Shown here: positions 1-64,000 of the stretch, piece by piece | Position numbering within the stretch: position 1 is the stretch's first letter | Layout: every line of letters begins with the position of its first letter | Assembly: GCA_964618295.1 (NCBI GenBank) | Contig: CAZTWV010000010.1 | Location: 5,820 to 69,819 of the forward strand | Reading direction: 5' to 3' | Origin: an uncultured Anaerolineales bacterium | GTDB taxonomy: Bacteria; Chloroflexota; Anaerolineae; Anaerolineales; UBA11858 | Length of the DNA stretch: 64,000 bases | Notes under the pieces: model-generated | Told to the model about the DNA's origin: nothing | The model's input: the letters and a program-made list of their open reading frames with translations, nothing else | Databases searched by the model: none | Made by a program: the position numbers and the translations under genes

Positions 1-3000
1 TCTTCTTGTTCTTCTTTGGAAACCTGTTCTTGTTCAGCCAATTCTTCAGCTGTGTATCCAGCCAACCACTCTGGGATTTCCACATCGTTTTCTGAGCCGG
101 CATCCAGCTCATCTGTAAAGAAATCTCCTTCAAGGGGGGATGTCGCTTTCATCCAGGGTGGAGTATCTGCTGTTTCTTCGTAGACTCCTTCCTCCTCCGG
201 CGAGTCAGATTTTGCCCAGGATGGGATTTCTTCCTCAGGGGAGCTTTCAGATTCATCATCCAGGTCGGATAACCAGCTCGCTTCGTCATCAAACATTTGA
301 TCACCGTCTACTTCCGAAAGCTGATCTTCCCTTAAGGCCTCTTCTTTTTCAAGCTCAGCCAGCCATCCAGAATCATCCGGTTCTTTTGAGGCAGGTCTTG
401 GCACCCTGGTGTGGTCACGTTCATTTTCTAATTTTTCAAGCCACAGCATGGCTGTTGTTTGGGGATCTTCCTCACGCTTTAAGTCTTCCATCCAGTCTGG
501 GATAGAATCACCAGTGTCTAGTTCATCCGTATAGCGTTTAATTTGCTGCTGGAGATTTGCTTTGTCTCCATCTCGAACAAACTGCTGCAGCCAGAGAATT
601 GCTGTTTCCTGGGGGTCTTCCTCTCTTTTTAAGTTTTCCAGCCATTGAGGAACTTCAGGGCTTATTTCAGCTGGTTCATCTTCTTTTGGCGTTAGTTGAT
701 CCGATTTAAACCTTTCAAGCATGCTGCTGCTGACTTCCTCTGATACAGGAGTGTCTTCTGGAGTGGGAAGATCTGAATCGAGCAGCTGTTCTTCTGAAGC
801 AATTTCTTGAGGGTCCGTGATTTCTAGCTCTGAAAGCCAATCCGCTTCTGCGGCTGGTTTTGATTTTTCAAGATAATCCAATTCTTCATCGGACAAATCA
901 TGGTCTGATTGCTCGATGGCGTCTGCAAGAGATTCTCCTTCGCCTGTGTCGCCAAGTTCTGATAGCCAGGACGGCATGTCGTCCTCACCCACGCCTTGAG
1001 AATCCTGCTGTTGAACCTCGCTGATTTCATCTAGCTCCGCTGCGGTGGTAGAACTTGATTCTGGGCCAAGCTGATCTTCGTCGGTTTCTTCGGACCAAAC
1101 AGGACTTTTTACCTCTTGTCCGTCATCAGCGATGTCCATGGGTTCTTCCTGAATGACTTCGTCTTCAGGGTAATCATCCAGGGGTTGCTCCTGGATCCGA
1201 TCTAGCCAGCCGTCATCCAGTGTTGAAGGCGATGCTGTGTCACCAAGCTCGGGTTGGTTTACGCTTGGTTCTTCTTCCTCAACCTCTTCGCCCAGGCCAG
1301 CTAGCCAATCTGGAACTACTGTGTTAAGTGTTTCATCCTCAGTACCGGAAAGATTAAATTCCTCCTCGGAAGAGGTAGATGCATCTGGTTCAGGTGGGGA
1401 CTTTGATGATTCAGAGTCATCAAGACTAGAAAGCCAATCCGGGAGAGCATCCGGTTTGGATGGTTCTGAAAAATCATCCTGGGGGACCGCTTCGCTCTCC
1501 GCTGTGCCTTCTTCCGTAGTGCTGATTTCGGTTGGAGTTTCTTCCTGGACCTGGTCTGCACCCAGGCTGTCTAACCAGTCGAGTCCTCCCTCGGAGGTTG
1601 TAAAATCAGGCGTATCCGGTTCGCCGACATCGGAGTCCTGGCCCAGACCTTCCAGCCAATCTGGTATTTGATCTTGATCTGCGTCCTCTTTGGCTGGAGA
1701 TATTTGATCTGTGAGATCATCAGGTGTTAAAGATATGTCCTCATCCGCAGGTATAGCTTCAGACTCATCGGAGGGTTCTGATTGGTCTTCAAAGCTTGCC
1801 AGCCAATCAGGAATATCTTCTTTTTCTACCTCAGAAGGTTCTGCTGTTGGATGAGATACTTCCTCAACGTCCTGGATTTCATCCTGTGTCGCAAATCTCT
1901 TTTCAGAATCAGGATCGGAGTAATCAGCTTCGTCTTCATCCAGCTCATCTAACCAGGAAGGAAGCTGGGACTCAGAGGATGAAATCTCTGCTTGATCATA
2001 GATCAATTCTTCCTCTTCTTCCGGTATTAATTTTGATGCGGGAATATCTTCTACAACTGCTTGATCAGCTGCCTCATCAGGTAGTTCAGAAAGGAAATCA
2101 AATTTATCTTCCGTCCCGCTGTCCGTCGGGATAGCTGTCGGGGGAGAAGTTTCTTTATCAAGCGGATCAGATGTTTCTTCACCAGAATCATCGAGCAACT
2201 CTTCCGGCATATTTTCAAGCCAGGCGATGGCTGTTTCCTGGGAATCCTCATCAAGTTCCAGGTTTTTTAACCAGGAGGGTATTTCCTCGCTTTCGGAATT
2301 TTGAGAAGTTTCATGTTGATCACTGGGTTCCTCAATCGTGGGAGAAAGTCCCTGGTCTTCTGGGTCTGATTCAGGTAGTGATTGGAGATCAGCTGTGTGG
2401 ATCTGGAAGCCATCATCCAAATCACCTTCCAAAAAGTCAGGAGGAGGTTCCTGTTCTTTCGCCTCGTCCGGGATAGTATCAAACACACCTGTTGGCGCTG
2501 CTTCCTCCAGCCATGCCGGGATATCTGCGGGGGCAAGTTTGCCCTGATCATCAAGATCATCCAAATCCTCCAGATCATCAAAGGCAGGTTTGGATTCATC
2601 CACTGTACCATCTGAGGGTTCCCAGCCGGCATCTTTCATCCAATCTGGTATGTTCTCGTCCTGGTTGGATGGCTGATTCCTCTTTTCGTGATCATCAGAG
2701 TTGGGATTGATTTGATTTTCTTCGGGCATAGGAGCCTCTTCTTCCTGCAGGTTTGATTTGAGCCAATCTGGAATCTCTTTGCTGTTTGACTGAATAGTTT
2801 CAGTTGAACTGGATTCGGAGATTTTGGACCAGGAAGGTAAATCCTCCCTGGTCCTAGTACGGAAACTTTGTGGATCACCAGTCCAATTGATTTTTTCTAA
2901 GGTAATCGCTCGATCTGGAACTTGATCCAGAGATGGAGCATGTTTGGAGATATAGGCTTCATAAGGTGAGAGAGCAAATAAACGCTTTCTGCAGATTGCC

Positions 3001-3650
3001 ATCTCTTTTGGATGGTCTGTTGTTTTCAACGCGTTGGCAAGAATTCTATTTGCAGAGATATTATATGGGTATTTTTTTAATATATCACTGGCTGTGTCAA
3101 TTGCTTTAGCCATCTCTCCGGAGTTAGCATAAGCTTCTGCCAGAATTGTTTTTAAATCATATCTTTCCGGGTTTTCTGCAATGGCATTATGCAATTCAGC
3201 AATTCCCTGGTTTACCAGATCTCCTTTTAGATAGATTCTGGCAAGGGCTCCCTGTGTAAGGCGAACCTTGGAGGGTTCAATGCCATCCCGTTTTCCGTAT
3301 AAGCGCCGGAGTTCCTCTTGAATGGCATTGTTGTAAGGCTGCCTTTCAAAGGCTCTCTCCATATGTTCCACAGCAGAGATCAGATTTCCCTCTTCTTCTC
3401 TGATCAAACTCATACCGACATGTGACACAAAATCTTCAGGGATTGCAGAGAGCACTCGCTGGAAAATATCGGATGCATTGCTGTTCTGATTAATTTCCAG
3501 ATAGGTCTTTCCCAGCAAACGGTAGGTTTCGATGTGTTTTGGGAAACGAGAGAGAATTTGTTTGCAATGCGCGATTGCTTCCTCTATACGCCCCTGGTCA
3601 ATTATTGACTCAATTTCACGTACATATGCTCGAAGCGAGATGCTGCTCAT
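1..3650 (-). CDS. Large TPR protein with very long acidic low-complexity region containing PxWL repeats (3' end runs off the window)
   Basis: Absent from the ORF track (no stop inside the window). ATG at 3650 reads MSSISLRAYVREIESIIDQGRIEEAIAHCKQILSRFPKHIETYRLLGKTYLE..., a TPR-like helical pattern. After ~250 aa it becomes D/E/S/P-rich with repeated IPDWL/IPSWL/LPDWL. The same frame reads ...EIPEWLAGYTAEELAEQEQVSKEEQE at position 3. Frame checked at both ends and at many internal motifs, not codon by codon. Confidence 0.88.
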   Translation of the reverse strand, partial: MSSISLRAYVREIESIIDQGRIEEAIAHCKQILSRFPKHIETYRLLGKTYLEINQNSNASDIFQRVLSAIPEDFVSHVGMSLIREEEGNLISAVEHMERAFERQPYNNAIQEELRRLYGKRDGIEPSKVRLTQGALARIYLKGDLVNQGIAELHNAIAENPERYDLKTILAEAYANSGEMAKAIDTASDILKKYPYNISANRILANALKTTDHPKEMAICRKRLFALSPYEAYISKHAPSLDQVPDRAITLEKINWTGDPQSFRTRTREDLPSWSKISESSSTETIQSNSKEIPDWLKSNLQEEEAPMPEENQINPNSDDHEKRNQPSNQDENIPDWMKDAGWEPSDGTVDESKPAFDDLEDLDDLDDQGKLAPADIPAWLEEAAPTGVFDTIPDEAKEQEPPPDFLEGDLDDGFQIHTADLQSLPESDPEDQGLSPTIEEPSDQHETSQNSESEEIPSWLKNLELDEDSQETAIAWLENMPEELLDDSGEETSDPLDKETSPPTAIPTDSGTEDKFDFLSELPDEAADQAVVEDIPASKLIPEEEEELIYDQAEISSSESQLPSWLDELDEDEADYSDPDSEKRFATQDEIQDVEEVSHPTAEPSEVEKEDIPDWLASFEDQSEPSDESEAIPADEDISLTPDDLTDQISPAKEDADQDQIPDWLEGLGQDSDVGEPDTPDFTTSEGGLDWLDSLGADQVQEETPTEISTTEEGTAESEAVPQDDFSEPSKPDALPDWLSSLDDSESSKSPPEPDASTSSEEEFNLSGTEDETLNTVVPDWLAGLGEEVEEEEPSVNQPELGDTASPSTLDDGWLDRIQEQPLDDYPEDEVIQEEPMDIADDGQEVKSPVWSEETDEDQLGPESSSTTAAELDEISEVQQQDSQGVGEDDMPSWLSELGDTGEGESLADAIEQSDHDLSDEELDYLEKSKPAAEADWLSELEITDPQEIASEEQLLDSDLPTPEDTPVSEEVSSSMLERFKSDQLTPKEDEPAEISPEVPQWLENLKREEDPQETAILWLQQFVRDGDKANLQQQIKRYTDELDTGDSIPDWMEDLKREEDPQTTAMLWLEKLENERDHTRVPRPASKEPDDSGWLAELEKEEALREDQLSEVDGDQMFDDEASWLSDLDDESESSPEEEIPSWAKSDSPEEEGVYEETADTPPWMKATSPLEGDFFTDELDAGSENDVEIPEWLAGYTAEELAEQEQVSKEEQE

Positions 3651-3727
3651 CTAATAAAACTCTCCAGGGGATATCAAGCACAGAAGAAATGAACCAGGCG
3701 CCTTTGCTTACTGAAGTTGCTAACTTT

Positions 3728-3756
3728 AGTATGCCTTATTTCCTTGGTATACGCAA
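3728..3756 (-). promoter_or_regulatory. Possible sigma70-type promoter for the TPR gene
   Basis: Minus strand TTGCGT-17 bp-CATACT about 80 bp upstream of ATG 3650. Confidence 0.35.
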
Positions 3757-3870
3757 GTATTTTATCAAATTCTTAAAAAATTTGAAAAGATTCCTTGATA
3801 ATAAATACCTCTCAGAGTTGGACTGGGTCGGGATATATTTCTACTTTACATCAAAATGCCTGCTGAAAGG

Positions 3871-5175
3871 CTATAATTCCTGTCTGGAGCTCTGAATGAC
3901 CTCACAAATATTCATGTTCTGAATAAATGGCTGAAGTCCTACTGCGGTCCAGATTGTAGTAAGGGGTATTAGGGTAATCACATAGCGCTGCCAGGGGACA
4001 GGTTGGAGGAACAACACGCCTAAAAACAATAAAATAGATGTCAATAGAAGGGTAAATATCTTCTTTTTTACCCTATTTTTCTTTCTTGAAAGCTGGAAAA
4101 ATCCATAGATAAATCCGCCTGATGAAATGGTAATCAACAAACTCGCAATAACCTGGTTTCGGCCGAGTGTGTTCAATGAAAAATCTTCATACCGTTGAAT
4201 CTGCCCTGCGATATTTTGATCGTAATTGCCTACATCCGAGTAGCCAAGTGGGGAAAAATACAGGTTTCCAGTTATAGCAAGAACCCTGTAGGGAGTTGTT
4301 TGGAGGATATTTTTGTTTTTTGCTCGATAGAAATCGTTGAGCTGACTTGACTGAAGCTCTTGGATAGTCTTTAGACTGTGTTGAAAAGAATCTATTGGAT
4401 GGGTCCAATAATACGGGTTAAACAACCAGGTAACAATGAAAAATACTCCTGCGTAAGAGATAATTTTATGGATTCGGGTCATGGGCTTGTTTTCGCCATT
4501 TTTAGAGCAGTATACTGCTATAATTCCGACAGGGAATAATAAAAGTAGAATTTGTTTTGCATTAAATGAGCTGGCTGATACTAATCCGGTCAAGAGGGGT
4601 GTGATATTGTCGAGCGTCAGCAACCAGATGAACGCTGAAACACCCAATAGGGCAGAAGCTTCATTCATTGCTCTTCGACCGTGCAAAAGAATTAGTGGAT
4701 TCAAGCCCATCAATAGTACTGATAATAAAGCTGTTGGCTTGCCCCAGACATTCTTAACACAATAGTAAAGAAAAAGATGGGCTGCAAGGGTCATAATAGT
4801 TGTCGTCAATCGCGACATATTAATAACTTTTGATTCAGGAAGGGCTCCCGCTCTAATATTTTCGGTCCAGGATTGTGACCAGTCCCAGTCTTTGTTCGGT
4901 GCCTCTAGGCCTGAAGCTGCTAAAGTCAATCCCAGCAGGTATTTGGTGAGAGGGGCACCAAGCGATCTTAAGAAAGTACGATTCGAATCCTTGTTCATGG
5001 GTGTGTAGGACATGGAGAGCGGATCACTTATCAGAAAATTAAAATCGCTGCTCATGTATATATGGGTACTTTCGTCTGGATGGAATGGAACAGATTGATA
5101 ACCGGAAAGATAAAGTATAGATAGAAATGTGATGACCAAAAAAAAGATCCAATTTGACTTTATAAACTCAGGCAT
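3871..5175 (-). CDS. GT-C fold glycosyltransferase (PMT/ArnT-like, lipid-linked sugar donor)
   Basis: N-terminal TM, then PFHPDE acidic motif in the first external loop; multiple TMs; late PWQRY motif. Confidence 0.7.
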   Translation of the reverse strand: MPEFIKSNWIFFLVITFLSILYLSGYQSVPFHPDESTHIYMSSDFNFLISDPLSMSYTPMNKDSNRTFLRSLGAPLTKYLLGLTLAASGLEAPNKDWDWSQSWTENIRAGALPESKVINMSRLTTTIMTLAAHLFLYYCVKNVWGKPTALLSVLLMGLNPLILLHGRRAMNEASALLGVSAFIWLLTLDNITPLLTGLVSASSFNAKQILLLLFPVGIIAVYCSKNGENKPMTRIHKIISYAGVFFIVTWLFNPYYWTHPIDSFQHSLKTIQELQSSQLNDFYRAKNKNILQTTPYRVLAITGNLYFSPLGYSDVGNYDQNIAGQIQRYEDFSLNTLGRNQVIASLLITISSGGFIYGFFQLSRKKNRVKKKIFTLLLTSILLFLGVLFLQPVPWQRYVITLIPLTTIWTAVGLQPFIQNMNICEVIQSSRQEL

Positions 5176-5265
5176 ACGGGTTCCTGGACTGGGTTTTGGA
5201 TTCCTCGTAATCGATTATAAAGGATTGCTGAGGTTTTCGGCTTAAGCTATTAATGGAATTTTGCT

Positions 5266-6897
5266 ATGAATTCTAAGGATAAAAAAGCTGTTGTTTCTAT
5301 AGGAATCCCTGTTCTTGTCTCTTTTGTATATAAACTTGTATTGATTTGGATCGATAGAATCCCATTCAATTCTGATGAAGCTATTGTTGCCTTGATGGCT
5401 CGCCATATTCTTCAGGGCGAGTTTCCGGTCTTTTTTTATGGGCAATCATACATGGGCAGCCTGGATGCCTTCCTGGCAGCGCTTGGATTTTATATATTTG
5501 GCGAAGAGGTCTGGGTCATTCGTTTTATTCAGAGTATCTTGTATCTCGGTACTGTTTTGATAACTGTTATGCTGGCCAGACAGTTATTTTCTTCTCACAA
5601 GGTTGGTTTGTACGCTGGAATTCTTGCAGCGATACCGGTTGTAAACGTCACTCTTTATACAACTGTTAGTCTTGGGGGGTACGGCGAGGCTCTCCTGATT
5701 GGTAATTCACTGCTTTTATTAGCTCTCCTGATTGGTCGGCGGGAATCAAGGGCGGCAATTAGTGACCCCGGCTTTTCCGGCCTGTTAATCCTCTGGGGGG
5801 GGCTTGCAGGAATTGGTTTCTGGGTGATGGGTTTGACATTGATATATGCTGTTCCTGGAGCGGTACTTATTTTCTGGCAACTAGCTGAGAAAAAAAATTC
5901 CAAACAGATGATTATGAGTTTAATGATAATAAGCCTAGCGTTTGCAGCCGGTTCATCACCCTGGTGGATAACAGCAATCAACTCAGGGGTTTCCGAATTT
6001 GTTTCAGAGATGTTTGGGAGTGCGGTATCTGTAAGTCGATTTCCTAAAATGCTCGCTCCTGTTCAGAGGTTTTCGAATTTTCTGCTTTTGGGGGGAACTG
6101 TGATTTTAGGAATGCGTCCCCCCTGGGATGTGGCCTGGCTTATGCTTCCATTGATACCAGGAATTCTTGTCTTCTGGTTTTCTGTGGCCTATAAAGGTCA
6201 CAATTTACTAAAGAAGGAGATACACAGAAGACAAATCTATTTGTTACTGCTTGGGCCGATACTGATTTTAGTCTTGACATATGTTTTTACGCCGTTTGGG
6301 TCCGATCCATCTGGGAGGTATTTTGTTCCCTTTGTTGTCCCTCTATCCATCTTCGCCGGGACCTTTATTTCAAAACTGGACTTTTCAAGAGCGGCTTGGA
6401 AACCAGTGCTCTTGGGAGTTGTAATTATTTATAACCTGGGGGGGACAATTCAATGCTTGAATCAGTATCCTCCAGGATTGACCACTCAGTTTGATCAAGC
6501 AGCTCAAATTGACCACAGACCGATTGGAGAGCTTATAGAGTTTTTAACGGATAATGATCTGGCTGCTGGTTATACAAATTACTGGGTTGCATATCCGCTG
6601 GCGTTTCATTCAGGCGAAGACTTGGTCTATCTTCCCAAACTGCCGTACCATCCTGATTTTCGATATACTGAAAGGGATAACAGGTATACCCCCTACAGCC
6701 ATGTTGTTGAAAAATCAAACAGCCTATCGTATATAATTCCGGATTTCCCTGAGCTTGAGGATTACCTTGAGGACTCATTGCGTTCACGAGATATCAGTTG
6801 GAAAGAGCGTAGAATTGGTGAGTATCTAGTTATATATGATTTGAGTCAAACCGTCAGGCCGAAGGATATTGGACTGGGAATAACAACAAATCCATAA
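5266..6897 (+). CDS. GT-C fold glycosyltransferase (ArnT/PMT-like)
   Basis: FNSDEAIVALMARHIL loop motif after TM1, FYGQSYMG, many TMs, GRYF motif, C-terminal soluble domain. Confidence 0.75.
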   Translation: MNSKDKKAVVSIGIPVLVSFVYKLVLIWIDRIPFNSDEAIVALMARHILQGEFPVFFYGQSYMGSLDAFLAALGFYIFGEEVWVIRFIQSILYLGTVLITVMLARQLFSSHKVGLYAGILAAIPVVNVTLYTTVSLGGYGEALLIGNSLLLLALLIGRRESRAAISDPGFSGLLILWGGLAGIGFWVMGLTLIYAVPGAVLIFWQLAEKKNSKQMIMSLMIISLAFAAGSSPWWITAINSGVSEFVSEMFGSAVSVSRFPKMLAPVQRFSNFLLLGGTVILGMRPPWDVAWLMLPLIPGILVFWFSVAYKGHNLLKKEIHRRQIYLLLLGPILILVLTYVFTPFGSDPSGRYFVPFVVPLSIFAGTFISKLDFSRAAWKPVLLGVVIIYNLGGTIQCLNQYPPGLTTQFDQAAQIDHRPIGELIEFLTDNDLAAGYTNYWVAYPLAFHSGEDLVYLPKLPYHPDFRYTERDNRYTPYSHVVEKSNSLSYIIPDFPELEDYLEDSLRSRDISWKERRIGEYLVIYDLSQTVRPKDIGLGITTNP

Positions 6898-6939
6898 ATA
6901 AATGATCAGGAAATATCTAGCAAAGCAAGGAAAAATAGT

Positions 6940-8424
6940 ATGAAAGGTCCAAAATTTTACGTATCGGTCATGCTTCTCTTGATCTTTATAATGGCTTTGC
7001 GGACACCAATCGACAGCGATATGTGGTGGCATCTACGAGCAGGAGAGAAAACAGTCACTGAAGCAGCGCCTTACATGGTTGATGATCTCTCGCACACTCG
7101 CCTGGGGGCGAGATGGATAAACCACAGTTGGATGGCTCAGGTGGTCATGTATTGGATCTACAAACTGGGAGGTCTTCGGGGAATATCACTCTGGGTCGGA
7201 ATAACAGTTGTGTTAACATTTTCGATTGTTTATCTTCAGTCAGAAGGCGGACCACTAATAAAAATTTTTGTGCTGTTGCTGGCGGCAGCTGTATCAAGCA
7301 CAGTCTGGACCCCTCGGCCGCAAATGTTTTCTCTATTCCTGTTTGCTTTATTGAACTATTTGCTTGCTCAATATCTAAGAAATCAAGTCAAAAAGCCCTA
7401 CTTTCTAATTCCGCTTTTTGTTATTTGGTCAAATCTTCATGGGGGATATGCTCTTGGGTTTATGTTGCTGGGGGTTTATTTAATTGGGGCGATGATTGAC
7501 TTTGTAATAGGAAATAGTCGAGAGTTAACTTTTTACAGCAAAAAAACCTGGGAACTTTCCTTGTGGGGACTTGTTAGCTGGATTGCGGTATTGATCAATC
7601 CGAATGGGATCGGGATGTGGAAGATTCCATTTCAGACTGTAGGAGTTGAGACCCTCCAGCAGTTGATTGGAGAATGGGCTTCTCCTGATTTCCATCAGCC
7701 ACTGCAGCAGTTATTTTTAGTGCTAATGTTTCTGGCTTTCGGAGTGATTGGTTTTTCGAGAAAGAAGCTCAGAGGTCAAGAGTTTATGGCCGTCTTCGTC
7801 TTTGGAGCTGCAGCGCTGATTGCAAGAAGAAACTTTGGCCCTTTCGCTCTCGTTACAGCACCTGTGATTTGCAGACATGGGCAGGACATTTTACAAAACC
7901 TGTCCGAGCGGGCAAAAGAACGTTTGAACTGGTTTGAGAAAATTTTGAATTATCAGGAAAAATCAAAAAGAGAAATCAATCCAAAATTACAAACCACCAT
8001 AAATTGGCTGGTAATAGCAGCCTTGGTATTTGCTTCAGCGGCAAAACTGATCAAGGCTACAGAGCCGGAATTTGTTCAGGACGCTTTGGCCAGGTATTAT
8101 CCGGTCAGTGCGGTTGAATGGATTAAGGAAAATCAGCCAGATGGGCTGATGCTAAATTCATATAATTGGGGAGGGTATTTGATCTGGCACCTGCCTGAAT
8201 ATCCAGTCTTTGTGGATGGTAGAACAGATTTATATGGCGACGAGATTTTACGAGAATGGCTGGATGTGGTGAGAGGCAATCAGGGATGGGAGAAAACGCT
8301 TGAGAGCAAAAATATTAAACTGCTTATTCTAGAGGTAGACCAACCGCTTATCGCCGAAATTGACAGTACGGATTGGATTAATGTTTATAAAGATGAGTCA
8401 GCAGTAATTTTCACGAAGCATTAA
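6940..8424 (+). CDS. Multi-pass membrane protein, probable GT-C glycosyltransferase
   Basis: DSDMWWHLRAGE, WINHSW, RPQMFS, WSNLHGGY and VFVDGRTDLYG motifs; polytopic. Confidence 0.65.
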   Translation: MKGPKFYVSVMLLLIFIMALRTPIDSDMWWHLRAGEKTVTEAAPYMVDDLSHTRLGARWINHSWMAQVVMYWIYKLGGLRGISLWVGITVVLTFSIVYLQSEGGPLIKIFVLLLAAAVSSTVWTPRPQMFSLFLFALLNYLLAQYLRNQVKKPYFLIPLFVIWSNLHGGYALGFMLLGVYLIGAMIDFVIGNSRELTFYSKKTWELSLWGLVSWIAVLINPNGIGMWKIPFQTVGVETLQQLIGEWASPDFHQPLQQLFLVLMFLAFGVIGFSRKKLRGQEFMAVFVFGAAALIARRNFGPFALVTAPVICRHGQDILQNLSERAKERLNWFEKILNYQEKSKREINPKLQTTINWLVIAALVFASAAKLIKATEPEFVQDALARYYPVSAVEWIKENQPDGLMLNSYNWGGYLIWHLPEYPVFVDGRTDLYGDEILREWLDVVRGNQGWEKTLESKNIKLLILEVDQPLIAEIDSTDWINVYKDESAVIFTKH

Positions 8425-8440
8425 GTTGAGATAAAAATCT

Positions 8441-10717
8441 ATGCCCTCTGAAAATCAATTATCTCGAATACAAAAAATAGATTGGCGTTTTGTTTTCAAG
8501 AATTCATTTTATTACCTGTTATTGATCTACTTGCTGTTAGCAGGCAGCCGAGGGGAATTAATTGCGAGAGAACTTGCAATTTTTTGGATCGATCTGATTC
8601 TGCTGTTTATTTTTGTTCTGATTTGGTTTCAGAAGATGTCACTACCCAGAGTCGAGCTTATTGACAGTAGACCGATCTATATATTTATGGCATTTATCGT
8701 TTTTGGATTTTTTTCAACCCTGCTCAATGATAGTTTGTGGAAATCAATAACGGATTTATTTGTCTGGGGTGCAGCTTTGTTTGCTATGTTGTTTTTCCAA
8801 TTTTTGCGCGGGAGCTGGAAGCAGATCGAGTTATTAGATCCAATCCTGGTACTAAGCTCAGTATTTCACACTGGGAAAATTGCTGGTTTTTTGCACTGGA
8901 TGATTGATTGGGCCCGCTATCTTCCAGGACAATACCAATACTTATTTAAATATCGAGGAGTTTCCCCAAACATTTCGTCTGCATTTGCAAATATTATATT
9001 CATTATTGCCTTGACACAAATCTTAGTGAATAACGAGAACAGAACTAAATGGATTTATTATTACACATCCGCCTCTGCTTTAGCAGTAATAATGATCTCA
9101 GGTTCGCGTGGAGGATTGATTGGCTGTGTGGTAGGGTTGAGTGCTGTTTTTTTAATCCGGTATTTTGTTCGGTTCGGCGAAAAACAAAAAAAACGAAAAA
9201 ATATATTAACCGCAATGATCTTGATGATGGGTTTACTTGGATTGGGAGTGATATTTTACTTTTCCATGAAAAGCGGGCGGGTTGGTTTGGCGGATCGGTT
9301 TGAGTTTTGGGTAGTGGCAGTTCAAAATTGGATTAAAAACCCATGGTTTGGTTCTGGAATAAACACAATTGGGGCTGAGATTCTCAGTATTCGGTCTGTT
9401 CCTCCAGTCCAACTTCACACACATGCCCATAATCTTTTCTTAAATTTGCTCAGTGAAGTTGGTTTGCTGGGTTTCTCAATATTCCTTGGCTTTACCGGAT
9501 ATTCAGTTTATCAATATTTACGGGAATACATTAATCATTCGGCACCGATGGCTCTAGGGTCCCTGGGAATGATAGCGGTCATCTTTGGGCACGGGTTGGT
9601 GGACACATTGTATATCGAGCCTTTTATTTTGTTCACCTGCTTATTGATTTTTGGAATTACAGCTCCAAAAGGAGCAAAAATTAATTCTATTGGGAAAGGA
9701 GCGGTTAATCTATTTTTTTGTGGGATTCTCGGAGTAGGTTTGTTTCTTGGAATTCATAAGAATCTATACGGGCGGGCGCTGAATTCTTTTGAGAGCGGTG
9801 ATTTTGAAAAAGGTGCAGAGCAGATGTCAAATATCCTTCTCTACGCAAATAAAAATGCCCTTGTTCAGCAGCAGTCGGGGATTTTCTTTAGCTACCTGGC
9901 TGATCAAGAAAGTGATCCTATTCTGAGGAATGATTATTTATTAGCTTCAATTCAGGGATTTGATAAAGCAGCTAGCTTGGAACCAAATTTTGGTGGACAT
10001 CATGCTAACCTTGGAATCATGTATTGGGAATATGGTAGACCGGAAAAGGCATTGGATCATTTAGCCATTTCCACTGTACTTGCCCCGGAATCAGTAATGT
10101 TTGTGCTGAATTCCGGAGTTGTGGCTGAAGAGGTTGGTAAGCTCTCAGCTGCAAAGGAATATTATGGGTGGCTGCTGGATAAAAGAGCCTGGATAGATTC
10201 ATCATTTTGGAAAGAGACGCAATTTAGGCAAAGAATTTTCTATAATTATCAGAAACAACAATGGATAGAGCAAGTGAGTGCGAACGATTCGCCCGAGGAA
10301 ACAGAAAGCCAATCTCAGGGACTTAATATTAGAGATAAAATCAGATATATTGAAGAATTAATTGACAACAATGAAATAGAGTTGGCTTATTTCACCTGGA
10401 ATCAGTTGAGAATGCAGCTTGGAAAAACAAAAAGTTTGGCGGTGGAAATGAAATGGTTAGAGGCTGATTTGGCCGCAGCTCAGGGCGATTTAACGAAAGC
10501 TGTATCAATGGGATCTGAAGCTGTGGATAACTGGCAAGCACAATCCTCTGTGGGCGCGGGGGGAATTGGGTATACAGACTATGGGATGAGATTTTTTCGC
10601 AGCAGTGCATATAAAGAGGATTTGGTTCCTTTTGGAAAAACATTCCCGATTACTGAAACCTGGGAAAGTAGATTAGTTGAATTAGAAGATTGGAAAGATA
10701 AAACCCAAAATGAATGA
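8441..10717 (+). CDS. O-antigen ligase / O-oligosaccharyltransferase (Wzy_C) family protein with C-terminal TPRs
   Basis: SGSRGGLIG, R..FW..A......PWFGSG and HAHNLFLNLLSEVGLLG signature of Wzy_C; TPR-like C-terminus (HANLGIMYWEYGRPEKALDHL). Confidence 0.8.
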   Translation: MPSENQLSRIQKIDWRFVFKNSFYYLLLIYLLLAGSRGELIARELAIFWIDLILLFIFVLIWFQKMSLPRVELIDSRPIYIFMAFIVFGFFSTLLNDSLWKSITDLFVWGAALFAMLFFQFLRGSWKQIELLDPILVLSSVFHTGKIAGFLHWMIDWARYLPGQYQYLFKYRGVSPNISSAFANIIFIIALTQILVNNENRTKWIYYYTSASALAVIMISGSRGGLIGCVVGLSAVFLIRYFVRFGEKQKKRKNILTAMILMMGLLGLGVIFYFSMKSGRVGLADRFEFWVVAVQNWIKNPWFGSGINTIGAEILSIRSVPPVQLHTHAHNLFLNLLSEVGLLGFSIFLGFTGYSVYQYLREYINHSAPMALGSLGMIAVIFGHGLVDTLYIEPFILFTCLLIFGITAPKGAKINSIGKGAVNLFFCGILGVGLFLGIHKNLYGRALNSFESGDFEKGAEQMSNILLYANKNALVQQQSGIFFSYLADQESDPILRNDYLLASIQGFDKAASLEPNFGGHHANLGIMYWEYGRPEKALDHLAISTVLAPESVMFVLNSGVVAEEVGKLSAAKEYYGWLLDKRAWIDSSFWKETQFRQRIFYNYQKQQWIEQVSANDSPEETESQSQGLNIRDKIRYIEELIDNNEIELAYFTWNQLRMQLGKTKSLAVEMKWLEADLAAAQGDLTKAVSMGSEAVDNWQAQSSVGAGGIGYTDYGMRFFRSSAYKEDLVPFGKTFPITETWESRLVELEDWKDKTQNE

Positions 10718-10760
10718 TAGCTGCTAAAACCTTATCCTCTTCGTAGGTCAGTGAAATTAA

Positions 10761-12380
10761 TTGCTTAACTGGTTGTCAAAAATGAACTCAAAATTTCGGT
10801 CAAATGAATCCGTTGAAAAGATAATTTTTTTGATAGCGTTTGGAACTGTGCTTTTGTTGGCAGGTTTCTTGCGATTTAAGAATATTTCCAGCAACCCCGG
10901 TTGGTACAGCGATGAGGGTACACTGGTTGAAATTGCACAAAATCTCCTGACTGGTAATGCGTCCTACCTGGGTTTAAATTCTTCAACTTTGATCGCTGCA
11001 CGACTTCCTTTATTCCCGTGGCTGCTGTCATTGATTTTTAAGATTTTTCCGCAGGAAATACAGACACTGAGATATTTTTCGGCAGGGCTTGGGGTGCTAG
11101 CAACTGCTTTGTTGTACTTCACTATCCGGAACATGGAGTTTAGATCCAGCAATTATTTAGCCCTGGCTGCTGCATTTTTTTATGCAATTTTTCCCCAGGC
11201 AGTACTGTTTAGTCGGATCGGGTTCTCCTACAACCTGCTGGCGCCGATAATAATCATAATTATCTGGATCAGCTGGAAATACCTTGAAAACCCAAAATGG
11301 GGATTAGCTGTCCTGGCAGGATTGATGATTGGAATTGGCAGTTTATCAGATTTGATAATGCTCTCTTTTGTGATTCCAGTCATCTTGATTGTTTTAAGCA
11401 GGGGAATAAAAAATACACTTATATCTGGTTTGGCAGCGTTTGTTCCAATAAGTGTATATGGTATTGCTGGTGTAATAAATAGCCCTGAGGCATATTTATT
11501 TGATGCCGGGTTTACTTTTTTCCGTTTGAGGCAGGTTCCGATTTTAGCTCAATATCCCTGTTCTATAAATTATTTCGTCACTTTGATCGATACTGAATAT
11601 TGGTGGGCCCTTGCCGTTGTAGGTTTCTTTATAATCAGAAATGAACGCTTAAAAAAGATTCTATTGCTGCTGTTTTTATTTCCCCTTCTCTCTTTGGGTA
11701 GAACAACTTGTTATCCCGGGCTGGGCTTGTATTACCTGATCCCTCTTTTACCTTTGGTATCGATAGGAGTTGGGAGTTTATTCGTCTTCGGGATACCTGA
11801 GGTCTTAAGATTTATCAATCAAAGTTTGGATAAATATCTCGATACTCTTGAGTGGCAAAAGGAAAATCGGAAGAAATACAAATTTAGAAAGTTTGTGATA
11901 TTTATTACCTCCTCGATCATAATATTCACCATCGCATTTTCTGTTCCTGTGATAACTCTTACAATGGATCTTTCCCAGGTGAGCTCGAGTTTAAAAAGTG
12001 AATATGAGCCAATTCTTCTAGATCCAATTAAAGGGAGATTAGCCCAGAGTTATATTAATTCAGTAATAGAGCCTGGGGATTTAGTAGTTACCTCCCCTAC
12101 CATCGCTTGGGGGATTGACTCTCGCACGACTGACTTTCAATTGACCCTGGCGTACAACGGAATTGAAACCAAGCATTTTCCACCAGACATCCCGAAAGAT
12201 CGTTTTGATTATTCTTTAGATTACAAATCTGCAACCTATATTGCGATTGATCCTGTCTGGAAAAATTGGGCTGTGCCAAATATGGAAGAAGTAGCAAGCA
12301 TGACAGCTGAAATCGAGCAGTGGCCGTTAGTTTACTTCAATGACCAAGTTGAAATTTACAGGAATCCGGATACAAGGTAA
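10761..12380 (+). CDS. GT-C fold glycosyltransferase (ArnT/PMT-like)
   Basis: LRFKNISSNPGWYSDEG motif after TM1, RLPLFPW, many TMs; start may be ATG 10782. Confidence 0.75.
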   Translation: MLNWLSKMNSKFRSNESVEKIIFLIAFGTVLLLAGFLRFKNISSNPGWYSDEGTLVEIAQNLLTGNASYLGLNSSTLIAARLPLFPWLLSLIFKIFPQEIQTLRYFSAGLGVLATALLYFTIRNMEFRSSNYLALAAAFFYAIFPQAVLFSRIGFSYNLLAPIIIIIIWISWKYLENPKWGLAVLAGLMIGIGSLSDLIMLSFVIPVILIVLSRGIKNTLISGLAAFVPISVYGIAGVINSPEAYLFDAGFTFFRLRQVPILAQYPCSINYFVTLIDTEYWWALAVVGFFIIRNERLKKILLLLFLFPLLSLGRTTCYPGLGLYYLIPLLPLVSIGVGSLFVFGIPEVLRFINQSLDKYLDTLEWQKENRKKYKFRKFVIFITSSIIIFTIAFSVPVITLTMDLSQVSSSLKSEYEPILLDPIKGRLAQSYINSVIEPGDLVVTSPTIAWGIDSRTTDFQLTLAYNGIETKHFPPDIPKDRFDYSLDYKSATYIAIDPVWKNWAVPNMEEVASMTAEIEQWPLVYFNDQVEIYRNPDTR

Positions 12381-12383
12381 ATA

Positions 12384-13571
12384 ATGAGGCAATCAAAACT
12401 CTTCAGGATTGAATCCCTGGAAATCAAAGCTGCTTGGATCTATTTCGCAGCCAGATTAATCCTAATCTTGTCCTTGCCCCTGGATGGTATTAAGTCCTAC
12501 GGGGATTTGTGGAATTTTTTTTCTCAGGCTGAACTCGGATTACCATTCATTAACTATTGGACAGAGTTTCCACCAATCTACCCCTGGATATCAAGATTGT
12601 TATATCAAATTGCTGGAGGGTCACAACATCGCTTTGATTACCTGAATATCCTATTCTTCTCTTTCCTTCAGGCATTGAATTTGTTCTTATTGTTAAAAAT
12701 TTCTGACCAGATTGGGAGAAGCCAAAGTCAGAAGCTGATTGGGGGGGCTGTTTACAGCGGATTGACAATTGGCCTTTTTTACACCTGGGCATATTTTGAT
12801 GTAATTGCAGTTGCGGCTTTGCTGGCAAGTATTTATTTTCTCTTTGACGACAAACCCCACAAGGTTGGTATATTAATAGCTGGTGGCGTTTTGACAAAAT
12901 GGTTTCCCCTGGCTTTGATCCCAGGTATTTGGAAAACAAAAAATTGGCGAACTTCGCTGAAGATTTCAATAACGGGAATCGGGATTGCCATATTAGTATG
13001 GGCTGGGCTTTTCTTAATTAATCCAGAAATGACTTCGGCTTCAATCCAATCCCAGGCGGTAAAAGGTTCATGGGAAACTGTTTGGGCGTTGTTGGACGGC
13101 AACCTCAACACAGGAAATTTTCCAAATGAGGTCAATCGATTGGACCCTGGTTCAGTTAATTTGAGTTCAAATAACCCCAGTTTGATACCTTCCTGGATAA
13201 CATTGATCGTGTTCGGCGGAGCTGGATTGATTCTTCTGATTCAATCCAAAATCAATACTAGAAAGGAATACCTTGCGTTCTCCGGGCTTACATTTGTGAT
13301 TATGTTCTTGTGGAGTCCCGGTTACAGTCCTCAGTGGGTGCAGTATTTGCTTCCCGTAATAATTCTAGCTGTACCCGCAAAGCAGTCAGTTTTGTTCTCT
13401 GCGGCACTGATTCTAATCAATCTTGCTGAATGGCCTCTCCTGCTTTCCAGGGGGCGTTTTGAGGATTTGTACTGGTTGATCCCTGTTCGAACTCTGGTGC
13501 TGATCTTGTTGGGGATGATATTCTACCAGCAGACCATAGAAGATCCTGCAATTGCCGGGGGTGTGGATTGA
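12384..13571 (+). CDS. GT87/DUF2029-like membrane glycosyltransferase
   Basis: WTEFPPIY (EYPP-like), FDVIAV, GVLTKWFP and YSPQWVQY motifs typical of the DUF2029/GT87 group. Confidence 0.7.
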   Translation: MRQSKLFRIESLEIKAAWIYFAARLILILSLPLDGIKSYGDLWNFFSQAELGLPFINYWTEFPPIYPWISRLLYQIAGGSQHRFDYLNILFFSFLQALNLFLLLKISDQIGRSQSQKLIGGAVYSGLTIGLFYTWAYFDVIAVAALLASIYFLFDDKPHKVGILIAGGVLTKWFPLALIPGIWKTKNWRTSLKISITGIGIAILVWAGLFLINPEMTSASIQSQAVKGSWETVWALLDGNLNTGNFPNEVNRLDPGSVNLSSNNPSLIPSWITLIVFGGAGLILLIQSKINTRKEYLAFSGLTFVIMFLWSPGYSPQWVQYLLPVIILAVPAKQSVLFSAALILINLAEWPLLLSRGRFEDLYWLIPVRTLVLILLGMIFYQQTIEDPAIAGGVD

Positions 13572-14809
13572 ATCAGCAGAAATATCAACTTCGCTGGTTT
13601 GCACTGCTCCTGATAATAATGGCGCTATTTTTCGTAGGTTTATTGTGGGTAAACTATCAATTTGCTAACTCAGCTGTAGGAAAGGGTGGGTTCATAATCC
13701 GGTATTCAGGTGCAAAGGCATTGTTAAAAAGTGGTCTTAACCCTTATTCAGGGGAGCTTTTGCAGTGGTTTTATCAGCAGCAGTATCAAATTTATTCTGG
13801 GATTGGGGGTGAGAAGTTTGTTTTAGAGATACCCCTTTATTCACTTTTCGTTTATGCGCCCTTAATTTTTTTGAAAAATCCTGTCCATGCTCAGGCAATC
13901 TGGATGATGCTCCAGGAAATTGCGGTGATTGGATTAGTTTTTGTAGTTCTTGACGTATACGAATGGTCGCCATCCGCCTGGGTAAAAGGGGTATTACTGT
14001 TTGTTGCTATAGCCTTTTACCATACAATTCAAGGAATAATTGAAGGCGGCTTATTCATACTTGTTACCTTACTGCTTGGCTTGATGCTGAAGTGCATCAA
14101 AACGGGACAGGATGAACTAACTGGATTGATCTTGGCTTCCATGCTTATTACACCAGCAACAAGCGCTGGCGTGATAATTTTTACTTTGTTTTTTGGTGTT
14201 TTCCAGAAACGCTTCCGGATAATTTTTACTTTCTTAGGTGCTTTTGGAGTATTGTTCGTTGTGAGTTATTTCGTTTTTCCCGGATGGCTCCTAAACTATA
14301 TTCGGGTTCTTTTTGTAGGAGGTCATTTCAATCCAGGACAAGCACTTGCAGGAAAAATCGCGCAGATCACCCCCGGTATTTTTTCCCAGCTTAGGTTAAT
14401 ACTTCTAATGGGTTTTGGAGGACTGCTGCTGCATGAATGGTATTCATTCAAAAGGGCTCAGTTTGACGGTTTTTTGTGGTGCGTGATGGTAACTGCCGTG
14501 ATTGGAAGTTTTTTAATTCCTGGAAAGAATTCAACATCTTACATCTTACTTATACCTGGTTTAATGCTTATAATGCGGGGGATTTATTCAAGGTGGTCTA
14601 ATGCAGGTGATTGGATAGTGGTCATGTTGTGGGTGTCAGCTTTTGTTATTGTTTGGTTGGTTTTTTTGATTTCTGGGCAGGAAGTATATTTTCCAATGCA
14701 AAAAGAGATAATGTTTTTTGTTGTGCCCGTGATGGGTTTGATTGGTTTGTATTGGATTAAGTGGTGGGTTTTGCTGCCTACCCGCTCAATCCTGGGCCGG
14801 GATTTATGA
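13568..14809 (+). CDS. GT87/DUF2029-like membrane protein (divergent)
   Basis: A.ALLKSGLNPYS and PLYSLFVYAPL..L....AQAIW pattern; polytopic; 4-bp overlaps with both neighbours. Confidence 0.55.
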   Translation: MNQQKYQLRWFALLLIIMALFFVGLLWVNYQFANSAVGKGGFIIRYSGAKALLKSGLNPYSGELLQWFYQQQYQIYSGIGGEKFVLEIPLYSLFVYAPLIFLKNPVHAQAIWMMLQEIAVIGLVFVVLDVYEWSPSAWVKGVLLFVAIAFYHTIQGIIEGGLFILVTLLLGLMLKCIKTGQDELTGLILASMLITPATSAGVIIFTLFFGVFQKRFRIIFTFLGAFGVLFVVSYFVFPGWLLNYIRVLFVGGHFNPGQALAGKIAQITPGIFSQLRLILLMGFGGLLLHEWYSFKRAQFDGFLWCVMVTAVIGSFLIPGKNSTSYILLIPGLMLIMRGIYSRWSNAGDWIVVMLWVSAFVIVWLVFLISGQEVYFPMQKEIMFFVVPVMGLIGLYWIKWWVLLPTRSILGRDL

Positions 14810-16368
14810 AAAGTAAAGATTTGATTATCCTGTATGTGCTTGGGATGGCTGTATTGATTGTTGCGGCTAGTTTTCAAAACTCACCTGGTTACATGGATGC
14901 GGAATACTACGCATCCATTGCCAGAAGAATTGCTGGCGGGGACGGAATCACAGAACCATTTGTTTGGAATTATTTAGGTGGGAAGCCGGAATTACCCATG
15001 CCCGCGTTTCAATACTGGAAACCTCTGCCGTCCCTGGCGGCAGCCTTAAGTATGCATCTGTTCCAATCACTGTCATTTAATGCAGGAAGAGGCTTGTTGA
15101 TTCTAGCGGCATCATTTTCGCCGGTTCTGACAGCAATTTTCGCGTATCAATTTAGCGGCGAGAGAAAGATAGCTTTTATTGGGGGTATATTTGCTTGTTT
15201 CCCCGCATTTTATCTTCCATTTTTGACCACAACGGATTCTTTTGCTTTGTACATTCTGGGAGGAGGGGTGATATTCTATCTTCTTAACCGAGATTATTCC
15301 GGATTGGAAGTGATATTGATTGGTGTGGTTAGTGGATTAATGGGGTTAACAAGAGCAGAAGGGTTGATCTGGTTGGGAATTAGCGGGCTTGGAATTCTCT
15401 TAAAAGGAAAGAAAAAGTTTCAAAACTTCTTATTTCTCGGGTTTGGAGCTTTATCAGTCTGGCTGCCATGGACCCTATGGAACCAGTTGGTGCTTGGGAA
15501 TAGTGGAGCAGTTGAGGGACTGAAAACCCTTTGGTTAACATCCTACAATGAAATTTTTTCATACCAGGTGGATTTGATAAATTTTAACTCCTGGGTGGAA
15601 TCCGGGTTTCGATCTATCCTGTTGGACCGGGCATCTTCCACCTGGGCCAATTTTAAAACATTGCTTTTTGTTCAGGGTCAGATTTTACTTGTGCCTTTTG
15701 TTATTGCAGGTTTAATCAAGAACCGGAATAATACAACTGTTCAGGCTGCCTTGATTGGATTGGGAACTTCATTCGCGGTGATGAGCATTTTGTTTCCGTA
15801 TGCGGGCAAAAGGGGCGGGTATTTTCATTCAGGGGCAGGTTGGCAAATCTTTATTTGGGTTTTGAGTGCTTGTGGTTTTTCCGACATAATTAAAAGAGGA
15901 AAACAAGCATTAAACTGGAAAGATCCCAAAGCTTTTGATGTCTTTGGCGCGGGACTGATTGTAATTTTAGCGGCGGTCAGTGCCTATACTGCTTTTGACA
16001 AGTTAGGAGTTGCAGGAGGGCAAACCACGCGGTGGGATCAAGATTATGAAAACTTTTTACTGATTGGGTCTGAACTGGAAAAGATTGGACTTGAAAAAAC
16101 GGATCTCGTTTTGATTAACAATCCCCCGGGATTGTATTTTGCGGCAAATCAGTGGAGTATTGTTATCCCTGACGGGGGTATAGATGATTTGCTTCAAGCA
16201 GCAGAAGATTATAACGCTCAATATTTGATTCTGGAAAAAAACCATCCGGATGGGTTGGATGATTTATACTCCCTGCCCGCGAATAATGAGGATGAGAGAT
16301 TGAAATTTCTGTTCTCCTCTAACGGTAATCATTTTTTCAAGATTTTCCCTGGGGAGGATAGTGGATAA
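14806..16368 (+). CDS. GT-C fold glycosyltransferase (GT39/PMT-like)
   Basis: PGYMDAEYYASIARRIAGGDG, YWKPLPS and LTRAEG motifs; ATG 14806 overlaps the previous stop (ATGA). Confidence 0.7.
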   Translation: MKSKDLIILYVLGMAVLIVAASFQNSPGYMDAEYYASIARRIAGGDGITEPFVWNYLGGKPELPMPAFQYWKPLPSLAAALSMHLFQSLSFNAGRGLLILAASFSPVLTAIFAYQFSGERKIAFIGGIFACFPAFYLPFLTTTDSFALYILGGGVIFYLLNRDYSGLEVILIGVVSGLMGLTRAEGLIWLGISGLGILLKGKKKFQNFLFLGFGALSVWLPWTLWNQLVLGNSGAVEGLKTLWLTSYNEIFSYQVDLINFNSWVESGFRSILLDRASSTWANFKTLLFVQGQILLVPFVIAGLIKNRNNTTVQAALIGLGTSFAVMSILFPYAGKRGGYFHSGAGWQIFIWVLSACGFSDIIKRGKQALNWKDPKAFDVFGAGLIVILAAVSAYTAFDKLGVAGGQTTRWDQDYENFLLIGSELEKIGLEKTDLVLINNPPGLYFAANQWSIVIPDGGIDDLLQAAEDYNAQYLILEKNHPDGLDDLYSLPANNEDERLKFLFSSNGNHFFKIFPGEDSG

Positions 16369-17836
16369 GTCGCGAAGAGTCAAGAAAGAATTTATTCTGT
16401 TTTCTTTATTCGCCCTGTTAGCTCTGGGTGGGTATTTCTTTTGGAGCTCACAGGTCTACAGAATAGGATATCCGCTTGATGACGCCTGGATCCACCAGAC
16501 TTACGCAAGAAATTTTGCACAAACAGGTCAATGGGTTTATTCGCCTGGTCAAACTTCAGGTGGGTCCACAGGCCCAATTTGGGGATTTTTATTGGCAGTG
16601 CTTCATCTTGTTAGACTGCCGGAAATTGCCGGAACGGCTGTTCTGGGTTGGTTCTTACTGATCTGGACAACAGTTTTTACATTAAACTTGGTTCTAGAGT
16701 TTAAACCTGATTTGAAAATACATAGAATATTTATTGGGGGGATTGTAATATTTGAGTGGCATCTGGTCTGGTCAGCAGGTTCTGGGATGGAGACGTTATT
16801 GTTTAGCTTGATAGCTATTTCTGTGATTTATTTGACCGGGAAACCTGATCGCAGCGTATTCTTAATTGGGTTTCTGGCTGGGCTCAGTGTCTGGGTTCGG
16901 CCAGGAGGATTAACTCTGATCGGACCGGTCTTGTTTGTAATGGTGTTTTCAGATCTTGATCAAAAAATTAAAAATATTTCTTATGCGATCACGGGTTTTC
17001 TTACCCCGATAATTCCTTATTTTTTGTTTAATTATTTTGTGGTTGGAGATTTCTGGCCAAATACTTTTTTTGCAAAGCAGGCTGAATACGCTGAACTGCT
17101 AAAGCTTCCATTTTTCAATAGATTCTGGACCGTATTTAACCAACTTCTGGTTGGGGTTGGAATTCTTCTGTTTCCCGGTTTAATTGAGAAAGTAAGGATT
17201 GCCGTCAAATCCAAAAATTGGCAAGTCCTTGGAGCCGCATGTTGGTTGTTTGGGTATTTAGGGATATATGTGTTAAAGCTGCCGGTGGATTATCAGCACG
17301 GAAGGTATGTGATACCTGTGGTACCCATTTATCTTGGACTCGGGCTGGCAGGAAGCGCAGAGATATTTAGTTGGAATTCTGAAATAGCCTGGCGCAGAAT
17401 ACTTGGACGTTTGTTCTGGACAAGCGTGGCGGCAGTCAGCCTGGTGTTCTGGATTAAGGGTGCGGATGCCTATGCCCGAGATGTGGCAGTGATCGAGGCT
17501 GAAATGGTGGAAACTGCTTTGTGGATCAATCAAAACTTAGAAGAAAATGCCGTGATTGCCGCACATGATATAGGCGCCTTGGGATATTTTGGGAACCGGG
17601 AAATCATTGATTTGGCAGGTTTGATAACTCCGGACGTGATTCCAATTATCAGGAATGAAGCGGCGTTATCGGCTTATTTGGATCTGAAAAAAGCAGATTA
17701 TCTGATGACTTTTCCCGATTGGTATCAGCAGTTAAATGACGGGCTTCCTATAGTTTATAGATCTAAAGGTAAATTCGCTCCCCAATTTGGAGCTGAAAAT
17801 ATGACAATTTACAGCTGGCAGTTAAAAGGAGAATAA
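16361..17836 (+). CDS. GT-C fold glycosyltransferase-like membrane protein
   Basis: YPLDDAWIHQTYARNFA, SGMETLLF, VRPGG, PNTFFAK, GRY and DIGALGY...IIDLAGLI motifs. Confidence 0.7.
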   Translation: MDKSRRVKKEFILFSLFALLALGGYFFWSSQVYRIGYPLDDAWIHQTYARNFAQTGQWVYSPGQTSGGSTGPIWGFLLAVLHLVRLPEIAGTAVLGWFLLIWTTVFTLNLVLEFKPDLKIHRIFIGGIVIFEWHLVWSAGSGMETLLFSLIAISVIYLTGKPDRSVFLIGFLAGLSVWVRPGGLTLIGPVLFVMVFSDLDQKIKNISYAITGFLTPIIPYFLFNYFVVGDFWPNTFFAKQAEYAELLKLPFFNRFWTVFNQLLVGVGILLFPGLIEKVRIAVKSKNWQVLGAACWLFGYLGIYVLKLPVDYQHGRYVIPVVPIYLGLGLAGSAEIFSWNSEIAWRRILGRLFWTSVAAVSLVFWIKGADAYARDVAVIEAEMVETALWINQNLEENAVIAAHDIGALGYFGNREIIDLAGLITPDVIPIIRNEAALSAYLDLKKADYLMTFPDWYQQLNDGLPIVYRSKGKFAPQFGAENMTIYSWQLKGE

Positions 17837-17865
17837 TTTTCCGACAAAAAGCGGGAAAGGGAGGT

Positions 17866-17894
17866 TTGCTGGGGGATATTTACTGTGCTATACT
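17866..17894 (+). promoter_or_regulatory. Sigma70-type promoter with extended -10 for the kinase gene
   Basis: TTGCTG-17 bp-TATACT with TG at -15/-14. Confidence 0.5.
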
Positions 17895-17930
17895 CTCAAT
17901 TGACAAGAATTTTTCCAGGAGCGGAATACC

Positions 17931-18992
17931 ATGGTTTTGAAAGACTTTGAAGAAAAAAAGAAAAATACTGAACAGCTGCAGGAGAGTATTGAGTCCAAAA
18001 TAAACCAGGCGAAGCTGAAACTGGAAAATATTACAAAAAAATTAATGCAGAGCCAGCAGGAAGTAGACAAACTAGCACAAAAAAATGTCACCAATTCCAA
18101 CAGCATTCGTAAAATTAAGGATGACCCAGTCGGGTTTAGTAAGGACCAGATCAGGGAAGTATACAACCAGGCACTTGAAGATCAACAGCGCTTATTTGTG
18201 ATGCGAGGGCAAATGGACAAGCTCAAAGGGGAACAGGTCCATCTGCAAGATTTTATCAACCAGATGCAGGAAATTGGAGATTATTTTTTACGGACGCCGA
18301 TGCTGGAAGAAGGGGATGAGGAATTAAATGCAGCGGAATTGATTGAATCAGTGATCCAGGCTCAGGAGGCAGAAAGACATAAACTTTCCCGGAAGATGCA
18401 CGATGGTCCTGCCCAGGCACTTTCAAACTTTATCCTTCAAGCCGAAATAGCCCAGCGGTTGTTTGACATGGATCTTGATCAAGCCAGAGATGAACTAGAT
18501 GAACTGAAAGCTACAGCAAGCTCAACATTTGTGAAAGTACGGGATTTTATTTTCGAGCTGCGGCCAATGATGTTGGATGACTTAGGTTTGGTACCAACTC
18601 TTCGCCATTACATGGAATCATTTAAAGATCAGAATAATTTCGATGTAAACTTTACAGCTACCGGAACTGAAAGACGGCTGGATGGTTATTTGGAAATAAT
18701 GATTTTTAGAGCTGTCCAGGAATTATTAAGCAATGCTACCCGGCACAGTGAGGCCAGTTCAATAAAAATCCATGTTGATACAGGCGAAGAATCAATTTCA
18801 GTAAATGTAGAGGATAATGGTAACGGGTTTGATGCTGAAAAAGCTATGGATGGAAGCATGGGGTTAAAAGTGATCAAGGATCGGGTAGAGATCCTTCAGG
18901 GGGAATTTAATCTTGATACAGCGATGGGACAGGGGACCCGGGTTTCGTTCAGCATACCTGCGGGTACAGAAGGGCAGGGGGTCTTTGCATAA
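17931..18992 (+). CDS. DegS-like soluble sensor histidine kinase (coiled-coil + HisKA_3 + HATPase_c)
   Basis: EAERHKLSRKMHDGPAQALSN H-box, LRPMMLDDLGLVP, FRAVQELLSNATRH, DNGNGF and GQGT motifs; no TM. Confidence 0.85.
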   Translation: MVLKDFEEKKKNTEQLQESIESKINQAKLKLENITKKLMQSQQEVDKLAQKNVTNSNSIRKIKDDPVGFSKDQIREVYNQALEDQQRLFVMRGQMDKLKGEQVHLQDFINQMQEIGDYFLRTPMLEEGDEELNAAELIESVIQAQEAERHKLSRKMHDGPAQALSNFILQAEIAQRLFDMDLDQARDELDELKATASSTFVKVRDFIFELRPMMLDDLGLVPTLRHYMESFKDQNNFDVNFTATGTERRLDGYLEIMIFRAVQELLSNATRHSEASSIKIHVDTGEESISVNVEDNGNGFDAEKAMDGSMGLKVIKDRVEILQGEFNLDTAMGQGTRVSFSIPAGTEGQGVFA

Positions 18993-19009
18993 TTGTAAGG
19001 CCGGAGATA

Positions 19010-19038
19010 TTGCAAACATCCACTATATTCTATATAAT
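19010..19038 (+). promoter_or_regulatory. Sigma70-type promoter of flp
   Basis: TTGCAA-17 bp-TATAAT. Confidence 0.65.
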
Positions 19039-19113
19039 TCCAACTAGCCTGAAAGGTACGCATACACCTTGATGGAAAAACTAATTTTTTTTATTTATAC
19101 TAGGAGGTATAAA

Positions 19114-19260
19114 ATGTTATTTGCACCGAAAGAAAAGGGACAGGGCTTGGTAGAGTATGCACTCATTCTCGTTCTGGTAGCAGTTGTCGTGATTGTTATT
19201 CTCTCCCTGCTTGGCCCCGCGATTGGCGATGTCTTCAGCAATATCGTTTCGGGTATCTAA
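19114..19260 (+). CDS. flp: Flp/Fap family pilin (Tad pilus)
   Basis: AGGAGG RBS then MLFAPKEKG|QGLVEYALILVLVAVVVI; G cleavage site with E+5/Y+6 Flp motif; 48 aa. Confidence 0.95.
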   Translation: MLFAPKEKGQGLVEYALILVLVAVVVIVILSLLGPAIGDVFSNIVSGI

Positions 19261-19310
19261 ACTGATCTTCGGATCTACAGGCGTGTGACCGCCTCCTTAT
19301 GTCACAGTTT

Positions 19311-19340
19311 CAAAACCCTGCTTTCGAGCAGGGTTTTGTT
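19311..19340 (+). terminator. Intrinsic terminator after flp
   Basis: CAAAACCCTGCT-TTCG-AGCAGGGTTTTG perfect hairpin with U-rich tail. Confidence 0.85.
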
Positions 19341-19513
19341 ATCTATGGAAGTAGAACTTGCGAGAAAAATCAAAGTATACAGGATTGATAATTTGATTCG
19401 GGGGTAATTAAGTTATCATATAATTTATCTTGAGTTTGAAGAAACTGAATCAATTGTTCTATAATACGGTAAAATAATATAAAGCAATAATGAAACTAAA
19501 TTAGGAGGATGAC

Positions 19514-20611
19514 ATGCGACGGGGACGGGTTTTTCTTTACCTGGGCTTGATTTTGGTATTATTGTTGGTGGGGGGGTACCTGGTATATCAAAATTTTCTA
19601 CAACCAGCACCTGCTGCTTCAGACCCGGCCCAAGAAGTAGCTCCGGTAGACACTGTGGATGTCGTAGTGGTTACTCAAAAAGCTCCTCGGGGAACAGTGC
19701 TTAATGAGACTGTACTGGGATTAATTCCACTCCCCCGTGACCTTGTTATTGGGGGGATGTTTACAGATCTGGCACAAGTTGTCGGTCGCCAGGCAAAATT
19801 TGATCTGGACAGCGGTATTCCGCTAACGGCAAACATGCTTGTGGATAGTGCATCCCAACTATCAGATGCCGGTTCAGTTGCGGCTTTATCAATTCCAGAA
19901 GGTATGGTGGCAAAATCTATACCGATTAGTAAACTGGCAAGTGTTTCTTATGCGTTGAGGCCGGGAGACAGAGTAATTGTGATTGCATCCATGAATTTTG
20001 TCGATCTGGATCCGGATTTTCAAACCCTGCTTCCAAATCAAAGCGCAGTTGTACTGGGGTCGCTGGCAGTTCCTGGGGCAGAGGGAGGAGCAGCGAGGTT
20101 AACATCAGAAATTACAAGCTCAGAAAGTGGATCTCCAGTTGGGAAAACATTTACTGATGAAGAACTTCCTGAGGAAACTTTTTATGAAATTCCCTCGGAA
20201 ACCCAGCGACCAAGACTGGCAGCACAAACAATCATCCCAAGCGCTATCGTTTTGAAAGTGGGAGATTTTGATTTTGATGACAGCAGCGCTTCTCAAGCGC
20301 CAACGCCAACCCCTGTTCCAGAAGGTGAGGAAGCTCCACCACCTCCGGCGGCAAAAGCGCCAGATAACATCACGCTGATTGTTACTCCACAGGAGGCTGT
20401 TACACTTACTTACTTGCTTGACAGTGGGGTTGATTTGAGCCTGGCTTTGAGATCAGCAGGAGACTCAACAGTTATAGACACGTCTACAACAACCCTTCAG
20501 TTTTTCCTTGACGAATACGCTATCCCTCTGCCGGCAAAATTACCCTACGCAGTAGGGGGTAGCAGTATAACAAATCAGAACGGAGGGGACACACCTGAAG
20601 CCGTTCCGTAA
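19514..20611 (+). CDS. cpaB: Flp pilus assembly protein CpaB/RcpC (SAF domain)
   Basis: N-terminal TM, VVVVTQKAPRG SAF domain, SIPEGMVA, LRPGDRV and TLIVTPQEA..L motifs; located in the Tad locus. Confidence 0.88.
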   Translation: MRRGRVFLYLGLILVLLLVGGYLVYQNFLQPAPAASDPAQEVAPVDTVDVVVVTQKAPRGTVLNETVLGLIPLPRDLVIGGMFTDLAQVVGRQAKFDLDSGIPLTANMLVDSASQLSDAGSVAALSIPEGMVAKSIPISKLASVSYALRPGDRVIVIASMNFVDLDPDFQTLLPNQSAVVLGSLAVPGAEGGAARLTSEITSSESGSPVGKTFTDEELPEETFYEIPSETQRPRLAAQTIIPSAIVLKVGDFDFDDSSASQAPTPTPVPEGEEAPPPPAAKAPDNITLIVTPQEAVTLTYLLDSGVDLSLALRSAGDSTVIDTSTTTLQFFLDEYAIPLPAKLPYAVGGSSITNQNGGDTPEAVP

Positions 20612-20650
20612 GCAACAATTGCTTCGATCTAAACTTTTTTGGGGAAAATA

Positions 20651-21883
20651 ATGTCAGAAAATACGTATTCGGTATTAATTGTAGACGATCACCAGGAAAC
20701 TCGACGCAACATCAGCAAACTCCTGCAGTTTGAGGGCGATATTAATGTGGTTGGGACTGCTCAAAATGGTCAGGAGGCGATCCAGCAAACTATCAACCTG
20801 GATCCTGATGTTGTCTTGATGGATATCAATATGCCTGATATGGATGGGATTCAGGCAACGGAAAGAATCCAGGAAAAAGCACCTATCTCCCAAATTGTTA
20901 TTTTGTCTGTCCAGGGCGATACAAATTACATGCGAAGCGCAATGCTTGCGGGAGCGCGTGATTTTATTACAAAACCAGTTAAGGGGGATGAGCTGGTAAA
21001 TGTGATCAGAAGAGCTGGGCAAAAAGCAAAAGAAAGGCGGCAGGAGGCTGTTTTTGTTGGTCGGGGAACCGGGTCATTAAAAGACCCGCGAGGGACCACG
21101 ATCCAATTATCATCAGTAGGAAAACTGATTACAGTCTACAGCCCAAAAGGCGGGGTAGGAAAAACGACCGTAGCAACTAATCTTGCTGTGGCGCTGCACA
21201 GTGATGAAACTCCGGTCATAATAGTGGATATAAGCTTGCAGTTCGGAGATGTTGCAGTTTTTCTAAATGAACGCAGCCGAAACACTATCGTGGATTTAAC
21301 ACCAATTGCAGATCAGCTTGATCCAGAACTTGTTGATGACGTGGTTATTCATCATAAAAAATCAGGGATTGACATTTTATCTGCACCGTCTCACCCGGAA
21401 GACGCAGAAAAAGTCTCGGGCCCTCAAGTCATAAAGGTCTTAGAGTTCCTGAGAAGGATGTATTCCTATGTGATTGTTGACACGGATTCTGGTTTATCAG
21501 ATGTAGTACTGGACACTTTAGATGCAAGTGATTTAATACTATTGGTTTCTTCGCAAGATATTCCAGCTATAATTAACACCAGGATGATGTTATCTTTGCT
21601 TCAAGCTTTGAACGTTTCCAACAAGAAGATATTCTTGGTTATGAATAGGTTTGATAAGCAAATTGCAATAACCCCGGAAAAGATTAGTAAAAATTTAGGA
21701 CACAAGATAGGTGTAGTTATCCCGGAAGACAAGGAAGTTGTAATCCCCGCGGTCAATCGGGGGATTCCTTTTATGATGTCAGATGGTCAGTCAAAAGAGA
21801 TCGGGAAAAGTATGTTAGAACTAACCGGAAAAATCCGGGAAATATTGAAGGAATTAGAACAAGCTCAAATGCTGGAACCGTAA
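20651..21883 (+). CDS. cpaE: CpaE/TadZ-like protein: receiver domain + MinD/ParA ATPase
   Basis: VLIVDD...VLMDINMP...FITKP receiver domain; SPKGGVGKTT deviant Walker A. Confidence 0.88.
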   Translation: MSENTYSVLIVDDHQETRRNISKLLQFEGDINVVGTAQNGQEAIQQTINLDPDVVLMDINMPDMDGIQATERIQEKAPISQIVILSVQGDTNYMRSAMLAGARDFITKPVKGDELVNVIRRAGQKAKERRQEAVFVGRGTGSLKDPRGTTIQLSSVGKLITVYSPKGGVGKTTVATNLAVALHSDETPVIIVDISLQFGDVAVFLNERSRNTIVDLTPIADQLDPELVDDVVIHHKKSGIDILSAPSHPEDAEKVSGPQVIKVLEFLRRMYSYVIVDTDSGLSDVVLDTLDASDLILLVSSQDIPAIINTRMMLSLLQALNVSNKKIFLVMNRFDKQIAITPEKISKNLGHKIGVVIPEDKEVVIPAVNRGIPFMMSDGQSKEIGKSMLELTGKIREILKELEQAQMLEP

Positions 21884-21919
21884 TCCGTAGTAGAAACAAT
21901 TTCTAATAAGGGGCTCAAA

Positions 21920-23323
21920 ATGTCTTTACTGAAAAGAATTGAAGAGGGAAAAAAAACTGGTGAGTTAGATAAAAGTACTGGGAGCTCATCATCACAATCT
22001 CGTCTTGGGAGCTTAGAAGCTAGACGCGTTTCTCCTCCCCGAAAAGATGCTCAAGATGAAACCTACTCGGATTTAAAAACTAGAGTTCAGAATCGGCTGC
22101 TTGCTGAGCTTGATCCAGCAATTGATGTTTCGGAGGTCGATAAGGTCAAGGGGATGATCCGAGATCTCTTTGAGCAAATTCTATCTGAAGAAAGTATAGT
22201 CCTTTCCAGACAGGAAAAACATCGCCTTTTTGAACAGATTGCTGCCGAGATACTCGGCTTTGGTCCTCTTCAGCCGCTTTTGGAGGATAATGATATTACC
22301 GAAGTGATGGTAAATGGTGCGAAAAGTGTATATTTTGAGAAAGCAGGGAAAATACACCGCGCCCCAATCACATTTGAAAGTGATGAACACGTGATGAGGA
22401 TCATCGACCGCATTGTGGCACCGCTCGGCAGGCGGATTGATGAGTCAAGCCCGTATGTTGATGCCCGTCTTCCAGATGGGTCTCGTGTTAATGCAGTAAT
22501 TCCCCCAATTTCACTTGTTGGGCCATGCTTGACAATCCGTAAATTTTCTAAAGATCCCTTTACTGTAGAGCAGCTGATCGATTTTGGCACTTTGACACCA
22601 GGGGTAGTTCAGTTTCTAGAAGCTGCGGTTAAATCAAGATTTAACGTGATCATTTCTGGAGGTACAGGTTCCGGAAAAACCACCTTGTTGAATGTTCTGT
22701 CTCAATTTATTCCGAATGATGATCGGATTATCACTGTTGAGAATGCTGCAGAACTTCAGCTCAGGCAGGATCATGTAGTGACCCTTGAATCGAGACCCCC
22801 AAATATTGAGGGGAGAGGAGAGGTAACGATTCGTCAGCTTGTGATTAATACCCTCCGGATGAGACCGGATCGAATAATTGTGGGTGAGATCCGAGGTGAG
22901 GAATCACTGGATATGCTGCAGGCAATGAACACGGGTCATGACGGCTCGCTGACAACTGCTCACTCCAACTCTCCCCGCGATACGCTGTCCAGAATTGAAA
23001 CTATGGCTCTAATGGCTGGTATGGATTTACCGGTGAGAGCAATTCGAGAGCAAATCTCTTCGGCAATTGATCTGATTGTTCATCAGAGCAGAATGCAGGA
23101 TGGATCCAGAAAAGTAGTTTATGTGTCCGAGGTGATAGGAATGGAGGGGGACGTCATAACCATGCAGGACATATTCCGGTTTGAGCAAACCGCAATCGAA
23201 GATGGCGTGGTTTATGGTGAGTTGCGGCCAACTGGCTTAAGGCCGAAGTATATGGACAAAATTGAAGGCGCTGGTATTCATCTTGCGCCATCAATATTCT
23301 CCAGAAAACAGGGAGCCAGATAA
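21920..23323 (+). CDS. tadA: Tad pilus ATPase CpaF/TadA
   Basis: [32 protein letters not shown] and AMNTGHDG motifs. Confidence 0.95.
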
Positions 23324-23352
23324 ACTTAGTCAGGCGATTCAGGGTTTAGATT

Positions 23353-24318
23353 ATGAACATAGTATTGATTGTAGGTGGAGGAATTTCAGCGGTTCTATTG
23401 GTGATCGGAATCGTAATATCTATTCAAGAAGAGCAATCTGTTCTGGATGACCGTTTTTCACATTATGTGGAAGAAGAATTCGATGAAGCTGTTGAAATGG
23501 CTAAAGAACAGAAAGCTTCACCGCTTGCGGAATGGCTGGATCGACAGCTGGAAGGTTCTAACTTCGGAGATAAAATTGCTGCGAATCTAGCTCAGGCGGA
23601 CTTAAAGCTCCGGCCGGCTGAATATGTTGCTGCAACAGTTATAGCCTCAATCGGATTAGCATTTGTCGCCTGGATGATTGGTGGACAGTCAATAATATCT
23701 GCAATGATCGGTGCTGTAGTTGGCGCAATGGGTCCAAGGGCATATGTCAGAAGGTCTCAAAATACACGCTTGACGACATTTGGAAACCAGCTTCCTGATA
23801 TGCTCAATCTTGTTGTAAATGGGCTCCGAGCTGGATATTCTACAATGCAAGCCTTGGAAGCTGTCAGCAGGGAACTCCCCCCGCCAATTTCGGATGAATT
23901 TAGGCGTGTTGTTCAGGAGATGCAGCTAGGTATATCAATGGAAGTTGCATTAAGCAACCTGCTCAGAAGAATTCCCAGTGATGATTTAGATCTGATTATC
24001 ACTGCAATAAATGTTCAGCGAGAGGTTGGAGGTAATTTAGCGGAAATTTTGGATACGATATCCTACACGATCCGGGAGAGAATCAAGATCGCTGGAGAGA
24101 TTCGAGTGCTGGTTTCCCAGGTGATGTATTCGGGAAAATTCCTGGCTATGCTGCCGTTGATCCTGATGGGGTTGTTATGGTTTGCGAACCGTGAATATTT
24201 GATGACCTTTTTTGAACCAGGAAATTTACTCTGCGGGGGAATTATGTTAGGGATTGCCGGAGTAATGGTGTTAGCTGGTTACATTGTGATGACTAGATTG
24301 GCGGATATTGAAATATAA
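23353..24318 (+). CDS. tadB: Tad platform protein TadB (T2SSF domain)
   Basis: QLPDMLNLVVNGLRAGYS and QREVGGNLAEIL motifs. Confidence 0.92.
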   Translation: MNIVLIVGGGISAVLLVIGIVISIQEEQSVLDDRFSHYVEEEFDEAVEMAKEQKASPLAEWLDRQLEGSNFGDKIAANLAQADLKLRPAEYVAATVIASIGLAFVAWMIGGQSIISAMIGAVVGAMGPRAYVRRSQNTRLTTFGNQLPDMLNLVVNGLRAGYSTMQALEAVSRELPPPISDEFRRVVQEMQLGISMEVALSNLLRRIPSDDLDLIITAINVQREVGGNLAEILDTISYTIRERIKIAGEIRVLVSQVMYSGKFLAMLPLILMGLLWFANREYLMTFFEPGNLLCGGIMLGIAGVMVLAGYIVMTRLADIEI

Positions 24319-24333
24319 GAGGATGGAGGATTC

Positions 24334-25284
24334 ATGAGCACACTTATATGGGTTGTACTTCTAGTTGTTGTGATACTTTCGGTTGTGCTTGTCCTGGTCG
24401 GTATGCGCCAGAGAAAGGATGAAACCCCCTTTGAGGAAAGATTAAATGAATATATTTCAAGGGGGGAGGAAATTACACTGGAAGAAATTGAGCTCTCCCA
24501 GCCAATTACTGAAAGAATCCTGGTACCTTTGGCTGAAAAAATTGGAGAGCTGACAGAAAAATTTACCCCACAAAATGCGATTGAACAAACTGAAAGAAAA
24601 CTTGAATTGGCGGGAAATCCACCAGGATTAGATCCGACTATCTTTTGGGCGTCCAGATTTATTGCATCGATCGGTGTCGGCGGGTTGTTATTATTTGTGT
24701 TTTCAATGGGTACAGTCCAATGGTCCTGGGGGCGGAAATTGCTTCTGACAGGCCTTTTTGTAGTCGTTGGTTTCTTTTTACCCCAGCTATTGCTTCAAAG
24801 CAAAATAAACAGCAGGCAGGACGAGATTAGAAAATCAATGCCGGATGCTCTGGACCTTTTGACAATTTGTGTCCAGGCTGGTTTGGGCTTTGATGCAGCA
24901 ATGGCAAAAGTTGCTGAAAAATGGGAAGATGCACTTGCAGATGAATTTGGGCGTGTGCTTAGAGAAGTGCAGTTGGGCAGCATCCGGAGAGATGCATTAA
25001 GAAATATGTCGGAAAGAATCGGGATTGCTGAAATGACTAGTTTTGTGGCAGCCATTATTCAGAGTGAGCAGCTTGGTGTAAGTATGGCAAAAGTGCTGAG
25101 AATCCAATCAGACCAGATGCGCACCCGGCGAAGACAAATTGCAGAAGAAAAAGCCCAACAGGCCCCAGTAAAAATGCTTTTTCCAATGGCTTTGCTAATT
25201 TTCCCATCATTGTTAATTATCTTGTTAGGACCGGCTGGGCTGCAGCTTAAGGACTCGGCGCTCGGCAGTATGTTCGGGGGGTAA
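24334..25284 (+). CDS. tadC: Tad platform protein TadC (T2SSF domain)
   Basis: MPDALDLLTICVQAGLGFD, QSEQLG and APVKMLFP motifs. Confidence 0.92.
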   Translation: MSTLIWVVLLVVVILSVVLVLVGMRQRKDETPFEERLNEYISRGEEITLEEIELSQPITERILVPLAEKIGELTEKFTPQNAIEQTERKLELAGNPPGLDPTIFWASRFIASIGVGGLLLFVFSMGTVQWSWGRKLLLTGLFVVVGFFLPQLLLQSKINSRQDEIRKSMPDALDLLTICVQAGLGFDAAMAKVAEKWEDALADEFGRVLREVQLGSIRRDALRNMSERIGIAEMTSFVAAIIQSEQLGVSMAKVLRIQSDQMRTRRRQIAEEKAQQAPVKMLFPMALLIFPSLLIILLGPAGLQLKDSALGSMFGG

Positions 25285-25333
25285 TTGCAAATTTTATAAA
25301 TCGAGACAGTTTATGGCTTAGATCTGGAAGGTT

Positions 25334-26041
25334 ATGAAGTCTCGTTTATTTAAGTGGACCTGGAAAATAATTGACTTGTTTTATCCGCCTCAGTGTGCGG
25401 GTTGTGGAGAAAACGGCATCAGGTGGTGCGATGATTGCAAGAAAAGTCTTGTTTTGGTCGAGAGGAATACTTGCTCTAAATGTGGTGAACCTCTGAAAAC
25501 TGAAGGACGAGAAATTTGTTTGAGATGCTCAACAGGGGTTACATACTTTCAACAACTTAAATCCTATGCAGTCTATCAAGATCCTTTAAAATCAGCGATT
25601 CAACAATTTAAATACAAGCGAAACCTCGGTCTAGGGGAAATATTTGCCGGGGATTTGATGGATGTTCTGAAAAAATCAAATTGGCAAATTGATTTAATTG
25701 TCCCTGTTCCATTGTCAAAAGCCAGAATTCGAGAACATGGATACAATCAAGCCCGGGTCTTGGCAAGGCCTTTAGGCTGGAAAATGGAAATACCAGTTCA
25801 GGAGAATCTACTAGTACGACATAGAGATACAAAACCACAAGTGGGGTTATCATTAGCCGAGAGAGAACAAAATCTCCAAGATGCATTTAGGGCAAAAGAT
25901 AGTGGTTGTATTGCTGGAAAAAATATTCTGATTGTTGATGACGTGATTACATCTGGTTCAACAATGAATGCCTGTGCAAAAGCCTTTCATGAGGCAGGTG
26001 CTGGTGCTGTTTATGGGGTTTCTCTTGCGCGTGCGATTTGA
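25334..26041 (+). CDS. comF: ComF family protein (double Zn ribbon + phosphoribosyltransferase)
   Basis: PPQCAGC, C..C pairs, VPVPLS, GYNQA and ILIVDDVITSGST motifs. Confidence 0.9.
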   Translation: MKSRLFKWTWKIIDLFYPPQCAGCGENGIRWCDDCKKSLVLVERNTCSKCGEPLKTEGREICLRCSTGVTYFQQLKSYAVYQDPLKSAIQQFKYKRNLGLGEIFAGDLMDVLKKSNWQIDLIVPVPLSKARIREHGYNQARVLARPLGWKMEIPVQENLLVRHRDTKPQVGLSLAEREQNLQDAFRAKDSGCIAGKNILIVDDVITSGSTMNACAKAFHEAGAGAVYGVSLARAI

Positions 26042-26080
26042 GTTTAGTGAAAACTAAATAACAAAATAATGGAGGTATAA

Positions 26081-26632
26081 ATGGTAATGGAAGTAAAAAT
26101 ATTTAGCCGTAACTTGGAAGTTTCTCAGAACTTGGAGGATCAGGTATACAGAAAAGTGGGAGATTTGGACCGGTTTTTAGATGACATTGTAGAGGCAAGA
26201 GTAGATCTAAAATCAACAAATGCTAGAAATGCAGATGAACGAGAGGTTGTTCAGATTACTGTTCATGGCAAAGGGTTCTTACTAAGAGCGGAAGAAAGGG
26301 CTGGTGATATCGTCGCAGCTTTGAACATGGCGGTTGACACAATTCAAAGAAGAATCAAACGCTACAAAGGGAAACGGAATGAACGCTGGAAGAAGGGGGT
26401 TGAACTGGATCCGACGCAATTCCTGGAGGAAGAGGAATACCCGGATCCAGTCATTGCCAGAAGAAAGCGTTTTGCTCTCAGACCGATGGGAGAATTGGAA
26501 GCAATTGAACAAATGGAGCTGTTGGGACACAATGATTTTTTTGTGTTTTATAATGCTGAGACTGATGGGATCAATGTTCTGTATCGAAGGAAAGATGATA
26601 CTTATGGTTTGATCGCTCCTGACATAGTCTGA
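26081..26632 (+). CDS. hpf: Ribosome hibernation promoting factor (long HPF/RaiA)
   Basis: LRAEER...A...AVD.IQRRIKRYK; C-terminal EAIEQMELLGHNDFFVFYN...NVLYRRKDDTYGLI. Confidence 0.93.
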   Translation: MVMEVKIFSRNLEVSQNLEDQVYRKVGDLDRFLDDIVEARVDLKSTNARNADEREVVQITVHGKGFLLRAEERAGDIVAALNMAVDTIQRRIKRYKGKRNERWKKGVELDPTQFLEEEEYPDPVIARRKRFALRPMGELEAIEQMELLGHNDFFVFYNAETDGINVLYRRKDDTYGLIAPDIV

Positions 26633-26642
26633 GATTTAGAAA

Positions 26643-26682
26643 AAACCAGAAAGCAGTTTGACGTAGCTGCTTTCTGGTTTGT
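26643..26682 (+). terminator. Intrinsic terminator after hpf
   Basis: AAACCAGAAAGCAG...CTGCTTTCTGGTTT inverted repeat. Confidence 0.8.
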
Positions 26683-26719
26683 ATTAATAAAACGAACTGG
26701 GTTGGTTAACAACTCGTCC

Positions 26720-26748
26720 TTGACAATCAGAGGGGGTAGTTCTAGACT
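26720..26748 (+). promoter_or_regulatory. Sigma70-type promoter of folE
   Basis: TTGACA-17 bp-TAGACT. Confidence 0.6.
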
Positions 26749-26789
26749 AAAAGGCAATAATTACTTTCAGTTCAAATAAGGAATTCACG

Positions 26790-27422
26790 ATGCATGAAAA
26801 TACGGAAATTTTAGAACGGGTCGCCGATTTGTTTTCGGGTGAGATAGACCATCAAACTATTGTAGGAGCTGTAGAAAGAATACTTGCTGCAATAGGAGAA
26901 GATGTGAATAGAGAGGGTCTAGAAAGGACACCTGTCCGTGTTGCCAATGCGTATCATGAACTCTTAGCTGGCTACAGGACTGACCCGATAGAACTATTAA
27001 ATGAAGCAATATTTGACGTAACATATGATGAGATGGTTGTAGTTCGGGATATCGAGTATTATTCGATGTGCGAACACCATATGCTGCCGTTCCTCGGCAG
27101 GGCTCATGTGGCATACTTACCGAATGGTAAAGTAATTGGATTGTCAAAAATTCCAAGAATTGTTGATATGTTTGCTCGAAGACTGCAGGTTCAGGAAAGG
27201 ATGACCCGGCAAATTGCAGAGTTGATAGAAGAACTGCTGCACCCTAAAGGTGTTGCAGTCGTAGTGGAAGGTATGCATCTTTGCTCGGTAATGAGGGGAG
27301 TAAAGAAACATGATGCAAGAATGACTACCTCGTCCATGTTGGGTGGGTTCCGAAAGAGTCTATCGACCAGGCAGGAATTCTTGGATATCATAGCCCGGGG
27401 TGCTACACCGCTGCAAATTTAA
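26790..27422 (+). CDS. folE: GTP cyclohydrolase I
   Basis: [36 protein letters not shown] and HLCSVMRG motifs. Confidence 0.97.
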
Positions 27423-27432
27423 TTATGATTAA

Positions 27433-27939
27433 TTAGTCTAAAAAACGGCTTAGATCCATATTGGCTGCTGGAAAGATCTTTGTTCTGGCAGCTAGTTTTT
27501 TTGCCTGGTCACTTAAAATCATGCCAGTCTCGAGCTGGGAGAGGTGTGGAATTATTTCTGATGCGGGGACGGCTAAGTGGGCCTGGGTCCAAATTTCAAG
27601 GTCAAGGATTTTTTCATTTTCGATCAAGATATCAATATCAATTGTTCGAGGAGAATTCTTGTCTTCTATCCTGCGTCGTCCAAGTTGATTTTCAACCTTG
27701 CTGAGAACATTCATTTTTAAATCAGCAGGTGCTAGTTTTGATTGAATTAAAAGAGCTGCATTCAGAAAATCTGGCCCATCACTTCCAACAGCTTCTGATT
27801 TCCAAACTGATGAGACGTGTAATATGCTAACCTCTGGAGCGAGAAGTTTTACTGCCTTGATGATGTTTTCAGTCGGGTTGATGTTACTGCCGAGGCTGAG
27901 TAAAAATTGATTGGTGTCACTATCAGTTGGAACGTTCAA
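27433..27939 (-). CDS. folK: 6-hydroxymethyl-7,8-dihydropterin pyrophosphokinase
   Basis: LSLGSNI, DFLNAA and ENQLGR...PRTIDIDIL motifs; likely TTG start at 27939 after GGAG, overlapping the folB end. Confidence 0.9.
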   Translation of the reverse strand: MNVPTDSDTNQFLLSLGSNINPTENIIKAVKLLAPEVSILHVSSVWKSEAVGSDGPDFLNAALLIQSKLAPADLKMNVLSKVENQLGRRRIEDKNSPRTIDIDILIENEKILDLEIWTQAHLAVPASEIIPHLSQLETGMILSDQAKKLAARTKIFPAANMDLSRFLD

Positions 27940-28273
27940 TTTCAACTCCAACTGATTTTGCAAAACGAACAGCTCCGGGTTTTTCAACACAAACTTTGAC
28001 TTTTTGAACTCCATTAACTGCGAGACATTCAGCAGCGATGTCGGCGGCGAGAGCTTCTACAGTCAAGCGATGACAGTTCTCAGCAAGTTTTTGAGCTTTT
28101 TTTGCTACTGTCCGGTAATTGATACTATCATCGATATCGTCTGTTTCCCCCGCTTTTGATAAATCCCCGGAAAGTGTGATGTTTATTTTTATTTCTTGAG
28201 GCTTTTTCCTTTCCCAATCATTGATCCCGATAATTCCCCGCGCAATAAGATCTTTGATAATGACTTTATCCAT
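27923..28273 (-). CDS. folB: Dihydroneopterin aldolase
   Basis: IIKDLIARGIIGINDWER..PQ, DDSINY, L.VEALA and KPGAVRFA.SVGVEI motifs. Confidence 0.93.
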   Translation of the reverse strand: MDKVIIKDLIARGIIGINDWERKKPQEIKINITLSGDLSKAGETDDIDDSINYRTVAKKAQKLAENCHRLTVEALAADIAAECLAVNGVQKVKVCVEKPGAVRFAKSVGVEIERSN

Positions 28274-28310
28274 AAACGTCTCCTGGCTGAATTGCTCAAT
28301 ATTTTTCATT

Positions 28311-29036
28311 TTAGATCAGATGCCTTCCTCCATCAAGATGAATGATCTCGCCTGTAATATAAGCAGGACCGGTAAGTAAAAAGAGGATTGTTTTTTGTAC
28401 TTCATCCATCTCTGCCCAGCGATTTGCGGGAACATTGTCAAGAACTTCAGAAACATCTCCCCCATCGCTTGGAGGTAGAATTGCTCCAAAAGCGACTCCA
28501 TTAACAACGATCTCAGGCGCCAGAGCAGCAGCCAAGGATTTGGTCATCGCAAGCAGTCCTGATTTTGTAACGGTATAAGGAAAATGATCGGTTCCGGGCC
28601 TCAAAGCCCGCCAGTCGAGGATGTTAATTATCCTTGCTGAAAGTCCTGGGGGTTGTTTTTGCGCAAAAGCCTGACTCAATAAGAAAGGGGCGGTAAGGTT
28701 TATTGAGAGGTGAGCCTCCCAATCATCCAGGCTTGTGTTTTCCCAGGTGAGATCAGAAAAGATCGAAGCGCTGTTGATAAGGCCAAAGATCGGACCGTTT
28801 TGGAAAGCTTTTGAGATCAGCTCTTGGACCTGGTTGGGGTCAGAAAAATCGGATTGGATGATTCGAGCCTTGCGCCCCAAAGCTGTAATTTCTGATTTTG
28901 TTAGTTCGGCTTCAGTCGGGGAATTATTGTGGTGAATAATGATGTCCGACCCTGCTTTGGCCGCAGCAAGAGCCATTTCTTTGCCAAGACGTCTGGCTGC
29001 TCCGGTGATCAGTATTGTTTTATTTTGAAGATCCAT
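28311..29036 (-). CDS. Pteridine reductase-like SDR (FolM/PTR1 group)
   Basis: TGAARRLG, NSAS.F, IINILDW and YTVTK motifs; adjacent to folB-folK. Confidence 0.8.
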   Translation of the reverse strand: MDLQNKTILITGAARRLGKEMALAAAKAGSDIIIHHNNSPTEAELTKSEITALGRKARIIQSDFSDPNQVQELISKAFQNGPIFGLINSASIFSDLTWENTSLDDWEAHLSINLTAPFLLSQAFAQKQPPGLSARIINILDWRALRPGTDHFPYTVTKSGLLAMTKSLAAALAPEIVVNGVAFGAILPPSDGGDVSEVLDNVPANRWAEMDEVQKTILFLLTGPAYITGEIIHLDGGRHLI

Positions 29037-29766
29037 CCCTAACTCCTGGCGATAATCTCAAACAGATCAGATAAAATAAAATCGCTGCTGCCAGCCATAA
29101 GATTTGGTTTAGTCTAATCGAATTCCCAATCAAATCAGTTGGCGCTTGATACCGAGTCAAAACTAAACTAGAAACCGCTGTAGATAAACCGAATAACGCA
29201 AACGCACAACCTGGCTGTAAATCAGACTGGTTTAGAGCCCAAATTCCAATCCCTAATGCAATTAAGCTGCCTAGGGCTAAGTAGAGATTGACGGGATGGC
29301 GGATTTGACTCCAGAGCTGGATTCCCCACGGAAGAGATGTCTGCATTCCAAAATTTGTTCCTGAAGCGAAGCTCGACAAACGAATAAAAGTAATCAAGAT
29401 TCCCAAAAAAGGAATAAGGGCGTCTAGGGATGACAGCAGCCCCAATGATTTCTTTGTAATCAAGTAATAACCAACTGCGAGGCTGATAACAATCCCAGTG
29501 CTGGGTTCAAAAAAGTTGGTATTAAGAGAAAATATGCTCAAAAAATTGCCCTGAAATGCGAGAGGGTCACTGGCCAGGTAGGAAAGCCGGGCCCCAATCA
29601 AGCCGGATACGAGCATTGAAATTAAAAGATCACTAATTTCTTTGGGGGGTATTCCGGTTTTATCAGCCAGCTTCTCAGATAGCACGATTCCTATATAAAT
29701 CCCGAAAATTAATAACAATTCCGGAACAGGGAGTGAGATTGGCCCAAAAGAAAGTACAGGAATCAT
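29020..29766 (-). CDS. Divergent prolipoprotein diacylglyceryl transferase (Lgt)-like protein
   Basis: M.PVL.FGP, IGARL.Y, D...P, TSLPWG and RHP..LY Lgt landmarks present; HGG and R.GNF.N.E motifs altered. Confidence 0.65.
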   Translation of the reverse strand: MIPVLSFGPISLPVPELLLIFGIYIGIVLSEKLADKTGIPPKEISDLLISMLVSGLIGARLSYLASDPLAFQGNFLSIFSLNTNFFEPSTGIVISLAVGYYLITKKSLGLLSSLDALIPFLGILITFIRLSSFASGTNFGMQTSLPWGIQLWSQIRHPVNLYLALGSLIALGIGIWALNQSDLQPGCAFALFGLSTAVSSLVLTRYQAPTDLIGNSIRLNQILWLAAAILFYLICLRLSPGVRDGSSK

Positions 29767-30320
29767 GGTTGGTACTCAAGCAGTTGATTGATTTCTATCC
29801 GGATCAGGGAGAGTGGTATTGGTCCCCCGATTATAATTTTCCTGATAACTCCTTTCGCGTCAATAAAGTAGGTAGTCGGCAGGGAATGAACCTGGTAGGC
29901 TTGATTAATGGCTCCAGAGTCATCGAGCAGTACCTGGAAAGATACGGGGTTTTTGGCAAGAAAAGCATTCAGCGCTGAAATAGAATCACGATGAAGGGCA
30001 TTTACGGCGAGAATAGTTACTCCCTGCTCATCGAACTCAAGTTGAGCTTTGGAAAAATCAGGCATTTCGCGCTGACAAGGGGGACACCAGCTAGCCCAAA
30101 AATTTAGTACAACCGGGCTTCCACGATAATCTGATAGAGAAACATTTTCTCCGGTGAATGATTTTAAATCAAAGTCTGGGGCTAGATAACCTTCCTGGGG
30201 TAGGATTTCAGATTTTGGCATCAAGTCAGGACCGGGTCTTGAGATCCAGATCCAGCCTGAACCAAACAATATCAATAAAACAAGATATATCAACGATTTT
30301 GGATTCGGGTATGATTTCAT
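29763..30320 (-). CDS. Membrane-anchored TlpA/ResA family thiol-disulfide oxidoreductase
   Basis: N-terminal TM, APDF.L, LNFWASWCPPCQREMP and LPTTYFID motifs. Confidence 0.92.
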   Translation of the reverse strand: MKSYPNPKSLIYLVLLILFGSGWIWISRPGPDLMPKSEILPQEGYLAPDFDLKSFTGENVSLSDYRGSPVVLNFWASWCPPCQREMPDFSKAQLEFDEQGVTILAVNALHRDSISALNAFLAKNPVSFQVLLDDSGAINQAYQVHSLPTTYFIDAKGVIRKIIIGGPIPLSLIRIEINQLLEYQP

Positions 30321-30343
30321 TTGTTTAGACCGTCAGTGTAATG

Positions 30344-30372
30344 AGTGTATACAAATCAATTCAGCCTGTCAA
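30344..30372 (-). promoter_or_regulatory. Sigma70-type promoter for the tlpA-lgt-like-SDR-folB-folK unit
   Basis: Minus strand TTGACA-17 bp-TACACT. Confidence 0.6.
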
Positions 30373-30475
30373 GCTGAGAAAAAATTCGATCCGGAAGTAT
30401 TTATAGAATCTTAATTATACGAATTTATTTGAACAATATAATAAATAATAAGCTTATTATTGGAAGGAGGAACAA

Positions 30476-31066
30476 ATGGAAGTTAAATCAAGGAACCGGG
30501 GGATAATAGCTTTGCTGGTTATCGCATCCCTTGTGTTGGGTATCAGCGGCTTTTTGCTGTTGGTAAACTCTAGCGAAGAGCCTTTGACAGGGGCGGATGT
30601 TGGAGAGTTGTCCCAAGCAACGAATGCAATTGAGCCTGACAATGAAGCTGAAATTACAACAACTGATTTACCAACAATAGAACCAACCACTGAGGGTATT
30701 TCCTCAACTGAAACATCTGAAAGAGTGGAACCCACTGCCAGGGTAGGTTTGCAGGGAACGGATCCCGAAACAGTAAACTTAGCTTCAGGAGATATTCAAC
30801 TGATCGAGTTTTTCGCCTTTTGGTGACCGACTTGCCAGAACATGGCGCCCATCGTGCATGGGCTTGAAGTTGAATTTCATGATGAAATAAAATTTGTTTA
30901 CTTGAATATTGATGATCCAGCCAACGATCAATTTAAACAGGAGTTGGGCTACCGCTATCAACCGCACTTCTTGTTAATTGATGGGGAGGGATATATTCTG
31001 GAACAATGGCTTGGCCCGGTTAGCGCTGATGATTTTCGAGACTCATTTTCCGAGTATCTGGAATAG
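30476..31066 (+). CDS. Membrane-anchored thioredoxin-fold selenoprotein (UxxC, Sec at TGA 30824-30826)
   Basis: Track ORFs 30476-30826 and 30842-31066 are in the same frame. Read-through gives IEFFAFW-U-PTCQNMAPIVHGLE...FVYLNID...YQPHFLLID, a thioredoxin WCxxC motif with TGA at the first Cys. Confidence 0.85.
30830..30870 (+). promoter_or_regulatory. Candidate bacterial SECIS element
   Basis: GCCCAT-CGTGC-ATGGGC hairpin (30847-30863) with G at loop position 2; loop begins 26 nt after the UGA; possible lower pairing ACTT/AAGT. Confidence 0.65.
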
Positions 31067-31078
31067 GATTGGGTAGGG

Positions 31079-31117
31079 AGATAAACATCCCTGCCAAATG
31101 AACAGGGATGTTTATCT
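31079..31117 (+). terminator. 15-bp perfect inverted repeat after the selenoprotein gene (terminator or operator)
   Basis: AGATAAACATCCCTG-9 nt-CAGGGATGTTTATCT. Confidence 0.65.
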
Positions 31118-31222
31118 AGTTACTTCCTGGAATCGTTATGCTTTTTATTCGAAAAATATTAAACAATTGAACAGTGGTTGGAAAGAAACGGTGTTTAAAT
31201 TGTAGGAGAATGGAGGTGCTTG

Positions 31223-31426
31223 ATGAAAAATATTACATTCGAAGTTCAAAACATAACTTGCGGTCACTGCGTCCGGACGATTGAGATGGAACTGGGAGAG
31301 CTGGCTGGGGTTGAAAATGTAACTGTGGAACAGGAATCTAAAAAGGTTAAAGTTAGTTTTGAAAAACCTGCCACAGAGGAACGCATACGAGATCTGTTAA
31401 CAGAAATAAATTATCCGGCCGAGTAG
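31223..31426 (+). CDS. copZ: Copper chaperone (HMA domain)
   Basis: ITCGHC metal-binding motif; 67 aa; directly upstream of a P1B ATPase. Confidence 0.88.
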   Translation: MKNITFEVQNITCGHCVRTIEMELGELAGVENVTVEQESKKVKVSFEKPATEERIRDLLTEINYPAE

Positions 31427-31446
31427 CGAAAAGAACTTAATTAAAC

Positions 31447-33888
31447 ATGTCAAAGGAAAATATGGCGGAAAACAAACAAAGTATTGTTCCAGTTACAGGC
31501 ATGACCTGCGCAAATTGTGTGGCTGCAGTGGAGCGAAATATCAAAAAAGAAGATGGGATCTCGCAGGCATACGTTAACCTGTCGACAGAGAGAGCTGTTT
31601 TTGAATTTGATCCGAACAGGACAAATTTAAATTCTGTTATAGAAAGAATAGAAAGAGCGGGATATGGAATTGCGCTTGGCGATGCTGAATTCCTTATCAG
31701 AAATATTGCCGATGATCAGGACGGTAAGCGGATTGAAAGTGAACTTAAGAAGATAGAAGGGGTTAAGGAATTTTCTGTAAGCTGGATCAATGGCAAAGTG
31801 TTTATCAAATACATACCAACCATTGTCAGCCAACAGGATATCCGGGGCAGGCTGGAAAGAATTGGATTTGAGTTGGAAACCCTCGGAAAAGAGATTGAGG
31901 ATGCGGAAGAAAAAGCCAGAAAAAACGAAATCAAAGAACAGCGCAGGCTTTTGATAATTGGCGCTGCATTTACAATCCCACTCTTCTTGTTGTCAATGGG
32001 TAGAGATATGGGCTTATGGGGGCAGTGGGCCATGGCTCCCTGGGTGAACTGGTTAATGTTTGCCCTCGCAACGCCGGTTCAGTTTTATGTAGGATGGCAG
32101 TATTATACCGGGGCTATTCAATCAATTCGAAATAGATTCGCAAATATGGATGTCCTGATTGCTCTGGGATCTACAGCTGCATATGTATATTCGCTTCCAA
32201 TACTTTTTGGCTTGGTTAGTGGGCATGTTTATTTTGAAACCTCCGCTATGATTATTACGCTCATAAAAGCAGGGAAGTATTTAGAAGCTCTGGCAAAAGG
32301 AAGAACCAGTCAGGCAATTAGAAAACTCCTTTCACTGAAAGCTGAAAAAGCATCTGTAATTAGAGCTGAAAAAGAAATTGAGATTCCTGTGGAAGATGTC
32401 CAGGTAGGGGATCTGGTCGTTGTCAGACCCGGTGAAAAAATCCCGGTGGATGGCGTGGTAGTTGAGGGTCACTCTGCAGTGGATGAGTCTATGCTGACCG
32501 GTGAATCTATGCCAGTAGAAAAACAAACTGGCGATCAGGTTATCGGTGCGACCATAAACAAAATGGGGAGAATTAAGTTCGAGGCAGTAAAAGTTGGTAA
32601 GGAAACAGCTTTAGCCCAAATTGTTCGACTTGTCGAAGAAGCACAGGGGAGCAAAGCCCCTATCCAAAAAATTGCTGATAGAGTGTCTGCGGTATTTGTG
32701 CCGATCGTAGTTTCTATTGCAGTAATGACGTTTCTTGTCTGGTTCTTATTAATGCCGCCAGGAATCAATTCAGATCAAAGTCTAATGACCAGGGCCTTGC
32801 TAAATTCTGTAGCGGTCTTATTGATTGCCTGTCCCTGTGCAATGGGGCTGGCAACTCCGACTGCTGTAATGGTGGGGACAGGAAAAGGGGCCCAAAACGG
32901 GATTCTATTTAGAACAGGGGAAGCACTTGAAATTGCTGGTAATATCGATACTGTTATTCTTGATAAAACAGGCACGATAACCCGGGGACAACCTGTAATG
33001 ACCGATTTTATCAATTTGAAACCTGAATTGTTTGATGAAAATCGATTAATACAAATTGCGGCATCTGTTGAAAATGCATCTGAGCATCCATTGGGAGAGG
33101 CAGTCGTAGCTGGGGCAGAAGAGAAAGGAATCCAGTGCGATCTAGAATTAGAAAGATTTCAGGCTGAGGTCGGGATGGGGGTTTCAGCCCAGGTAGATGG
33201 CTTGAATGTGTTGATAGGAAATGCGCGGTTGTTAGAAAAAAACGAGATTCAATGGGAAGAAGTCAGACCAGAATTTGAGGCGCTGGAAGACGAAGGAAAA
33301 ACTGCTGTGTTTTTGGTGATTGATCAGCAGGCAGCGGCTTTGGTTGGGATTGCAGATACGATTAAAGAAAATTCCAAATCTGCTGTAAAAGAGCTGCTTA
33401 ATTTGGGGGTCGATGTGATCATGGTTACAGGAGATAACCAGCGAACCGCTGACGTTGTAGCTGGTCAAGCTGGAATAACCAAAGTAGAAGCAGAAGTCTT
33501 GCCAGATCAAAAATCGAATATAGTCAAAGAAATGCAGAAAAATGGAAAATCAGTTGCAATGGTGGGGGATGGAATAAATGATGCGCCTGCTATTGCCCAG
33601 GCAGATGTGGGGATTTCACTTGGTACGGGTTCGGATATCGCGATCGCAACAGCCCCCATAACCCTGATTAGTGGGAATTTGCAGGGTATACCCAGGATGA
33701 TAAGCCTTTCTCGTAAAACAATGCGGACGATTCGGGAAAATCTTTTTTGGGCTTTTATTTACAATATAATTTTAATCCCGGTTGCTGCAGCCGGTTTTTT
33801 GAATCCGATGCTCGCTGCTGGAGCTATGGCTTTGAGTGATATCTTTGTAATTGGAAACAGCTTGCGCTTGGCCAGGTGGCATGTTTAA
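31447..33888 (+). CDS. copA: Cu(I)-translocating P1B-type ATPase
   Basis: [32 protein letters not shown], and YN / MxxS transmembrane motifs. Confidence 0.95.
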
Positions 33889-33990
33889 TCAGGGCAGTAT
33901 GGATCTGTGCAAATCCAATTAATTGTTGATACAATTCAGAAAGGTTTCCAAGATGGTTCAGGAAAAAAATTAAGGGTATTAGGGATTATT

Positions 33991-35070
33991 ATGGGACAGG
34001 AAAAAGTTCGTGTAGCAATAATTGGGATTGGAAACTGTGCCTCCGCGCTGGTTCAGGGAGTTCAGTATTACAGCGACGCAAACCAGGATGAGGTCATCCC
34101 CGGAATCATGCATCCCGTGATGGGGAATTACCATATCAGAGATATTGAATTTTCTGCTGCATTTGATATTGCGCTAGGAAAAGTTGGAAAAGATCTCAGC
34201 CAGGCGATTTGGGCAGAACCAAATAATACAACAAAGTTTTCCGAAGTTCCTGACCTAGATGTGCCTGTTCATCGTGGGATGACCCATGATGGCCTGGGTA
34301 CATATTTACTTGATCATATGGAAAAAGCGCCTGGCTCAACTGATGACATTGTCCAAATATTAAAGGACACAAAAACAGATATAGTCGTAAATTTCCTGCC
34401 TGTTGGTTCTGAAATGGCAACCAAATGGTATGTCGAGCAAGTTCTGGATGCAGGGTGCGCTTTTGTAAATGGGATTCCAGTTTTTATCGCTTCCTCTGAG
34501 TATTGGAGTAAAAGATTTGTTGACAGGGGCCTGCCTGTGATTGGTGATGATATCAAGAGCCAGGTAGGGGCTACTATCGTACACAGGGTGCTTGCAAATT
34601 TAATGCAGGACCGTGGTGTTCATTTAGATCGAACCTACCAATTAAACTTTGGGGGAAATATGGATTTTTATAATATGTTAGACCGGGATAGGCTCCAGTC
34701 TAAGAAGATTTCTAAAACTCAAGCCGTAAGCAGTCAGCTGAAATATGAACTGGATGAAGGTGATATTCATGTAGGGCCAAGTGATTATGTTCCCTGGCTG
34801 ACCGATCGGAAATGGGCAAATATCCGATTAGAGGGCAGAGCTTTTGGGGATGTACCCTTGAATATTGAACTAAAATTAGAGGTGTGGGATTCGCCAAATT
34901 CGGCTGGGGTTATGATTGATGCTGTTCGCTGCGCGAAAATCGGATTGGATCAAAAACTCGCAGGTCCTCTCCTGGAGCCATCGGCTTATTTTATGAAATC
35001 ACCACCCATTCAGTATACAGATGATCAGGCCAGAGAACTTGTCGAAGTTTTTATTCAACAGGCAAAATAA
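33991..35070 (+). CDS. ino1: myo-inositol-1(3)-phosphate synthase
   Basis: [44 protein letters not shown] and DSPNSAG motifs; ATG 33991 preferred over the upstream GTG. Confidence 0.95.
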
Positions 35071-35098
35071 AGTTACAAAGAAAAGGATAAATTTAACT

Positions 35099-36184
35099 GT
35101 GAAAGATTTTTGCAAGTTATCCAGACGCGGTTTTGTGAAAAATGCAGGAGCGTTTGCCGGGGCTGCACTGGTCAACCAGCTTACAGGACGGTTCTGGCAG
35201 ATTGATGTACCCAATTCAGAAAAGATAGGACGGGTTGCGGTCGGTCGCGTGGATATAAAAATGCGACCCGATTATGAATCTCAAACAGTGGGTGTGTATT
35301 ATGAGGATCAGGTGATCCCCTGGCTGCGGGAAACGATCGGTTCCTGGCCCTATCGGAATAATCAACGCTGGATTGAAACACCGGATGGTTATGTCTGGAG
35401 CCCAGAAATACAACCGGTCCAAAATGAACCAAATGAGCCTTTGAGCGCACTGCCAGAAAATCAGCCTGGGATTTGGACAGAAGTTACAGTTCCATATATG
35501 GATGCAGTTCTTGAAAATCCTCCTGCCAGATCTTCCTGGTGGAGTTTGCAGGCCAGTAAAAATTTACCCCCGCGATTTTATTACAGCCAAATTCTGTGGG
35601 TAGATCAAATCAAAATTGGGTCTGACGGTGATCTTTGGTACAGGGTAAATGAGCGATATGGAAACCCCGGGGATTTGCTGTGGGTTCCTGGGGTAGCGCT
35701 TAGGCTAATTACTGAAGAAGAACTGGCTCCAATCCGACCTCAAGTTGAAAATAAACAAATAGTGATTGATATCACGAGTTCGCATCAAACATTATCCTGC
35801 TATGAGGGAGATACCGAAGTGTATTTTTGCAGGATTTCATCTGGGAAAGGCACAAATTCAACCCCCGTATCTGCCTACGGATCCCCGGGATTTAATATTT
35901 GGCGAAAACTACACTCAATCCAAATGGCTGGTGGTACGAACCAGGCAGGCTGGATGATCCCAGGAATTGGATGGGCCTCGTTTTTCCTTGGTTCAGGAGT
36001 TGCGATCCATTCCACTTTCTGGCACAACAATTTTGGCGAACCTTCTTCGCATGGCTGTGTAAACGCCGCACCTGAAGATGCTAAATGGATTTTCCGCTGG
36101 GCCAATCCGGTAACTCCATTTATGGAAGGGGATATCACAGTTTCGGGAGAAATTGGAACACCGGTTAAGGTTTTTGAATACTAG
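35099..36184 (+). CDS. Tat-exported L,D-transpeptidase (YkuD) family protein
   Basis: SRRGFVK twin-arginine signal; AIHSTFWHNNFGEPSSHGCVN catalytic motif; GTG start after AAAGGA. Confidence 0.85.
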   Translation: MKDFCKLSRRGFVKNAGAFAGAALVNQLTGRFWQIDVPNSEKIGRVAVGRVDIKMRPDYESQTVGVYYEDQVIPWLRETIGSWPYRNNQRWIETPDGYVWSPEIQPVQNEPNEPLSALPENQPGIWTEVTVPYMDAVLENPPARSSWWSLQASKNLPPRFYYSQILWVDQIKIGSDGDLWYRVNERYGNPGDLLWVPGVALRLITEEELAPIRPQVENKQIVIDITSSHQTLSCYEGDTEVYFCRISSGKGTNSTPVSAYGSPGFNIWRKLHSIQMAGGTNQAGWMIPGIGWASFFLGSGVAIHSTFWHNNFGEPSSHGCVNAAPEDAKWIFRWANPVTPFMEGDITVSGEIGTPVKVFEY

Positions 36185-36234
36185 CCAAATCCGGGTGAAA
36201 AATATCATATTTAACAGTTATCAAAGGAATAAAA

Positions 36235-36972
36235 ATGGATGCAGTTAGTTTTTTCACTCTCGGATCCGCCTTTTTGGCTGGATTAGCGTCATTCCTTTCC
36301 CCCTGCGTTCTTCCGTTAGTGCCTGCGTATGTTGGTTATCTGGGTGGGAGATCAGCTTTTGGAGAATCAGATGAAAAAAACGAAAGATGGGCGACGTTCA
36401 GTCATGGCCTGGCTTTCGTGATTGGTTTTAGTATTGTCTTTATCCTGCTTGGCGTAGCCACCTCGGCTTTGGGGTCGCTGCTGACTGGAGCCCGTGATTG
36501 GTTGGAAAAGATCGGTGGGTTAGTTGTCATAATGTTCGGTATCCATATGACCGGTATTTGGAAAATCCCTTTTCTCCAGTATGACACCAGAAAAACAGCC
36601 AATACAGCCCGGCAAAAAGGTTATCTTTCATCGGTGCTGATGGGTGTTTTCTTTTCAGCAGGCTGGTCACCATGCGTTGGGCCAGTTCTGGGAGCGATTT
36701 TAACGCTCTCTCTGCGAGGGGGCTCAGCCCTGGTTGGAGGGACTCTCTTGACTGCTTACTCTGCGGGCCTGGCTATTCCTTTCCTGATTGCAGCTCTGGG
36801 GGTTGGATGGGTGACTGCTGTTCTTAAAAAATATGGTAAGGCAATGCACTATCTTGAAATAACAATGGGTGTGATCCTGATCATCATCGGAAACTTGCTG
36901 CTCTGGGGATGGTTTGAAAGATTGACCATTTACCTCCAAAGATTTGGTACACTTTTCACTGTAAACTTTTAA
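36235..36972 (+). CDS. ccdA: Cytochrome c biogenesis / thiol-reduction transporter CcdA
   Basis: SFLSPCVLPLVPAY and GWSPCVGPVLGAIL motifs. Confidence 0.93.
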   Translation: MDAVSFFTLGSAFLAGLASFLSPCVLPLVPAYVGYLGGRSAFGESDEKNERWATFSHGLAFVIGFSIVFILLGVATSALGSLLTGARDWLEKIGGLVVIMFGIHMTGIWKIPFLQYDTRKTANTARQKGYLSSVLMGVFFSAGWSPCVGPVLGAILTLSLRGGSALVGGTLLTAYSAGLAIPFLIAALGVGWVTAVLKKYGKAMHYLEITMGVILIIIGNLLLWGWFERLTIYLQRFGTLFTVNF

Positions 36973-36987
36973 CAAGGAAACCAATTT

Positions 36988-37962
36988 GTGCTCACTGTAA
37001 CCCTTTACACCCGGCCGGGTTGTGAATTATGCCTTAAGGCTGAAGAAAGCTTAAATGTATTACAGGAAAAATACCCCCACCGCCTGGTTTTGGTGGATGT
37101 TGCAAAACAGGATCTTAGAATGTATGCTGCGGAGATCCCTGTGATAGAAGTTGGTCCTTACAGCATCAAGGCCCCTTTTGACAGGAAAACAATTGAAATC
37201 ACACTTGCTTCTGCATTAGAAAGGCAGGCTCAATTGTCTGAGATTGATTTACCTGAACACAGGGATCGGCTTAAACGAGGGAAAAGGTTTTCTGCTGTGG
37301 ACAGGTTCTTTTTATGGCTTTCTAAGAGATACATGCTTGTGTTTAATTTCGCAGTATTCCTCTATGTCGGATTGGCATTTTTAGCCCCGGTATTACTGAT
37401 GAATGGCTATCAAAGACCAGCGAAATTTATGTACAGTGTATACAGCAGATTATGCCATCAGCTTGCTTTCAGGTCATGGTTTATTGATGGAGAACAGCTA
37501 GCTTACCCGCGGGCTGCTGCCGGCCTTGATTCTTACATGACTTATCAGGAAGCAACTGGACTGGATCCTTTGGATCTGGCTGCTGCCCAGCAATTAACAG
37601 GCAATCCGGATTTGGGATATAAAGTTGCACTTTGCCAGCGAGATGTAGCGATTTACCTGGCTATTTTGCTCTTTGGAATTCTGTTTTCTCTGAGCGGTAA
37701 ACGGTTAAAAAGTTTACCAATCGCAGCCTGGATAATAATGGGGATGGTGCCAATTGGACTGGACGGCGTAAGTCAGATAATTAGTCAGCTACCCTGGGAA
37801 ATAATTCCAGTGAGGGAAAGCACTCCTTTATTGAGGACCTTGACCGGCGCTTTGTTTGGTTTTACAACCGCCTGGTTCGGTTATCCCCTGGTTGAAGAAT
37901 CGATGGCGGATACACGAAAAATAATGACTGTAAAGCATGCAGTTGTGAAAGGAAAAAAATAA
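36988..37962 (+). CDS. Glutaredoxin-like domain fused to a DUF2085-type membrane domain
   Basis: N-terminal LYTRPGCELC; membrane part with LCHQ...RS, LCQRD.AIY, P.GLDG..Q and ES...LR.LTG motifs. Confidence 0.75.
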   Translation: MLTVTLYTRPGCELCLKAEESLNVLQEKYPHRLVLVDVAKQDLRMYAAEIPVIEVGPYSIKAPFDRKTIEITLASALERQAQLSEIDLPEHRDRLKRGKRFSAVDRFFLWLSKRYMLVFNFAVFLYVGLAFLAPVLLMNGYQRPAKFMYSVYSRLCHQLAFRSWFIDGEQLAYPRAAAGLDSYMTYQEATGLDPLDLAAAQQLTGNPDLGYKVALCQRDVAIYLAILLFGILFSLSGKRLKSLPIAAWIIMGMVPIGLDGVSQIISQLPWEIIPVRESTPLLRTLTGALFGFTTAWFGYPLVEESMADTRKIMTVKHAVVKGKK

Positions 37963-37964
37963 AA

Positions 37965-38756
37965 GTGATCCGGAGGGAAGCAAATAACGGATTATCATAT
38001 TTTGAATTTGAATCCTTGAGAAAATTTCCAATCATTCAAGCGATATTTACCAGATCAGGAGGTGTAAGTCCAAGTCCCTGGAAATCTCTAAATATTGGTG
38101 GAACGGTTGGAGACAGTATAGAAGCAGTCGATGAAAATTTAAGGCGGATTTTTTCCGCGGTCAATATTTTGGAGGAGCGGACAGCACAGGTTCACCAGGT
38201 TCACTCTAACCAAGTTGTTATTGTTAACGAAAAATTTCTGAATTCAAAGAAAAAAATACTTGCAGACGGTATGGCGTCGGATCAGACTGGAATTGCGATG
38301 TTGATGCGTTTTGCTGATTGTGTCCCAGTATTCCTTTTTGACCCGGTAGTAAAAGCTGTCGCTGTTTATCATGCAGGCTGGAAAGGGACAGTCAAAAAAA
38401 TTGGAAAAGAAGCGGTACACTTGATGGAGAAAGAGTTTGGTTCAAATCCGGGAGATATTCTGGCTGGCATTGGCCCATCAATTGGTCCGGACCATTACGT
38501 TGTTGGTCAAGACGTAATTGAAATGGTGAAAAAAATATTTCTGGAAAAGGGACAGCAGCTGCTTTGTTCTGGACCAGATGGTGTAAAATTGAATTTGTGG
38601 GAAGCAAATCGCTTTGCGCTGGAAGAAGCTGGAGTTCGGAAGATTGAAATCTCTGGCATTTGCACGGCCTGCAATCTCGGAGACTGGTACTCTCATCGAG
38701 CTGAAAATGGAAAAACTGGAAGATTTGGTGCTTTGGTGATGCTTAAACAGGGTTGA
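37965..38756 (+). CDS. pgeF: Peptidoglycan editing factor / purine nucleoside phosphorylase (YfiH/PgeF)
   Basis: FTRSGGVS, QVHS, ADCVPV, HAGWKG, IGPSIG and CT....YSHR motifs. Confidence 0.92.
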   Translation: MIRREANNGLSYFEFESLRKFPIIQAIFTRSGGVSPSPWKSLNIGGTVGDSIEAVDENLRRIFSAVNILEERTAQVHQVHSNQVVIVNEKFLNSKKKILADGMASDQTGIAMLMRFADCVPVFLFDPVVKAVAVYHAGWKGTVKKIGKEAVHLMEKEFGSNPGDILAGIGPSIGPDHYVVGQDVIEMVKKIFLEKGQQLLCSGPDGVKLNLWEANRFALEEAGVRKIEISGICTACNLGDWYSHRAENGKTGRFGALVMLKQG

Positions 38757-38757
38757 A

Positions 38758-39480
38758 ATGGAAGAGATTAACAGGCAGGAAGAGATCGAAAAAAGATATC
38801 AGGATGTGGCTGAGAAAATACAAGAAGCCGCCTTGAAAGTTGGGAAGCATCCAAAAGATATTAATCTGGTTGTTGTCACAAAGCAAAAATCAGCTGTCGT
38901 AGATAAGTATCTTGCAGAACTTGGATTGCTTGATGTGGGGGAAAGTTACCTGAAGGAAGCAGAGTTTAAAATTGAAATACTCAAAGAGTATCCCATTCGA
39001 TGGCATATGATTGGAAACATCCAACGAGGTAAAGAAAGAGAGGTTGCTCATTATTTTGACATGGTGCACTCTGTTGATAATTACGAGGTTGCTGAAAGAT
39101 TGAATCAGTCTTGTAAAGAAAATGGAAAAATAATGCCAATATTTCTTGAGTGTAATGTCAGTGGAGAAAGCACAAAGGTAGGTTGGAATGTTGTAAATGA
39201 TAAGGAGTGGCCGATTTTCGTTGAGAATGTCAAACAGGTTTTAGGCCTGGATCATTTAAAACTATTGGGCTTGATGACAATGGCTCCTTACAGCACTGAG
39301 CCTGAAGATGCAAGGCCTTTTTTCAGGAAGCTTAAGAGTCTCCTGAATTATATAAATCAAAAATTTCCCCAGCAAGAAATCAATGAGCTTTCAATGGGAA
39401 TGAGTGGAGATTTTCAGGTGGCAATTGAGGAAGGTGCGACTTACTTGAGAATCGGTTCTGCAATTGTGGGAAAACGTTAA
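38758..39480 (+). CDS. yggS: PLP homeostasis protein YggS/PROSC family
   Basis: VVVTK, WHMIG.IQ, HSVD, GLMTM and LSMGMSGDF..AIEEGAT..RIG.AI.G motifs. Confidence 0.93.
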   Translation: MEEINRQEEIEKRYQDVAEKIQEAALKVGKHPKDINLVVVTKQKSAVVDKYLAELGLLDVGESYLKEAEFKIEILKEYPIRWHMIGNIQRGKEREVAHYFDMVHSVDNYEVAERLNQSCKENGKIMPIFLECNVSGESTKVGWNVVNDKEWPIFVENVKQVLGLDHLKLLGLMTMAPYSTEPEDARPFFRKLKSLLNYINQKFPQQEINELSMGMSGDFQVAIEEGATYLRIGSAIVGKR

Positions 39481-39496
39481 AAACAGGGAAGATAGG

Positions 39497-39748
39497 ATGC
39501 AATTTATACTGACAATTATATCTGTACTAGAGCAGGCGATATTATTATTGATTTTGTTAAAGGTAATATTGTCATATTTCATGGACCCATTTCACCCTTT
39601 CAGGCAATCGATCGATCAATTGGTAGACCCGATGTTAAAGCCAATTCGTCAGATCGTGCCAACTCTGGGGCGAATTGACTTCAGTCCGGTTATACTCATG
39701 ATCTTGGTCACGGTTTTGGCATCTGTCCTGAGATCAATCCTGATCTAA
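39497..39748 (+). CDS. yggT: YggT/YlmG family membrane protein
   Basis: ILSYF..P..P.......DPML.PIR..VP..G.IDFSP motif. Confidence 0.9.
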   Translation: MQFILTIISVLEQAILLLILLKVILSYFMDPFHPFRQSIDQLVDPMLKPIRQIVPTLGRIDFSPVILMILVTVLASVLRSILI

Positions 39749-39780
39749 ATATAAATAAATTTCCGAGTTGAGGTGAGCGG

Positions 39781-40092
39781 GTGAGTTCAAGAGATTTCCA
39801 ATTCCATGACGGGGAGAGTGGAGCTGCCCTGGCAGTTCGCCTTATTCGAAGAAGGGGCCCATCCAAAATTACAAAAATAAAGAAAGACGGCACCGTGGTT
39901 TTGTCATGTGGGCCAGATATCCAGGATATGGAAAAGGATGTAATAAATTTCTTTGCAGAGCTGCTGGGTATTAAATCAGGGAATGTTACAGTGATTGCGG
40001 GGCAAAATCGGTCAGAGAAATTACTTTCATTTATTGATATTGACCCTGTAACTGTGCAAAAGATAATTGTTCAAAAGCTTTCAGAAAACTGA
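39781..40092 (+). CDS. DUF167 (YggU)-like protein
   Basis: LAVR...I......GTV, ..INFFAELLGI....V.VIAGQ....K pattern; follows yggS-yggT. Confidence 0.65.
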   Translation: MSSRDFQFHDGESGAALAVRLIRRRGPSKITKIKKDGTVVLSCGPDIQDMEKDVINFFAELLGIKSGNVTVIAGQNRSEKLLSFIDIDPVTVQKIIVQKLSEN

Positions 40093-40123
40093 AAGCAAAA
40101 CACGTTCAGAATAATCAGGCGGA

Positions 40124-42601
40124 TCAAGAGAGATTGTATTCAGAAGGGAGGGGGATGGCCTTCCCAGTCCTGGACGTGTACCACAATGTGGTTTCGGCTT
40201 CGTCTAAAGTTTGAGATGAGGCGTTGCGCATAGCGATATAAATTGCCGGAAAGATATCTGTATATCCTTCCTGGCGCAGGGCTAACAAAGCAGCTTGTTT
40301 GTTTTCGTCACTTCCTTCTTGGAGGATAGCTAACAGCAATTCTAAGCAGTTTTCATCATTCAGGCTGCTGATCTCGTGTTCAGAGGCCAAATCCGTCAGC
40401 CAGGTTGTTTTAGTAAGGTTCACAGGGGGGCGTGGGATAAAGGTGGACGGGGCAGAAATGGCTTCAAAAGCGTGTTGAGCTGCATCTCGAACAACCCACT
40501 GATCGTCCTCAATTCTCATATAGTCTAAAATCTCTGCTGACCAGGGCGCTTTTATTTGCTTAAGGCCGTGGACTACAGCGTATCTGACCAGGATATCATC
40601 CATTTTGCTGCCTTCGCGCAGAGCAGGGTGGCCTTCACTGGGGTGGCGGGAAAGAGCTTCCGCGGCTGAGCGGCGAAGTAATTCACTTCCGTGCATCAGG
40701 GAGTCTGCTACAGCTTCTAAGGCTGTTGGGGAAGCAATCAGTCCAAGTGCGTAGCATGCTGCAAAATTATTCGGTTCAACATCTCTCAGTTGTTTTATCA
40801 ATTGAGGAACCATTTTTGGTCGGCCAAGCAACCCGGCAGCGAGCGCGGCGGCCCGCCTGACGGGAGCAAATGAGGATTGAAGAAGGCGGTTTATTACAGG
40901 TTCTGCTTCTTTGATACCTGTAGACGCTAAAGTCGCAGCAAGCCTTGTTTTTACTGCTGTGAGATGGTTAGAATGGATTTCGCGAGCTGCAATTTTTAAG
41001 AGCCCCTCTCTCAAAGAGGAATTTTGAGGAAGGTAACGGAGCCAGTTTAGAGAATGGACAAGTAAAGATTTTTGTATGCCGAAGTATTTTGAAATCTCCC
41101 GGAACAAGTTAACGGCTGTGGTGGGGTCTGAGATAAATTTAATTGTGCTAGTCTGCATAGGCCAGGAAGGCTGAGCAGCAATTTGGTTGAGGAGCCTGGG
41201 GTTAAAATGTGTGATACCGCGGCTGCTTAGCACACCTGCGAAGGCTAAATTATTAAATGAATAGCGGTGAAGATCGATTTGTTTGAGAAGATTCTTTTCA
41301 ACTCCGCTTTGAAATGCACGTTCTAAAGGGGCGTTTTGGGTTTTAGCAGTATCAACAATTCCAATTTCCTTGTTATTTTGAAGCCAATCTGCTAAATCGT
41401 GGTTGGAAAATTGTGTTTTCTGTTGATCAAGAACATAGACAGCGCACAGCTCGAGCGCATGCATGATTTGTGGTGGATGGGATCTGAATCTGGCGGCCAA
41501 AAAACCTTCCAGGATAGCCAATGGTGTTAACCCGGATACTGTATTTGAATAAACATTAAAAACCAGAGCTGAAAATTCAAATGGTGAAAGATGGTCTGTG
41601 TGATGGATCAGCCATTTGAAGAGAATTTGAGTTTGCAGCGTTTCAATCGGTTCAGAAGTGAGGGGTGATTCTTGAGATAGCATATTCCAGGCAGTGTGCC
41701 ATTTTTTAAGGTAGTTATGTTTACACTGTTTATTCCAGCTTTCCAAACCTAAAGGAATGAATCCGAATTCTACTGATTTTCCAAGATAATCTGTGCCCGA
41801 GGTGATAATAATTTGAACTGATGGATATTGTGAAGTTAATACACGGACAAAATTTAATACCTGATCAAATTCTGAGGCAGAGAGACAATCCATACCATCT
41901 AAAAGAAGCATGGCGGATCCTTGTTGAAGTGTGCTTAACAAGTAATCTGAATATCCATGTAATGAATCAAAATCTATCTGAGATGTGAATGCGGCCGAAA
42001 GCACATCTTGTACATTTCGGTTAGGAAATTGGGAGATTACATGTTGGGCGTCAAGATAAAACGGAACACGGCTGTTCAGCTGTTTAAATCTTGATATTTT
42101 TTTAATTAAAAGTACGCCAAAGTTAACCAGGGCTGTTGTCTTGCCGCTTCCTGCTTCACCTATTAGGCACAGGTTTCTTCCGCTTGAAGCCGCTTCTTCT
42201 ATGCTCAAGGACGGTGTTGAGTAGGCTGACGCCAGAAACGGTGTATCCGGGAGGTAAGGTATTGTCCGGTGAAGTAAGCTCGGCTCATCCGAGTCGGGAT
42301 CAAGGGCTGCTGGAGGAGGAGGGGCAATTAAACTGGCTGAGATTGAAATGGATTCTAAAGGGAAAAAATCTCTAAAGGAATGCTGGCTTTGAAATGCTTT
42401 ATGCGCTTGCCGGGCATAAGAAAGCGGTATATTTTTACTTGCAGAAACCTGGATTGAGGCTAATCGAGCACGAATTGTCTTGGTAGCTTTCAATATCCGG
42501 GGTAAAAAACGTCTATAGAGGTAAAGAAACGCGAAACCAGCAACAAATCCCAGAATAAAGGACGGAAGATCTATATACAAACGAGGGATGAAATCTGGCA
42601 T
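40124..42601 (-). CDS. NACHT-type NTPase with C-terminal HEAT repeats and N-terminal TM
   Basis: LIGEAGSGKTT Walker A, LLLDGMD Walker B; HEAT repeats such as VRRAAALAAGLLG, LRRSAAEALS, VRYAVVHGL. Confidence 0.8.
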   Translation of the reverse strand: MPDFIPRLYIDLPSFILGFVAGFAFLYLYRRFLPRILKATKTIRARLASIQVSASKNIPLSYARQAHKAFQSQHSFRDFFPLESISISASLIAPPPPAALDPDSDEPSLLHRTIPYLPDTPFLASAYSTPSLSIEEAASSGRNLCLIGEAGSGKTTALVNFGVLLIKKISRFKQLNSRVPFYLDAQHVISQFPNRNVQDVLSAAFTSQIDFDSLHGYSDYLLSTLQQGSAMLLLDGMDCLSASEFDQVLNFVRVLTSQYPSVQIIITSGTDYLGKSVEFGFIPLGLESWNKQCKHNYLKKWHTAWNMLSQESPLTSEPIETLQTQILFKWLIHHTDHLSPFEFSALVFNVYSNTVSGLTPLAILEGFLAARFRSHPPQIMHALELCAVYVLDQQKTQFSNHDLADWLQNNKEIGIVDTAKTQNAPLERAFQSGVEKNLLKQIDLHRYSFNNLAFAGVLSSRGITHFNPRLLNQIAAQPSWPMQTSTIKFISDPTTAVNLFREISKYFGIQKSLLVHSLNWLRYLPQNSSLREGLLKIAAREIHSNHLTAVKTRLAATLASTGIKEAEPVINRLLQSSFAPVRRAAALAAGLLGRPKMVPQLIKQLRDVEPNNFAACYALGLIASPTALEAVADSLMHGSELLRRSAAEALSRHPSEGHPALREGSKMDDILVRYAVVHGLKQIKAPWSAEILDYMRIEDDQWVVRDAAQHAFEAISAPSTFIPRPPVNLTKTTWLTDLASEHEISSLNDENCLELLLAILQEGSDENKQAALLALRQEGYTDIFPAIYIAMRNASSQTLDEAETTLWYTSRTGKAIPLPSEYNLS

Positions 42602-42620
42602 AACTTGTCCCCTGGATTCG

Positions 42621-43322
42621 CTACCCGGGATAAAGAATTCGATTACAGGTTAAGCACTGCGTAATTGAGCTCGGAGATTTTGCTTTCTGTTCCAGCGCGG
42701 ATGGTAAATTTGAACCGCAGCCACCGCAGCTGTGATTTTCAAGTTTCACGACAGCTATGCCTCCCAAGCTAGCTCGGAGTTTTTTGTAAAGCTCAAGATC
42801 ATCACCTGGAGGAGTTTCCAGAAGATTGGAGCGTTTTGATTTTAAGTCTTGAATGCGCTGCTCTAGTTCAGCTTGCTCCTTTTTTAAGGAGTTCAAAAGA
42901 TTCTCACGAGCAATTTGAATTTGACCCAGGCTATTCTGAGTTTCTTGTAGCTGGTTGGAGGCTTCATCCAGAGCCAGCATTGCTTCAAGTTGACGCTCTT
43001 CCAAAGTCTCAAGATAGCGATCCAGGGCAGCTGATTCTAGCTGCAAGTCTTCAAGTTCTTTGGGATTTGTAATCGAGCCACCGTACAGTTTGGTCTGATT
43101 GGATTTTATTTTTTGATTGTGAGTTACAACCTCATCTTCGGCTTTTTTCAGGACCCGCCTTTTTTTATCTGTGATTTCTTGATGTGTTTCGAGGGTGGAC
43201 TGAGCTTGTTCGAGCTCGGAATTATCTTCCCGGATTTGTTCAATTACCTCCAGGCGGTCAAAAGCCCGGTCAATTTCAGTGTCTATTTGCTGCAGAAGGT
43301 ACAGAGATCGTGAACGGCTCAT
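42621..43322 (-). CDS. Coiled-coil + C4 zinc-ribbon protein (DUF164/CT398-like)
   Basis: L..LQQIDTEI, long coiled coil, CGGC...CLTCNRILY. Confidence 0.85.
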   Translation of the reverse strand: MSRSRSLYLLQQIDTEIDRAFDRLEVIEQIREDNSELEQAQSTLETHQEITDKKRRVLKKAEDEVVTHNQKIKSNQTKLYGGSITNPKELEDLQLESAALDRYLETLEERQLEAMLALDEASNQLQETQNSLGQIQIARENLLNSLKKEQAELEQRIQDLKSKRSNLLETPPGDDLELYKKLRASLGGIAVVKLENHSCGGCGSNLPSALEQKAKSPSSITQCLTCNRILYPG

Positions 43323-43428
43323 AGCGTTGTAGTTGTCTCCAAATTGACGGCCGGTTATTATGCTGTGATTATAGATGTGTAAGGTGTCTAAAGCAAGGGG
43401 CAGCATGAAATCCTGATACAATACAAAC

Positions 43429-44976
43429 ATGTCAGATTCACGGTATTTCTGGATTGCCGGCTTTTTATTTCTGATATTAATTACAGGACCCTATCTTTAT
43501 GGTTTTTTAACTGTGGATGGGGATTTTTTATTTAATGGGTTCTTATTAAATCCTCTTGACGGTAATTCTTATTTGGCAAAAATTGAATTAGGAAACACAG
43601 GATTTTGGAAGTTTTCGCTGCCGTATACAGCAGAGAAGAGCGCTGGCGGATATTTGTTCTTATTTTATCTGCTGTTAGGACACATTGGGCGAGTTCTTGG
43701 GATGGAAAATATCATAATTTTCCATACCGCTCGAATTGTTAGCTCCTTAGCGATGCTGGTTTCACTCAACTTCTATTTTAGAAGTGTAGTAAAGGACCCC
43801 AAGGTCCAGAAATGGGCTTTCATCACATCGTTATTTGGCTCCGGAATGGGCTGGATTGCAATCACCTTTGGTTATTTTACAAGTGATTTTTGGGTAGCTG
43901 AGATTTATCCTTTTCTTTCCGCATACACCAATCCCCATTTTCCGCTTGGGTTAGCGATTCTTCTGATGCTCCTTGCGCCTGGCGGGATCAAAAACCACTA
44001 TTTGAAAGCTTTAAGCAGTGCTCTGCTGGCTGTTATTCAACCATTCGCGGCTGTTATTGGTATAACCGTAACAGGGGTGGAATTTTTAGTGGGATATATA
44101 AAAGAAATCCGCAGTGAAAATTCTGTAGCTTGGAAACGAAAGGAATTTTTATCACTGGGGAGTATTGTGTTTGGCGCTGGCCCAGTATTAGTTTTTCAAT
44201 ACCTGGTAATTCACAAGGACCCAATCTTGAAGCAATGGAACGGCCAAAATATTACACCATCACCAGAACCTTTGGATATGATTTTGTCCCTGTCTCCGAT
44301 GCTTTTACTGGCTGTTCCAGGATCCCTAAAAGCATGGAAGGATAAAAGGTTATCCAAAATGGTAATCTGGGCTATGACTGGCCTGGGGTTAGCGATAGTT
44401 CCCTGGCAGCTGCAAAGAAGATTCTTAACTGGTCTGTTTGTGCCTTTATCTGGGCTGGCTGTTTTAGGTTTGCGGTCCCTGAAGTTGCAAAGATTTGGAG
44501 ATAAATCATTATTGATTTTAGTCTTAATTATATTTTCATTGCCAACCAACCTGATTGTAATTTTGTCAGGAGTAGATGCAATCAGTAGAAACGATTACAC
44601 CATTGTTTACTCCGCTGACCTGGAGAAAGTTTTCGAGTGGGTAGAAAACAACACCAGCCAAAATGAAATAATTCTTACAGATGAAAGAAATGGAAACTTG
44701 ATTCCCGCTTACACAGGCAGACGTGTCCTTTATGGGCATCCATTTGAGACTGTGAATTCCGACAGGATGAAAGATATTGTACAAGAATTCTTTGCAGCTG
44801 ATACTGACCCATCAAGAAAATTAGATATTGTCAATAATTGGCATGTGGACTACATATTAATAGAATCGGATATGAATCAAATCAGGGATATAGGGCAACT
44901 TTCAAGGATTCAGTTGCATTTCGAGCTAGATCAATATTCTGTATTCGAAGTGATTGATTCCGGAGCAAGCGATTGA
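43429..44976 (+). CDS. Polytopic membrane protein, probable GT-C fold (paralog of 47071-48663)
   Basis: GFL...DGNSY.AK acidic loop after TM1; many TMs; C-terminal GN.IPA.....V..GH..ET domain. Confidence 0.6.
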   Translation: MSDSRYFWIAGFLFLILITGPYLYGFLTVDGDFLFNGFLLNPLDGNSYLAKIELGNTGFWKFSLPYTAEKSAGGYLFLFYLLLGHIGRVLGMENIIIFHTARIVSSLAMLVSLNFYFRSVVKDPKVQKWAFITSLFGSGMGWIAITFGYFTSDFWVAEIYPFLSAYTNPHFPLGLAILLMLLAPGGIKNHYLKALSSALLAVIQPFAAVIGITVTGVEFLVGYIKEIRSENSVAWKRKEFLSLGSIVFGAGPVLVFQYLVIHKDPILKQWNGQNITPSPEPLDMILSLSPMLLLAVPGSLKAWKDKRLSKMVIWAMTGLGLAIVPWQLQRRFLTGLFVPLSGLAVLGLRSLKLQRFGDKSLLILVLIIFSLPTNLIVILSGVDAISRNDYTIVYSADLEKVFEWVENNTSQNEIILTDERNGNLIPAYTGRRVLYGHPFETVNSDRMKDIVQEFFAADTDPSRKLDIVNNWHVDYILIESDMNQIRDIGQLSRIQLHFELDQYSVFEVIDSGASD

Positions 44977-47090
44977 AAAAATATCCATGGTACGCGAGCT
45001 TATACCAAAATAAACTTAGGAAAAAATTGGGATTTGTAACTTTATTATTTCCAATAATCTTATTTTTGCCAGGAATAATCGGAAAAATACCCTACCCTTC
45101 CTCTTCCGCTGTTTACAGTGATTTTTCAATTAGCCATTTTCCGTATGCTCTTTATATTAAAAAATCTTTCCTGGAGTATGGTCAAATTCCATTGTGGGCT
45201 GATTATTTATATAGCGGTATGCCGCTGGCTGGAAACCCACTAGCAAGTTTATGGTACCCTCCACAGTGGATAGCGCTTCTCCTTCCCCTGCCTGGAAGCT
45301 TAAGTTTACTCGCTGCTCTCCATTGTGGTTTGGGTGGATATGGGGTATTTCACTTATTGTTGAAAGAGGGTATAAGCGAAGAAGGAGCGTTACTAGGGGG
45401 ATTGGCTTTTGGATTCTTGCCCAAGACATATGCACATTATGGAGCTGGACACTTAACGCTTGTGTATGCTGTCGCCTGGACTCCCTGGCTGCTTAAAGCG
45501 GCCTGGTCCGATAAGCCTTTTATCTGGAGTGGAGTGATCTTTGGATTAATTATTTTAGCTGATCCAAGATGGGCACCGTATGCAGGTTTGGCCTGGATAC
45601 TGTATTGGATTATTGCAAAAAGATACAGAGTTTATCAATTAGCAATCAGAAGCATTATCACTGGAGGGATTGCTGTTTTTCTGTCTGCTCCATTTTTAAT
45701 GCCTTTTATCCAATTCATTAGAAGATCCACGCGAGTAATCATGGATTCTCAGGATTCGCTGACTGGTTCATTGGATCCAGCAGGTTTATTTGGGTTGATC
45801 CTGCCGTCCTGGGGAGGGAGTTCTGAAGTTATTGGCTACATTGGTGCTGGCGGGTTCTTGGCTGCACTCGCAGTGTTTACAAAAACAAGGAAGAACAGTT
45901 CCCAATTTTATTGGCCTGTAATCTTTATTTTTGGATGTGTTTTGGCATTGGGAGAAAATTTGCCGGGTTCTACGTTTATGCAGTATATCCCACTGATTTC
46001 TTTGGGGCGGGTTCCAGCAAGGTCATTATTTTTAACAGGTTTTGCCTCAGCTGTAATGATAGGAATATTTATTAATTATGTTCAACGAGAAGAAATCAAA
46101 CAAAGCTTCAGTAATTATTTGGGATTTGGAGTTTTGGTTATTGGTTCAACGTTAGTTGTCTTTTTTCTGTTTAGTGAGCTGGTGTTACCGCCGACTTTTT
46201 TTTGGGGAGCATCGATGCTTGTCTTTGCCGGGGCAGCATTCATCGGAAGTGGTTATCAAAGATTGAAGACAGGATCCTTGATCATTTTATTTTTAATAGT
46301 TGGTATTGATTACATATTTATCGATCTAAATTCAATCGTTTGGAAACTTGACTATCCTGATCAGGTGGGGAAATATATCAGGTCTTTAGTAAATGACGAG
46401 TATCGAATTTATTCACCTTCCTATAGTCTGACGCAAATCAGTGCGGTAAAAAATGGTTTGGAAATTGCAGATGGCGTGGATCCGATGCAGATCAACAGCT
46501 ATCGAGAATTATTTGAAACAGCAAGTGGAGTACCATACCAACGTTACTCAGTTAGTTTGCCTCTCTTCAAAACAGGCCAACCAAAGATCGACAACTTGAG
46601 CTACAGCCCGAACCCGGATCTGCTGGGGTTATTAAATGTGAAATATCTGGTTTCTCATTTCCCTCTTGAAGATGCCAAATTAAATCTGGTGCAGGAAGTC
46701 AATGAAAATTTTTTGTATCAGAATTCCAGCGTACGGCCCAGGACCTGGGTCGAAGAACAAGGTTTTGAGGGCGATGAGCAAGAAATCTTACCGGCAAATA
46801 TTTTAGTTGATACACCGAATCGAATTGTTGTCTCAGCTGAGGGTCCAGGAACATTAATTCTTTCCGAGGTTGACTATCCTGGATGGTTGGTGAAGGTCAA
46901 TGGTACACGAAAAGAGATCCATCAAGCTTATGGGGTGTTGAGATCGGTAGATATCTACCCAGGCAGTAATCTTGTTGAGTTCCAATATCGACCTAAACTG
47001 GTTTTCATTGGGTTGCTGTTTTCTGGAGTTGGTATTTTATGTGTAATTTGGATATTGAAATATTCAAAAAATGAAAAGATACATAACTGA
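44973..47090 (+). CDS. YfhO family GT-C glycosyltransferase
   Basis: D....HFP, GQIPLW...YSGMP...NP....YP, GRVPAR, LLNVKY and C-terminal YPGW.VKVNG motifs. Confidence 0.8.
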   Translation: MKKYPWYASLYQNKLRKKLGFVTLLFPIILFLPGIIGKIPYPSSSAVYSDFSISHFPYALYIKKSFLEYGQIPLWADYLYSGMPLAGNPLASLWYPPQWIALLLPLPGSLSLLAALHCGLGGYGVFHLLLKEGISEEGALLGGLAFGFLPKTYAHYGAGHLTLVYAVAWTPWLLKAAWSDKPFIWSGVIFGLIILADPRWAPYAGLAWILYWIIAKRYRVYQLAIRSIITGGIAVFLSAPFLMPFIQFIRRSTRVIMDSQDSLTGSLDPAGLFGLILPSWGGSSEVIGYIGAGGFLAALAVFTKTRKNSSQFYWPVIFIFGCVLALGENLPGSTFMQYIPLISLGRVPARSLFLTGFASAVMIGIFINYVQREEIKQSFSNYLGFGVLVIGSTLVVFFLFSELVLPPTFFWGASMLVFAGAAFIGSGYQRLKTGSLIILFLIVGIDYIFIDLNSIVWKLDYPDQVGKYIRSLVNDEYRIYSPSYSLTQISAVKNGLEIADGVDPMQINSYRELFETASGVPYQRYSVSLPLFKTGQPKIDNLSYSPNPDLLGLLNVKYLVSHFPLEDAKLNLVQEVNENFLYQNSSVRPRTWVEEQGFEGDEQEILPANILVDTPNRIVVSAEGPGTLILSEVDYPGWLVKVNGTRKEIHQAYGVLRSVDIYPGSNLVEFQYRPKLVFIGLLFSGVGILCVIWILKYSKNEKIHN

Positions 47091-48663
47091 AAGAAAATTT
47101 GTACTAATATATGCGGTAATCGTCATGTTGATAACGCTCATTCCGTACCTTGTTGGATATTGGTCCGCGGGAGAGGAGCGAGTATTTTCTGGATTCCTTT
47201 TTGGGGTTGAGGACGGGAATTCCTACATCGCAAAAATGGCGCTTGGAAGTTATGGTAAGTGGTTATTTGAAACCCCGTATACTGCTCAAGAACAGCAGGG
47301 GGTAATAGCATTTCTACCTTACATACTTTTGGGGAAGTTAGCCCAACCACCAGCTTTACACGAACAGCTTGTAGCGCTGTTTCATGGCTTTCGTATGATA
47401 GCTGGATGCCTTATGATTCTCGCAGTACATGATTTTCTGAGTTTATTCATCAATTCTGAAATAATCCGGTGGCTGGCTTTGATCTCAGCTGTGCTGGGAG
47501 GAGGCTTGGGTTGGGTTGTTCTGTTGTTTGGAAGGGCGAGTTTGGCCGGGTATTACCCTCTAGGATTTATCTCCCCGGAAACATTTGGGTTTTTGTCACT
47601 GTTGGGACTGCCCCATCTAGCCCTTGCTCGAGCGTTTTTCTTATGGGGTTTTGTTTGTTTTATTCAAGAAAAGAGGGGATACATAACAGGTTTGCTCTGG
47701 CTTGGGTTGGGTTTGCTCCAGCCGATATATGTCGTTTTAGCGTGGACTGTATTGACGGCGTTTATCACCCTCAGAATTCTAATTCAATGGAAGTATCCTG
47801 GAGCGCAAATACATAATCGGAGAGGTGAGCTAAAAGACCTCAAGCAGGCAGGAGTTGTTTATCTGATCTCTGCTCCATTTATTGTATACACAGCCGTATC
47901 ATTTTTAACGGATCCTGTTCTCAAGCAGTGGTCCGCTCAAAATCTGATAACTTCTCCTCCGGCAGTTCATTATTTACTGGCTTATGGAGCAGCTGTTCCT
48001 TTTGTGTTCATGTTTTTTATGAAGCTGCAAAAACCAATTGATCCAAAGCTGCTGTTTCTGATCGGTTGGTGTGTATGCTTTCCTTTTTTGATATATGCCC
48101 CTGTGACAACACAGAGGAGGCTTGCAGAAGGATTCTGGATTGTTTTATCTGGATTGGTTTTTGCTAGTCTGGAAGCAAGTGAGAAAAAGAAGCTTGGATA
48201 TGGATACCTATTTTTGGGGTTAACAATCCCAACGACATTAATTCTTATTGGAGGGGTATTCAGGACAGCTTTGAGCGCTGGTCAACCAGTCTATTTGAAA
48301 AAAGATCAGGTCCTGGCTTACAGATATTTTCAGGATGTTGAATATCAAGATCAGATCGTATTAGGAGCTTATCAGACAGGTAATTCTCTGCCTGCTTTTG
48401 TCCCGGTTCGGGTTTTGGTTGGGCATGGCCCTGAATCATATCAAGGAAAAGAATATCTTTCATCAATTAGCCAATTCTTTAACAGTGAAACGGAGATGAA
48501 CTACCGGCTAGGATATCTGGCAGACAATAAGATTGATTATATTTTTTGGGGCCCTGAAGAAAGATTAATTGGAGAATGGGATCCGAATCTATCTGATTAT
48601 TTGGTTCAGGTTTACAGTTGGAATAATTACCAGATATTTCGCTTTGTAGAACCTTCAGGATGA
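47071..48663 (+). CDS. Polytopic membrane protein, probable GT-C fold (paralog of 43429-44976)
   Basis: FSGFLFGVEDGNSYIAKMALG..G.W.F.TPYTA and GNSLPA...VRV.VGHGPE motifs. Confidence 0.6.
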   Translation: MKRYITERKFVLIYAVIVMLITLIPYLVGYWSAGEERVFSGFLFGVEDGNSYIAKMALGSYGKWLFETPYTAQEQQGVIAFLPYILLGKLAQPPALHEQLVALFHGFRMIAGCLMILAVHDFLSLFINSEIIRWLALISAVLGGGLGWVVLLFGRASLAGYYPLGFISPETFGFLSLLGLPHLALARAFFLWGFVCFIQEKRGYITGLLWLGLGLLQPIYVVLAWTVLTAFITLRILIQWKYPGAQIHNRRGELKDLKQAGVVYLISAPFIVYTAVSFLTDPVLKQWSAQNLITSPPAVHYLLAYGAAVPFVFMFFMKLQKPIDPKLLFLIGWCVCFPFLIYAPVTTQRRLAEGFWIVLSGLVFASLEASEKKKLGYGYLFLGLTIPTTLILIGGVFRTALSAGQPVYLKKDQVLAYRYFQDVEYQDQIVLGAYQTGNSLPAFVPVRVLVGHGPESYQGKEYLSSISQFFNSETEMNYRLGYLADNKIDYIFWGPEERLIGEWDPNLSDYLVQVYSWNNYQIFRFVEPSG

Positions 48664-48667
48664 CGGA

Positions 48668-50995
48668 ATGAGAATTCGGAAAATAATTAAAAGGTTTTGG
48701 CCGCTGGCGGGTCCAATATTTGGCCCAGCAGTACTGTTTTCAAAAATATTAATCAAGGGAGAAGCCCTCTTTTGGGGAACGCCATCGCTTCAGTTTTTTC
48801 CTTGGTGGAAGTATGCCTGGGATACGATACTCGCTGGGAAAATTCCATATTGGAATCCATTAGTTGGAATGGGAGCGCCGCTAATTGCAAATTATCAGAG
48901 CGGAATTTTTTATCCTCCATATTGGATTGATTTTGGGGTTTATCTCGCTGGCGGAATTACCTGGATGGCTTGGGCTCATACTTTTGTAATCATTGCACAT
49001 TTAGCCTGGGCGGGAGCAGGAAGTGCTCGATTAGCAAAAGAACTGGGAATGGGGGAGCTAAGCCAGAGTATTGCCGGGTTGAGTTACGGAATGGGTGGTT
49101 ATTTGGTTTCCCGGGTTGGTTTTTTCAGCATCAACTCAGCAGGGGCCTGGTTTCCATGGGTGCTGCTGCTGTCACATCGATTAGTTAACAATAAAAATAG
49201 AAAAACTACACTTAAGCTTGCGATAGTATTTGGGTTGCTTTTTCTCGCTGGACATGCCCAAACTGCCTGGTATATCACTCTCTTTAGTGGTATCTGGATA
49301 ACTTACCTGGCTTTGAAAAGGGGAAAGGTCGAGGTTGAGGGTAGAAAATTAAAAATCATCGGGAAGTTTCTAGTCGCTGGGTTAACGGGTGCTGGTTTGG
49401 CAGCGGTACAAATCCTGCCAACTGCAGAATATTTACTCCTGAGTCAGCGTTCAAACGAATACGGATTTCAGCAGGCGATGATATATTCTTTCTGGCCCTG
49501 GCGGTTCATAACACTCGCTGTACCAGGGCTGTTTGGGAATCCCGGCTCCGGAAACTATTGGGGGTATGGAAATTATTGGGAGGATGCATTATATATTGGA
49601 ATGCTTCCTCTGATTTTAGCATTTATCATGATTGCAAAAGTCATAATCGATAAAAAAAATCCCGGTGTCAGACGAGAACGGTCCTTTGTCACATTTTTTG
49701 GACTCATGACCCTGATAAGTTTTATCTTCGCATTGGGAGATAACACGCCGGTTTTTCCATTTCTTTATCGTTATGTTCCAACTTTTGATATGTTCCAGGC
49801 TCCAACAAGATTTAATATATGGGCCCAGATTTCATTATCGATGATCGCGGGTTTTGCTGTTGAACAATGGAGAAAGCCCGAGAATAAAGGTTTATACTGG
49901 ACCCGGTTGGCTGCCGCTGGAGCATTTGCAGTAGCCTTAGGGGCAGGTATTGCTTTGGTTGTCGTTCAAGACCTGGAGGTCACTTTTGTACCTGCAACCG
50001 CTCTGGCAGGGATGTGGGGGTTATTTACGGCTTTGCTTGCATTGACACGTCCAGGTAGTTCAAAGAAGACGTTAAGTCAGATCTGGGCGGCTGCCGTAGT
50101 TCTGATAGTAACCATGGATCTGCTTCTGGCTGGATGGAATTTGAATCCGGGAATTGACAAGACATTCTACAGAACAGAATCTGCTGACTTAAACAAAGGT
50201 GGCAGATATTTTATTAATAATGGTCTTGAATATGATTTGAAATTTAATCAATTTTTTCTTTTTGATAGTTATAACCCAGAAAGAGAGTGGAAAGAAGTCA
50301 GAAAAGTTATGCTTCCGAATTTCCAGATGATTTTCGATCAGAGTTCGGCAAATAATTTTGACCCACTTGTTCCGAATCGATTTCAGGTCTGGATGGATGA
50401 ACTAAACCGATCCGAATCAGACACTCAAATCAAAATTCTGAAACTGATGGGAGTAACAAGGCAGCTGAAAATAGATCAGGATGAATTGGCCAGCTTCAGT
50501 AAGCTGCCTGGTCCGGAAAATGAATTTCTGGATTTTTACACCTGTGCAGTCGTTGAAGATAGTTCTGAAAAGATATTGAGGGATATTTTCAGTGGGGAAA
50601 TTGATCTAACGACTAAAATAATCCTGGAAGGATTAACTTTTAATAAACAAAATCAGAAATGTGAAGAGACTGAGTTTGACATTCGTGTTTTAGATTCAAT
50701 GGGCAGCGATCTTAGAATTTCCGCGGAAGTGTCCCAAGCCGGATGGCTGTTAATAAAACAGACCTGGTACCCTGGCTGGAAGGCAGAAGTGGATGGAGTG
50801 GAAGCTGAACTTCTGCGGGCAGATTACCTCTTTCAAGCGGTATTTCTTGAAAAGGGTAAACATATAGTTGAGGTCTATTACCAATCCAGAACTGCATGTG
50901 TAGGGGGGATAATGACTGGTGTGACAATATTTTTAGTGCTTTTCTTCTTGTTAAAAATAGGTCACAATAAAAATATGCAAACTATCCAGGAGTAA
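48668..50995 (+). CDS. YfhO family GT-C glycosyltransferase
   Basis: QFFPW, G.IP.WNP..G.GAP..AN.Q.G.FYP, LAGHAQ, LAAVQILPT.E....SQR, FQAP.RF and WYPGWKA.VDG motifs. Confidence 0.82.
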   Translation: MRIRKIIKRFWPLAGPIFGPAVLFSKILIKGEALFWGTPSLQFFPWWKYAWDTILAGKIPYWNPLVGMGAPLIANYQSGIFYPPYWIDFGVYLAGGITWMAWAHTFVIIAHLAWAGAGSARLAKELGMGELSQSIAGLSYGMGGYLVSRVGFFSINSAGAWFPWVLLLSHRLVNNKNRKTTLKLAIVFGLLFLAGHAQTAWYITLFSGIWITYLALKRGKVEVEGRKLKIIGKFLVAGLTGAGLAAVQILPTAEYLLLSQRSNEYGFQQAMIYSFWPWRFITLAVPGLFGNPGSGNYWGYGNYWEDALYIGMLPLILAFIMIAKVIIDKKNPGVRRERSFVTFFGLMTLISFIFALGDNTPVFPFLYRYVPTFDMFQAPTRFNIWAQISLSMIAGFAVEQWRKPENKGLYWTRLAAAGAFAVALGAGIALVVVQDLEVTFVPATALAGMWGLFTALLALTRPGSSKKTLSQIWAAAVVLIVTMDLLLAGWNLNPGIDKTFYRTESADLNKGGRYFINNGLEYDLKFNQFFLFDSYNPEREWKEVRKVMLPNFQMIFDQSSANNFDPLVPNRFQVWMDELNRSESDTQIKILKLMGVTRQLKIDQDELASFSKLPGPENEFLDFYTCAVVEDSSEKILRDIFSGEIDLTTKIILEGLTFNKQNQKCEETEFDIRVLDSMGSDLRISAEVSQAGWLLIKQTWYPGWKAEVDGVEAELLRADYLFQAVFLEKGKHIVEVYYQSRTACVGGIMTGVTIFLVLFFLLKIGHNKNMQTIQE

Positions 50996-52292
50996 AAATT
51001 TTCGCTCGATTTGATAATATAGCTCGTAATTTTGCCATGTCTGAGGGAAGATGCTTGATGCCGTAGGCTAATATAAGCGCAGAAAGGCCCCAGCTTACGA
51101 GGGAGATTGTTAGTATAGCGGTCTGGAGTGAAGCCCTTTCTGCGATAATCCCTGCGATTAACGGGGCAAAAGCAGACCCCAGGTTGCCAAGGAAATACTG
51201 AATAGAAGTGGCAGAGCTGCGGATTTCAGGGAGCACTACATCATAAACGGATGTGGCAATATTAGGTGAAGCAAGGGGGATGAAGAAGCAGGTCATTGAA
51301 AGCAAGACCTGAAACAAACGGGGGTTTTCAAGCGAAATATTCAGGGTAAGAGAAAGTAAAACAGCCCCGAAAATTACCCCGAGAAGAGCGATATATAATC
51401 TGCCTCGAGGATCTCTTCTGTAAGCCGCATCTCCCAGGACTCCACCTAAAAAATATCCCAGCGCTATCATCAGCACTGCTGGAGTCATCACAGCTGTAAT
51501 TTCAGAGGATGTAAGGCCCCGGTCTATTTCCAGATATCTGAACGACCAGAAAGTAATCACCTGCCAGGGAAGAACACCAATTGCTCCCTGCAAGAACAGT
51601 GTTCTGAGGGTTGGAATTTTTAGCAGGTTCTTGAACTGATTCCAGCCTGGAATTTTCGTGACAGGAATATCAGCTCCTTTCAGCTCCGGCTCGCTGGCCC
51701 CTCGTGGTACTTCTTGGACGCCGATTCGGATCAGGATAGCCATCAGAATTCCAATCAGTCCGGTCAAGATATATAAGAATCTCCAGCCTAAAGAAATACG
51801 CATAGTCATCGCAAGGTACAGTCCGGCAAGGTAACCAAGTGGTATTGTAAGCTGTAAAAATCCAAATATCCCACTTCTGCGGTCCGGAGGGAAATAGTCT
51901 GAAATCAAGCTGGCAATGCCGGGGTAGCTGGAATCGTCGATTCCTGTAGAAGCTCTTGCTACCGTAAATAACCCGGCTGTTGGGGCTGCTGCGCTGAGCC
52001 AGGTAGTCATCCCCCAGATAAATGAGGCAATCGCCAGGATTTTCGGGCGTGCAAAGCGGTCAAAAAGATAGCCCCAGATGGGGTAAAAAACAGATCCGAG
52101 TATCAAGGAAATTGTAAAGATACTTCCCATCTCGGATTCTGTTAGTTGGAAATCGGACATGATATCCGATGTTAGAGGTCCAATCAAAAGCCGATCAGTT
52201 TGATGAAGAAGCATAAACATGAAAAAAATAATGACAGCAGTCCAGCGCTGGAACTTGGTCGGAGTCCGATTTGAATCAATACCAGATTTCAT
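50982..52292 (-). CDS. MFS transporter (spinster-like)
   Basis: TDR.LI, GYLFDRFARP motif A, SLISDYFPP..R; about 12 TMs. Confidence 0.85.
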   Translation of the reverse strand: MKSGIDSNRTPTKFQRWTAVIIFFMFMLLHQTDRLLIGPLTSDIMSDFQLTESEMGSIFTISLILGSVFYPIWGYLFDRFARPKILAIASFIWGMTTWLSAAAPTAGLFTVARASTGIDDSSYPGIASLISDYFPPDRRSGIFGFLQLTIPLGYLAGLYLAMTMRISLGWRFLYILTGLIGILMAILIRIGVQEVPRGASEPELKGADIPVTKIPGWNQFKNLLKIPTLRTLFLQGAIGVLPWQVITFWSFRYLEIDRGLTSSEITAVMTPAVLMIALGYFLGGVLGDAAYRRDPRGRLYIALLGVIFGAVLLSLTLNISLENPRLFQVLLSMTCFFIPLASPNIATSVYDVVLPEIRSSATSIQYFLGNLGSAFAPLIAGIIAERASLQTAILTISLVSWGLSALILAYGIKHLPSDMAKLRAILSNRAKIFTPG

Positions 52293-53017
52293 GAGGTGCC
52301 TGTCAGAGATAAATAGATTCGTTTATTATCTTTTACCTTGCTTTTGTAGTCGGTTATCTCTAGCTGGCCTACTTCGGATGTGTTATGCACGTGGGTTCCT
52401 CCATCTGCCTGGAGATCCAGTCCGTGAATCTCCACCACCCGAACTTCCTGAATATGCGGCGGGAGAAGGTTTATTTTTGTTCGAATTAAATCTGGGATTT
52501 GGAAGGCTTCCTCGCGGGGAAGAATCCGCCAGGAAACATTTCTGGAGGCGGTAACTTCTTTGTTTATGGATAATATGATTTCGGTGATCAGGTCTTTTTT
52601 CAAACCGGCAAACTCAAAATCCATTCTTCCTTTATACGGTTCCATATTGCCCCCGGTAACTGAAGCGCCGTAATCACGGAAAATAACACCGCACAGAATA
52701 TGCATGGCGGTGTGGGTTCTCATTAATGCATAACGTCTTTCCCAGTCTATCTCCCCGCGCACTTGACTTCCAAATTCTGGAAGGGGTGCGGAACTATCAA
52801 GGTAGTGAATAATTTCTCCCTGTTTGTTTTTGACTTTATCGACAAAAAAATTTTGGTTCTTAAAGAAGATAGATCCCTTATCAAAAGGCTGACCACCGCC
52901 GCCGGGGTAAAATGCTGTGCGGTCCAGGATAACTGTAAGATCGGTTGGAGACACTTTCGTGACTTGTGCTTCGAAAACTTTTTGATAGCTGTCAAGGTGG
53001 TAAATTTTTTCAGTCAT
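52289..53017 (-). CDS. alaX: Alanyl-tRNA editing protein AlaX
   Basis: TAFYPGGGGQP.D.G, MRTHTAMHIL and ADGGTHV motifs. Confidence 0.92.
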   Translation of the reverse strand: MTEKIYHLDSYQKVFEAQVTKVSPTDLTVILDRTAFYPGGGGQPFDKGSIFFKNQNFFVDKVKNKQGEIIHYLDSSAPLPEFGSQVRGEIDWERRYALMRTHTAMHILCGVIFRDYGASVTGGNMEPYKGRMDFEFAGLKKDLITEIILSINKEVTASRNVSWRILPREEAFQIPDLIRTKINLLPPHIQEVRVVEIHGLDLQADGGTHVHNTSEVGQLEITDYKSKVKDNKRIYLSLTGTS

Positions 53018-53129
53018 GTTGATTGTTTACCTTTGAATTGGTTTATGGATTGAAAGGAGCTGGAGATTTTTCGCTCCCTGCTGTACAATATCCCTGCTCT
53101 AATATTAACATGATAATGGATGTTCAGAT

Positions 53130-54059
53130 ATGATGCGGAAGAAGAATAACGAGAACAACACTGAAAGCTTGACTGTCTGGAAGAAATGGGTCTGGGCGGC
53201 CAGGCCAAAAACACTTCCTGCCGCAGCAGCTCCTGTGATCATTGGGACAGCGCTGGCCCTTTGGTGGGAGGCAGTAACAATATTTCCGGCTCTGGCAGCA
53301 TTGGGCGGTGCGCTTTGGCTCCAAATCGGAGCAAATCTTGCTAATGACCTTTTTGACTATCAAAGAGGAGTTGATTCTGGAAAGAGATTCGGTCCAAAAC
53401 GTGCCACGCAGGAAGGATGGCTGAGTCCCAGAGCAGTGGCTGTCGGAACCTTTTTCTCATTTTTGATGGCATCAATCTGTGGAGTGTATCTTGTTTACGT
53501 TTCAAGTCCCGTGATTATAGTGATTGGGCTAACAGCGATTCTCTCAGCTGTTATTTATTCTGGAGGGCCTTTTCCTGTTGGATATCACAGTCTGGGAGAT
53601 GTTTTTGTATTTCTGTATTTTGGGGTAATTGGTGTTGCGGGAACATTTTTTGTGCAGGCGAATACAATTAACTGGCTGGTGATAGGGTCATCGATCCCTG
53701 TGGGTTTGTTAATTGTCAATATATTAGTGATCAACAATTATCGAGATCTAAACAGGGATAAGGAGACTGGAAAAATCACCTTAGCTGTTCGTTTAGGTCC
53801 TAAATTGACTAAAACACAATTTCAGCTGAATCTTATCCTGGCTTATTCAATTGTCTTATTATTGGTTGTTTTGGAACCTGTTTTGGTAGGCTCACTTGCA
53901 GTGTTGTTCAGCGTACCGTTTGGAGTGAATTTGGTCAAAGAGCTTAATATCAACCAGGGCAAAGAATTAAATAGCACCCTGGCCAAAGCGGGCCAATTGG
54001 CCTTTGGATTTTCGGTCCTATATTTTCTTGGTTTAGCTGCTTCAAAACTGACATTGTAG
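53130..54059 (+). CDS. menA: 1,4-dihydroxy-2-naphthoate prenyltransferase
   Basis: AARPKTL.AA, N.ANDLFD..RGVD, YSGGP.P.GY..LGD and NNYRD...D...GK.TLAVRLG motifs. Confidence 0.93.
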   Translation: MMRKKNNENNTESLTVWKKWVWAARPKTLPAAAAPVIIGTALALWWEAVTIFPALAALGGALWLQIGANLANDLFDYQRGVDSGKRFGPKRATQEGWLSPRAVAVGTFFSFLMASICGVYLVYVSSPVIIVIGLTAILSAVIYSGGPFPVGYHSLGDVFVFLYFGVIGVAGTFFVQANTINWLVIGSSIPVGLLIVNILVINNYRDLNRDKETGKITLAVRLGPKLTKTQFQLNLILAYSIVLLLVVLEPVLVGSLAVLFSVPFGVNLVKELNINQGKELNSTLAKAGQLAFGFSVLYFLGLAASKLTL

Positions 54060-54078
54060 GACATGTAACGGAAATTGG

Positions 54079-55257
54079 TTAGATAAGTTTGAGCTCTTTT
54101 CCGACCTGTTCAAAGATTTCAAGAACGCGGTCCATTTGCTCGTCTGAATGAGTAGCCATGTAGCTGGTTCTCAACAGCTGTCTGCCTGGAGGGGTAGCAG
54201 GACTTAGAACCGGGTTTACAAATACTCCCTTATCAAATAAAAGCTTCCAGGTTTGGAGAGTGAGTGTATCATCTCCGATAATGATCGGGATTACTGGTGT
54301 CTCAGAATTTCCAATATCAAAACCTAAGTTTTTATATTCTTCTCTCATCCGATCAGCAATTTGATTGACCCGTGAGATTCGTTCCGGTTCGTTTTTCATT
54401 ACCCGTAAAGCGGCAAGCGCAGATGCGGCGTTAGGACCGGGTATGCTGGCGCTAAAGATTAAAGAGCGAGCATGGTGTTTGATGTAGTGGATTACATTTT
54501 CGGACCCGGCGATATATCCGCCGACCGAGGCGAAGCTTTTACTGAATGTTCCCATTATCAAGTCAACATCTGCGGTAACCCCAAAATGGGCCGCTGTGCC
54601 TCTGCCTCCCCCGAGTACACCAACGGCATGAGCATCGTCAACCATTATCCGGCAGTTATATTTTTTGCAGATCGGGATGATCTCCGGCAGCTTGGCAATA
54701 TCTCCTTCCATACTGTAAAGCCCATCGACTACAAGAAGTTTACCGTTTTCTTGAGGTAAGCGGGAGAGTTTATTTTCAAGATCTTCGACATCGTTGTGTC
54801 GATAGCGGACCATATCACCATGGCTGAGGCGGGCGCCGTCAACAATGCTGGCGTGGTCCTCTCTGTCCAAAACAATGTACTCTTTGCGGCTGACAAGAGA
54901 GCTGATAGTCCCGAGGTTGACTTGCATTCCTGTAGAAAAAACTAATGCGCTGTCTTTGCCAACCCAGTCTGCAAGTTCGGTTTCTAACTCTTCGTGAAGC
55001 TCGAGGTTTCCATTCAAAAATCTGGAGCCGGTGCAGCTGCTGCCGAAGCGATCAATGGCGTCGTGCGCTGCTTGTTGGATTTGCGGATGAGTTGTTAAAC
55101 CTAGGTAGTTATTAGAACCGCACATGATCAAGGAATGGTCCCCAAATTTGGCGACTGTTCCTTCGCTTTCAGACAACGGTAAAAAATAGGGATAAAGACC
55201 GGCGGATGCAGCCTCTTTCGCTTGAGTGAAATTTTCACATTTGTTGAATAGATCCAT
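54079..55257 (-). CDS. Alpha-oxoamine synthase, serine palmitoyltransferase-like
   Basis: G.YPYF, GSNNYLGL, GSRFLNG, DHASIVDG, DDAH, GTFSKSFAS.GG and IFSAS motifs; GTFSKS and YPYF match bacterial SPT better than BioF or Kbl. Confidence 0.75.
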   Translation of the reverse strand: MDLFNKCENFTQAKEAASAGLYPYFLPLSESEGTVAKFGDHSLIMCGSNNYLGLTTHPQIQQAAHDAIDRFGSSCTGSRFLNGNLELHEELETELADWVGKDSALVFSTGMQVNLGTISSLVSRKEYIVLDREDHASIVDGARLSHGDMVRYRHNDVEDLENKLSRLPQENGKLLVVDGLYSMEGDIAKLPEIIPICKKYNCRIMVDDAHAVGVLGGGRGTAAHFGVTADVDLIMGTFSKSFASVGGYIAGSENVIHYIKHHARSLIFSASIPGPNAASALAALRVMKNEPERISRVNQIADRMREEYKNLGFDIGNSETPVIPIIIGDDTLTLQTWKLLFDKGVFVNPVLSPATPPGRQLLRTSYMATHSDEQMDRVLEIFEQVGKELKLI

Positions 55258-55401
55258 TTCAAACAACTCCAAAGTAGTTAAAAATTGATTTAGAGTACAA
55301 CAGCTGAGTAAAAATTGCGACAGCATCATTAGTATACCTCAAAATAAAAATCGTTCTAAAAACGAAGAAATTGACGATTTTGTCAGGTAATCGAGGATTG
55401 C

Positions 55402-55430
55402 TTGACATGGTTTTCTCCATATGTTAAGCT
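55402..55430 (+). promoter_or_regulatory. Sigma70-type promoter of roadblock-V4R-GT2
   Basis: TTGACA-17 bp-TAAGCT with TG extension. Confidence 0.55.
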
Positions 55431-55478
55431 TCAAATTGGTATCCACTCAGCTGGAAATTTGCGGAAAGGACGGAACCT

Positions 55479-55850
55479 TTGACTGTCTCAAGATCAAAAC
55501 AACTTGTTGCTCGCTTGCAGGAGCTTCAGGTATCTTCACCAGATATCCAGGCCTCAGCTGTTGTCAGTGTTGACGGTTTGATTATTGCTTCAGCACTTCC
55601 GAAATCCGTTGAAGAAGATCGCGTTTCTGCGATGTCGGCTGCAATGCTGTCCCTGGGTGAAAGAATTGCTCTGGAACTGGGACGGGGAAATCTTGATCAG
55701 GTTTTCATCAAAGGGGAGATTGGATATGTGATACTCATGGCCGTGGGGGAGATGGCAGTATTGACAGCTCTGGCGAATGAAGATGCCAAGCTGGGGCTGA
55801 TATTTTTAGATATGAAAAGGGCGGTTGAAGATATCGCTCAACTGGTTTGA
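55479..55850 (+). CDS. Roadblock/LC7 domain protein (MglB-like)
   Basis: AVVSVDGLIIAS.LP, DRVSAMSAAMLSLGERI..EL.RG.L.QV and KLGLIFL motifs. Confidence 0.9.
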   Translation: MTVSRSKQLVARLQELQVSSPDIQASAVVSVDGLIIASALPKSVEEDRVSAMSAAMLSLGERIALELGRGNLDQVFIKGEIGYVILMAVGEMAVLTALANEDAKLGLIFLDMKRAVEDIAQLV

Positions 55851-55866
55851 TAACCAGGTTGAATTT

Positions 55867-56502
55867 ATGCAAAATATTCCCGAAAGTGGTTATTACAATT
55901 CAAATAAATTTGCCAGGATATTACTTGAATCTATTCAGGAGATAACTGGAAAAAACGGGGTTAGCGCAATCCTGAATTACGCTGACCTTTCTTCATTAAT
56001 TGCCAATTATCCGCCTGATAATCTTGATATGGCTTTTGATTTCGCTCATTTCTCAAGGATAAATTTGGCCCTGGAAGAACTTTACGGAAAAAGAGGGGGA
56101 AGGGGATTGGCACTGCGAGCTGGAAGGTCAACATTTGACGAGTTGCTAAAAGATTATGGTGCCGTTGCTGGGGTGAGTGATATTGCCTTTAAGGTGCTTC
56201 CGCTTCAAAAAAAAATAAAGATAGGTCTGAAGTCTATGGCACGGGTCTTTACTGAAAAAAGCGATCAGATCAGCTTCGTGGAAGAATCCGAGGAGAACTA
56301 CATTTATCGGATTGAGAGATGTCCAATTTGTTGGGGACGCAAGAATGAAAAATCCCCGATTTGTTACTATATGGTCGGGTTGTTAAAAGAAGCCTTGAGC
56401 TGGGTTTCTGGAGGAAAGGAATTTCGTGTTACTGAGGTTGCTTGCAGCGCTGCCGGTGACAATGTCTGCGAATTCGTTATTTTAAAGACCCCGATACCTT
56501 GA
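55867..56502 (+). CDS. V4R (4-vinyl reductase) domain protein
   Basis: CPICWG, PICYY..GLLKEAL.W.SG and V.EV.C.A.G...CEF motifs. Confidence 0.85.
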   Translation: MQNIPESGYYNSNKFARILLESIQEITGKNGVSAILNYADLSSLIANYPPDNLDMAFDFAHFSRINLALEELYGKRGGRGLALRAGRSTFDELLKDYGAVAGVSDIAFKVLPLQKKIKIGLKSMARVFTEKSDQISFVEESEENYIYRIERCPICWGRKNEKSPICYYMVGLLKEALSWVSGGKEFRVTEVACSAAGDNVCEFVILKTPIP

Positions 56503-57242
56503 TGGAGTTAAAAGAACAATTGAATACAACGGTAGTTATTCCAACCTATAATGAGGTAGAGAACCTGTCCAGGATGGTGAGAGCGTTATTCAGTCTCGGA
56601 ATACCGGATTTGGATTTATTGATAGTGGATGATAACAGCCCTGATGGAACAGGGCAGTTAGCTGATGAGCTGGCAAAGAAACATTCTGGGAGAATGGAAG
56701 TCATTCACAGAAAAGGAAAATCAGGTTTAGGCACAGCGTATATCGCAGGCTTCAGGTATTGTCTCCAAAAAGGGTCACAACAAATAGTCCAGATGGATGC
56801 AGATTTTTCGCACGATCCAGAAACTGTTGTTGAATTGATTGGTGGATTAAGGGATTTTGATATGGTGTTGGGGTCAAGGTACGTCCCCGGCGGGAGCCTG
56901 GATAAAGATTGGGCTTTCTGGCGGAAAGGATTATCTTCTTTTGGAAATCTTTACGCCAGAATAATTCTTCGAATACCGGTTAAGGATATTACAGGTGGGT
57001 TCAGGGCTTGGAGAAGGGAGACTTTGTCTGCCCTGCCCCTCCAGAGGGTGAAATCTCAGGGATATGCCTTTCAAATTGAGATGGCATATCTAACTTATCT
57101 GCTTGGATTCCAGATCAAAGAAATCCCCATTTATTTTGCAGAGCGAGAGTCAGGGGTTTCTAAGATGTCAAGGGATATCCAAATAGAAGCAGCCCGGAGA
57201 GTTTGGGAGATACTCCACCAGTACCGGGATTTAAGAAGGTAA
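56502..57242 (+). CDS. Polyprenol-monophosphomannose synthase (GT2, Ppm1/DPM1-like)
   Basis: VIPTYNE.EN, VDDNSPDGTG, GLG.AY, MDADFSH.P, GSRY..GG, D.TGGFR and GYAFQIE motifs; TGATG overlap with the V4R stop. Confidence 0.9.
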   Translation: MELKEQLNTTVVIPTYNEVENLSRMVRALFSLGIPDLDLLIVDDNSPDGTGQLADELAKKHSGRMEVIHRKGKSGLGTAYIAGFRYCLQKGSQQIVQMDADFSHDPETVVELIGGLRDFDMVLGSRYVPGGSLDKDWAFWRKGLSSFGNLYARIILRIPVKDITGGFRAWRRETLSALPLQRVKSQGYAFQIEMAYLTYLLGFQIKEIPIYFAERESGVSKMSRDIQIEAARRVWEILHQYRDLRR

Positions 57243-57278
57243 CAAGGCTGGATTGAAAAATACGGGGGAAAATTAAAC

Positions 57279-57815
57279 CTAACCGCCTTCCTCCATCCGC
57301 TCGAGTATGCTGTAAAGAAGTTCTAAGAGAGCGTTCTTGACGGATTCTTTGTCTGTCGCAATACAGGGGAGAAGCTTTACTTCCGGGGATAGGCGCAGTG
57401 CAATGCGCATGTCATCCGGGTCCCAGGCATCGGAAAGATCCTGTTTGTTTGCAGTCACTACATATGGTGTCGGGGCGTAAGCCCTGAATGTCTCTAGTAT
57501 TCTGCGAGCTTCCCGAAATGTTTCAGGACGGGAACTGTCTACCATTACTATAAATCCGAGCATTCCCTCGGAGAGAATTTCCCACATGAAATCAAAACGT
57601 TTCTGACCGGGCGTACCAAACAGGTATAGTACAAGGTCGTCATCAACCGTGATCCGTCCAAAATCCATTGCGACTGTGGTGGTTTCTTTGATGCGCTCTG
57701 ATTCTGAGGAAATCTTTCTTTCAGTAGCAACAACATCGATCTCACTGACTGTCTGGATAAATTGGGTTTTGCCGGAACTAAAGGGACCGGTGACGACCAT
57801 CTTTACTGTTTGCAT
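57279..57815 (-). CDS. Small Ras-superfamily GTPase (MglA/CvnD-like)
   Basis: GPFSSGKT (G1), TTVAMDFG (G2), FGTPGQKRF (G3), NKQD (G4), CIA (G5). Confidence 0.9.
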   Translation of the reverse strand: MQTVKMVVTGPFSSGKTQFIQTVSEIDVVATERKISSESERIKETTTVAMDFGRITVDDDLVLYLFGTPGQKRFDFMWEILSEGMLGFIVMVDSSRPETFREARRILETFRAYAPTPYVVTANKQDLSDAWDPDDMRIALRLSPEVKLLPCIATDKESVKNALLELLYSILERMEEGG

Positions 57816-57857
57816 GCGCGGATATCCTTTAAGCGGTAATTATTTATAGCAGCAGAG

Positions 57858-58676
57858 CTATAAGGAGCGAATTCTAGTAATCAAACGGTTGACAAGTGAT
57901 TTTTGTTCATCAGGGCTGTCGACAGGCAGGGTTGGGACCTTAGGACTGGGAGGTTTCTCTCCTTCCGGTCTGACAATATCTACCAAGCCCGCTTGAATCA
58001 AGCTGTAAACAATTCTCCGGAACTCAAGATCGTCCATTTTTGTGGTCTTAGCAATTTGTTTCATTGAGTTTTTGGGATTGATAAATGATACCACCCGCCA
58101 CTCTTTCACACTCAAATTAACATTTCGGATATTCGTTCCTGGATTTTCCGTGAATCTTAGAGCCATATCCAGGCTGGGAATTTCGTCTTGCAGGCGTTCA
58201 TATTCCTGGACTCTTCTTGTCCCTTCAATAATAATGTTTTCCAGACTGATCCGGAGGGATATTTTGTCTGCTGGTGGGGTCAGATTATTTTCAAATTGAA
58301 ACATACCTTCAGACCAGGTAAACAAGTCGTTGGTAGTTTGAACAAATTCATTTTTCAAACTTTCTAGTATCTCACCCTGGGTGACATAGTTAGAATTGAT
58401 CAGCATTAATCCTAATTCTTTGTCTCCAATTTCCCCGGCTTTATCTCGGATCACTTTAAATTGTTTTTGTGAAATTTTTTCTGATCGAAGAAGGACTGCT
58501 GCCAGTCCGTTTTCTGATTTAGAGTTTTGAGCATAGCTCAATTTTCCTTGATCAAAAAATATGCTGGCAGATTTTTCAGGCCCGCTAACATCCAGGTTGC
58601 CTGTTTTTTTTGCCAGACTGATCAGGTTGAGAAGTTGAGAAAATGAAAAATCTCTTAGATTGCCTTTTAAAGACAT
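57858..58676 (-). CDS. DUF4388 (PATAN-like) domain protein
   Basis: LKGNLRDFS..QLL.LI...KKTG.L, IFF..G....A and W.EG.F.F motifs; C-terminal wHTH-like segment (..Y.LI.AGLV). Confidence 0.85.
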   Translation of the reverse strand: MSLKGNLRDFSFSQLLNLISLAKKTGNLDVSGPEKSASIFFDQGKLSYAQNSKSENGLAAVLLRSEKISQKQFKVIRDKAGEIGDKELGLMLINSNYVTQGEILESLKNEFVQTTNDLFTWSEGMFQFENNLTPPADKISLRISLENIIIEGTRRVQEYERLQDEIPSLDMALRFTENPGTNIRNVNLSVKEWRVVSFINPKNSMKQIAKTTKMDDLEFRRIVYSLIQAGLVDIVRPEGEKPPSPKVPTLPVDSPDEQKSLVNRLITRIRSL

Positions 58677-58707
58677 TAATGCCCCGGTTGGTTTGAATTC
58701 CTATCGG

Positions 58708-58736
58708 ATTATACAATTATCACTGATTCCCGTCAA
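58708..58736 (-). promoter_or_regulatory. Sigma70-type promoter of DUF4388-GTPase
   Basis: Minus strand TTGACG-17 bp-TATAAT. Confidence 0.65.
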
Positions 58737-58827
58737 ATCAAACAAGACTTCCTTACAGAATCATCAAGCAAAAGAATTTGGTACTGAATAATTATCAGTG
58801 TTATTTTTTAACCTTTTGCCGGATATC

Positions 58828-58856
58828 TTGACATGAGCCTCTATCCTGTTTATAAT
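58828..58856 (+). promoter_or_regulatory. Consensus sigma70 promoter of tRNA-Asn
   Basis: TTGACA-17 bp-TATAAT. Confidence 0.85.
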
Positions 58857-58872
58857 CTTGCCGCAATAAAAT

Positions 58873-58944
58873 TCCCCGGTAGCTCAATGGCAGAGCGGTC
58901 GGCTGTTAACCGATAGGTTGCAGGTTCGAATCCCGCCCGGGGAG
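58873..58944 (+). tRNA. tRNA-Asn(GTT)
   Basis: Acceptor stem TCCCCGG/CCGGGGA, D arm GCTC..GAGC, anticodon GTT at 58905-58907, TTCGAAT T-loop, discriminator G; CCA not encoded. Confidence 0.97.
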
Positions 58945-58948
58945 CTCT

Positions 58949-58977
58949 AACACCTCTCAATCGAGGGGTGTTTTTTG
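58949..58977 (+). terminator. Intrinsic terminator after tRNA-Asn
   Basis: AACACCTCTC-AATC-GAGGGGTGTT followed by a T run. Confidence 0.8.
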
Positions 58978-58984
58978 TTATCAG

Positions 58985-60307
58985 CTAGTTATTCTTTAAT
59001 TCGCGAACAGCTTCTCTGCTCCGGATGAAAAGCCAGCCAGCCTGGGTAATCATCCCCGCGGAAAATCCCATGATACCAATGATGATACCTGGGCTGGATT
59101 CCAGAAGAATACCAGCTGCATAAATCGAAATCGTGACCAGTAAGAATACAATCACAGCTTCGGGGATACCTCTCGTGCGGTTTGAGTAGACAATCAAACC
59201 CTGAAACCAACTTTGAAGACTGTTCGCACCAGGGACTAACAAACCCAGCATTAGAGCGGTTTTGCCGGGCTCAATCAAATATTCTGGAAGAGCAGAGACT
59301 GTTTTCAGCCAAAAATCCGAGACAGGGGATAACGCGATCAATCCAGTTACAAAGGTTGTGGAAATTACCAGGCCGCCTGCAAATCTTTGAAGTTTAGGAA
59401 AGGATTTATGTTTTTCGATTAAAGAAACAACAACTTCATTGTACGCAACACCAGGAGATCTTAGCATAAATAGCAAACCAGAAAGCACTGGCCAGAGAGC
59501 TAATGAACTCAAGGGGTCTGGCATTCTGGATAAAGCTGAACTGATTAATGGTTGGGAGAGCAGCGTGATTAAAGAAGTCAGCGCCAGTGGAATGTAAAAA
59601 TTTAAAAAAGCTTTCCGGGTCAATTCCGGTTGAATTTCAGGTTCAAAAACTAGTTTGTTCTGGATCACAGGTTTAGATAACAGGCCAATAAATATTGCCT
59701 CAGCAGCTACTCCACTGGAAATTGCAATTGTTGCGATTACAATCCCGGGCAGGGCTTTGGAGTAATAGCCCGCCAGCAGAATAAGCAAATCCACACCCAG
59801 CCTGACAAAAGTACCGACGCTGACGATCCCTGTTTTTTGATAACGAATTAAAACTCCTTGATGAAATCTGCGATAAGCAACGGACCAGGTCCAGGGAAGC
59901 ATGATAGCAAGACCGATCCGTCCGGGACCAATAATCTCAGCTGGGGCTCCGATAATTCTCTCAGCAAGCAGAGTATATAGTGGAGTGGAAACAATCAGGA
60001 GGTGAATTAGAGTCAGCGTGCCAGATAATAAGTGCATGAACTTCCTGATTTTGAGAAAGGACCGGTAATCTTTGCTCAGGGCGGTAGATGCGGCCAAAAG
60101 CATAATGATGGGTGCTTCTATGATCAAGGCTAAAGGAAACACGATACCGCCGTAGGCAGCAAGGCTGATTTCTGGATTTTCCATTCGAGCAATTACAGCA
60201 CTGATAGCAGGAAGCTCAAGTGCCATGAAAAACCAGCTTAGGGCAAGCGGCCACCAGGTGCTAAGGATATTCCTGTAAGTCAGTGGAGCTTTGTTATTCC
60301 TGTTCAT
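58985..60307 (-). CDS. MATE/MOP-fold (ANKH-like) membrane transporter
   Basis: Two-fold internal repeat (WWPLALSW...ISAVIARM..PE.SLA and YIPLALTS...ISSALSRM..P..SLA); about 12 TMs; ATG 60307. Confidence 0.65.
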   Translation of the reverse strand: MNRNNKAPLTYRNILSTWWPLALSWFFMALELPAISAVIARMENPEISLAAYGGIVFPLALIIEAPIIMLLAASTALSKDYRSFLKIRKFMHLLSGTLTLIHLLIVSTPLYTLLAERIIGAPAEIIGPGRIGLAIMLPWTWSVAYRRFHQGVLIRYQKTGIVSVGTFVRLGVDLLILLAGYYSKALPGIVIATIAISSGVAAEAIFIGLLSKPVIQNKLVFEPEIQPELTRKAFLNFYIPLALTSLITLLSQPLISSALSRMPDPLSSLALWPVLSGLLFMLRSPGVAYNEVVVSLIEKHKSFPKLQRFAGGLVISTTFVTGLIALSPVSDFWLKTVSALPEYLIEPGKTALMLGLLVPGANSLQSWFQGLIVYSNRTRGIPEAVIVFLLVTISIYAAGILLESSPGIIIGIMGFSAGMITQAGWLFIRSREAVRELKNN

Positions 60308-61458
60308 CCGCTGATTTTGGAAGCAAATATATGGCGAAGATAGATAGGATGGCAGCAGCTGCGGACCAGAGATAAGCTGTCCGCAACCCGGCTTGATCGC
60401 CAATAAAACCAACCAGAACAAGCATGAGGGCGTTCGATAAAAAACTGATCAGCATATAGACCCCATTGCTGGTCGCCCTATGCCCCTGGAAATTGTCTTG
60501 GACTAAGGCCAGAAAGAGTGATCCTGTAGAGCGGCTGAAGAAACCGAAAATAAGCAATAAGGGAATCACCAACCAACCTGAGATGTTTAGAAAAATAATC
60601 AGAGCTGCAGCTGACAAAAACATCGATCCACCAATAGTTGGCTTTCTGCCAAGGCGGTCGCTCAAAGGACCCAAAACGAGTCCACCGGCTACACCTGAAA
60701 ATTCAACAGCTGAAAGAGCGGCACCGGCTAAAGCAAGGGATGATCCCGTTTGCACTAGAAAGGTGGGGAGATATGTATTAGTTGCGGCCAGAATAAAGCT
60801 TCTTAATAAAAGAACCAGAGCTAGTGGAAGAAAAAAAGCTTTAAATTGGGGCAGTGAATTTCGCAATGATGTCCGAACTTGCGGTTCAAAATCAACCCCT
60901 TTTAGTTGAAAGTAAAGTAATGCAGAGGCTGCCCAGCCAAATATCATCAGCCTGTAGATTCCGGACAGACCCCATTGGGAAAGAGCCCAGACAACGACCA
61001 GGGGGCTCAGGGTTCGCCCCAGGCCTCCTCCGGCCATGAACAAACTCATCGCAAACCCTGTTTTTTTTCTCGGCTGACTTTCCAATAACAGCTGGGGAGG
61101 CAGCATGGAGGGAAGCAGAACTAATCCCAGCAAGCAATAGAAGCAGGGCCAAAATCGCAGGACTGTATGTTCTACCAAGCAAGCTCATCAAGGTTGCTGT
61201 CACTGCTGGTGAAAAAATGATGAAGTATCGGGCACCTTTTTTATCTGCGAGATAACCAAAGAAAGGGTTTAACACAGAGGGTATTTGCAGCATGGTTGAT
61301 AGAAAACCAGCTGTAGTTAAAGACAGTGATAAATTTTCAATTATTCCAGGTAATAAAGGAGCAAGAAAGGCTGTGTAAAAATCGTGAAACATATGCCCGC
61401 CAGCAATGGGCAAAATTTCTTTGTAATGGTGAAATTTGTTTTGTTTTGAGGTTTTCAT
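60294..61458 (-). pseudogene. Fsr-like MFS transporter split by an extra base in an A8 run
   Basis: N-half (HDFY..FLAPLLP, GYLADKKG, HAASPA) ends at KSAEKK. The C-half (TGFAMSLFMAGG.LG, GPLSDRLGRK) is in another frame. A7 instead of A8 at 61061-61068 fuses them. Confidence 0.8.
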
Positions 61459-61599
61459 AAAGTCTCCACGTCGCACTATACCCTAATGATCGGAAACAAG
61501 CAAGTCTGGGTCAGGGAGCGATCAGCGGAAAAATGAGCACAAGAATATGGTAGGATACGGCAAGGAAAAAATGATCCGATCTAAGCAGAGGAAAATGGA

Positions 61600-61914
61600 A
61601 TGGCGAAATCTGAAATATTTGCAGGGGTTTGTGGATTCAGCACTCGTGTTGAGGCTGTAAAAAACGAGGATTATTCTGTGATGCTCAAGATTGCATCAGA
61701 GTGTAAAGATATCCAGAAACTGGCCGAGGAAATTCCGGAGGTAAATGTTTTTGAGCAAATATCTTTTCGAAGAGGAGTGCCTACAGTATTGGAAAAGGCT
61801 CAAAAATATTGTTCGCACGCCTCATGTCCTGTCCCTGCAGGCATCATCAAGACGGTAGAAGTTGCAGCAGGATTGGCTTTACCTGCTGACGTGAGTATCC
61901 GGATAGAAAAATGA
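61600..61914 (+). CDS. Small Cys-rich protein (DUF6951-like), putative metal binding
   Basis: GVCGF, SEC..I and C.HASCPVP.G..K..EVA.GLALP motifs. Confidence 0.65.
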   Translation: MAKSEIFAGVCGFSTRVEAVKNEDYSVMLKIASECKDIQKLAEEIPEVNVFEQISFRRGVPTVLEKAQKYCSHASCPVPAGIIKTVEVAAGLALPADVSIRIEK

Positions 61915-61947
61915 GGGCAATTAATTAGCTGCGAGAAGTTTTATTGA

Positions 61948-63459
61948 TCAATCGTCATTAAGGTCGACTTCAAAGATTCTGACCGGACGTTTCCGCCCCT
62001 TGACAATGATTGAATCCAGCTTGGTCATCTTGTATTTACTGGATGCTTCGTTATAAATTTCTTCACCAACTACCAGCCGATTAGGCCTTGCAAATGGAAG
62101 CATCCCGTTTGCAACGTTGACCAGATCTCCCAGGACTGTGAACTCAACCCTCTGGCTTGTCCCGACATATCCAACAACAGCTTTGCCTGCTTTAACACTT
62201 AATCTGAGATGGATTGGTTGTTCAAATTCGCTGGATAATTCCCCCATTTGATTCAGGATCGCTTCTCCGGACTCAACTGCTTTAATTTTGTGGTTGGTGT
62301 CGTCATCAGACATTCCGAATACAGCCATAACACCATCTCCAAGATAACGGACGACTCCTCCGTGTCCGAAGATAATATCAGTGACTACAAGATAATAATT
62401 GTTTAGCAGTTTACCAAAGTCCTTGGCGCCCATTTTTTCAGCAAGAGCAGTTGAGTCAGTGATATCTGTAAACAGTACGGAAATTTGCCTTTCTTTCAAA
62501 CCTGGAAGAGTTCCATGCAGATCATAATCACGGAGCACATAATCAACTTCCTGAGGGGAAACAAAACGCTGGAACATTTGTCGTAAGCTTTGCTCCTGCT
62601 GGATTTTGTTCAGGAGCCCAACACGCTGAATGGTGAGCGATGCTTGATGACTGATTGCGATTGCGACCTGAAGATCCGTATGTGTAAAGGGCCTGGAATC
62701 AGGACTGGATTTGTACATGTAGATCAATCCAATTACCTCGGCCTCGGACATGATCGGAACGCAGAGAGCGGACCGGATCTTAAGCAGAGTTGCGCTTTCA
62801 CTTTCCGAACGAACATTGCTCTGGGCCATATCCGGGATTACTACCGAGGATTTTTCAAGGATTGCTGATTTTGCTATGGTAGCAGGGAACCCGAGCTTTT
62901 CCATTCTTTCAAATTGTTCTGCAAGGATCACTTTGCACTTATCTGCCCCCATTGCCTGTTTCATCAGATTGGCGACCTCTTCAAGACAGTCCTGGAGATT
63001 CATCACGGTATTTAATCGTTCTGAGATTTGATACATTAAGACAGTGTGGTGATCTAGAGCTTCTAGGAGTCGCTCCCGGGTAAATTTTTGAGGGCCTTTG
63101 ACAGTGTCCAATGGTTCGTCGGTTCCCCGGATCACTACGTTGATAGTCGAGCTTCCAATCCGGATCATGTCCAGATGCTGGAGGCGGTAGGTATAAGAAA
63201 GTCTGCGGCGGTTTATGTAGGTTCCGTTCGTGCTGGAAAGATCCTGCAGAAGAGCTGTATCGGTGCTGCGGTTGTAATCAATTCTTGCGTGGTGTCTTGA
63301 GGCAGAAGGCTCTGCGATCACGATATCATTATTGGGATGTCTACCAATAGTATTTCCGCCTGGCTTGAGGGTGTATTTTTGGGGCTCTTTACCTGGAACA
63401 CGGATTGTCAGCAGCCACATGAATTTCTCCCTAACCGTGGTTAGCTTTTGTGAATTCAA
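61948..63459 (-). CDS. FHA-GAF-class III nucleotide cyclase protein
   Basis: FHA: IGR...NDI......SRHHA...DL.STNGT. GAF: IRSALCVPI....VIG.IY. Cyclase: VLFTDI.DST, GDGVMAVFG, FTVLGD.VN.A. Start may be ATG 63420. Confidence 0.88.
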   Translation of the reverse strand: MNSQKLTTVREKFMWLLTIRVPGKEPQKYTLKPGGNTIGRHPNNDIVIAEPSASRHHARIDYNRSTDTALLQDLSSTNGTYINRRRLSYTYRLQHLDMIRIGSSTINVVIRGTDEPLDTVKGPQKFTRERLLEALDHHTVLMYQISERLNTVMNLQDCLEEVANLMKQAMGADKCKVILAEQFERMEKLGFPATIAKSAILEKSSVVIPDMAQSNVRSESESATLLKIRSALCVPIMSEAEVIGLIYMYKSSPDSRPFTHTDLQVAIAISHQASLTIQRVGLLNKIQQEQSLRQMFQRFVSPQEVDYVLRDYDLHGTLPGLKERQISVLFTDITDSTALAEKMGAKDFGKLLNNYYLVVTDIIFGHGGVVRYLGDGVMAVFGMSDDDTNHKIKAVESGEAILNQMGELSSEFEQPIHLRLSVKAGKAVVGYVGTSQRVEFTVLGDLVNVANGMLPFARPNRLVVGEEIYNEASSKYKMTKLDSIIVKGRKRPVRIFEVDLNDD

Positions 63460-63503
63460 AATTTATTATAACGCAGTAAAAAACAAAATAGGGAAAATCT
63501 TTA

Positions 63504-63779
63504 TCAGCTGAAGATTTGTTCGAAATGTTCAACGTCTAAAACAAGAATAGTTGCACTTCTTTTGAGAGGGTGAACTGATGGAGCGCTTTGATTTCTGATA
63601 AGTTCCATAACCGAATCAACTTTGCGTTCCGGACAGCCTATGATTAATGTGCTGTTTCCCTCGCGGAGAAAACCGCCTGAGGAGTCTATCTTTGTAACTT
63701 GATAGTTTTTTTGGTGGAGTACCTCCATGGTGTTTTGGGCGTCGGCCTCCGTTATGATCGCTACTACCATTTTCATCAT
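63504..63779 (-). CDS. PII-like cyclic-di-AMP receptor (PstA/DarA, DUF970) homolog
   Basis: MK..VAII...D, VTKIDSSGGFLREGNSTLIIG and AT..VL.VE.F motifs match DarA/PstA. Confidence 0.85.
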   Translation of the reverse strand: MMKMVVAIITEADAQNTMEVLHQKNYQVTKIDSSGGFLREGNSTLIIGCPERKVDSVMELIRNQSAPSVHPLKRSATILVLDVEHFEQIFS

Positions 63780-63792
63780 GATTGAATCCCTG

Positions 63793-64000
63793 CTATATTT
63801 GATCAAAACCTAGAGTGTCAAGTACATAGATCGTCGCTTCTAATTTTTTATCACTGGATTCCTGAGGTGCGTGAAAATGAGACCGAATGATTTCAAGTGC
63901 GGATTGGACTAATTCGTCCGCTAAACCGATCATAAGTGTTGTTGTTCCGCCTCCAAAGAAACCAGCTGTTGAGGCAAATTTTGTAACCCGATATCCGTTC
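63793..64000 (-). CDS. Second PstA/DarA-like protein (5' end outside the window)
   Basis: Not in the ORF track; reads NGYRVTKFASTAGFFGGGTTTLMIGL...ALEIIR...EATIYVLDTLGFDQI* with TAG at 63795-63793. Confidence 0.8.
   Translation of the reverse strand, partial: NGYRVTKFASTAGFFGGGTTTLMIGLADELVQSALEIIRSHFHAPQESSDKKLEATIYVLDTLGFDQI

Follow-up and report, generated by a model that had tools for sequence, protein, structure and literature searches.

Among the described enzymes that most resemble the products of the locus analysed here, ALG3, GPI mannosyltransferase I and PimE (PMC12041525) act on lipid-linked glycans, and the cited account describes PIG-U, a subunit of the GPI transamidase, as sharing the fold while placing it outside the GT-C family (PMC12041525). 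STT3, DPY19 and PglB are protein-modifying enzymes, and the Wzy_C domain is common to O-antigen ligases or polymerases and to pilin or protein O-oligosaccharyltransferases. Glycosylation of a pilin by a GT-C enzyme is described for TfpW, whose gene adjoins pilA and which arabinosylates a type IVa pilin (bioRxiv 10.1101/2020.04.19.049825). For the Tad pilus of Caulobacter, a cryo-EM map is reported to show no extra density attributable to glycosylation (PMC10710030). The locus considered here, which lies in a window of 64,000 nt from an uncultured Anaerolineales bacterium, contains proteins that resemble several of these systems.

An earlier note, made from the sequence alone, had described positions 3871-17836 of the window as a block of nine genes that encode only polytopic proteins. 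Nine ORFs, here named g1 to g9, occupy exactly this interval (Table 1), and the ORF list and hydropathy revealed no other product encoded within it. A crude hydropathy scan predicted 5-11 membrane helices in each of the nine proteins. By the same rule, large polytopic proteins account for 165 of 2737 ORFs in the genome (6.0%); the nine of the array form the longest such run and the runner-up has five. Since all further ORFs of at least 100 aa are frames nested inside g1-g9, the block holds no gene for a GT-A or GT-B enzyme, a nucleotide-sugar enzyme or a flippase, as the note had stated. The tight spacing reported for eight co-oriented genes was likewise found, with gaps from g2 to g6 of 42, 16, 43 and 3 nt and overlaps at g6/g7, g7/g8 and g8/g9, so that the last four genes are linked as claimed. 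The real start of g8 is probably the ATG at 14806, since M16 of the annotated protein is invariant in 11 of 11 orthologues; from this start g8 would share an ATGA overlap with g7. Promoter-like and terminator-like sites occur only at background level and do not define an operon.

Table 1. Genes of the array and its downstream neighbours, by position in the window.
Feature	Position	Strand	Description
g1	3871-5175	-	434 aa, polytopic; PMT_2-like GT-C candidate; divergent from g2
g2	5266-6897	+	543 aa; PMT_2-type GT-C candidate, borderline PMT_2
g3	6940-8424	+	494 aa; predicted GT-C fold, unnamed family; STT3/DPY19/PglB-like architecture in the model
g4	8441-10717	+	758 aa; Wzy_C membrane domain and C-terminal TPR repeats; variable cassette
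g5	10761-12380	+	539 aa; PMT_2 family GT-C; variable cassette
g6	12384-13571	+	395 aa; predicted ALG3/PIG-M/PimE-like GT-C
g7	13568-14809	+	413 aa; GT87-like GT-C candidate
g8	14761-16368	+	535 aa; ArnT/PMT_2-like GT-C candidate
g9	16361-17836	+	491 aa; GT-C candidate, unnamed Chloroflexota family
Histidine kinase	17931-18992	+	DegS-like, cytoplasmic; HisKA_3 and HATPase_c, without membrane helix; outside array
Tad/Flp operon	19114-25284	+	flp (19114-19260), cpaB, tadZ, cpaF, tadB, tadC; outside array

Conservation of the array was followed from g9, for which a search of genome contigs found at least 589 relatives; synteny was scored in the 80 best-scoring of these loci, a non-random sample from Anaerolineae. 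In 72 of 73 loci g9 was preceded by g8, and g7 lay upstream in 55 of 57. Upstream g3 and g2 were seen in 31 and 23 of 57 loci, counts limited by the 10-kb flank, and g1 in 14 of the 57 loci whose sequence extends 9 kb or more beyond g9 on the upstream side, where the flank again limits the count. A histidine kinase followed g9 in 59 of 65 loci, and the array stood beside it in all 18 same-genus genomes whose kinase-side region was examined. The whole region is absent from about half of the same-genus genomes, together with the neighbouring HPF and FolE genes. The array is thus co-conserved across Anaerolineales, both within the genus and among the 80 loci, although synteny kept within one order need not mean shared function.

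Only two of the nine proteins exceed Pfam cutoffs, g5 for PMT_2 (49.4 bits; cutoff 26.1) and g4 for Wzy_C. For g2 the PMT_2 score was 25.0 bits with the protein, and a six-frame search brought it above the cutoff, to 28.6 bits; the corresponding values for g1, 21.8 and 25.0 bits, are both below it. Searches of Pfam and NCBIfam with g8 gave no match, and in a cluster atlas it lies nearest (score 0.99-1.0) to Chloroflexota 'ArnT family' clusters and to clusters that bear PMT_2. Of the 30 clusters nearest to g9, 29 are unnamed and one carries PMT_2 in 38% of its members; its NCBIfam match, to the LA_3751/LA_3752 putative glycosyltransferase, reached 36.6 bits where the cutoff is 200. Comparison by hhalign, with values of 91-98%, links g1, g2, g8 and g9 with a family that is positive for PMT_2: g8 to g9 (97.8%) and g2 (93.9%), g1 to the g9 family (91.5%) and to a 667-aa array family (95.1%), and g2 to a 509-aa array family (96.5%), whose one scanned member (L090:6830-8362) matches PMT_2 at 47 bits; locus L090 belongs to Longilinea arvoryzae KOME-1, which carries the array and is in culture. 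By profile-profile comparison only, g1, g8 and g9 are candidate members of the PMT_2 group, and GT-C assignment of g1, g2, g7, g8 and g9 is that of candidates identified by sub-threshold HMM matches or profile-profile links.

The acidic first-loop motifs listed in the note were all recovered, in g1 (HPDEST), g2 (FNSDEA), g3 (PIDSDMWWH), g5 (WYSDEG), g8 (GYMDAEYY) and g9 (PLDDAW). The first-loop acidic residues of these six proteins and of g6 are invariant across orthologues. The conserved positions comprise HPDEST of g1 (4/4 sequences), N35/D37/E38 of g2 (10/10), D51/E52 of g5 (4/4), D41 of g6 (15/15), M45-D46-A47-x-Y49-Y50 of g8 (11/11) and L39-D40-D41-A42-W43 of g9 (14/14). In the g3 family D27, E245 and W410-G-G-Y-L414 are invariant and D25 is kept in at least 90%.

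Structure prediction was applied to g3 and g6, and for both models the top matches were solely GT-C structures. None of 19 g3 family members has a Pfam match, and g3 itself matched neither the STT3 nor the STT3-PglB_core model; its homologues number at least 2716, and none of the 120 best belongs to a Pfam family or bears a name other than 'hypothetical'. The AF2 model of g3 (pLDDT 88.4, pTM 0.88) aligned best with STT3A (Z 19.8, 445 residues aligned, rmsd 4.3), followed by DPY19 (Z 17.0), PglB (16.1) and ArnT (14.9). All 21 matches at Z of at least 8 among 48,161 chains were GT-C enzymes or OST C-terminal domains. The C-terminal residues 382-494 resemble the globular domain of AglB-S2 (Z 8.6) and the isolated C-terminal domain of PglB (Z 7.0). 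The model thus predicts g3 to be a GT-C protein closest to STT3, DPY19 and PglB. For g6 (pLDDT 84.4) the nearest structures were ALG3 (Z 25.7), GPI mannosyltransferase I (24.9), PIG-U (23.5), ALG6 (21.8) and PimE (21.1), and by its model g6 is an ALG3/PIG-M/PimE-like GT-C protein.

GT87 motifs had also been claimed for the block. In the window itself g6 (17.9 bits) and g7 (21.2 bits) fall below the Pfam GT87 cutoff of 25 bits, but GT87 matches recur in their orthologues, in 8 of 15 for g6 (best E 6.6e-7, with ALG3 in one) and 15 of 15 for g7 (best E 4.5e-13). The g7 protein, just 26-32% identical to its genus orthologues, reads GKGGF where 13 of 14 orthologues read GGNDF. Because Gly thus replaces the conserved first-loop Asp, g7 of this genome may be inactive.

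The array consists of a stable core (g2, g3, g6, g7, g8, g9 and often g1) and a replaceable middle, here g4 and g5. The latter genes were found in only 6 and 2 of 57 loci, respectively. Strong orthologues of g5 occurred in only 4 of the 24 same-genus genomes drawn; G041 has a further one and G051 a fragment. In G013, G002, G003, G018 and G020 the slot is taken by 5-7 kb of other genes, which in G013 include a WecG/TagA-type transferase. The one Wzy_C ligase named in the note is g4 (67.1 bits; cutoff 31.7), with weak TPR matches. Its residues R223, R280, R286 and H326/H328/H330 are invariant (4/4), its identity to genus counterparts is only 28-30%, and its GC content is 0.39-0.40 compared with 0.41-0.44 elsewhere in the block.

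The absence of sugar-synthesis genes noted earlier is true of the block and does not extend to the genome, which at other sites has genes for candidate polyprenyl-phosphate-sugar synthases and for GtrA-like proteins. In six GT2 proteins membrane helices are predicted at the C terminus, two in four of these proteins and one in the others. Full-length alignments join two of the six to the models for ArnC (219 bits) and PgfS (264 bits), and the remaining candidates include AglJ-like proteins. The GtrA family has two matches.

The reading we favour, to which we would give about an even chance, is that the block is a module that assembles or decorates an envelope glycan at the outer surface of the cytoplasmic membrane, with an acceptor that is lipid-linked or wall-associated and not specifically the Tad pilin. 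Each of the eight mutually very divergent GT-C proteins (g1-g3 and g5-g9) would transfer a sugar, taking it from a polyprenyl-phosphate-sugar donor, and g4 would ligate or polymerise a unit linked to undecaprenyl diphosphate. Donors would be made by the GtrB/ArnC/AglJ-like GT2 enzymes encoded elsewhere and handled by the GtrA-like proteins. The acceptor would most likely be an envelope glycan of monoderm filaments, and exchange of the middle cassette would make the glycan differ between species. In this model we infer which donors are used, that the enzymes act one after another on a single product, and what kind of acceptor is involved. The note had likewise suggested extracytoplasmic, stepwise assembly, of a lipoglycan or of pilin or S-layer glycans. 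Neither of the findings that the note had named as refuting it was made, since the g3 and g6 models adopt the GT-C fold and the genes stay together in related genomes; the lipoglycan option would follow from the modelled likeness to enzymes with lipid-linked acceptors, and the pilin option is weakened by the distribution of Tad genes described below.

A protein acceptor stays a live option given the likeness of g3 to protein-modifying enzymes, the g4 domain and the Tad/Flp operon that lies behind the array in this genome and in 35 of 53 loci. On this alternative, which we consider rather unlikely, Flp pilin, other Tad components or surface proteins would be glycosylated, with g3 (OST-like) or g4 (PglL/TfpO-like) as the protein-directed transferase and the other GT-C proteins building or extending the glycan. 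It is favoured further by the OST-like C-terminal domain of g3, by a weak match of g4 to the pilin O-OTase TfpM (32.3 bits; cutoff 600) and by the precedent of TfpW. The operon (Flp_Fap, RcpC, Response_reg+ParA, T2SSE and two T2SSF domains) has a strong terminator-like hairpin 3′ of flp at 19311-19338, and the Flp pilin is nearly invariant among 50 copies from 47 sources (46 loci and the window). However, Tad genes are missing downstream of the array in 18 of 53 loci. In 5 of 5 examined genomes of this kind a tadZ orthologue was found elsewhere, and neither GT-C genes nor a polytopic array was present over the 16-20 kb that flank it on the side of CpaB. In G003, a single metagenome-assembled genome, the kinase, cpaB, tadZ, cpaF, tadB and tadC are disrupted by stops and frameshifts, whereas g4-like, g6, g7 and g8 each keep a single uninterrupted reading frame; so does g9 in one reading, with one internal TAG by another count. 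Together, the partial association and the decay of Tad genes beside an intact array make a role restricted to the pilus unlikely. Nine enzymes also seem excessive for the mature pilin of this genome, which has 37 residues with three Ser, and the Caulobacter map, the lack of Pfam STT3-type matches in g3 and the lipid-linked acceptors of the enzymes nearest to g6 likewise count against a protein acceptor.

It is less probable still that the genes share no pathway and are independent GT-C genes with unrelated substrates, gathered in one neighbourhood of a GT-C-rich lineage. The nine proteins fall into several families, no recent paralogy was detected among them (best all-against-all BLASTP E-value 0.017), g4 and g5 are gained and lost between species, and the regulatory sites rise no higher than background. 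The genome also has 17 PMT_2-like six-frame matches spread over many contigs, and its other small GT-C clusters have GT2 or GtrA neighbours of their own. In contrast, no GT-C gene of the block is accompanied by a GtrB or GtrA partner. The g7-g8-g9 order is also maintained despite protein identities of 28-45%, and start and stop codons overlap across g6-g9, which argues against mere proximity. That several members are non-catalytic proteins of GT-C fold (scaffolds, lipid-carrier handlers or PIG-U-like subunits) in a block that mainly exports or organises an envelope polymer would fit the missing Asp of g7, the PIG-U match of g6 and the weak match of g5 to the Agl23 'flippase activity-associated' family, but is very improbable given the invariant first-loop acidic residues of the other seven GT-C proteins and the Asp kept by 13 of 14 g7 orthologues.

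The array consists of nine ORFs, g1 to g9, each with 5-11 membrane helices by a crude Kyte-Doolittle hydropathy scan, and the only other ORFs of at least 100 aa in this region are frames nested inside the nine. The earlier note had read the region as a consecutive run of genes for polytopic proteins only, and the ORF analysis confirms this. The tight, co-oriented spacing noted at the same time was also recovered, with intergenic gaps of 42, 16, 43 and 3 nt from g2 to g6 followed by three overlaps. By the same crude rule, large polytopic proteins account for 165 of the 2737 ORFs (6.0%) in the genome assembly (3.35 Mb in 130 contigs). The nine-gene array is the longest polytopic run in the genome, and the runner-up, with five, lies in the same window. 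The nine genes are not recent duplicates, the lowest all-against-all BLASTP E-value among them being 0.017. Since residue M16 of g8 was invariant in 11/11 orthologues, the real start of g8 is probably ATG 14806, overlapping the g7 stop codon as ATGA. Promoter-like sites (40, versus 34.2±6.9 in shuffled sequence) and terminator-like sites (19, versus 16.1±4.3) were at background level, and operon boundaries could therefore not be drawn.

Features of the window, with positions, strands, protein lengths and sequence matches
Feature	Window position	Strand	Length (aa)	Matches and remarks
Array, g1-g9	3871-17836			Nine polytopic ORFs
g1		minus	434	PMT_2 21.8 bits (25.0 in six-frame search), below cutoff; hhalign 91.5% to g9 family, 95.1% to 667-aa family F5
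g2		plus	543	PMT_2 25.0 bits (28.6 in six-frame search), borderline; hhalign 96.5% to 509-aa family
g3		plus	494	No library match
g4		plus	758	Wzy_C
g5		plus	539	PMT_2 49.4 bits, over cutoff by itself
g6		plus	395	GT87 17.9 bits, below cutoff
g7	13568-14809	plus	413	GT87 21.2 bits, below cutoff
g8		plus	535	No library match; hhalign 97.8% to g9, 93.9% to g2; Atlas neighbours 'ArnT family' and PMT_2-bearing clusters
g9		plus	491	Weak NCBIfam match (36.6 of 200 bits); hhalign 97.8% to g8; 29/30 Atlas neighbours unnamed
Histidine kinase	17931-18992	plus		Cytoplasmic, DegS-like HisKA_3
Tad/Flp locus (Pfam matches)	19069-25284			flp, cpaB/rcpC, tadZ, tadA/cpaF, tadB, tadC in one operon
Flp pilin	19114-19260			Real start ATG 19114; MLFAPKEKGQG, then 37-residue mature pilin
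Inositol-3-phosphate synthase	33907-35070			527 bits versus 638-bit equivalog cutoff; adjoins YkuD L,D-transpeptidase gene
STAND NTPase	40124-42601	minus	825	NACHT and HEAT-repeat
Four large polytopic proteins	43429-50995	plus	515, 705, 530, 775	YfhO in two
Five-gene polytopic run	43429-52292			Runner-up to the array
Small-GTPase cluster	55479-58676			Roadblock/LC7, V4R protein, AglJ-like GT2, small Ras-like GTPase (ATP_bind_1/Ras), DUF4388 protein
AglJ-like GT2	56499-57242			39 kb downstream of array
Two overlapping ORFs	60294-61476	minus	294, 194	Both match MFS_1

Five members of the array were grouped around Pfam PMT_2 (PF13231; GT39/GT83-like; gathering cutoff 26.1 bits). Orthologue alignments were built from related genomes, and hhalign profile comparisons were run on deeper alignments from 45 long loci, replacing shallow genus-only alignments that had given mostly weak links. 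The 509-aa family to which g2 is linked has a single Pfam-scanned member, from Longilinea, which is PMT_2-positive (47 bits). g8 and g9 gave no PMT_2 match and are tied to the group by hhalign, g8 also by its Atlas neighbours. Searches of PDB sequences with g5 alone and with g3, g8 and g9 profiles returned nothing relevant. Assignment to GT-C, the membrane glycosyltransferase fold, or to a GT-C-like class is firm for g3, g5 and g6, as is that of g4 to the Wzy_C type; it is good for g2 and g7, and for g1, g8 and g9 the profile links are indirect and make them candidates.

GT87 motifs had been noted in part of the array. In this genome g6 and g7 score below the gathering cutoff (25 bits) of Pfam GT87 (PF09594; PimE-like). 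GT87 was matched by 15/15 g7 orthologues (best E 4.5e-13) and 8/15 g6 orthologues (best E 6.6e-7), and the Longilinea counterparts of g6 and g7 scored 29.7 and 39.0 bits; the two families are thus GT87-like, although this genome's own members miss the cutoff. The AF2 model of g6 (pLDDT 84.4) aligned by VIA-align with ALG3 (Z 25.7), GPI mannosyltransferase I (24.9), PIG-U (23.5), ALG6 (21.8) and PimE (21.1). The fold itself had been offered as a check, and the two models tested, g3 and g6, are both GT-C by structure comparison, each a helical bundle with 12 or more long helices. Members of the GT-C superfamily are expected to have 8-13 helices.

In the hydropathy scan a short N-terminus and one helix precede an acidic motif, and all the first-loop motifs quoted earlier were found (HPDEST, FNSDEA, PIDSDMWWH, WYSDEG, GYMDAEYY and PLDDAW). 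Residues D34/E35 of g1, D37/E38 of g2, D27 of g3, D51/E52 of g5, D41 of g6, D46 of g8 and D40/D41 of g9 were invariant in the orthologue sets; g3 has a conserved first-loop D-x-D, of which D27 does not vary and D25 is kept in at least 90%. The exception is g7, which in this genome reads GKGGF where 13/14 orthologues have GGNDF, with Gly for Asp. In PimE, D58 of the first extracytoplasmic loop is reported as the catalytic base, D58A and D58N being inactive (PMC12041525). We infer that the loop Asp and Glu residues of the array would be equivalent to the catalytic residues of solved GT-C enzymes, the g7 position corresponding to PimE D58. At 26-32%, identity between the g7 protein of this genome and the genus orthologues is lower than for its neighbours, and this copy may have lost activity or been retargeted.

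The g3 family has at least 2716 homologues, of which the best 120 are without a Pfam family. g3 itself had no library match, 0/19 family members matched any glycosyltransferase Pfam family, six-frame genome searches at E<=10 with Pfam STT3 (PF02516) and STT3-PglB_core (PF21436) returned no match to g3, and none was found among PDB sequences with the g3 profile. With the AF2 model of g3 (pLDDT 88.4, pTM 0.88), Foldseek gave 29 matches at E<=1e-3, all of them GT-C enzymes among the matches listed, and a Foldseek-independent search of 48,161 representative chains gave 21 with Z>=8, all GT-C enzymes or C-terminal domains of oligosaccharyltransferases (OSTs). By VIA-align the closest was STT3A (Z 19.8, 445/494 residues aligned, rmsd 4.3), then yeast STT3 (19.5), AglB (17.5), DPY19 (17.0), Pmt4 (16.3, membrane part only), PglB (16.1) and ArnT (14.9, over full length). 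Residues 382-494 at the C-terminus aligned with AglB-S2 taken as an isolated domain (Z 8.6) and, at Z 7.0, with the C-terminal domain of C. jejuni PglB. The model thus predicts a GT-C membrane domain followed by a mixed alpha/beta domain, an OST-type architecture; since ArnT also aligns with full-length g3, that architecture is not exclusive to OSTs and does not imply OST function. OSTs carry a WWDYG acceptor-binding motif. In g3 the segment W410-G-G-Y-L414, just past the final membrane helix, is invariant and differs from WWDYG as a motif.

g4 matched Wzy_C (PF04932; O-antigen ligase/Wzy/PglL-type) with 67.1 bits over residues 211-349 (cutoff 31.7), and its residues R223, R280, R286, H326, H328 and H330 were invariant in 4/4; its C-terminal TPR repeats gave weak Pfam matches, and a match to TfpM was also weak. 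g4 and g5 are accessory genes. Strong g5 orthologues were present in 4 of the 24 genus genomes drawn, as well as in G041 and, as a fragment, in G051. In five other same-genus genomes (G013, G002, G003, G018 and G020) the position of this cassette holds 5-7 kb of other genes, among them, in G013, a gene for a WecG/TagA-type transferase and one for an MptE-like protein. GC content over g4-g5 dips to 0.39-0.40.

Among 36 other same-genus genomes, an orthologue of the kinase that follows g9 was found in 18, a strong g9 orthologue in 16 and a tadZ orthologue in 19, and the DNA beside the kinase carried array genes in 18/18. The gene order in the genus is TPR protein (minus), g1 (minus), g2, a g3 paralogue, g3, a variable middle, g6, g7, g8 and g9, followed by the kinase, flp, cpaB, tadZ, cpaF, tadB, tadC, comF-like and hpf. 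Between this genome and its genus relatives the GT-C proteins are 26-52% identical; in the first four same-genus genomes CpaF to TadC are 67-92% and CpaB and TadZ 53-80% identical. The upstream TPR protein, 1449 aa long when read from the full contig, shows no membrane helix by the hydropathy scan and was therefore dropped as an obvious candidate for a secreted acceptor.

A g9-profile scan of species-representative genomes found at least 589 relatives, and the best 80, on which the locus counts are based, were all from Anaerolineae, among them the cultured strain KOME-1 of Longilinea arvoryzae as well as MAGs under the names Ornatilinea, Bellilinea, Leptolinea and Anaerolinea. Synteny across the class, which the earlier note had named as a check, was evident: g8 precedes g9 in 72/73 loci with at least 1.7 kb upstream, and the kinase follows g9 in 59/65. 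Where at least 9 kb upstream of g9 was available (n=57), g7 was present in 55 loci, g3 in 31, g2 in 23, g6 in 16, g1 in 14, g4 in 6 and g5 in 2, the outer genes being under-counted because the flank was 10 kb. Among 45 loci of at least 20 kb, polytopic families were represented by g8 and g9 (45 each), g7 (42), g3 (23), g2 (18), the 667-aa and 509-aa families (17 each), g6 (13), g1 (8) and g4 (4). When 201 Chloroflexota genomes were sampled evenly, 12/13 from one family of this order had a strong g9 orthologue, against 0/5 from a second family of the order; elsewhere such orthologues were only sporadic. In eight loci without adjacent Tad genes (L051, L060, L064, L081, L095, L097, L104 and L113), the array is interrupted between g3 and g7, at about position 4.5-7 kb of the locus, by an opposite-strand gene for a soluble carbon-nitrogen hydrolase.

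The array, kinase and tadZ are jointly missing from 15/36 same-genus genomes. This was rejected as evidence of coupling, since the unrelated neighbours HPF and FolE were also not found in 5/5 tested. Five genomes that are 91-96% complete (G007, G010, G016, G048 and G049) are without the array, kinase, tadZ and detectable HPF or GTP cyclohydrolase I, and because the last two are missing as well, the genus seems split into two groups differing in gene content.

A complete Tad/Flp pilus operon, which the earlier note does not mention, begins 1.2 kb past g9. Its pilin hardly varies among 50 copies drawn from 47 sources (the window and 46 other loci), and the sequence, MLFAPKEKGQG followed by LVEYALILVLVA...GPAIGN[VI]F[ST], is conserved across Anaerolineales far beyond any neighbouring protein. 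The F-[ST] near its C-terminus was not adopted as a glycosylation site, as it resembles what we take to be a general Flp feature. The kinase follows g9 whether or not Tad genes come next, and in many loci, this window not among them, a LuxR-type response regulator lies between the two. Among the best 80 loci, cpaB and tadZ follow in 35/53; in the other 18/53 different genes come after the kinase, phosphofructokinase in Longilinea. In 5/5 genomes whose array lacks adjacent Tad genes a tadZ orthologue was found elsewhere, and 16-20 kb on the CpaB side of it held no polytopic run and no match to an array protein. In G003 (locus L050, 11600-19100) the kinase, cpaB, tadZ, cpaF, tadB and tadC are split into 2-5 frames or carry 1-11 stops, whereas the g4-like gene, g6, g7, g8, g9, comF and hpf are each one frame without stops in that alignment; one TAG was counted within a wider g9 span. 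We take the Tad operons elsewhere without an array, and the decay of Tad beside an intact array, as evidence that the array does something not needing the pilus, the decay case being a single assembled genome.

Donor synthesis would be encoded outside the block, within which no donor-synthesis gene was found. The genome has 18 GT2 matches; six of these proteins are predicted to end in one or two membrane helices at the C-terminus, and four of the six have the pair seen in GtrB/ArnC-type enzymes. Full-length alignments to the ArnC (219 bits) and PgfS (264 bits) models were obtained for two; others are similar to AglJ or to dolichyl-phosphate hexose transferases, with every score under the equivalog cutoff. 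Apart from the AglJ-like protein in the window, the remaining candidates lie on other contigs. Two GtrA-family proteins adjoin other PMT_2 genes.

We give roughly even chances to the reading that the block is an extracytoplasmic glycan assembly or decoration module, with a lipid-linked or wall-associated envelope glycan as acceptor and the cassette varying the product. Each GT-C would add one sugar from a polyprenyl-phosphate donor, g4 would ligate or polymerise a diphosphate-linked unit, and the middle cassette would vary the product between species. The acceptor is probably lipid-linked or wall-associated because the nearest structures to g6 all act on lipid-linked glycans.

The main rival, which we consider rather unlikely, is that the array is a protein glycosylation system, pilus included. 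The predicted OST-like architecture of g3, the Wzy_C domain of g4 and the frequent adjacency of Tad genes are consistent with it, and there is precedent in TfpW, described as a GT-C enzyme with a DDX motif (10.1101/2020.04.19.049825). As with TfpW, TfpO/PilO, PglL and TfpM, a GT-C or Wzy_C enzyme here adjoins a type IV-class pilin gene. However, those systems consist of one enzyme and act with type IVa pilins, whereas here nine genes accompany a Flp pilin of 37 residues, adjacency with Tad is limited to those 35 loci, and the array persists beside a decayed Tad operon. Also against this rival, no glycan density was seen in the Caulobacter Tad pilus map described in PMC10710030. A bacterial counterpart of the ER-lumenal line (ALG3/9/12/6/8/10, then STT3), in which g6 and g7 (ALG3/PimE-like) with g1, g2, g5, g8 and g9 (PMT_2-like) would extend a lipid-linked oligosaccharide outside the membrane and g3 would transfer it en bloc to proteins as the founder of a large, unnamed Chloroflexota STT3-like OST family, seems improbable. 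The likeness to that line and to the AglB/PglB enzymes is one of fold, for g6 to ALG3 (Z 25.7) and for g3 to STT3 (Z 19.8); among the differences, g3 is not a member of the STT3 sequence families and has W-G-G-Y, by motif, where OSTs have WWDYG.

Among the closest parallels to an envelope glycan module of the kind preferred here are the mycobacterial and corynebacterial GT-Cs that make PIM, lipomannan/LAM and arabinogalactan (PimE, MptA-C, EmbA-C, AftA-D). There, several different GT-Cs modify a lipid-linked glycan one after another on the outer side of the membrane, taking their sugars from polyprenyl-phosphate donors, as is proposed for the array. The likeness lies in the match of the g6 model to PimE (Z 21.1), in that of the g6 and g7 families to GT87 and in the inositol-3-phosphate synthase gene of the window; the differences are that g6 and g7 here fall below the family cutoff, that the host is a member of the Chloroflexota, and that a single CDP-alcohol phosphatidyltransferase was found in the genome. 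Mycobacterial AftA/Emb genes are reported to cluster with D-Araf precursor genes (10.1101/2020.04.19.049825), unlike the array, in which up to nine such genes stand uninterrupted without donor genes. Three-component systems synthesise a polyprenyl-phosphate sugar within the cell and bring it across the membrane, where a GT-C uses it to decorate an envelope polymer (PMC8035078, PMC11127046). The same logic, with a GtrB-type synthase, a GtrA-type protein and a GT-C such as YfhO, GtrC or ArnT, could apply here, where the genome has GtrB/ArnC/PgfS-like GT2 proteins and two GtrA-like ones. Each GT-C of such systems usually lies beside its own synthase, whereas the eight putative GT-Cs here are grouped without any. 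Of the genes of a Wzx/Wzy cluster (priming transferase, cytoplasmic GT-A/GT-B enzymes, Wzx flippase with Wzy), only the Wzy_C-domain g4 was present, with no further non-nested ORF of at least 100 aa, in keeping with the earlier note's contrast to such clusters.

Filamentous Chloroflexota abound in mats, sediments and wastewater sludge, and the envelope of these filaments is described as poorly understood, with no lipopolysaccharide pathway and with layers of unknown polysaccharide or protein make-up (bioRxiv 10.1101/2025.08.19.671072). An Anaerolineales-wide array made almost wholly of extracytoplasmic glycosyltransferases, present in cultured species such as L. arvoryzae, offers a concrete handle on this chemistry. 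It also exposes at least two large families, g3 and g9, unnamed in current domain libraries, one of them with OST architecture. Its layout, with many GT-Cs together and donor synthases elsewhere, is unlike Wzx/Wzy and three-component systems, and no description of such a GT-C array in Chloroflexota was found in the literature. Xia 2016 (PMC4877987) covers the conserved Tad cluster of Anaerolineales, with no occurrence of 'glycosyltransferase' in the main text. The enzyme class itself is already known; new here are the evidence for each gene, the finding that the g3 family has an OST-like fold, the core-plus-cassette structure and the evidence for independence from Tad.

Other loci in the window were also recorded. 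Two of the four large polytopic proteins encoded together carry YfhO, a GT-C family, and the other two are mutual paralogues (E 5e-50) with no Pfam match and an hhalign link of 91.5% to the g9 family; members of this YfhO-less family lie inside the main array in 2/45 other loci. The two MFS_1 ORFs look as if one transporter gene had been split by a frameshift or assembly error. The small-GTPase cluster is reminiscent of MglA/MglB-type polarity modules.
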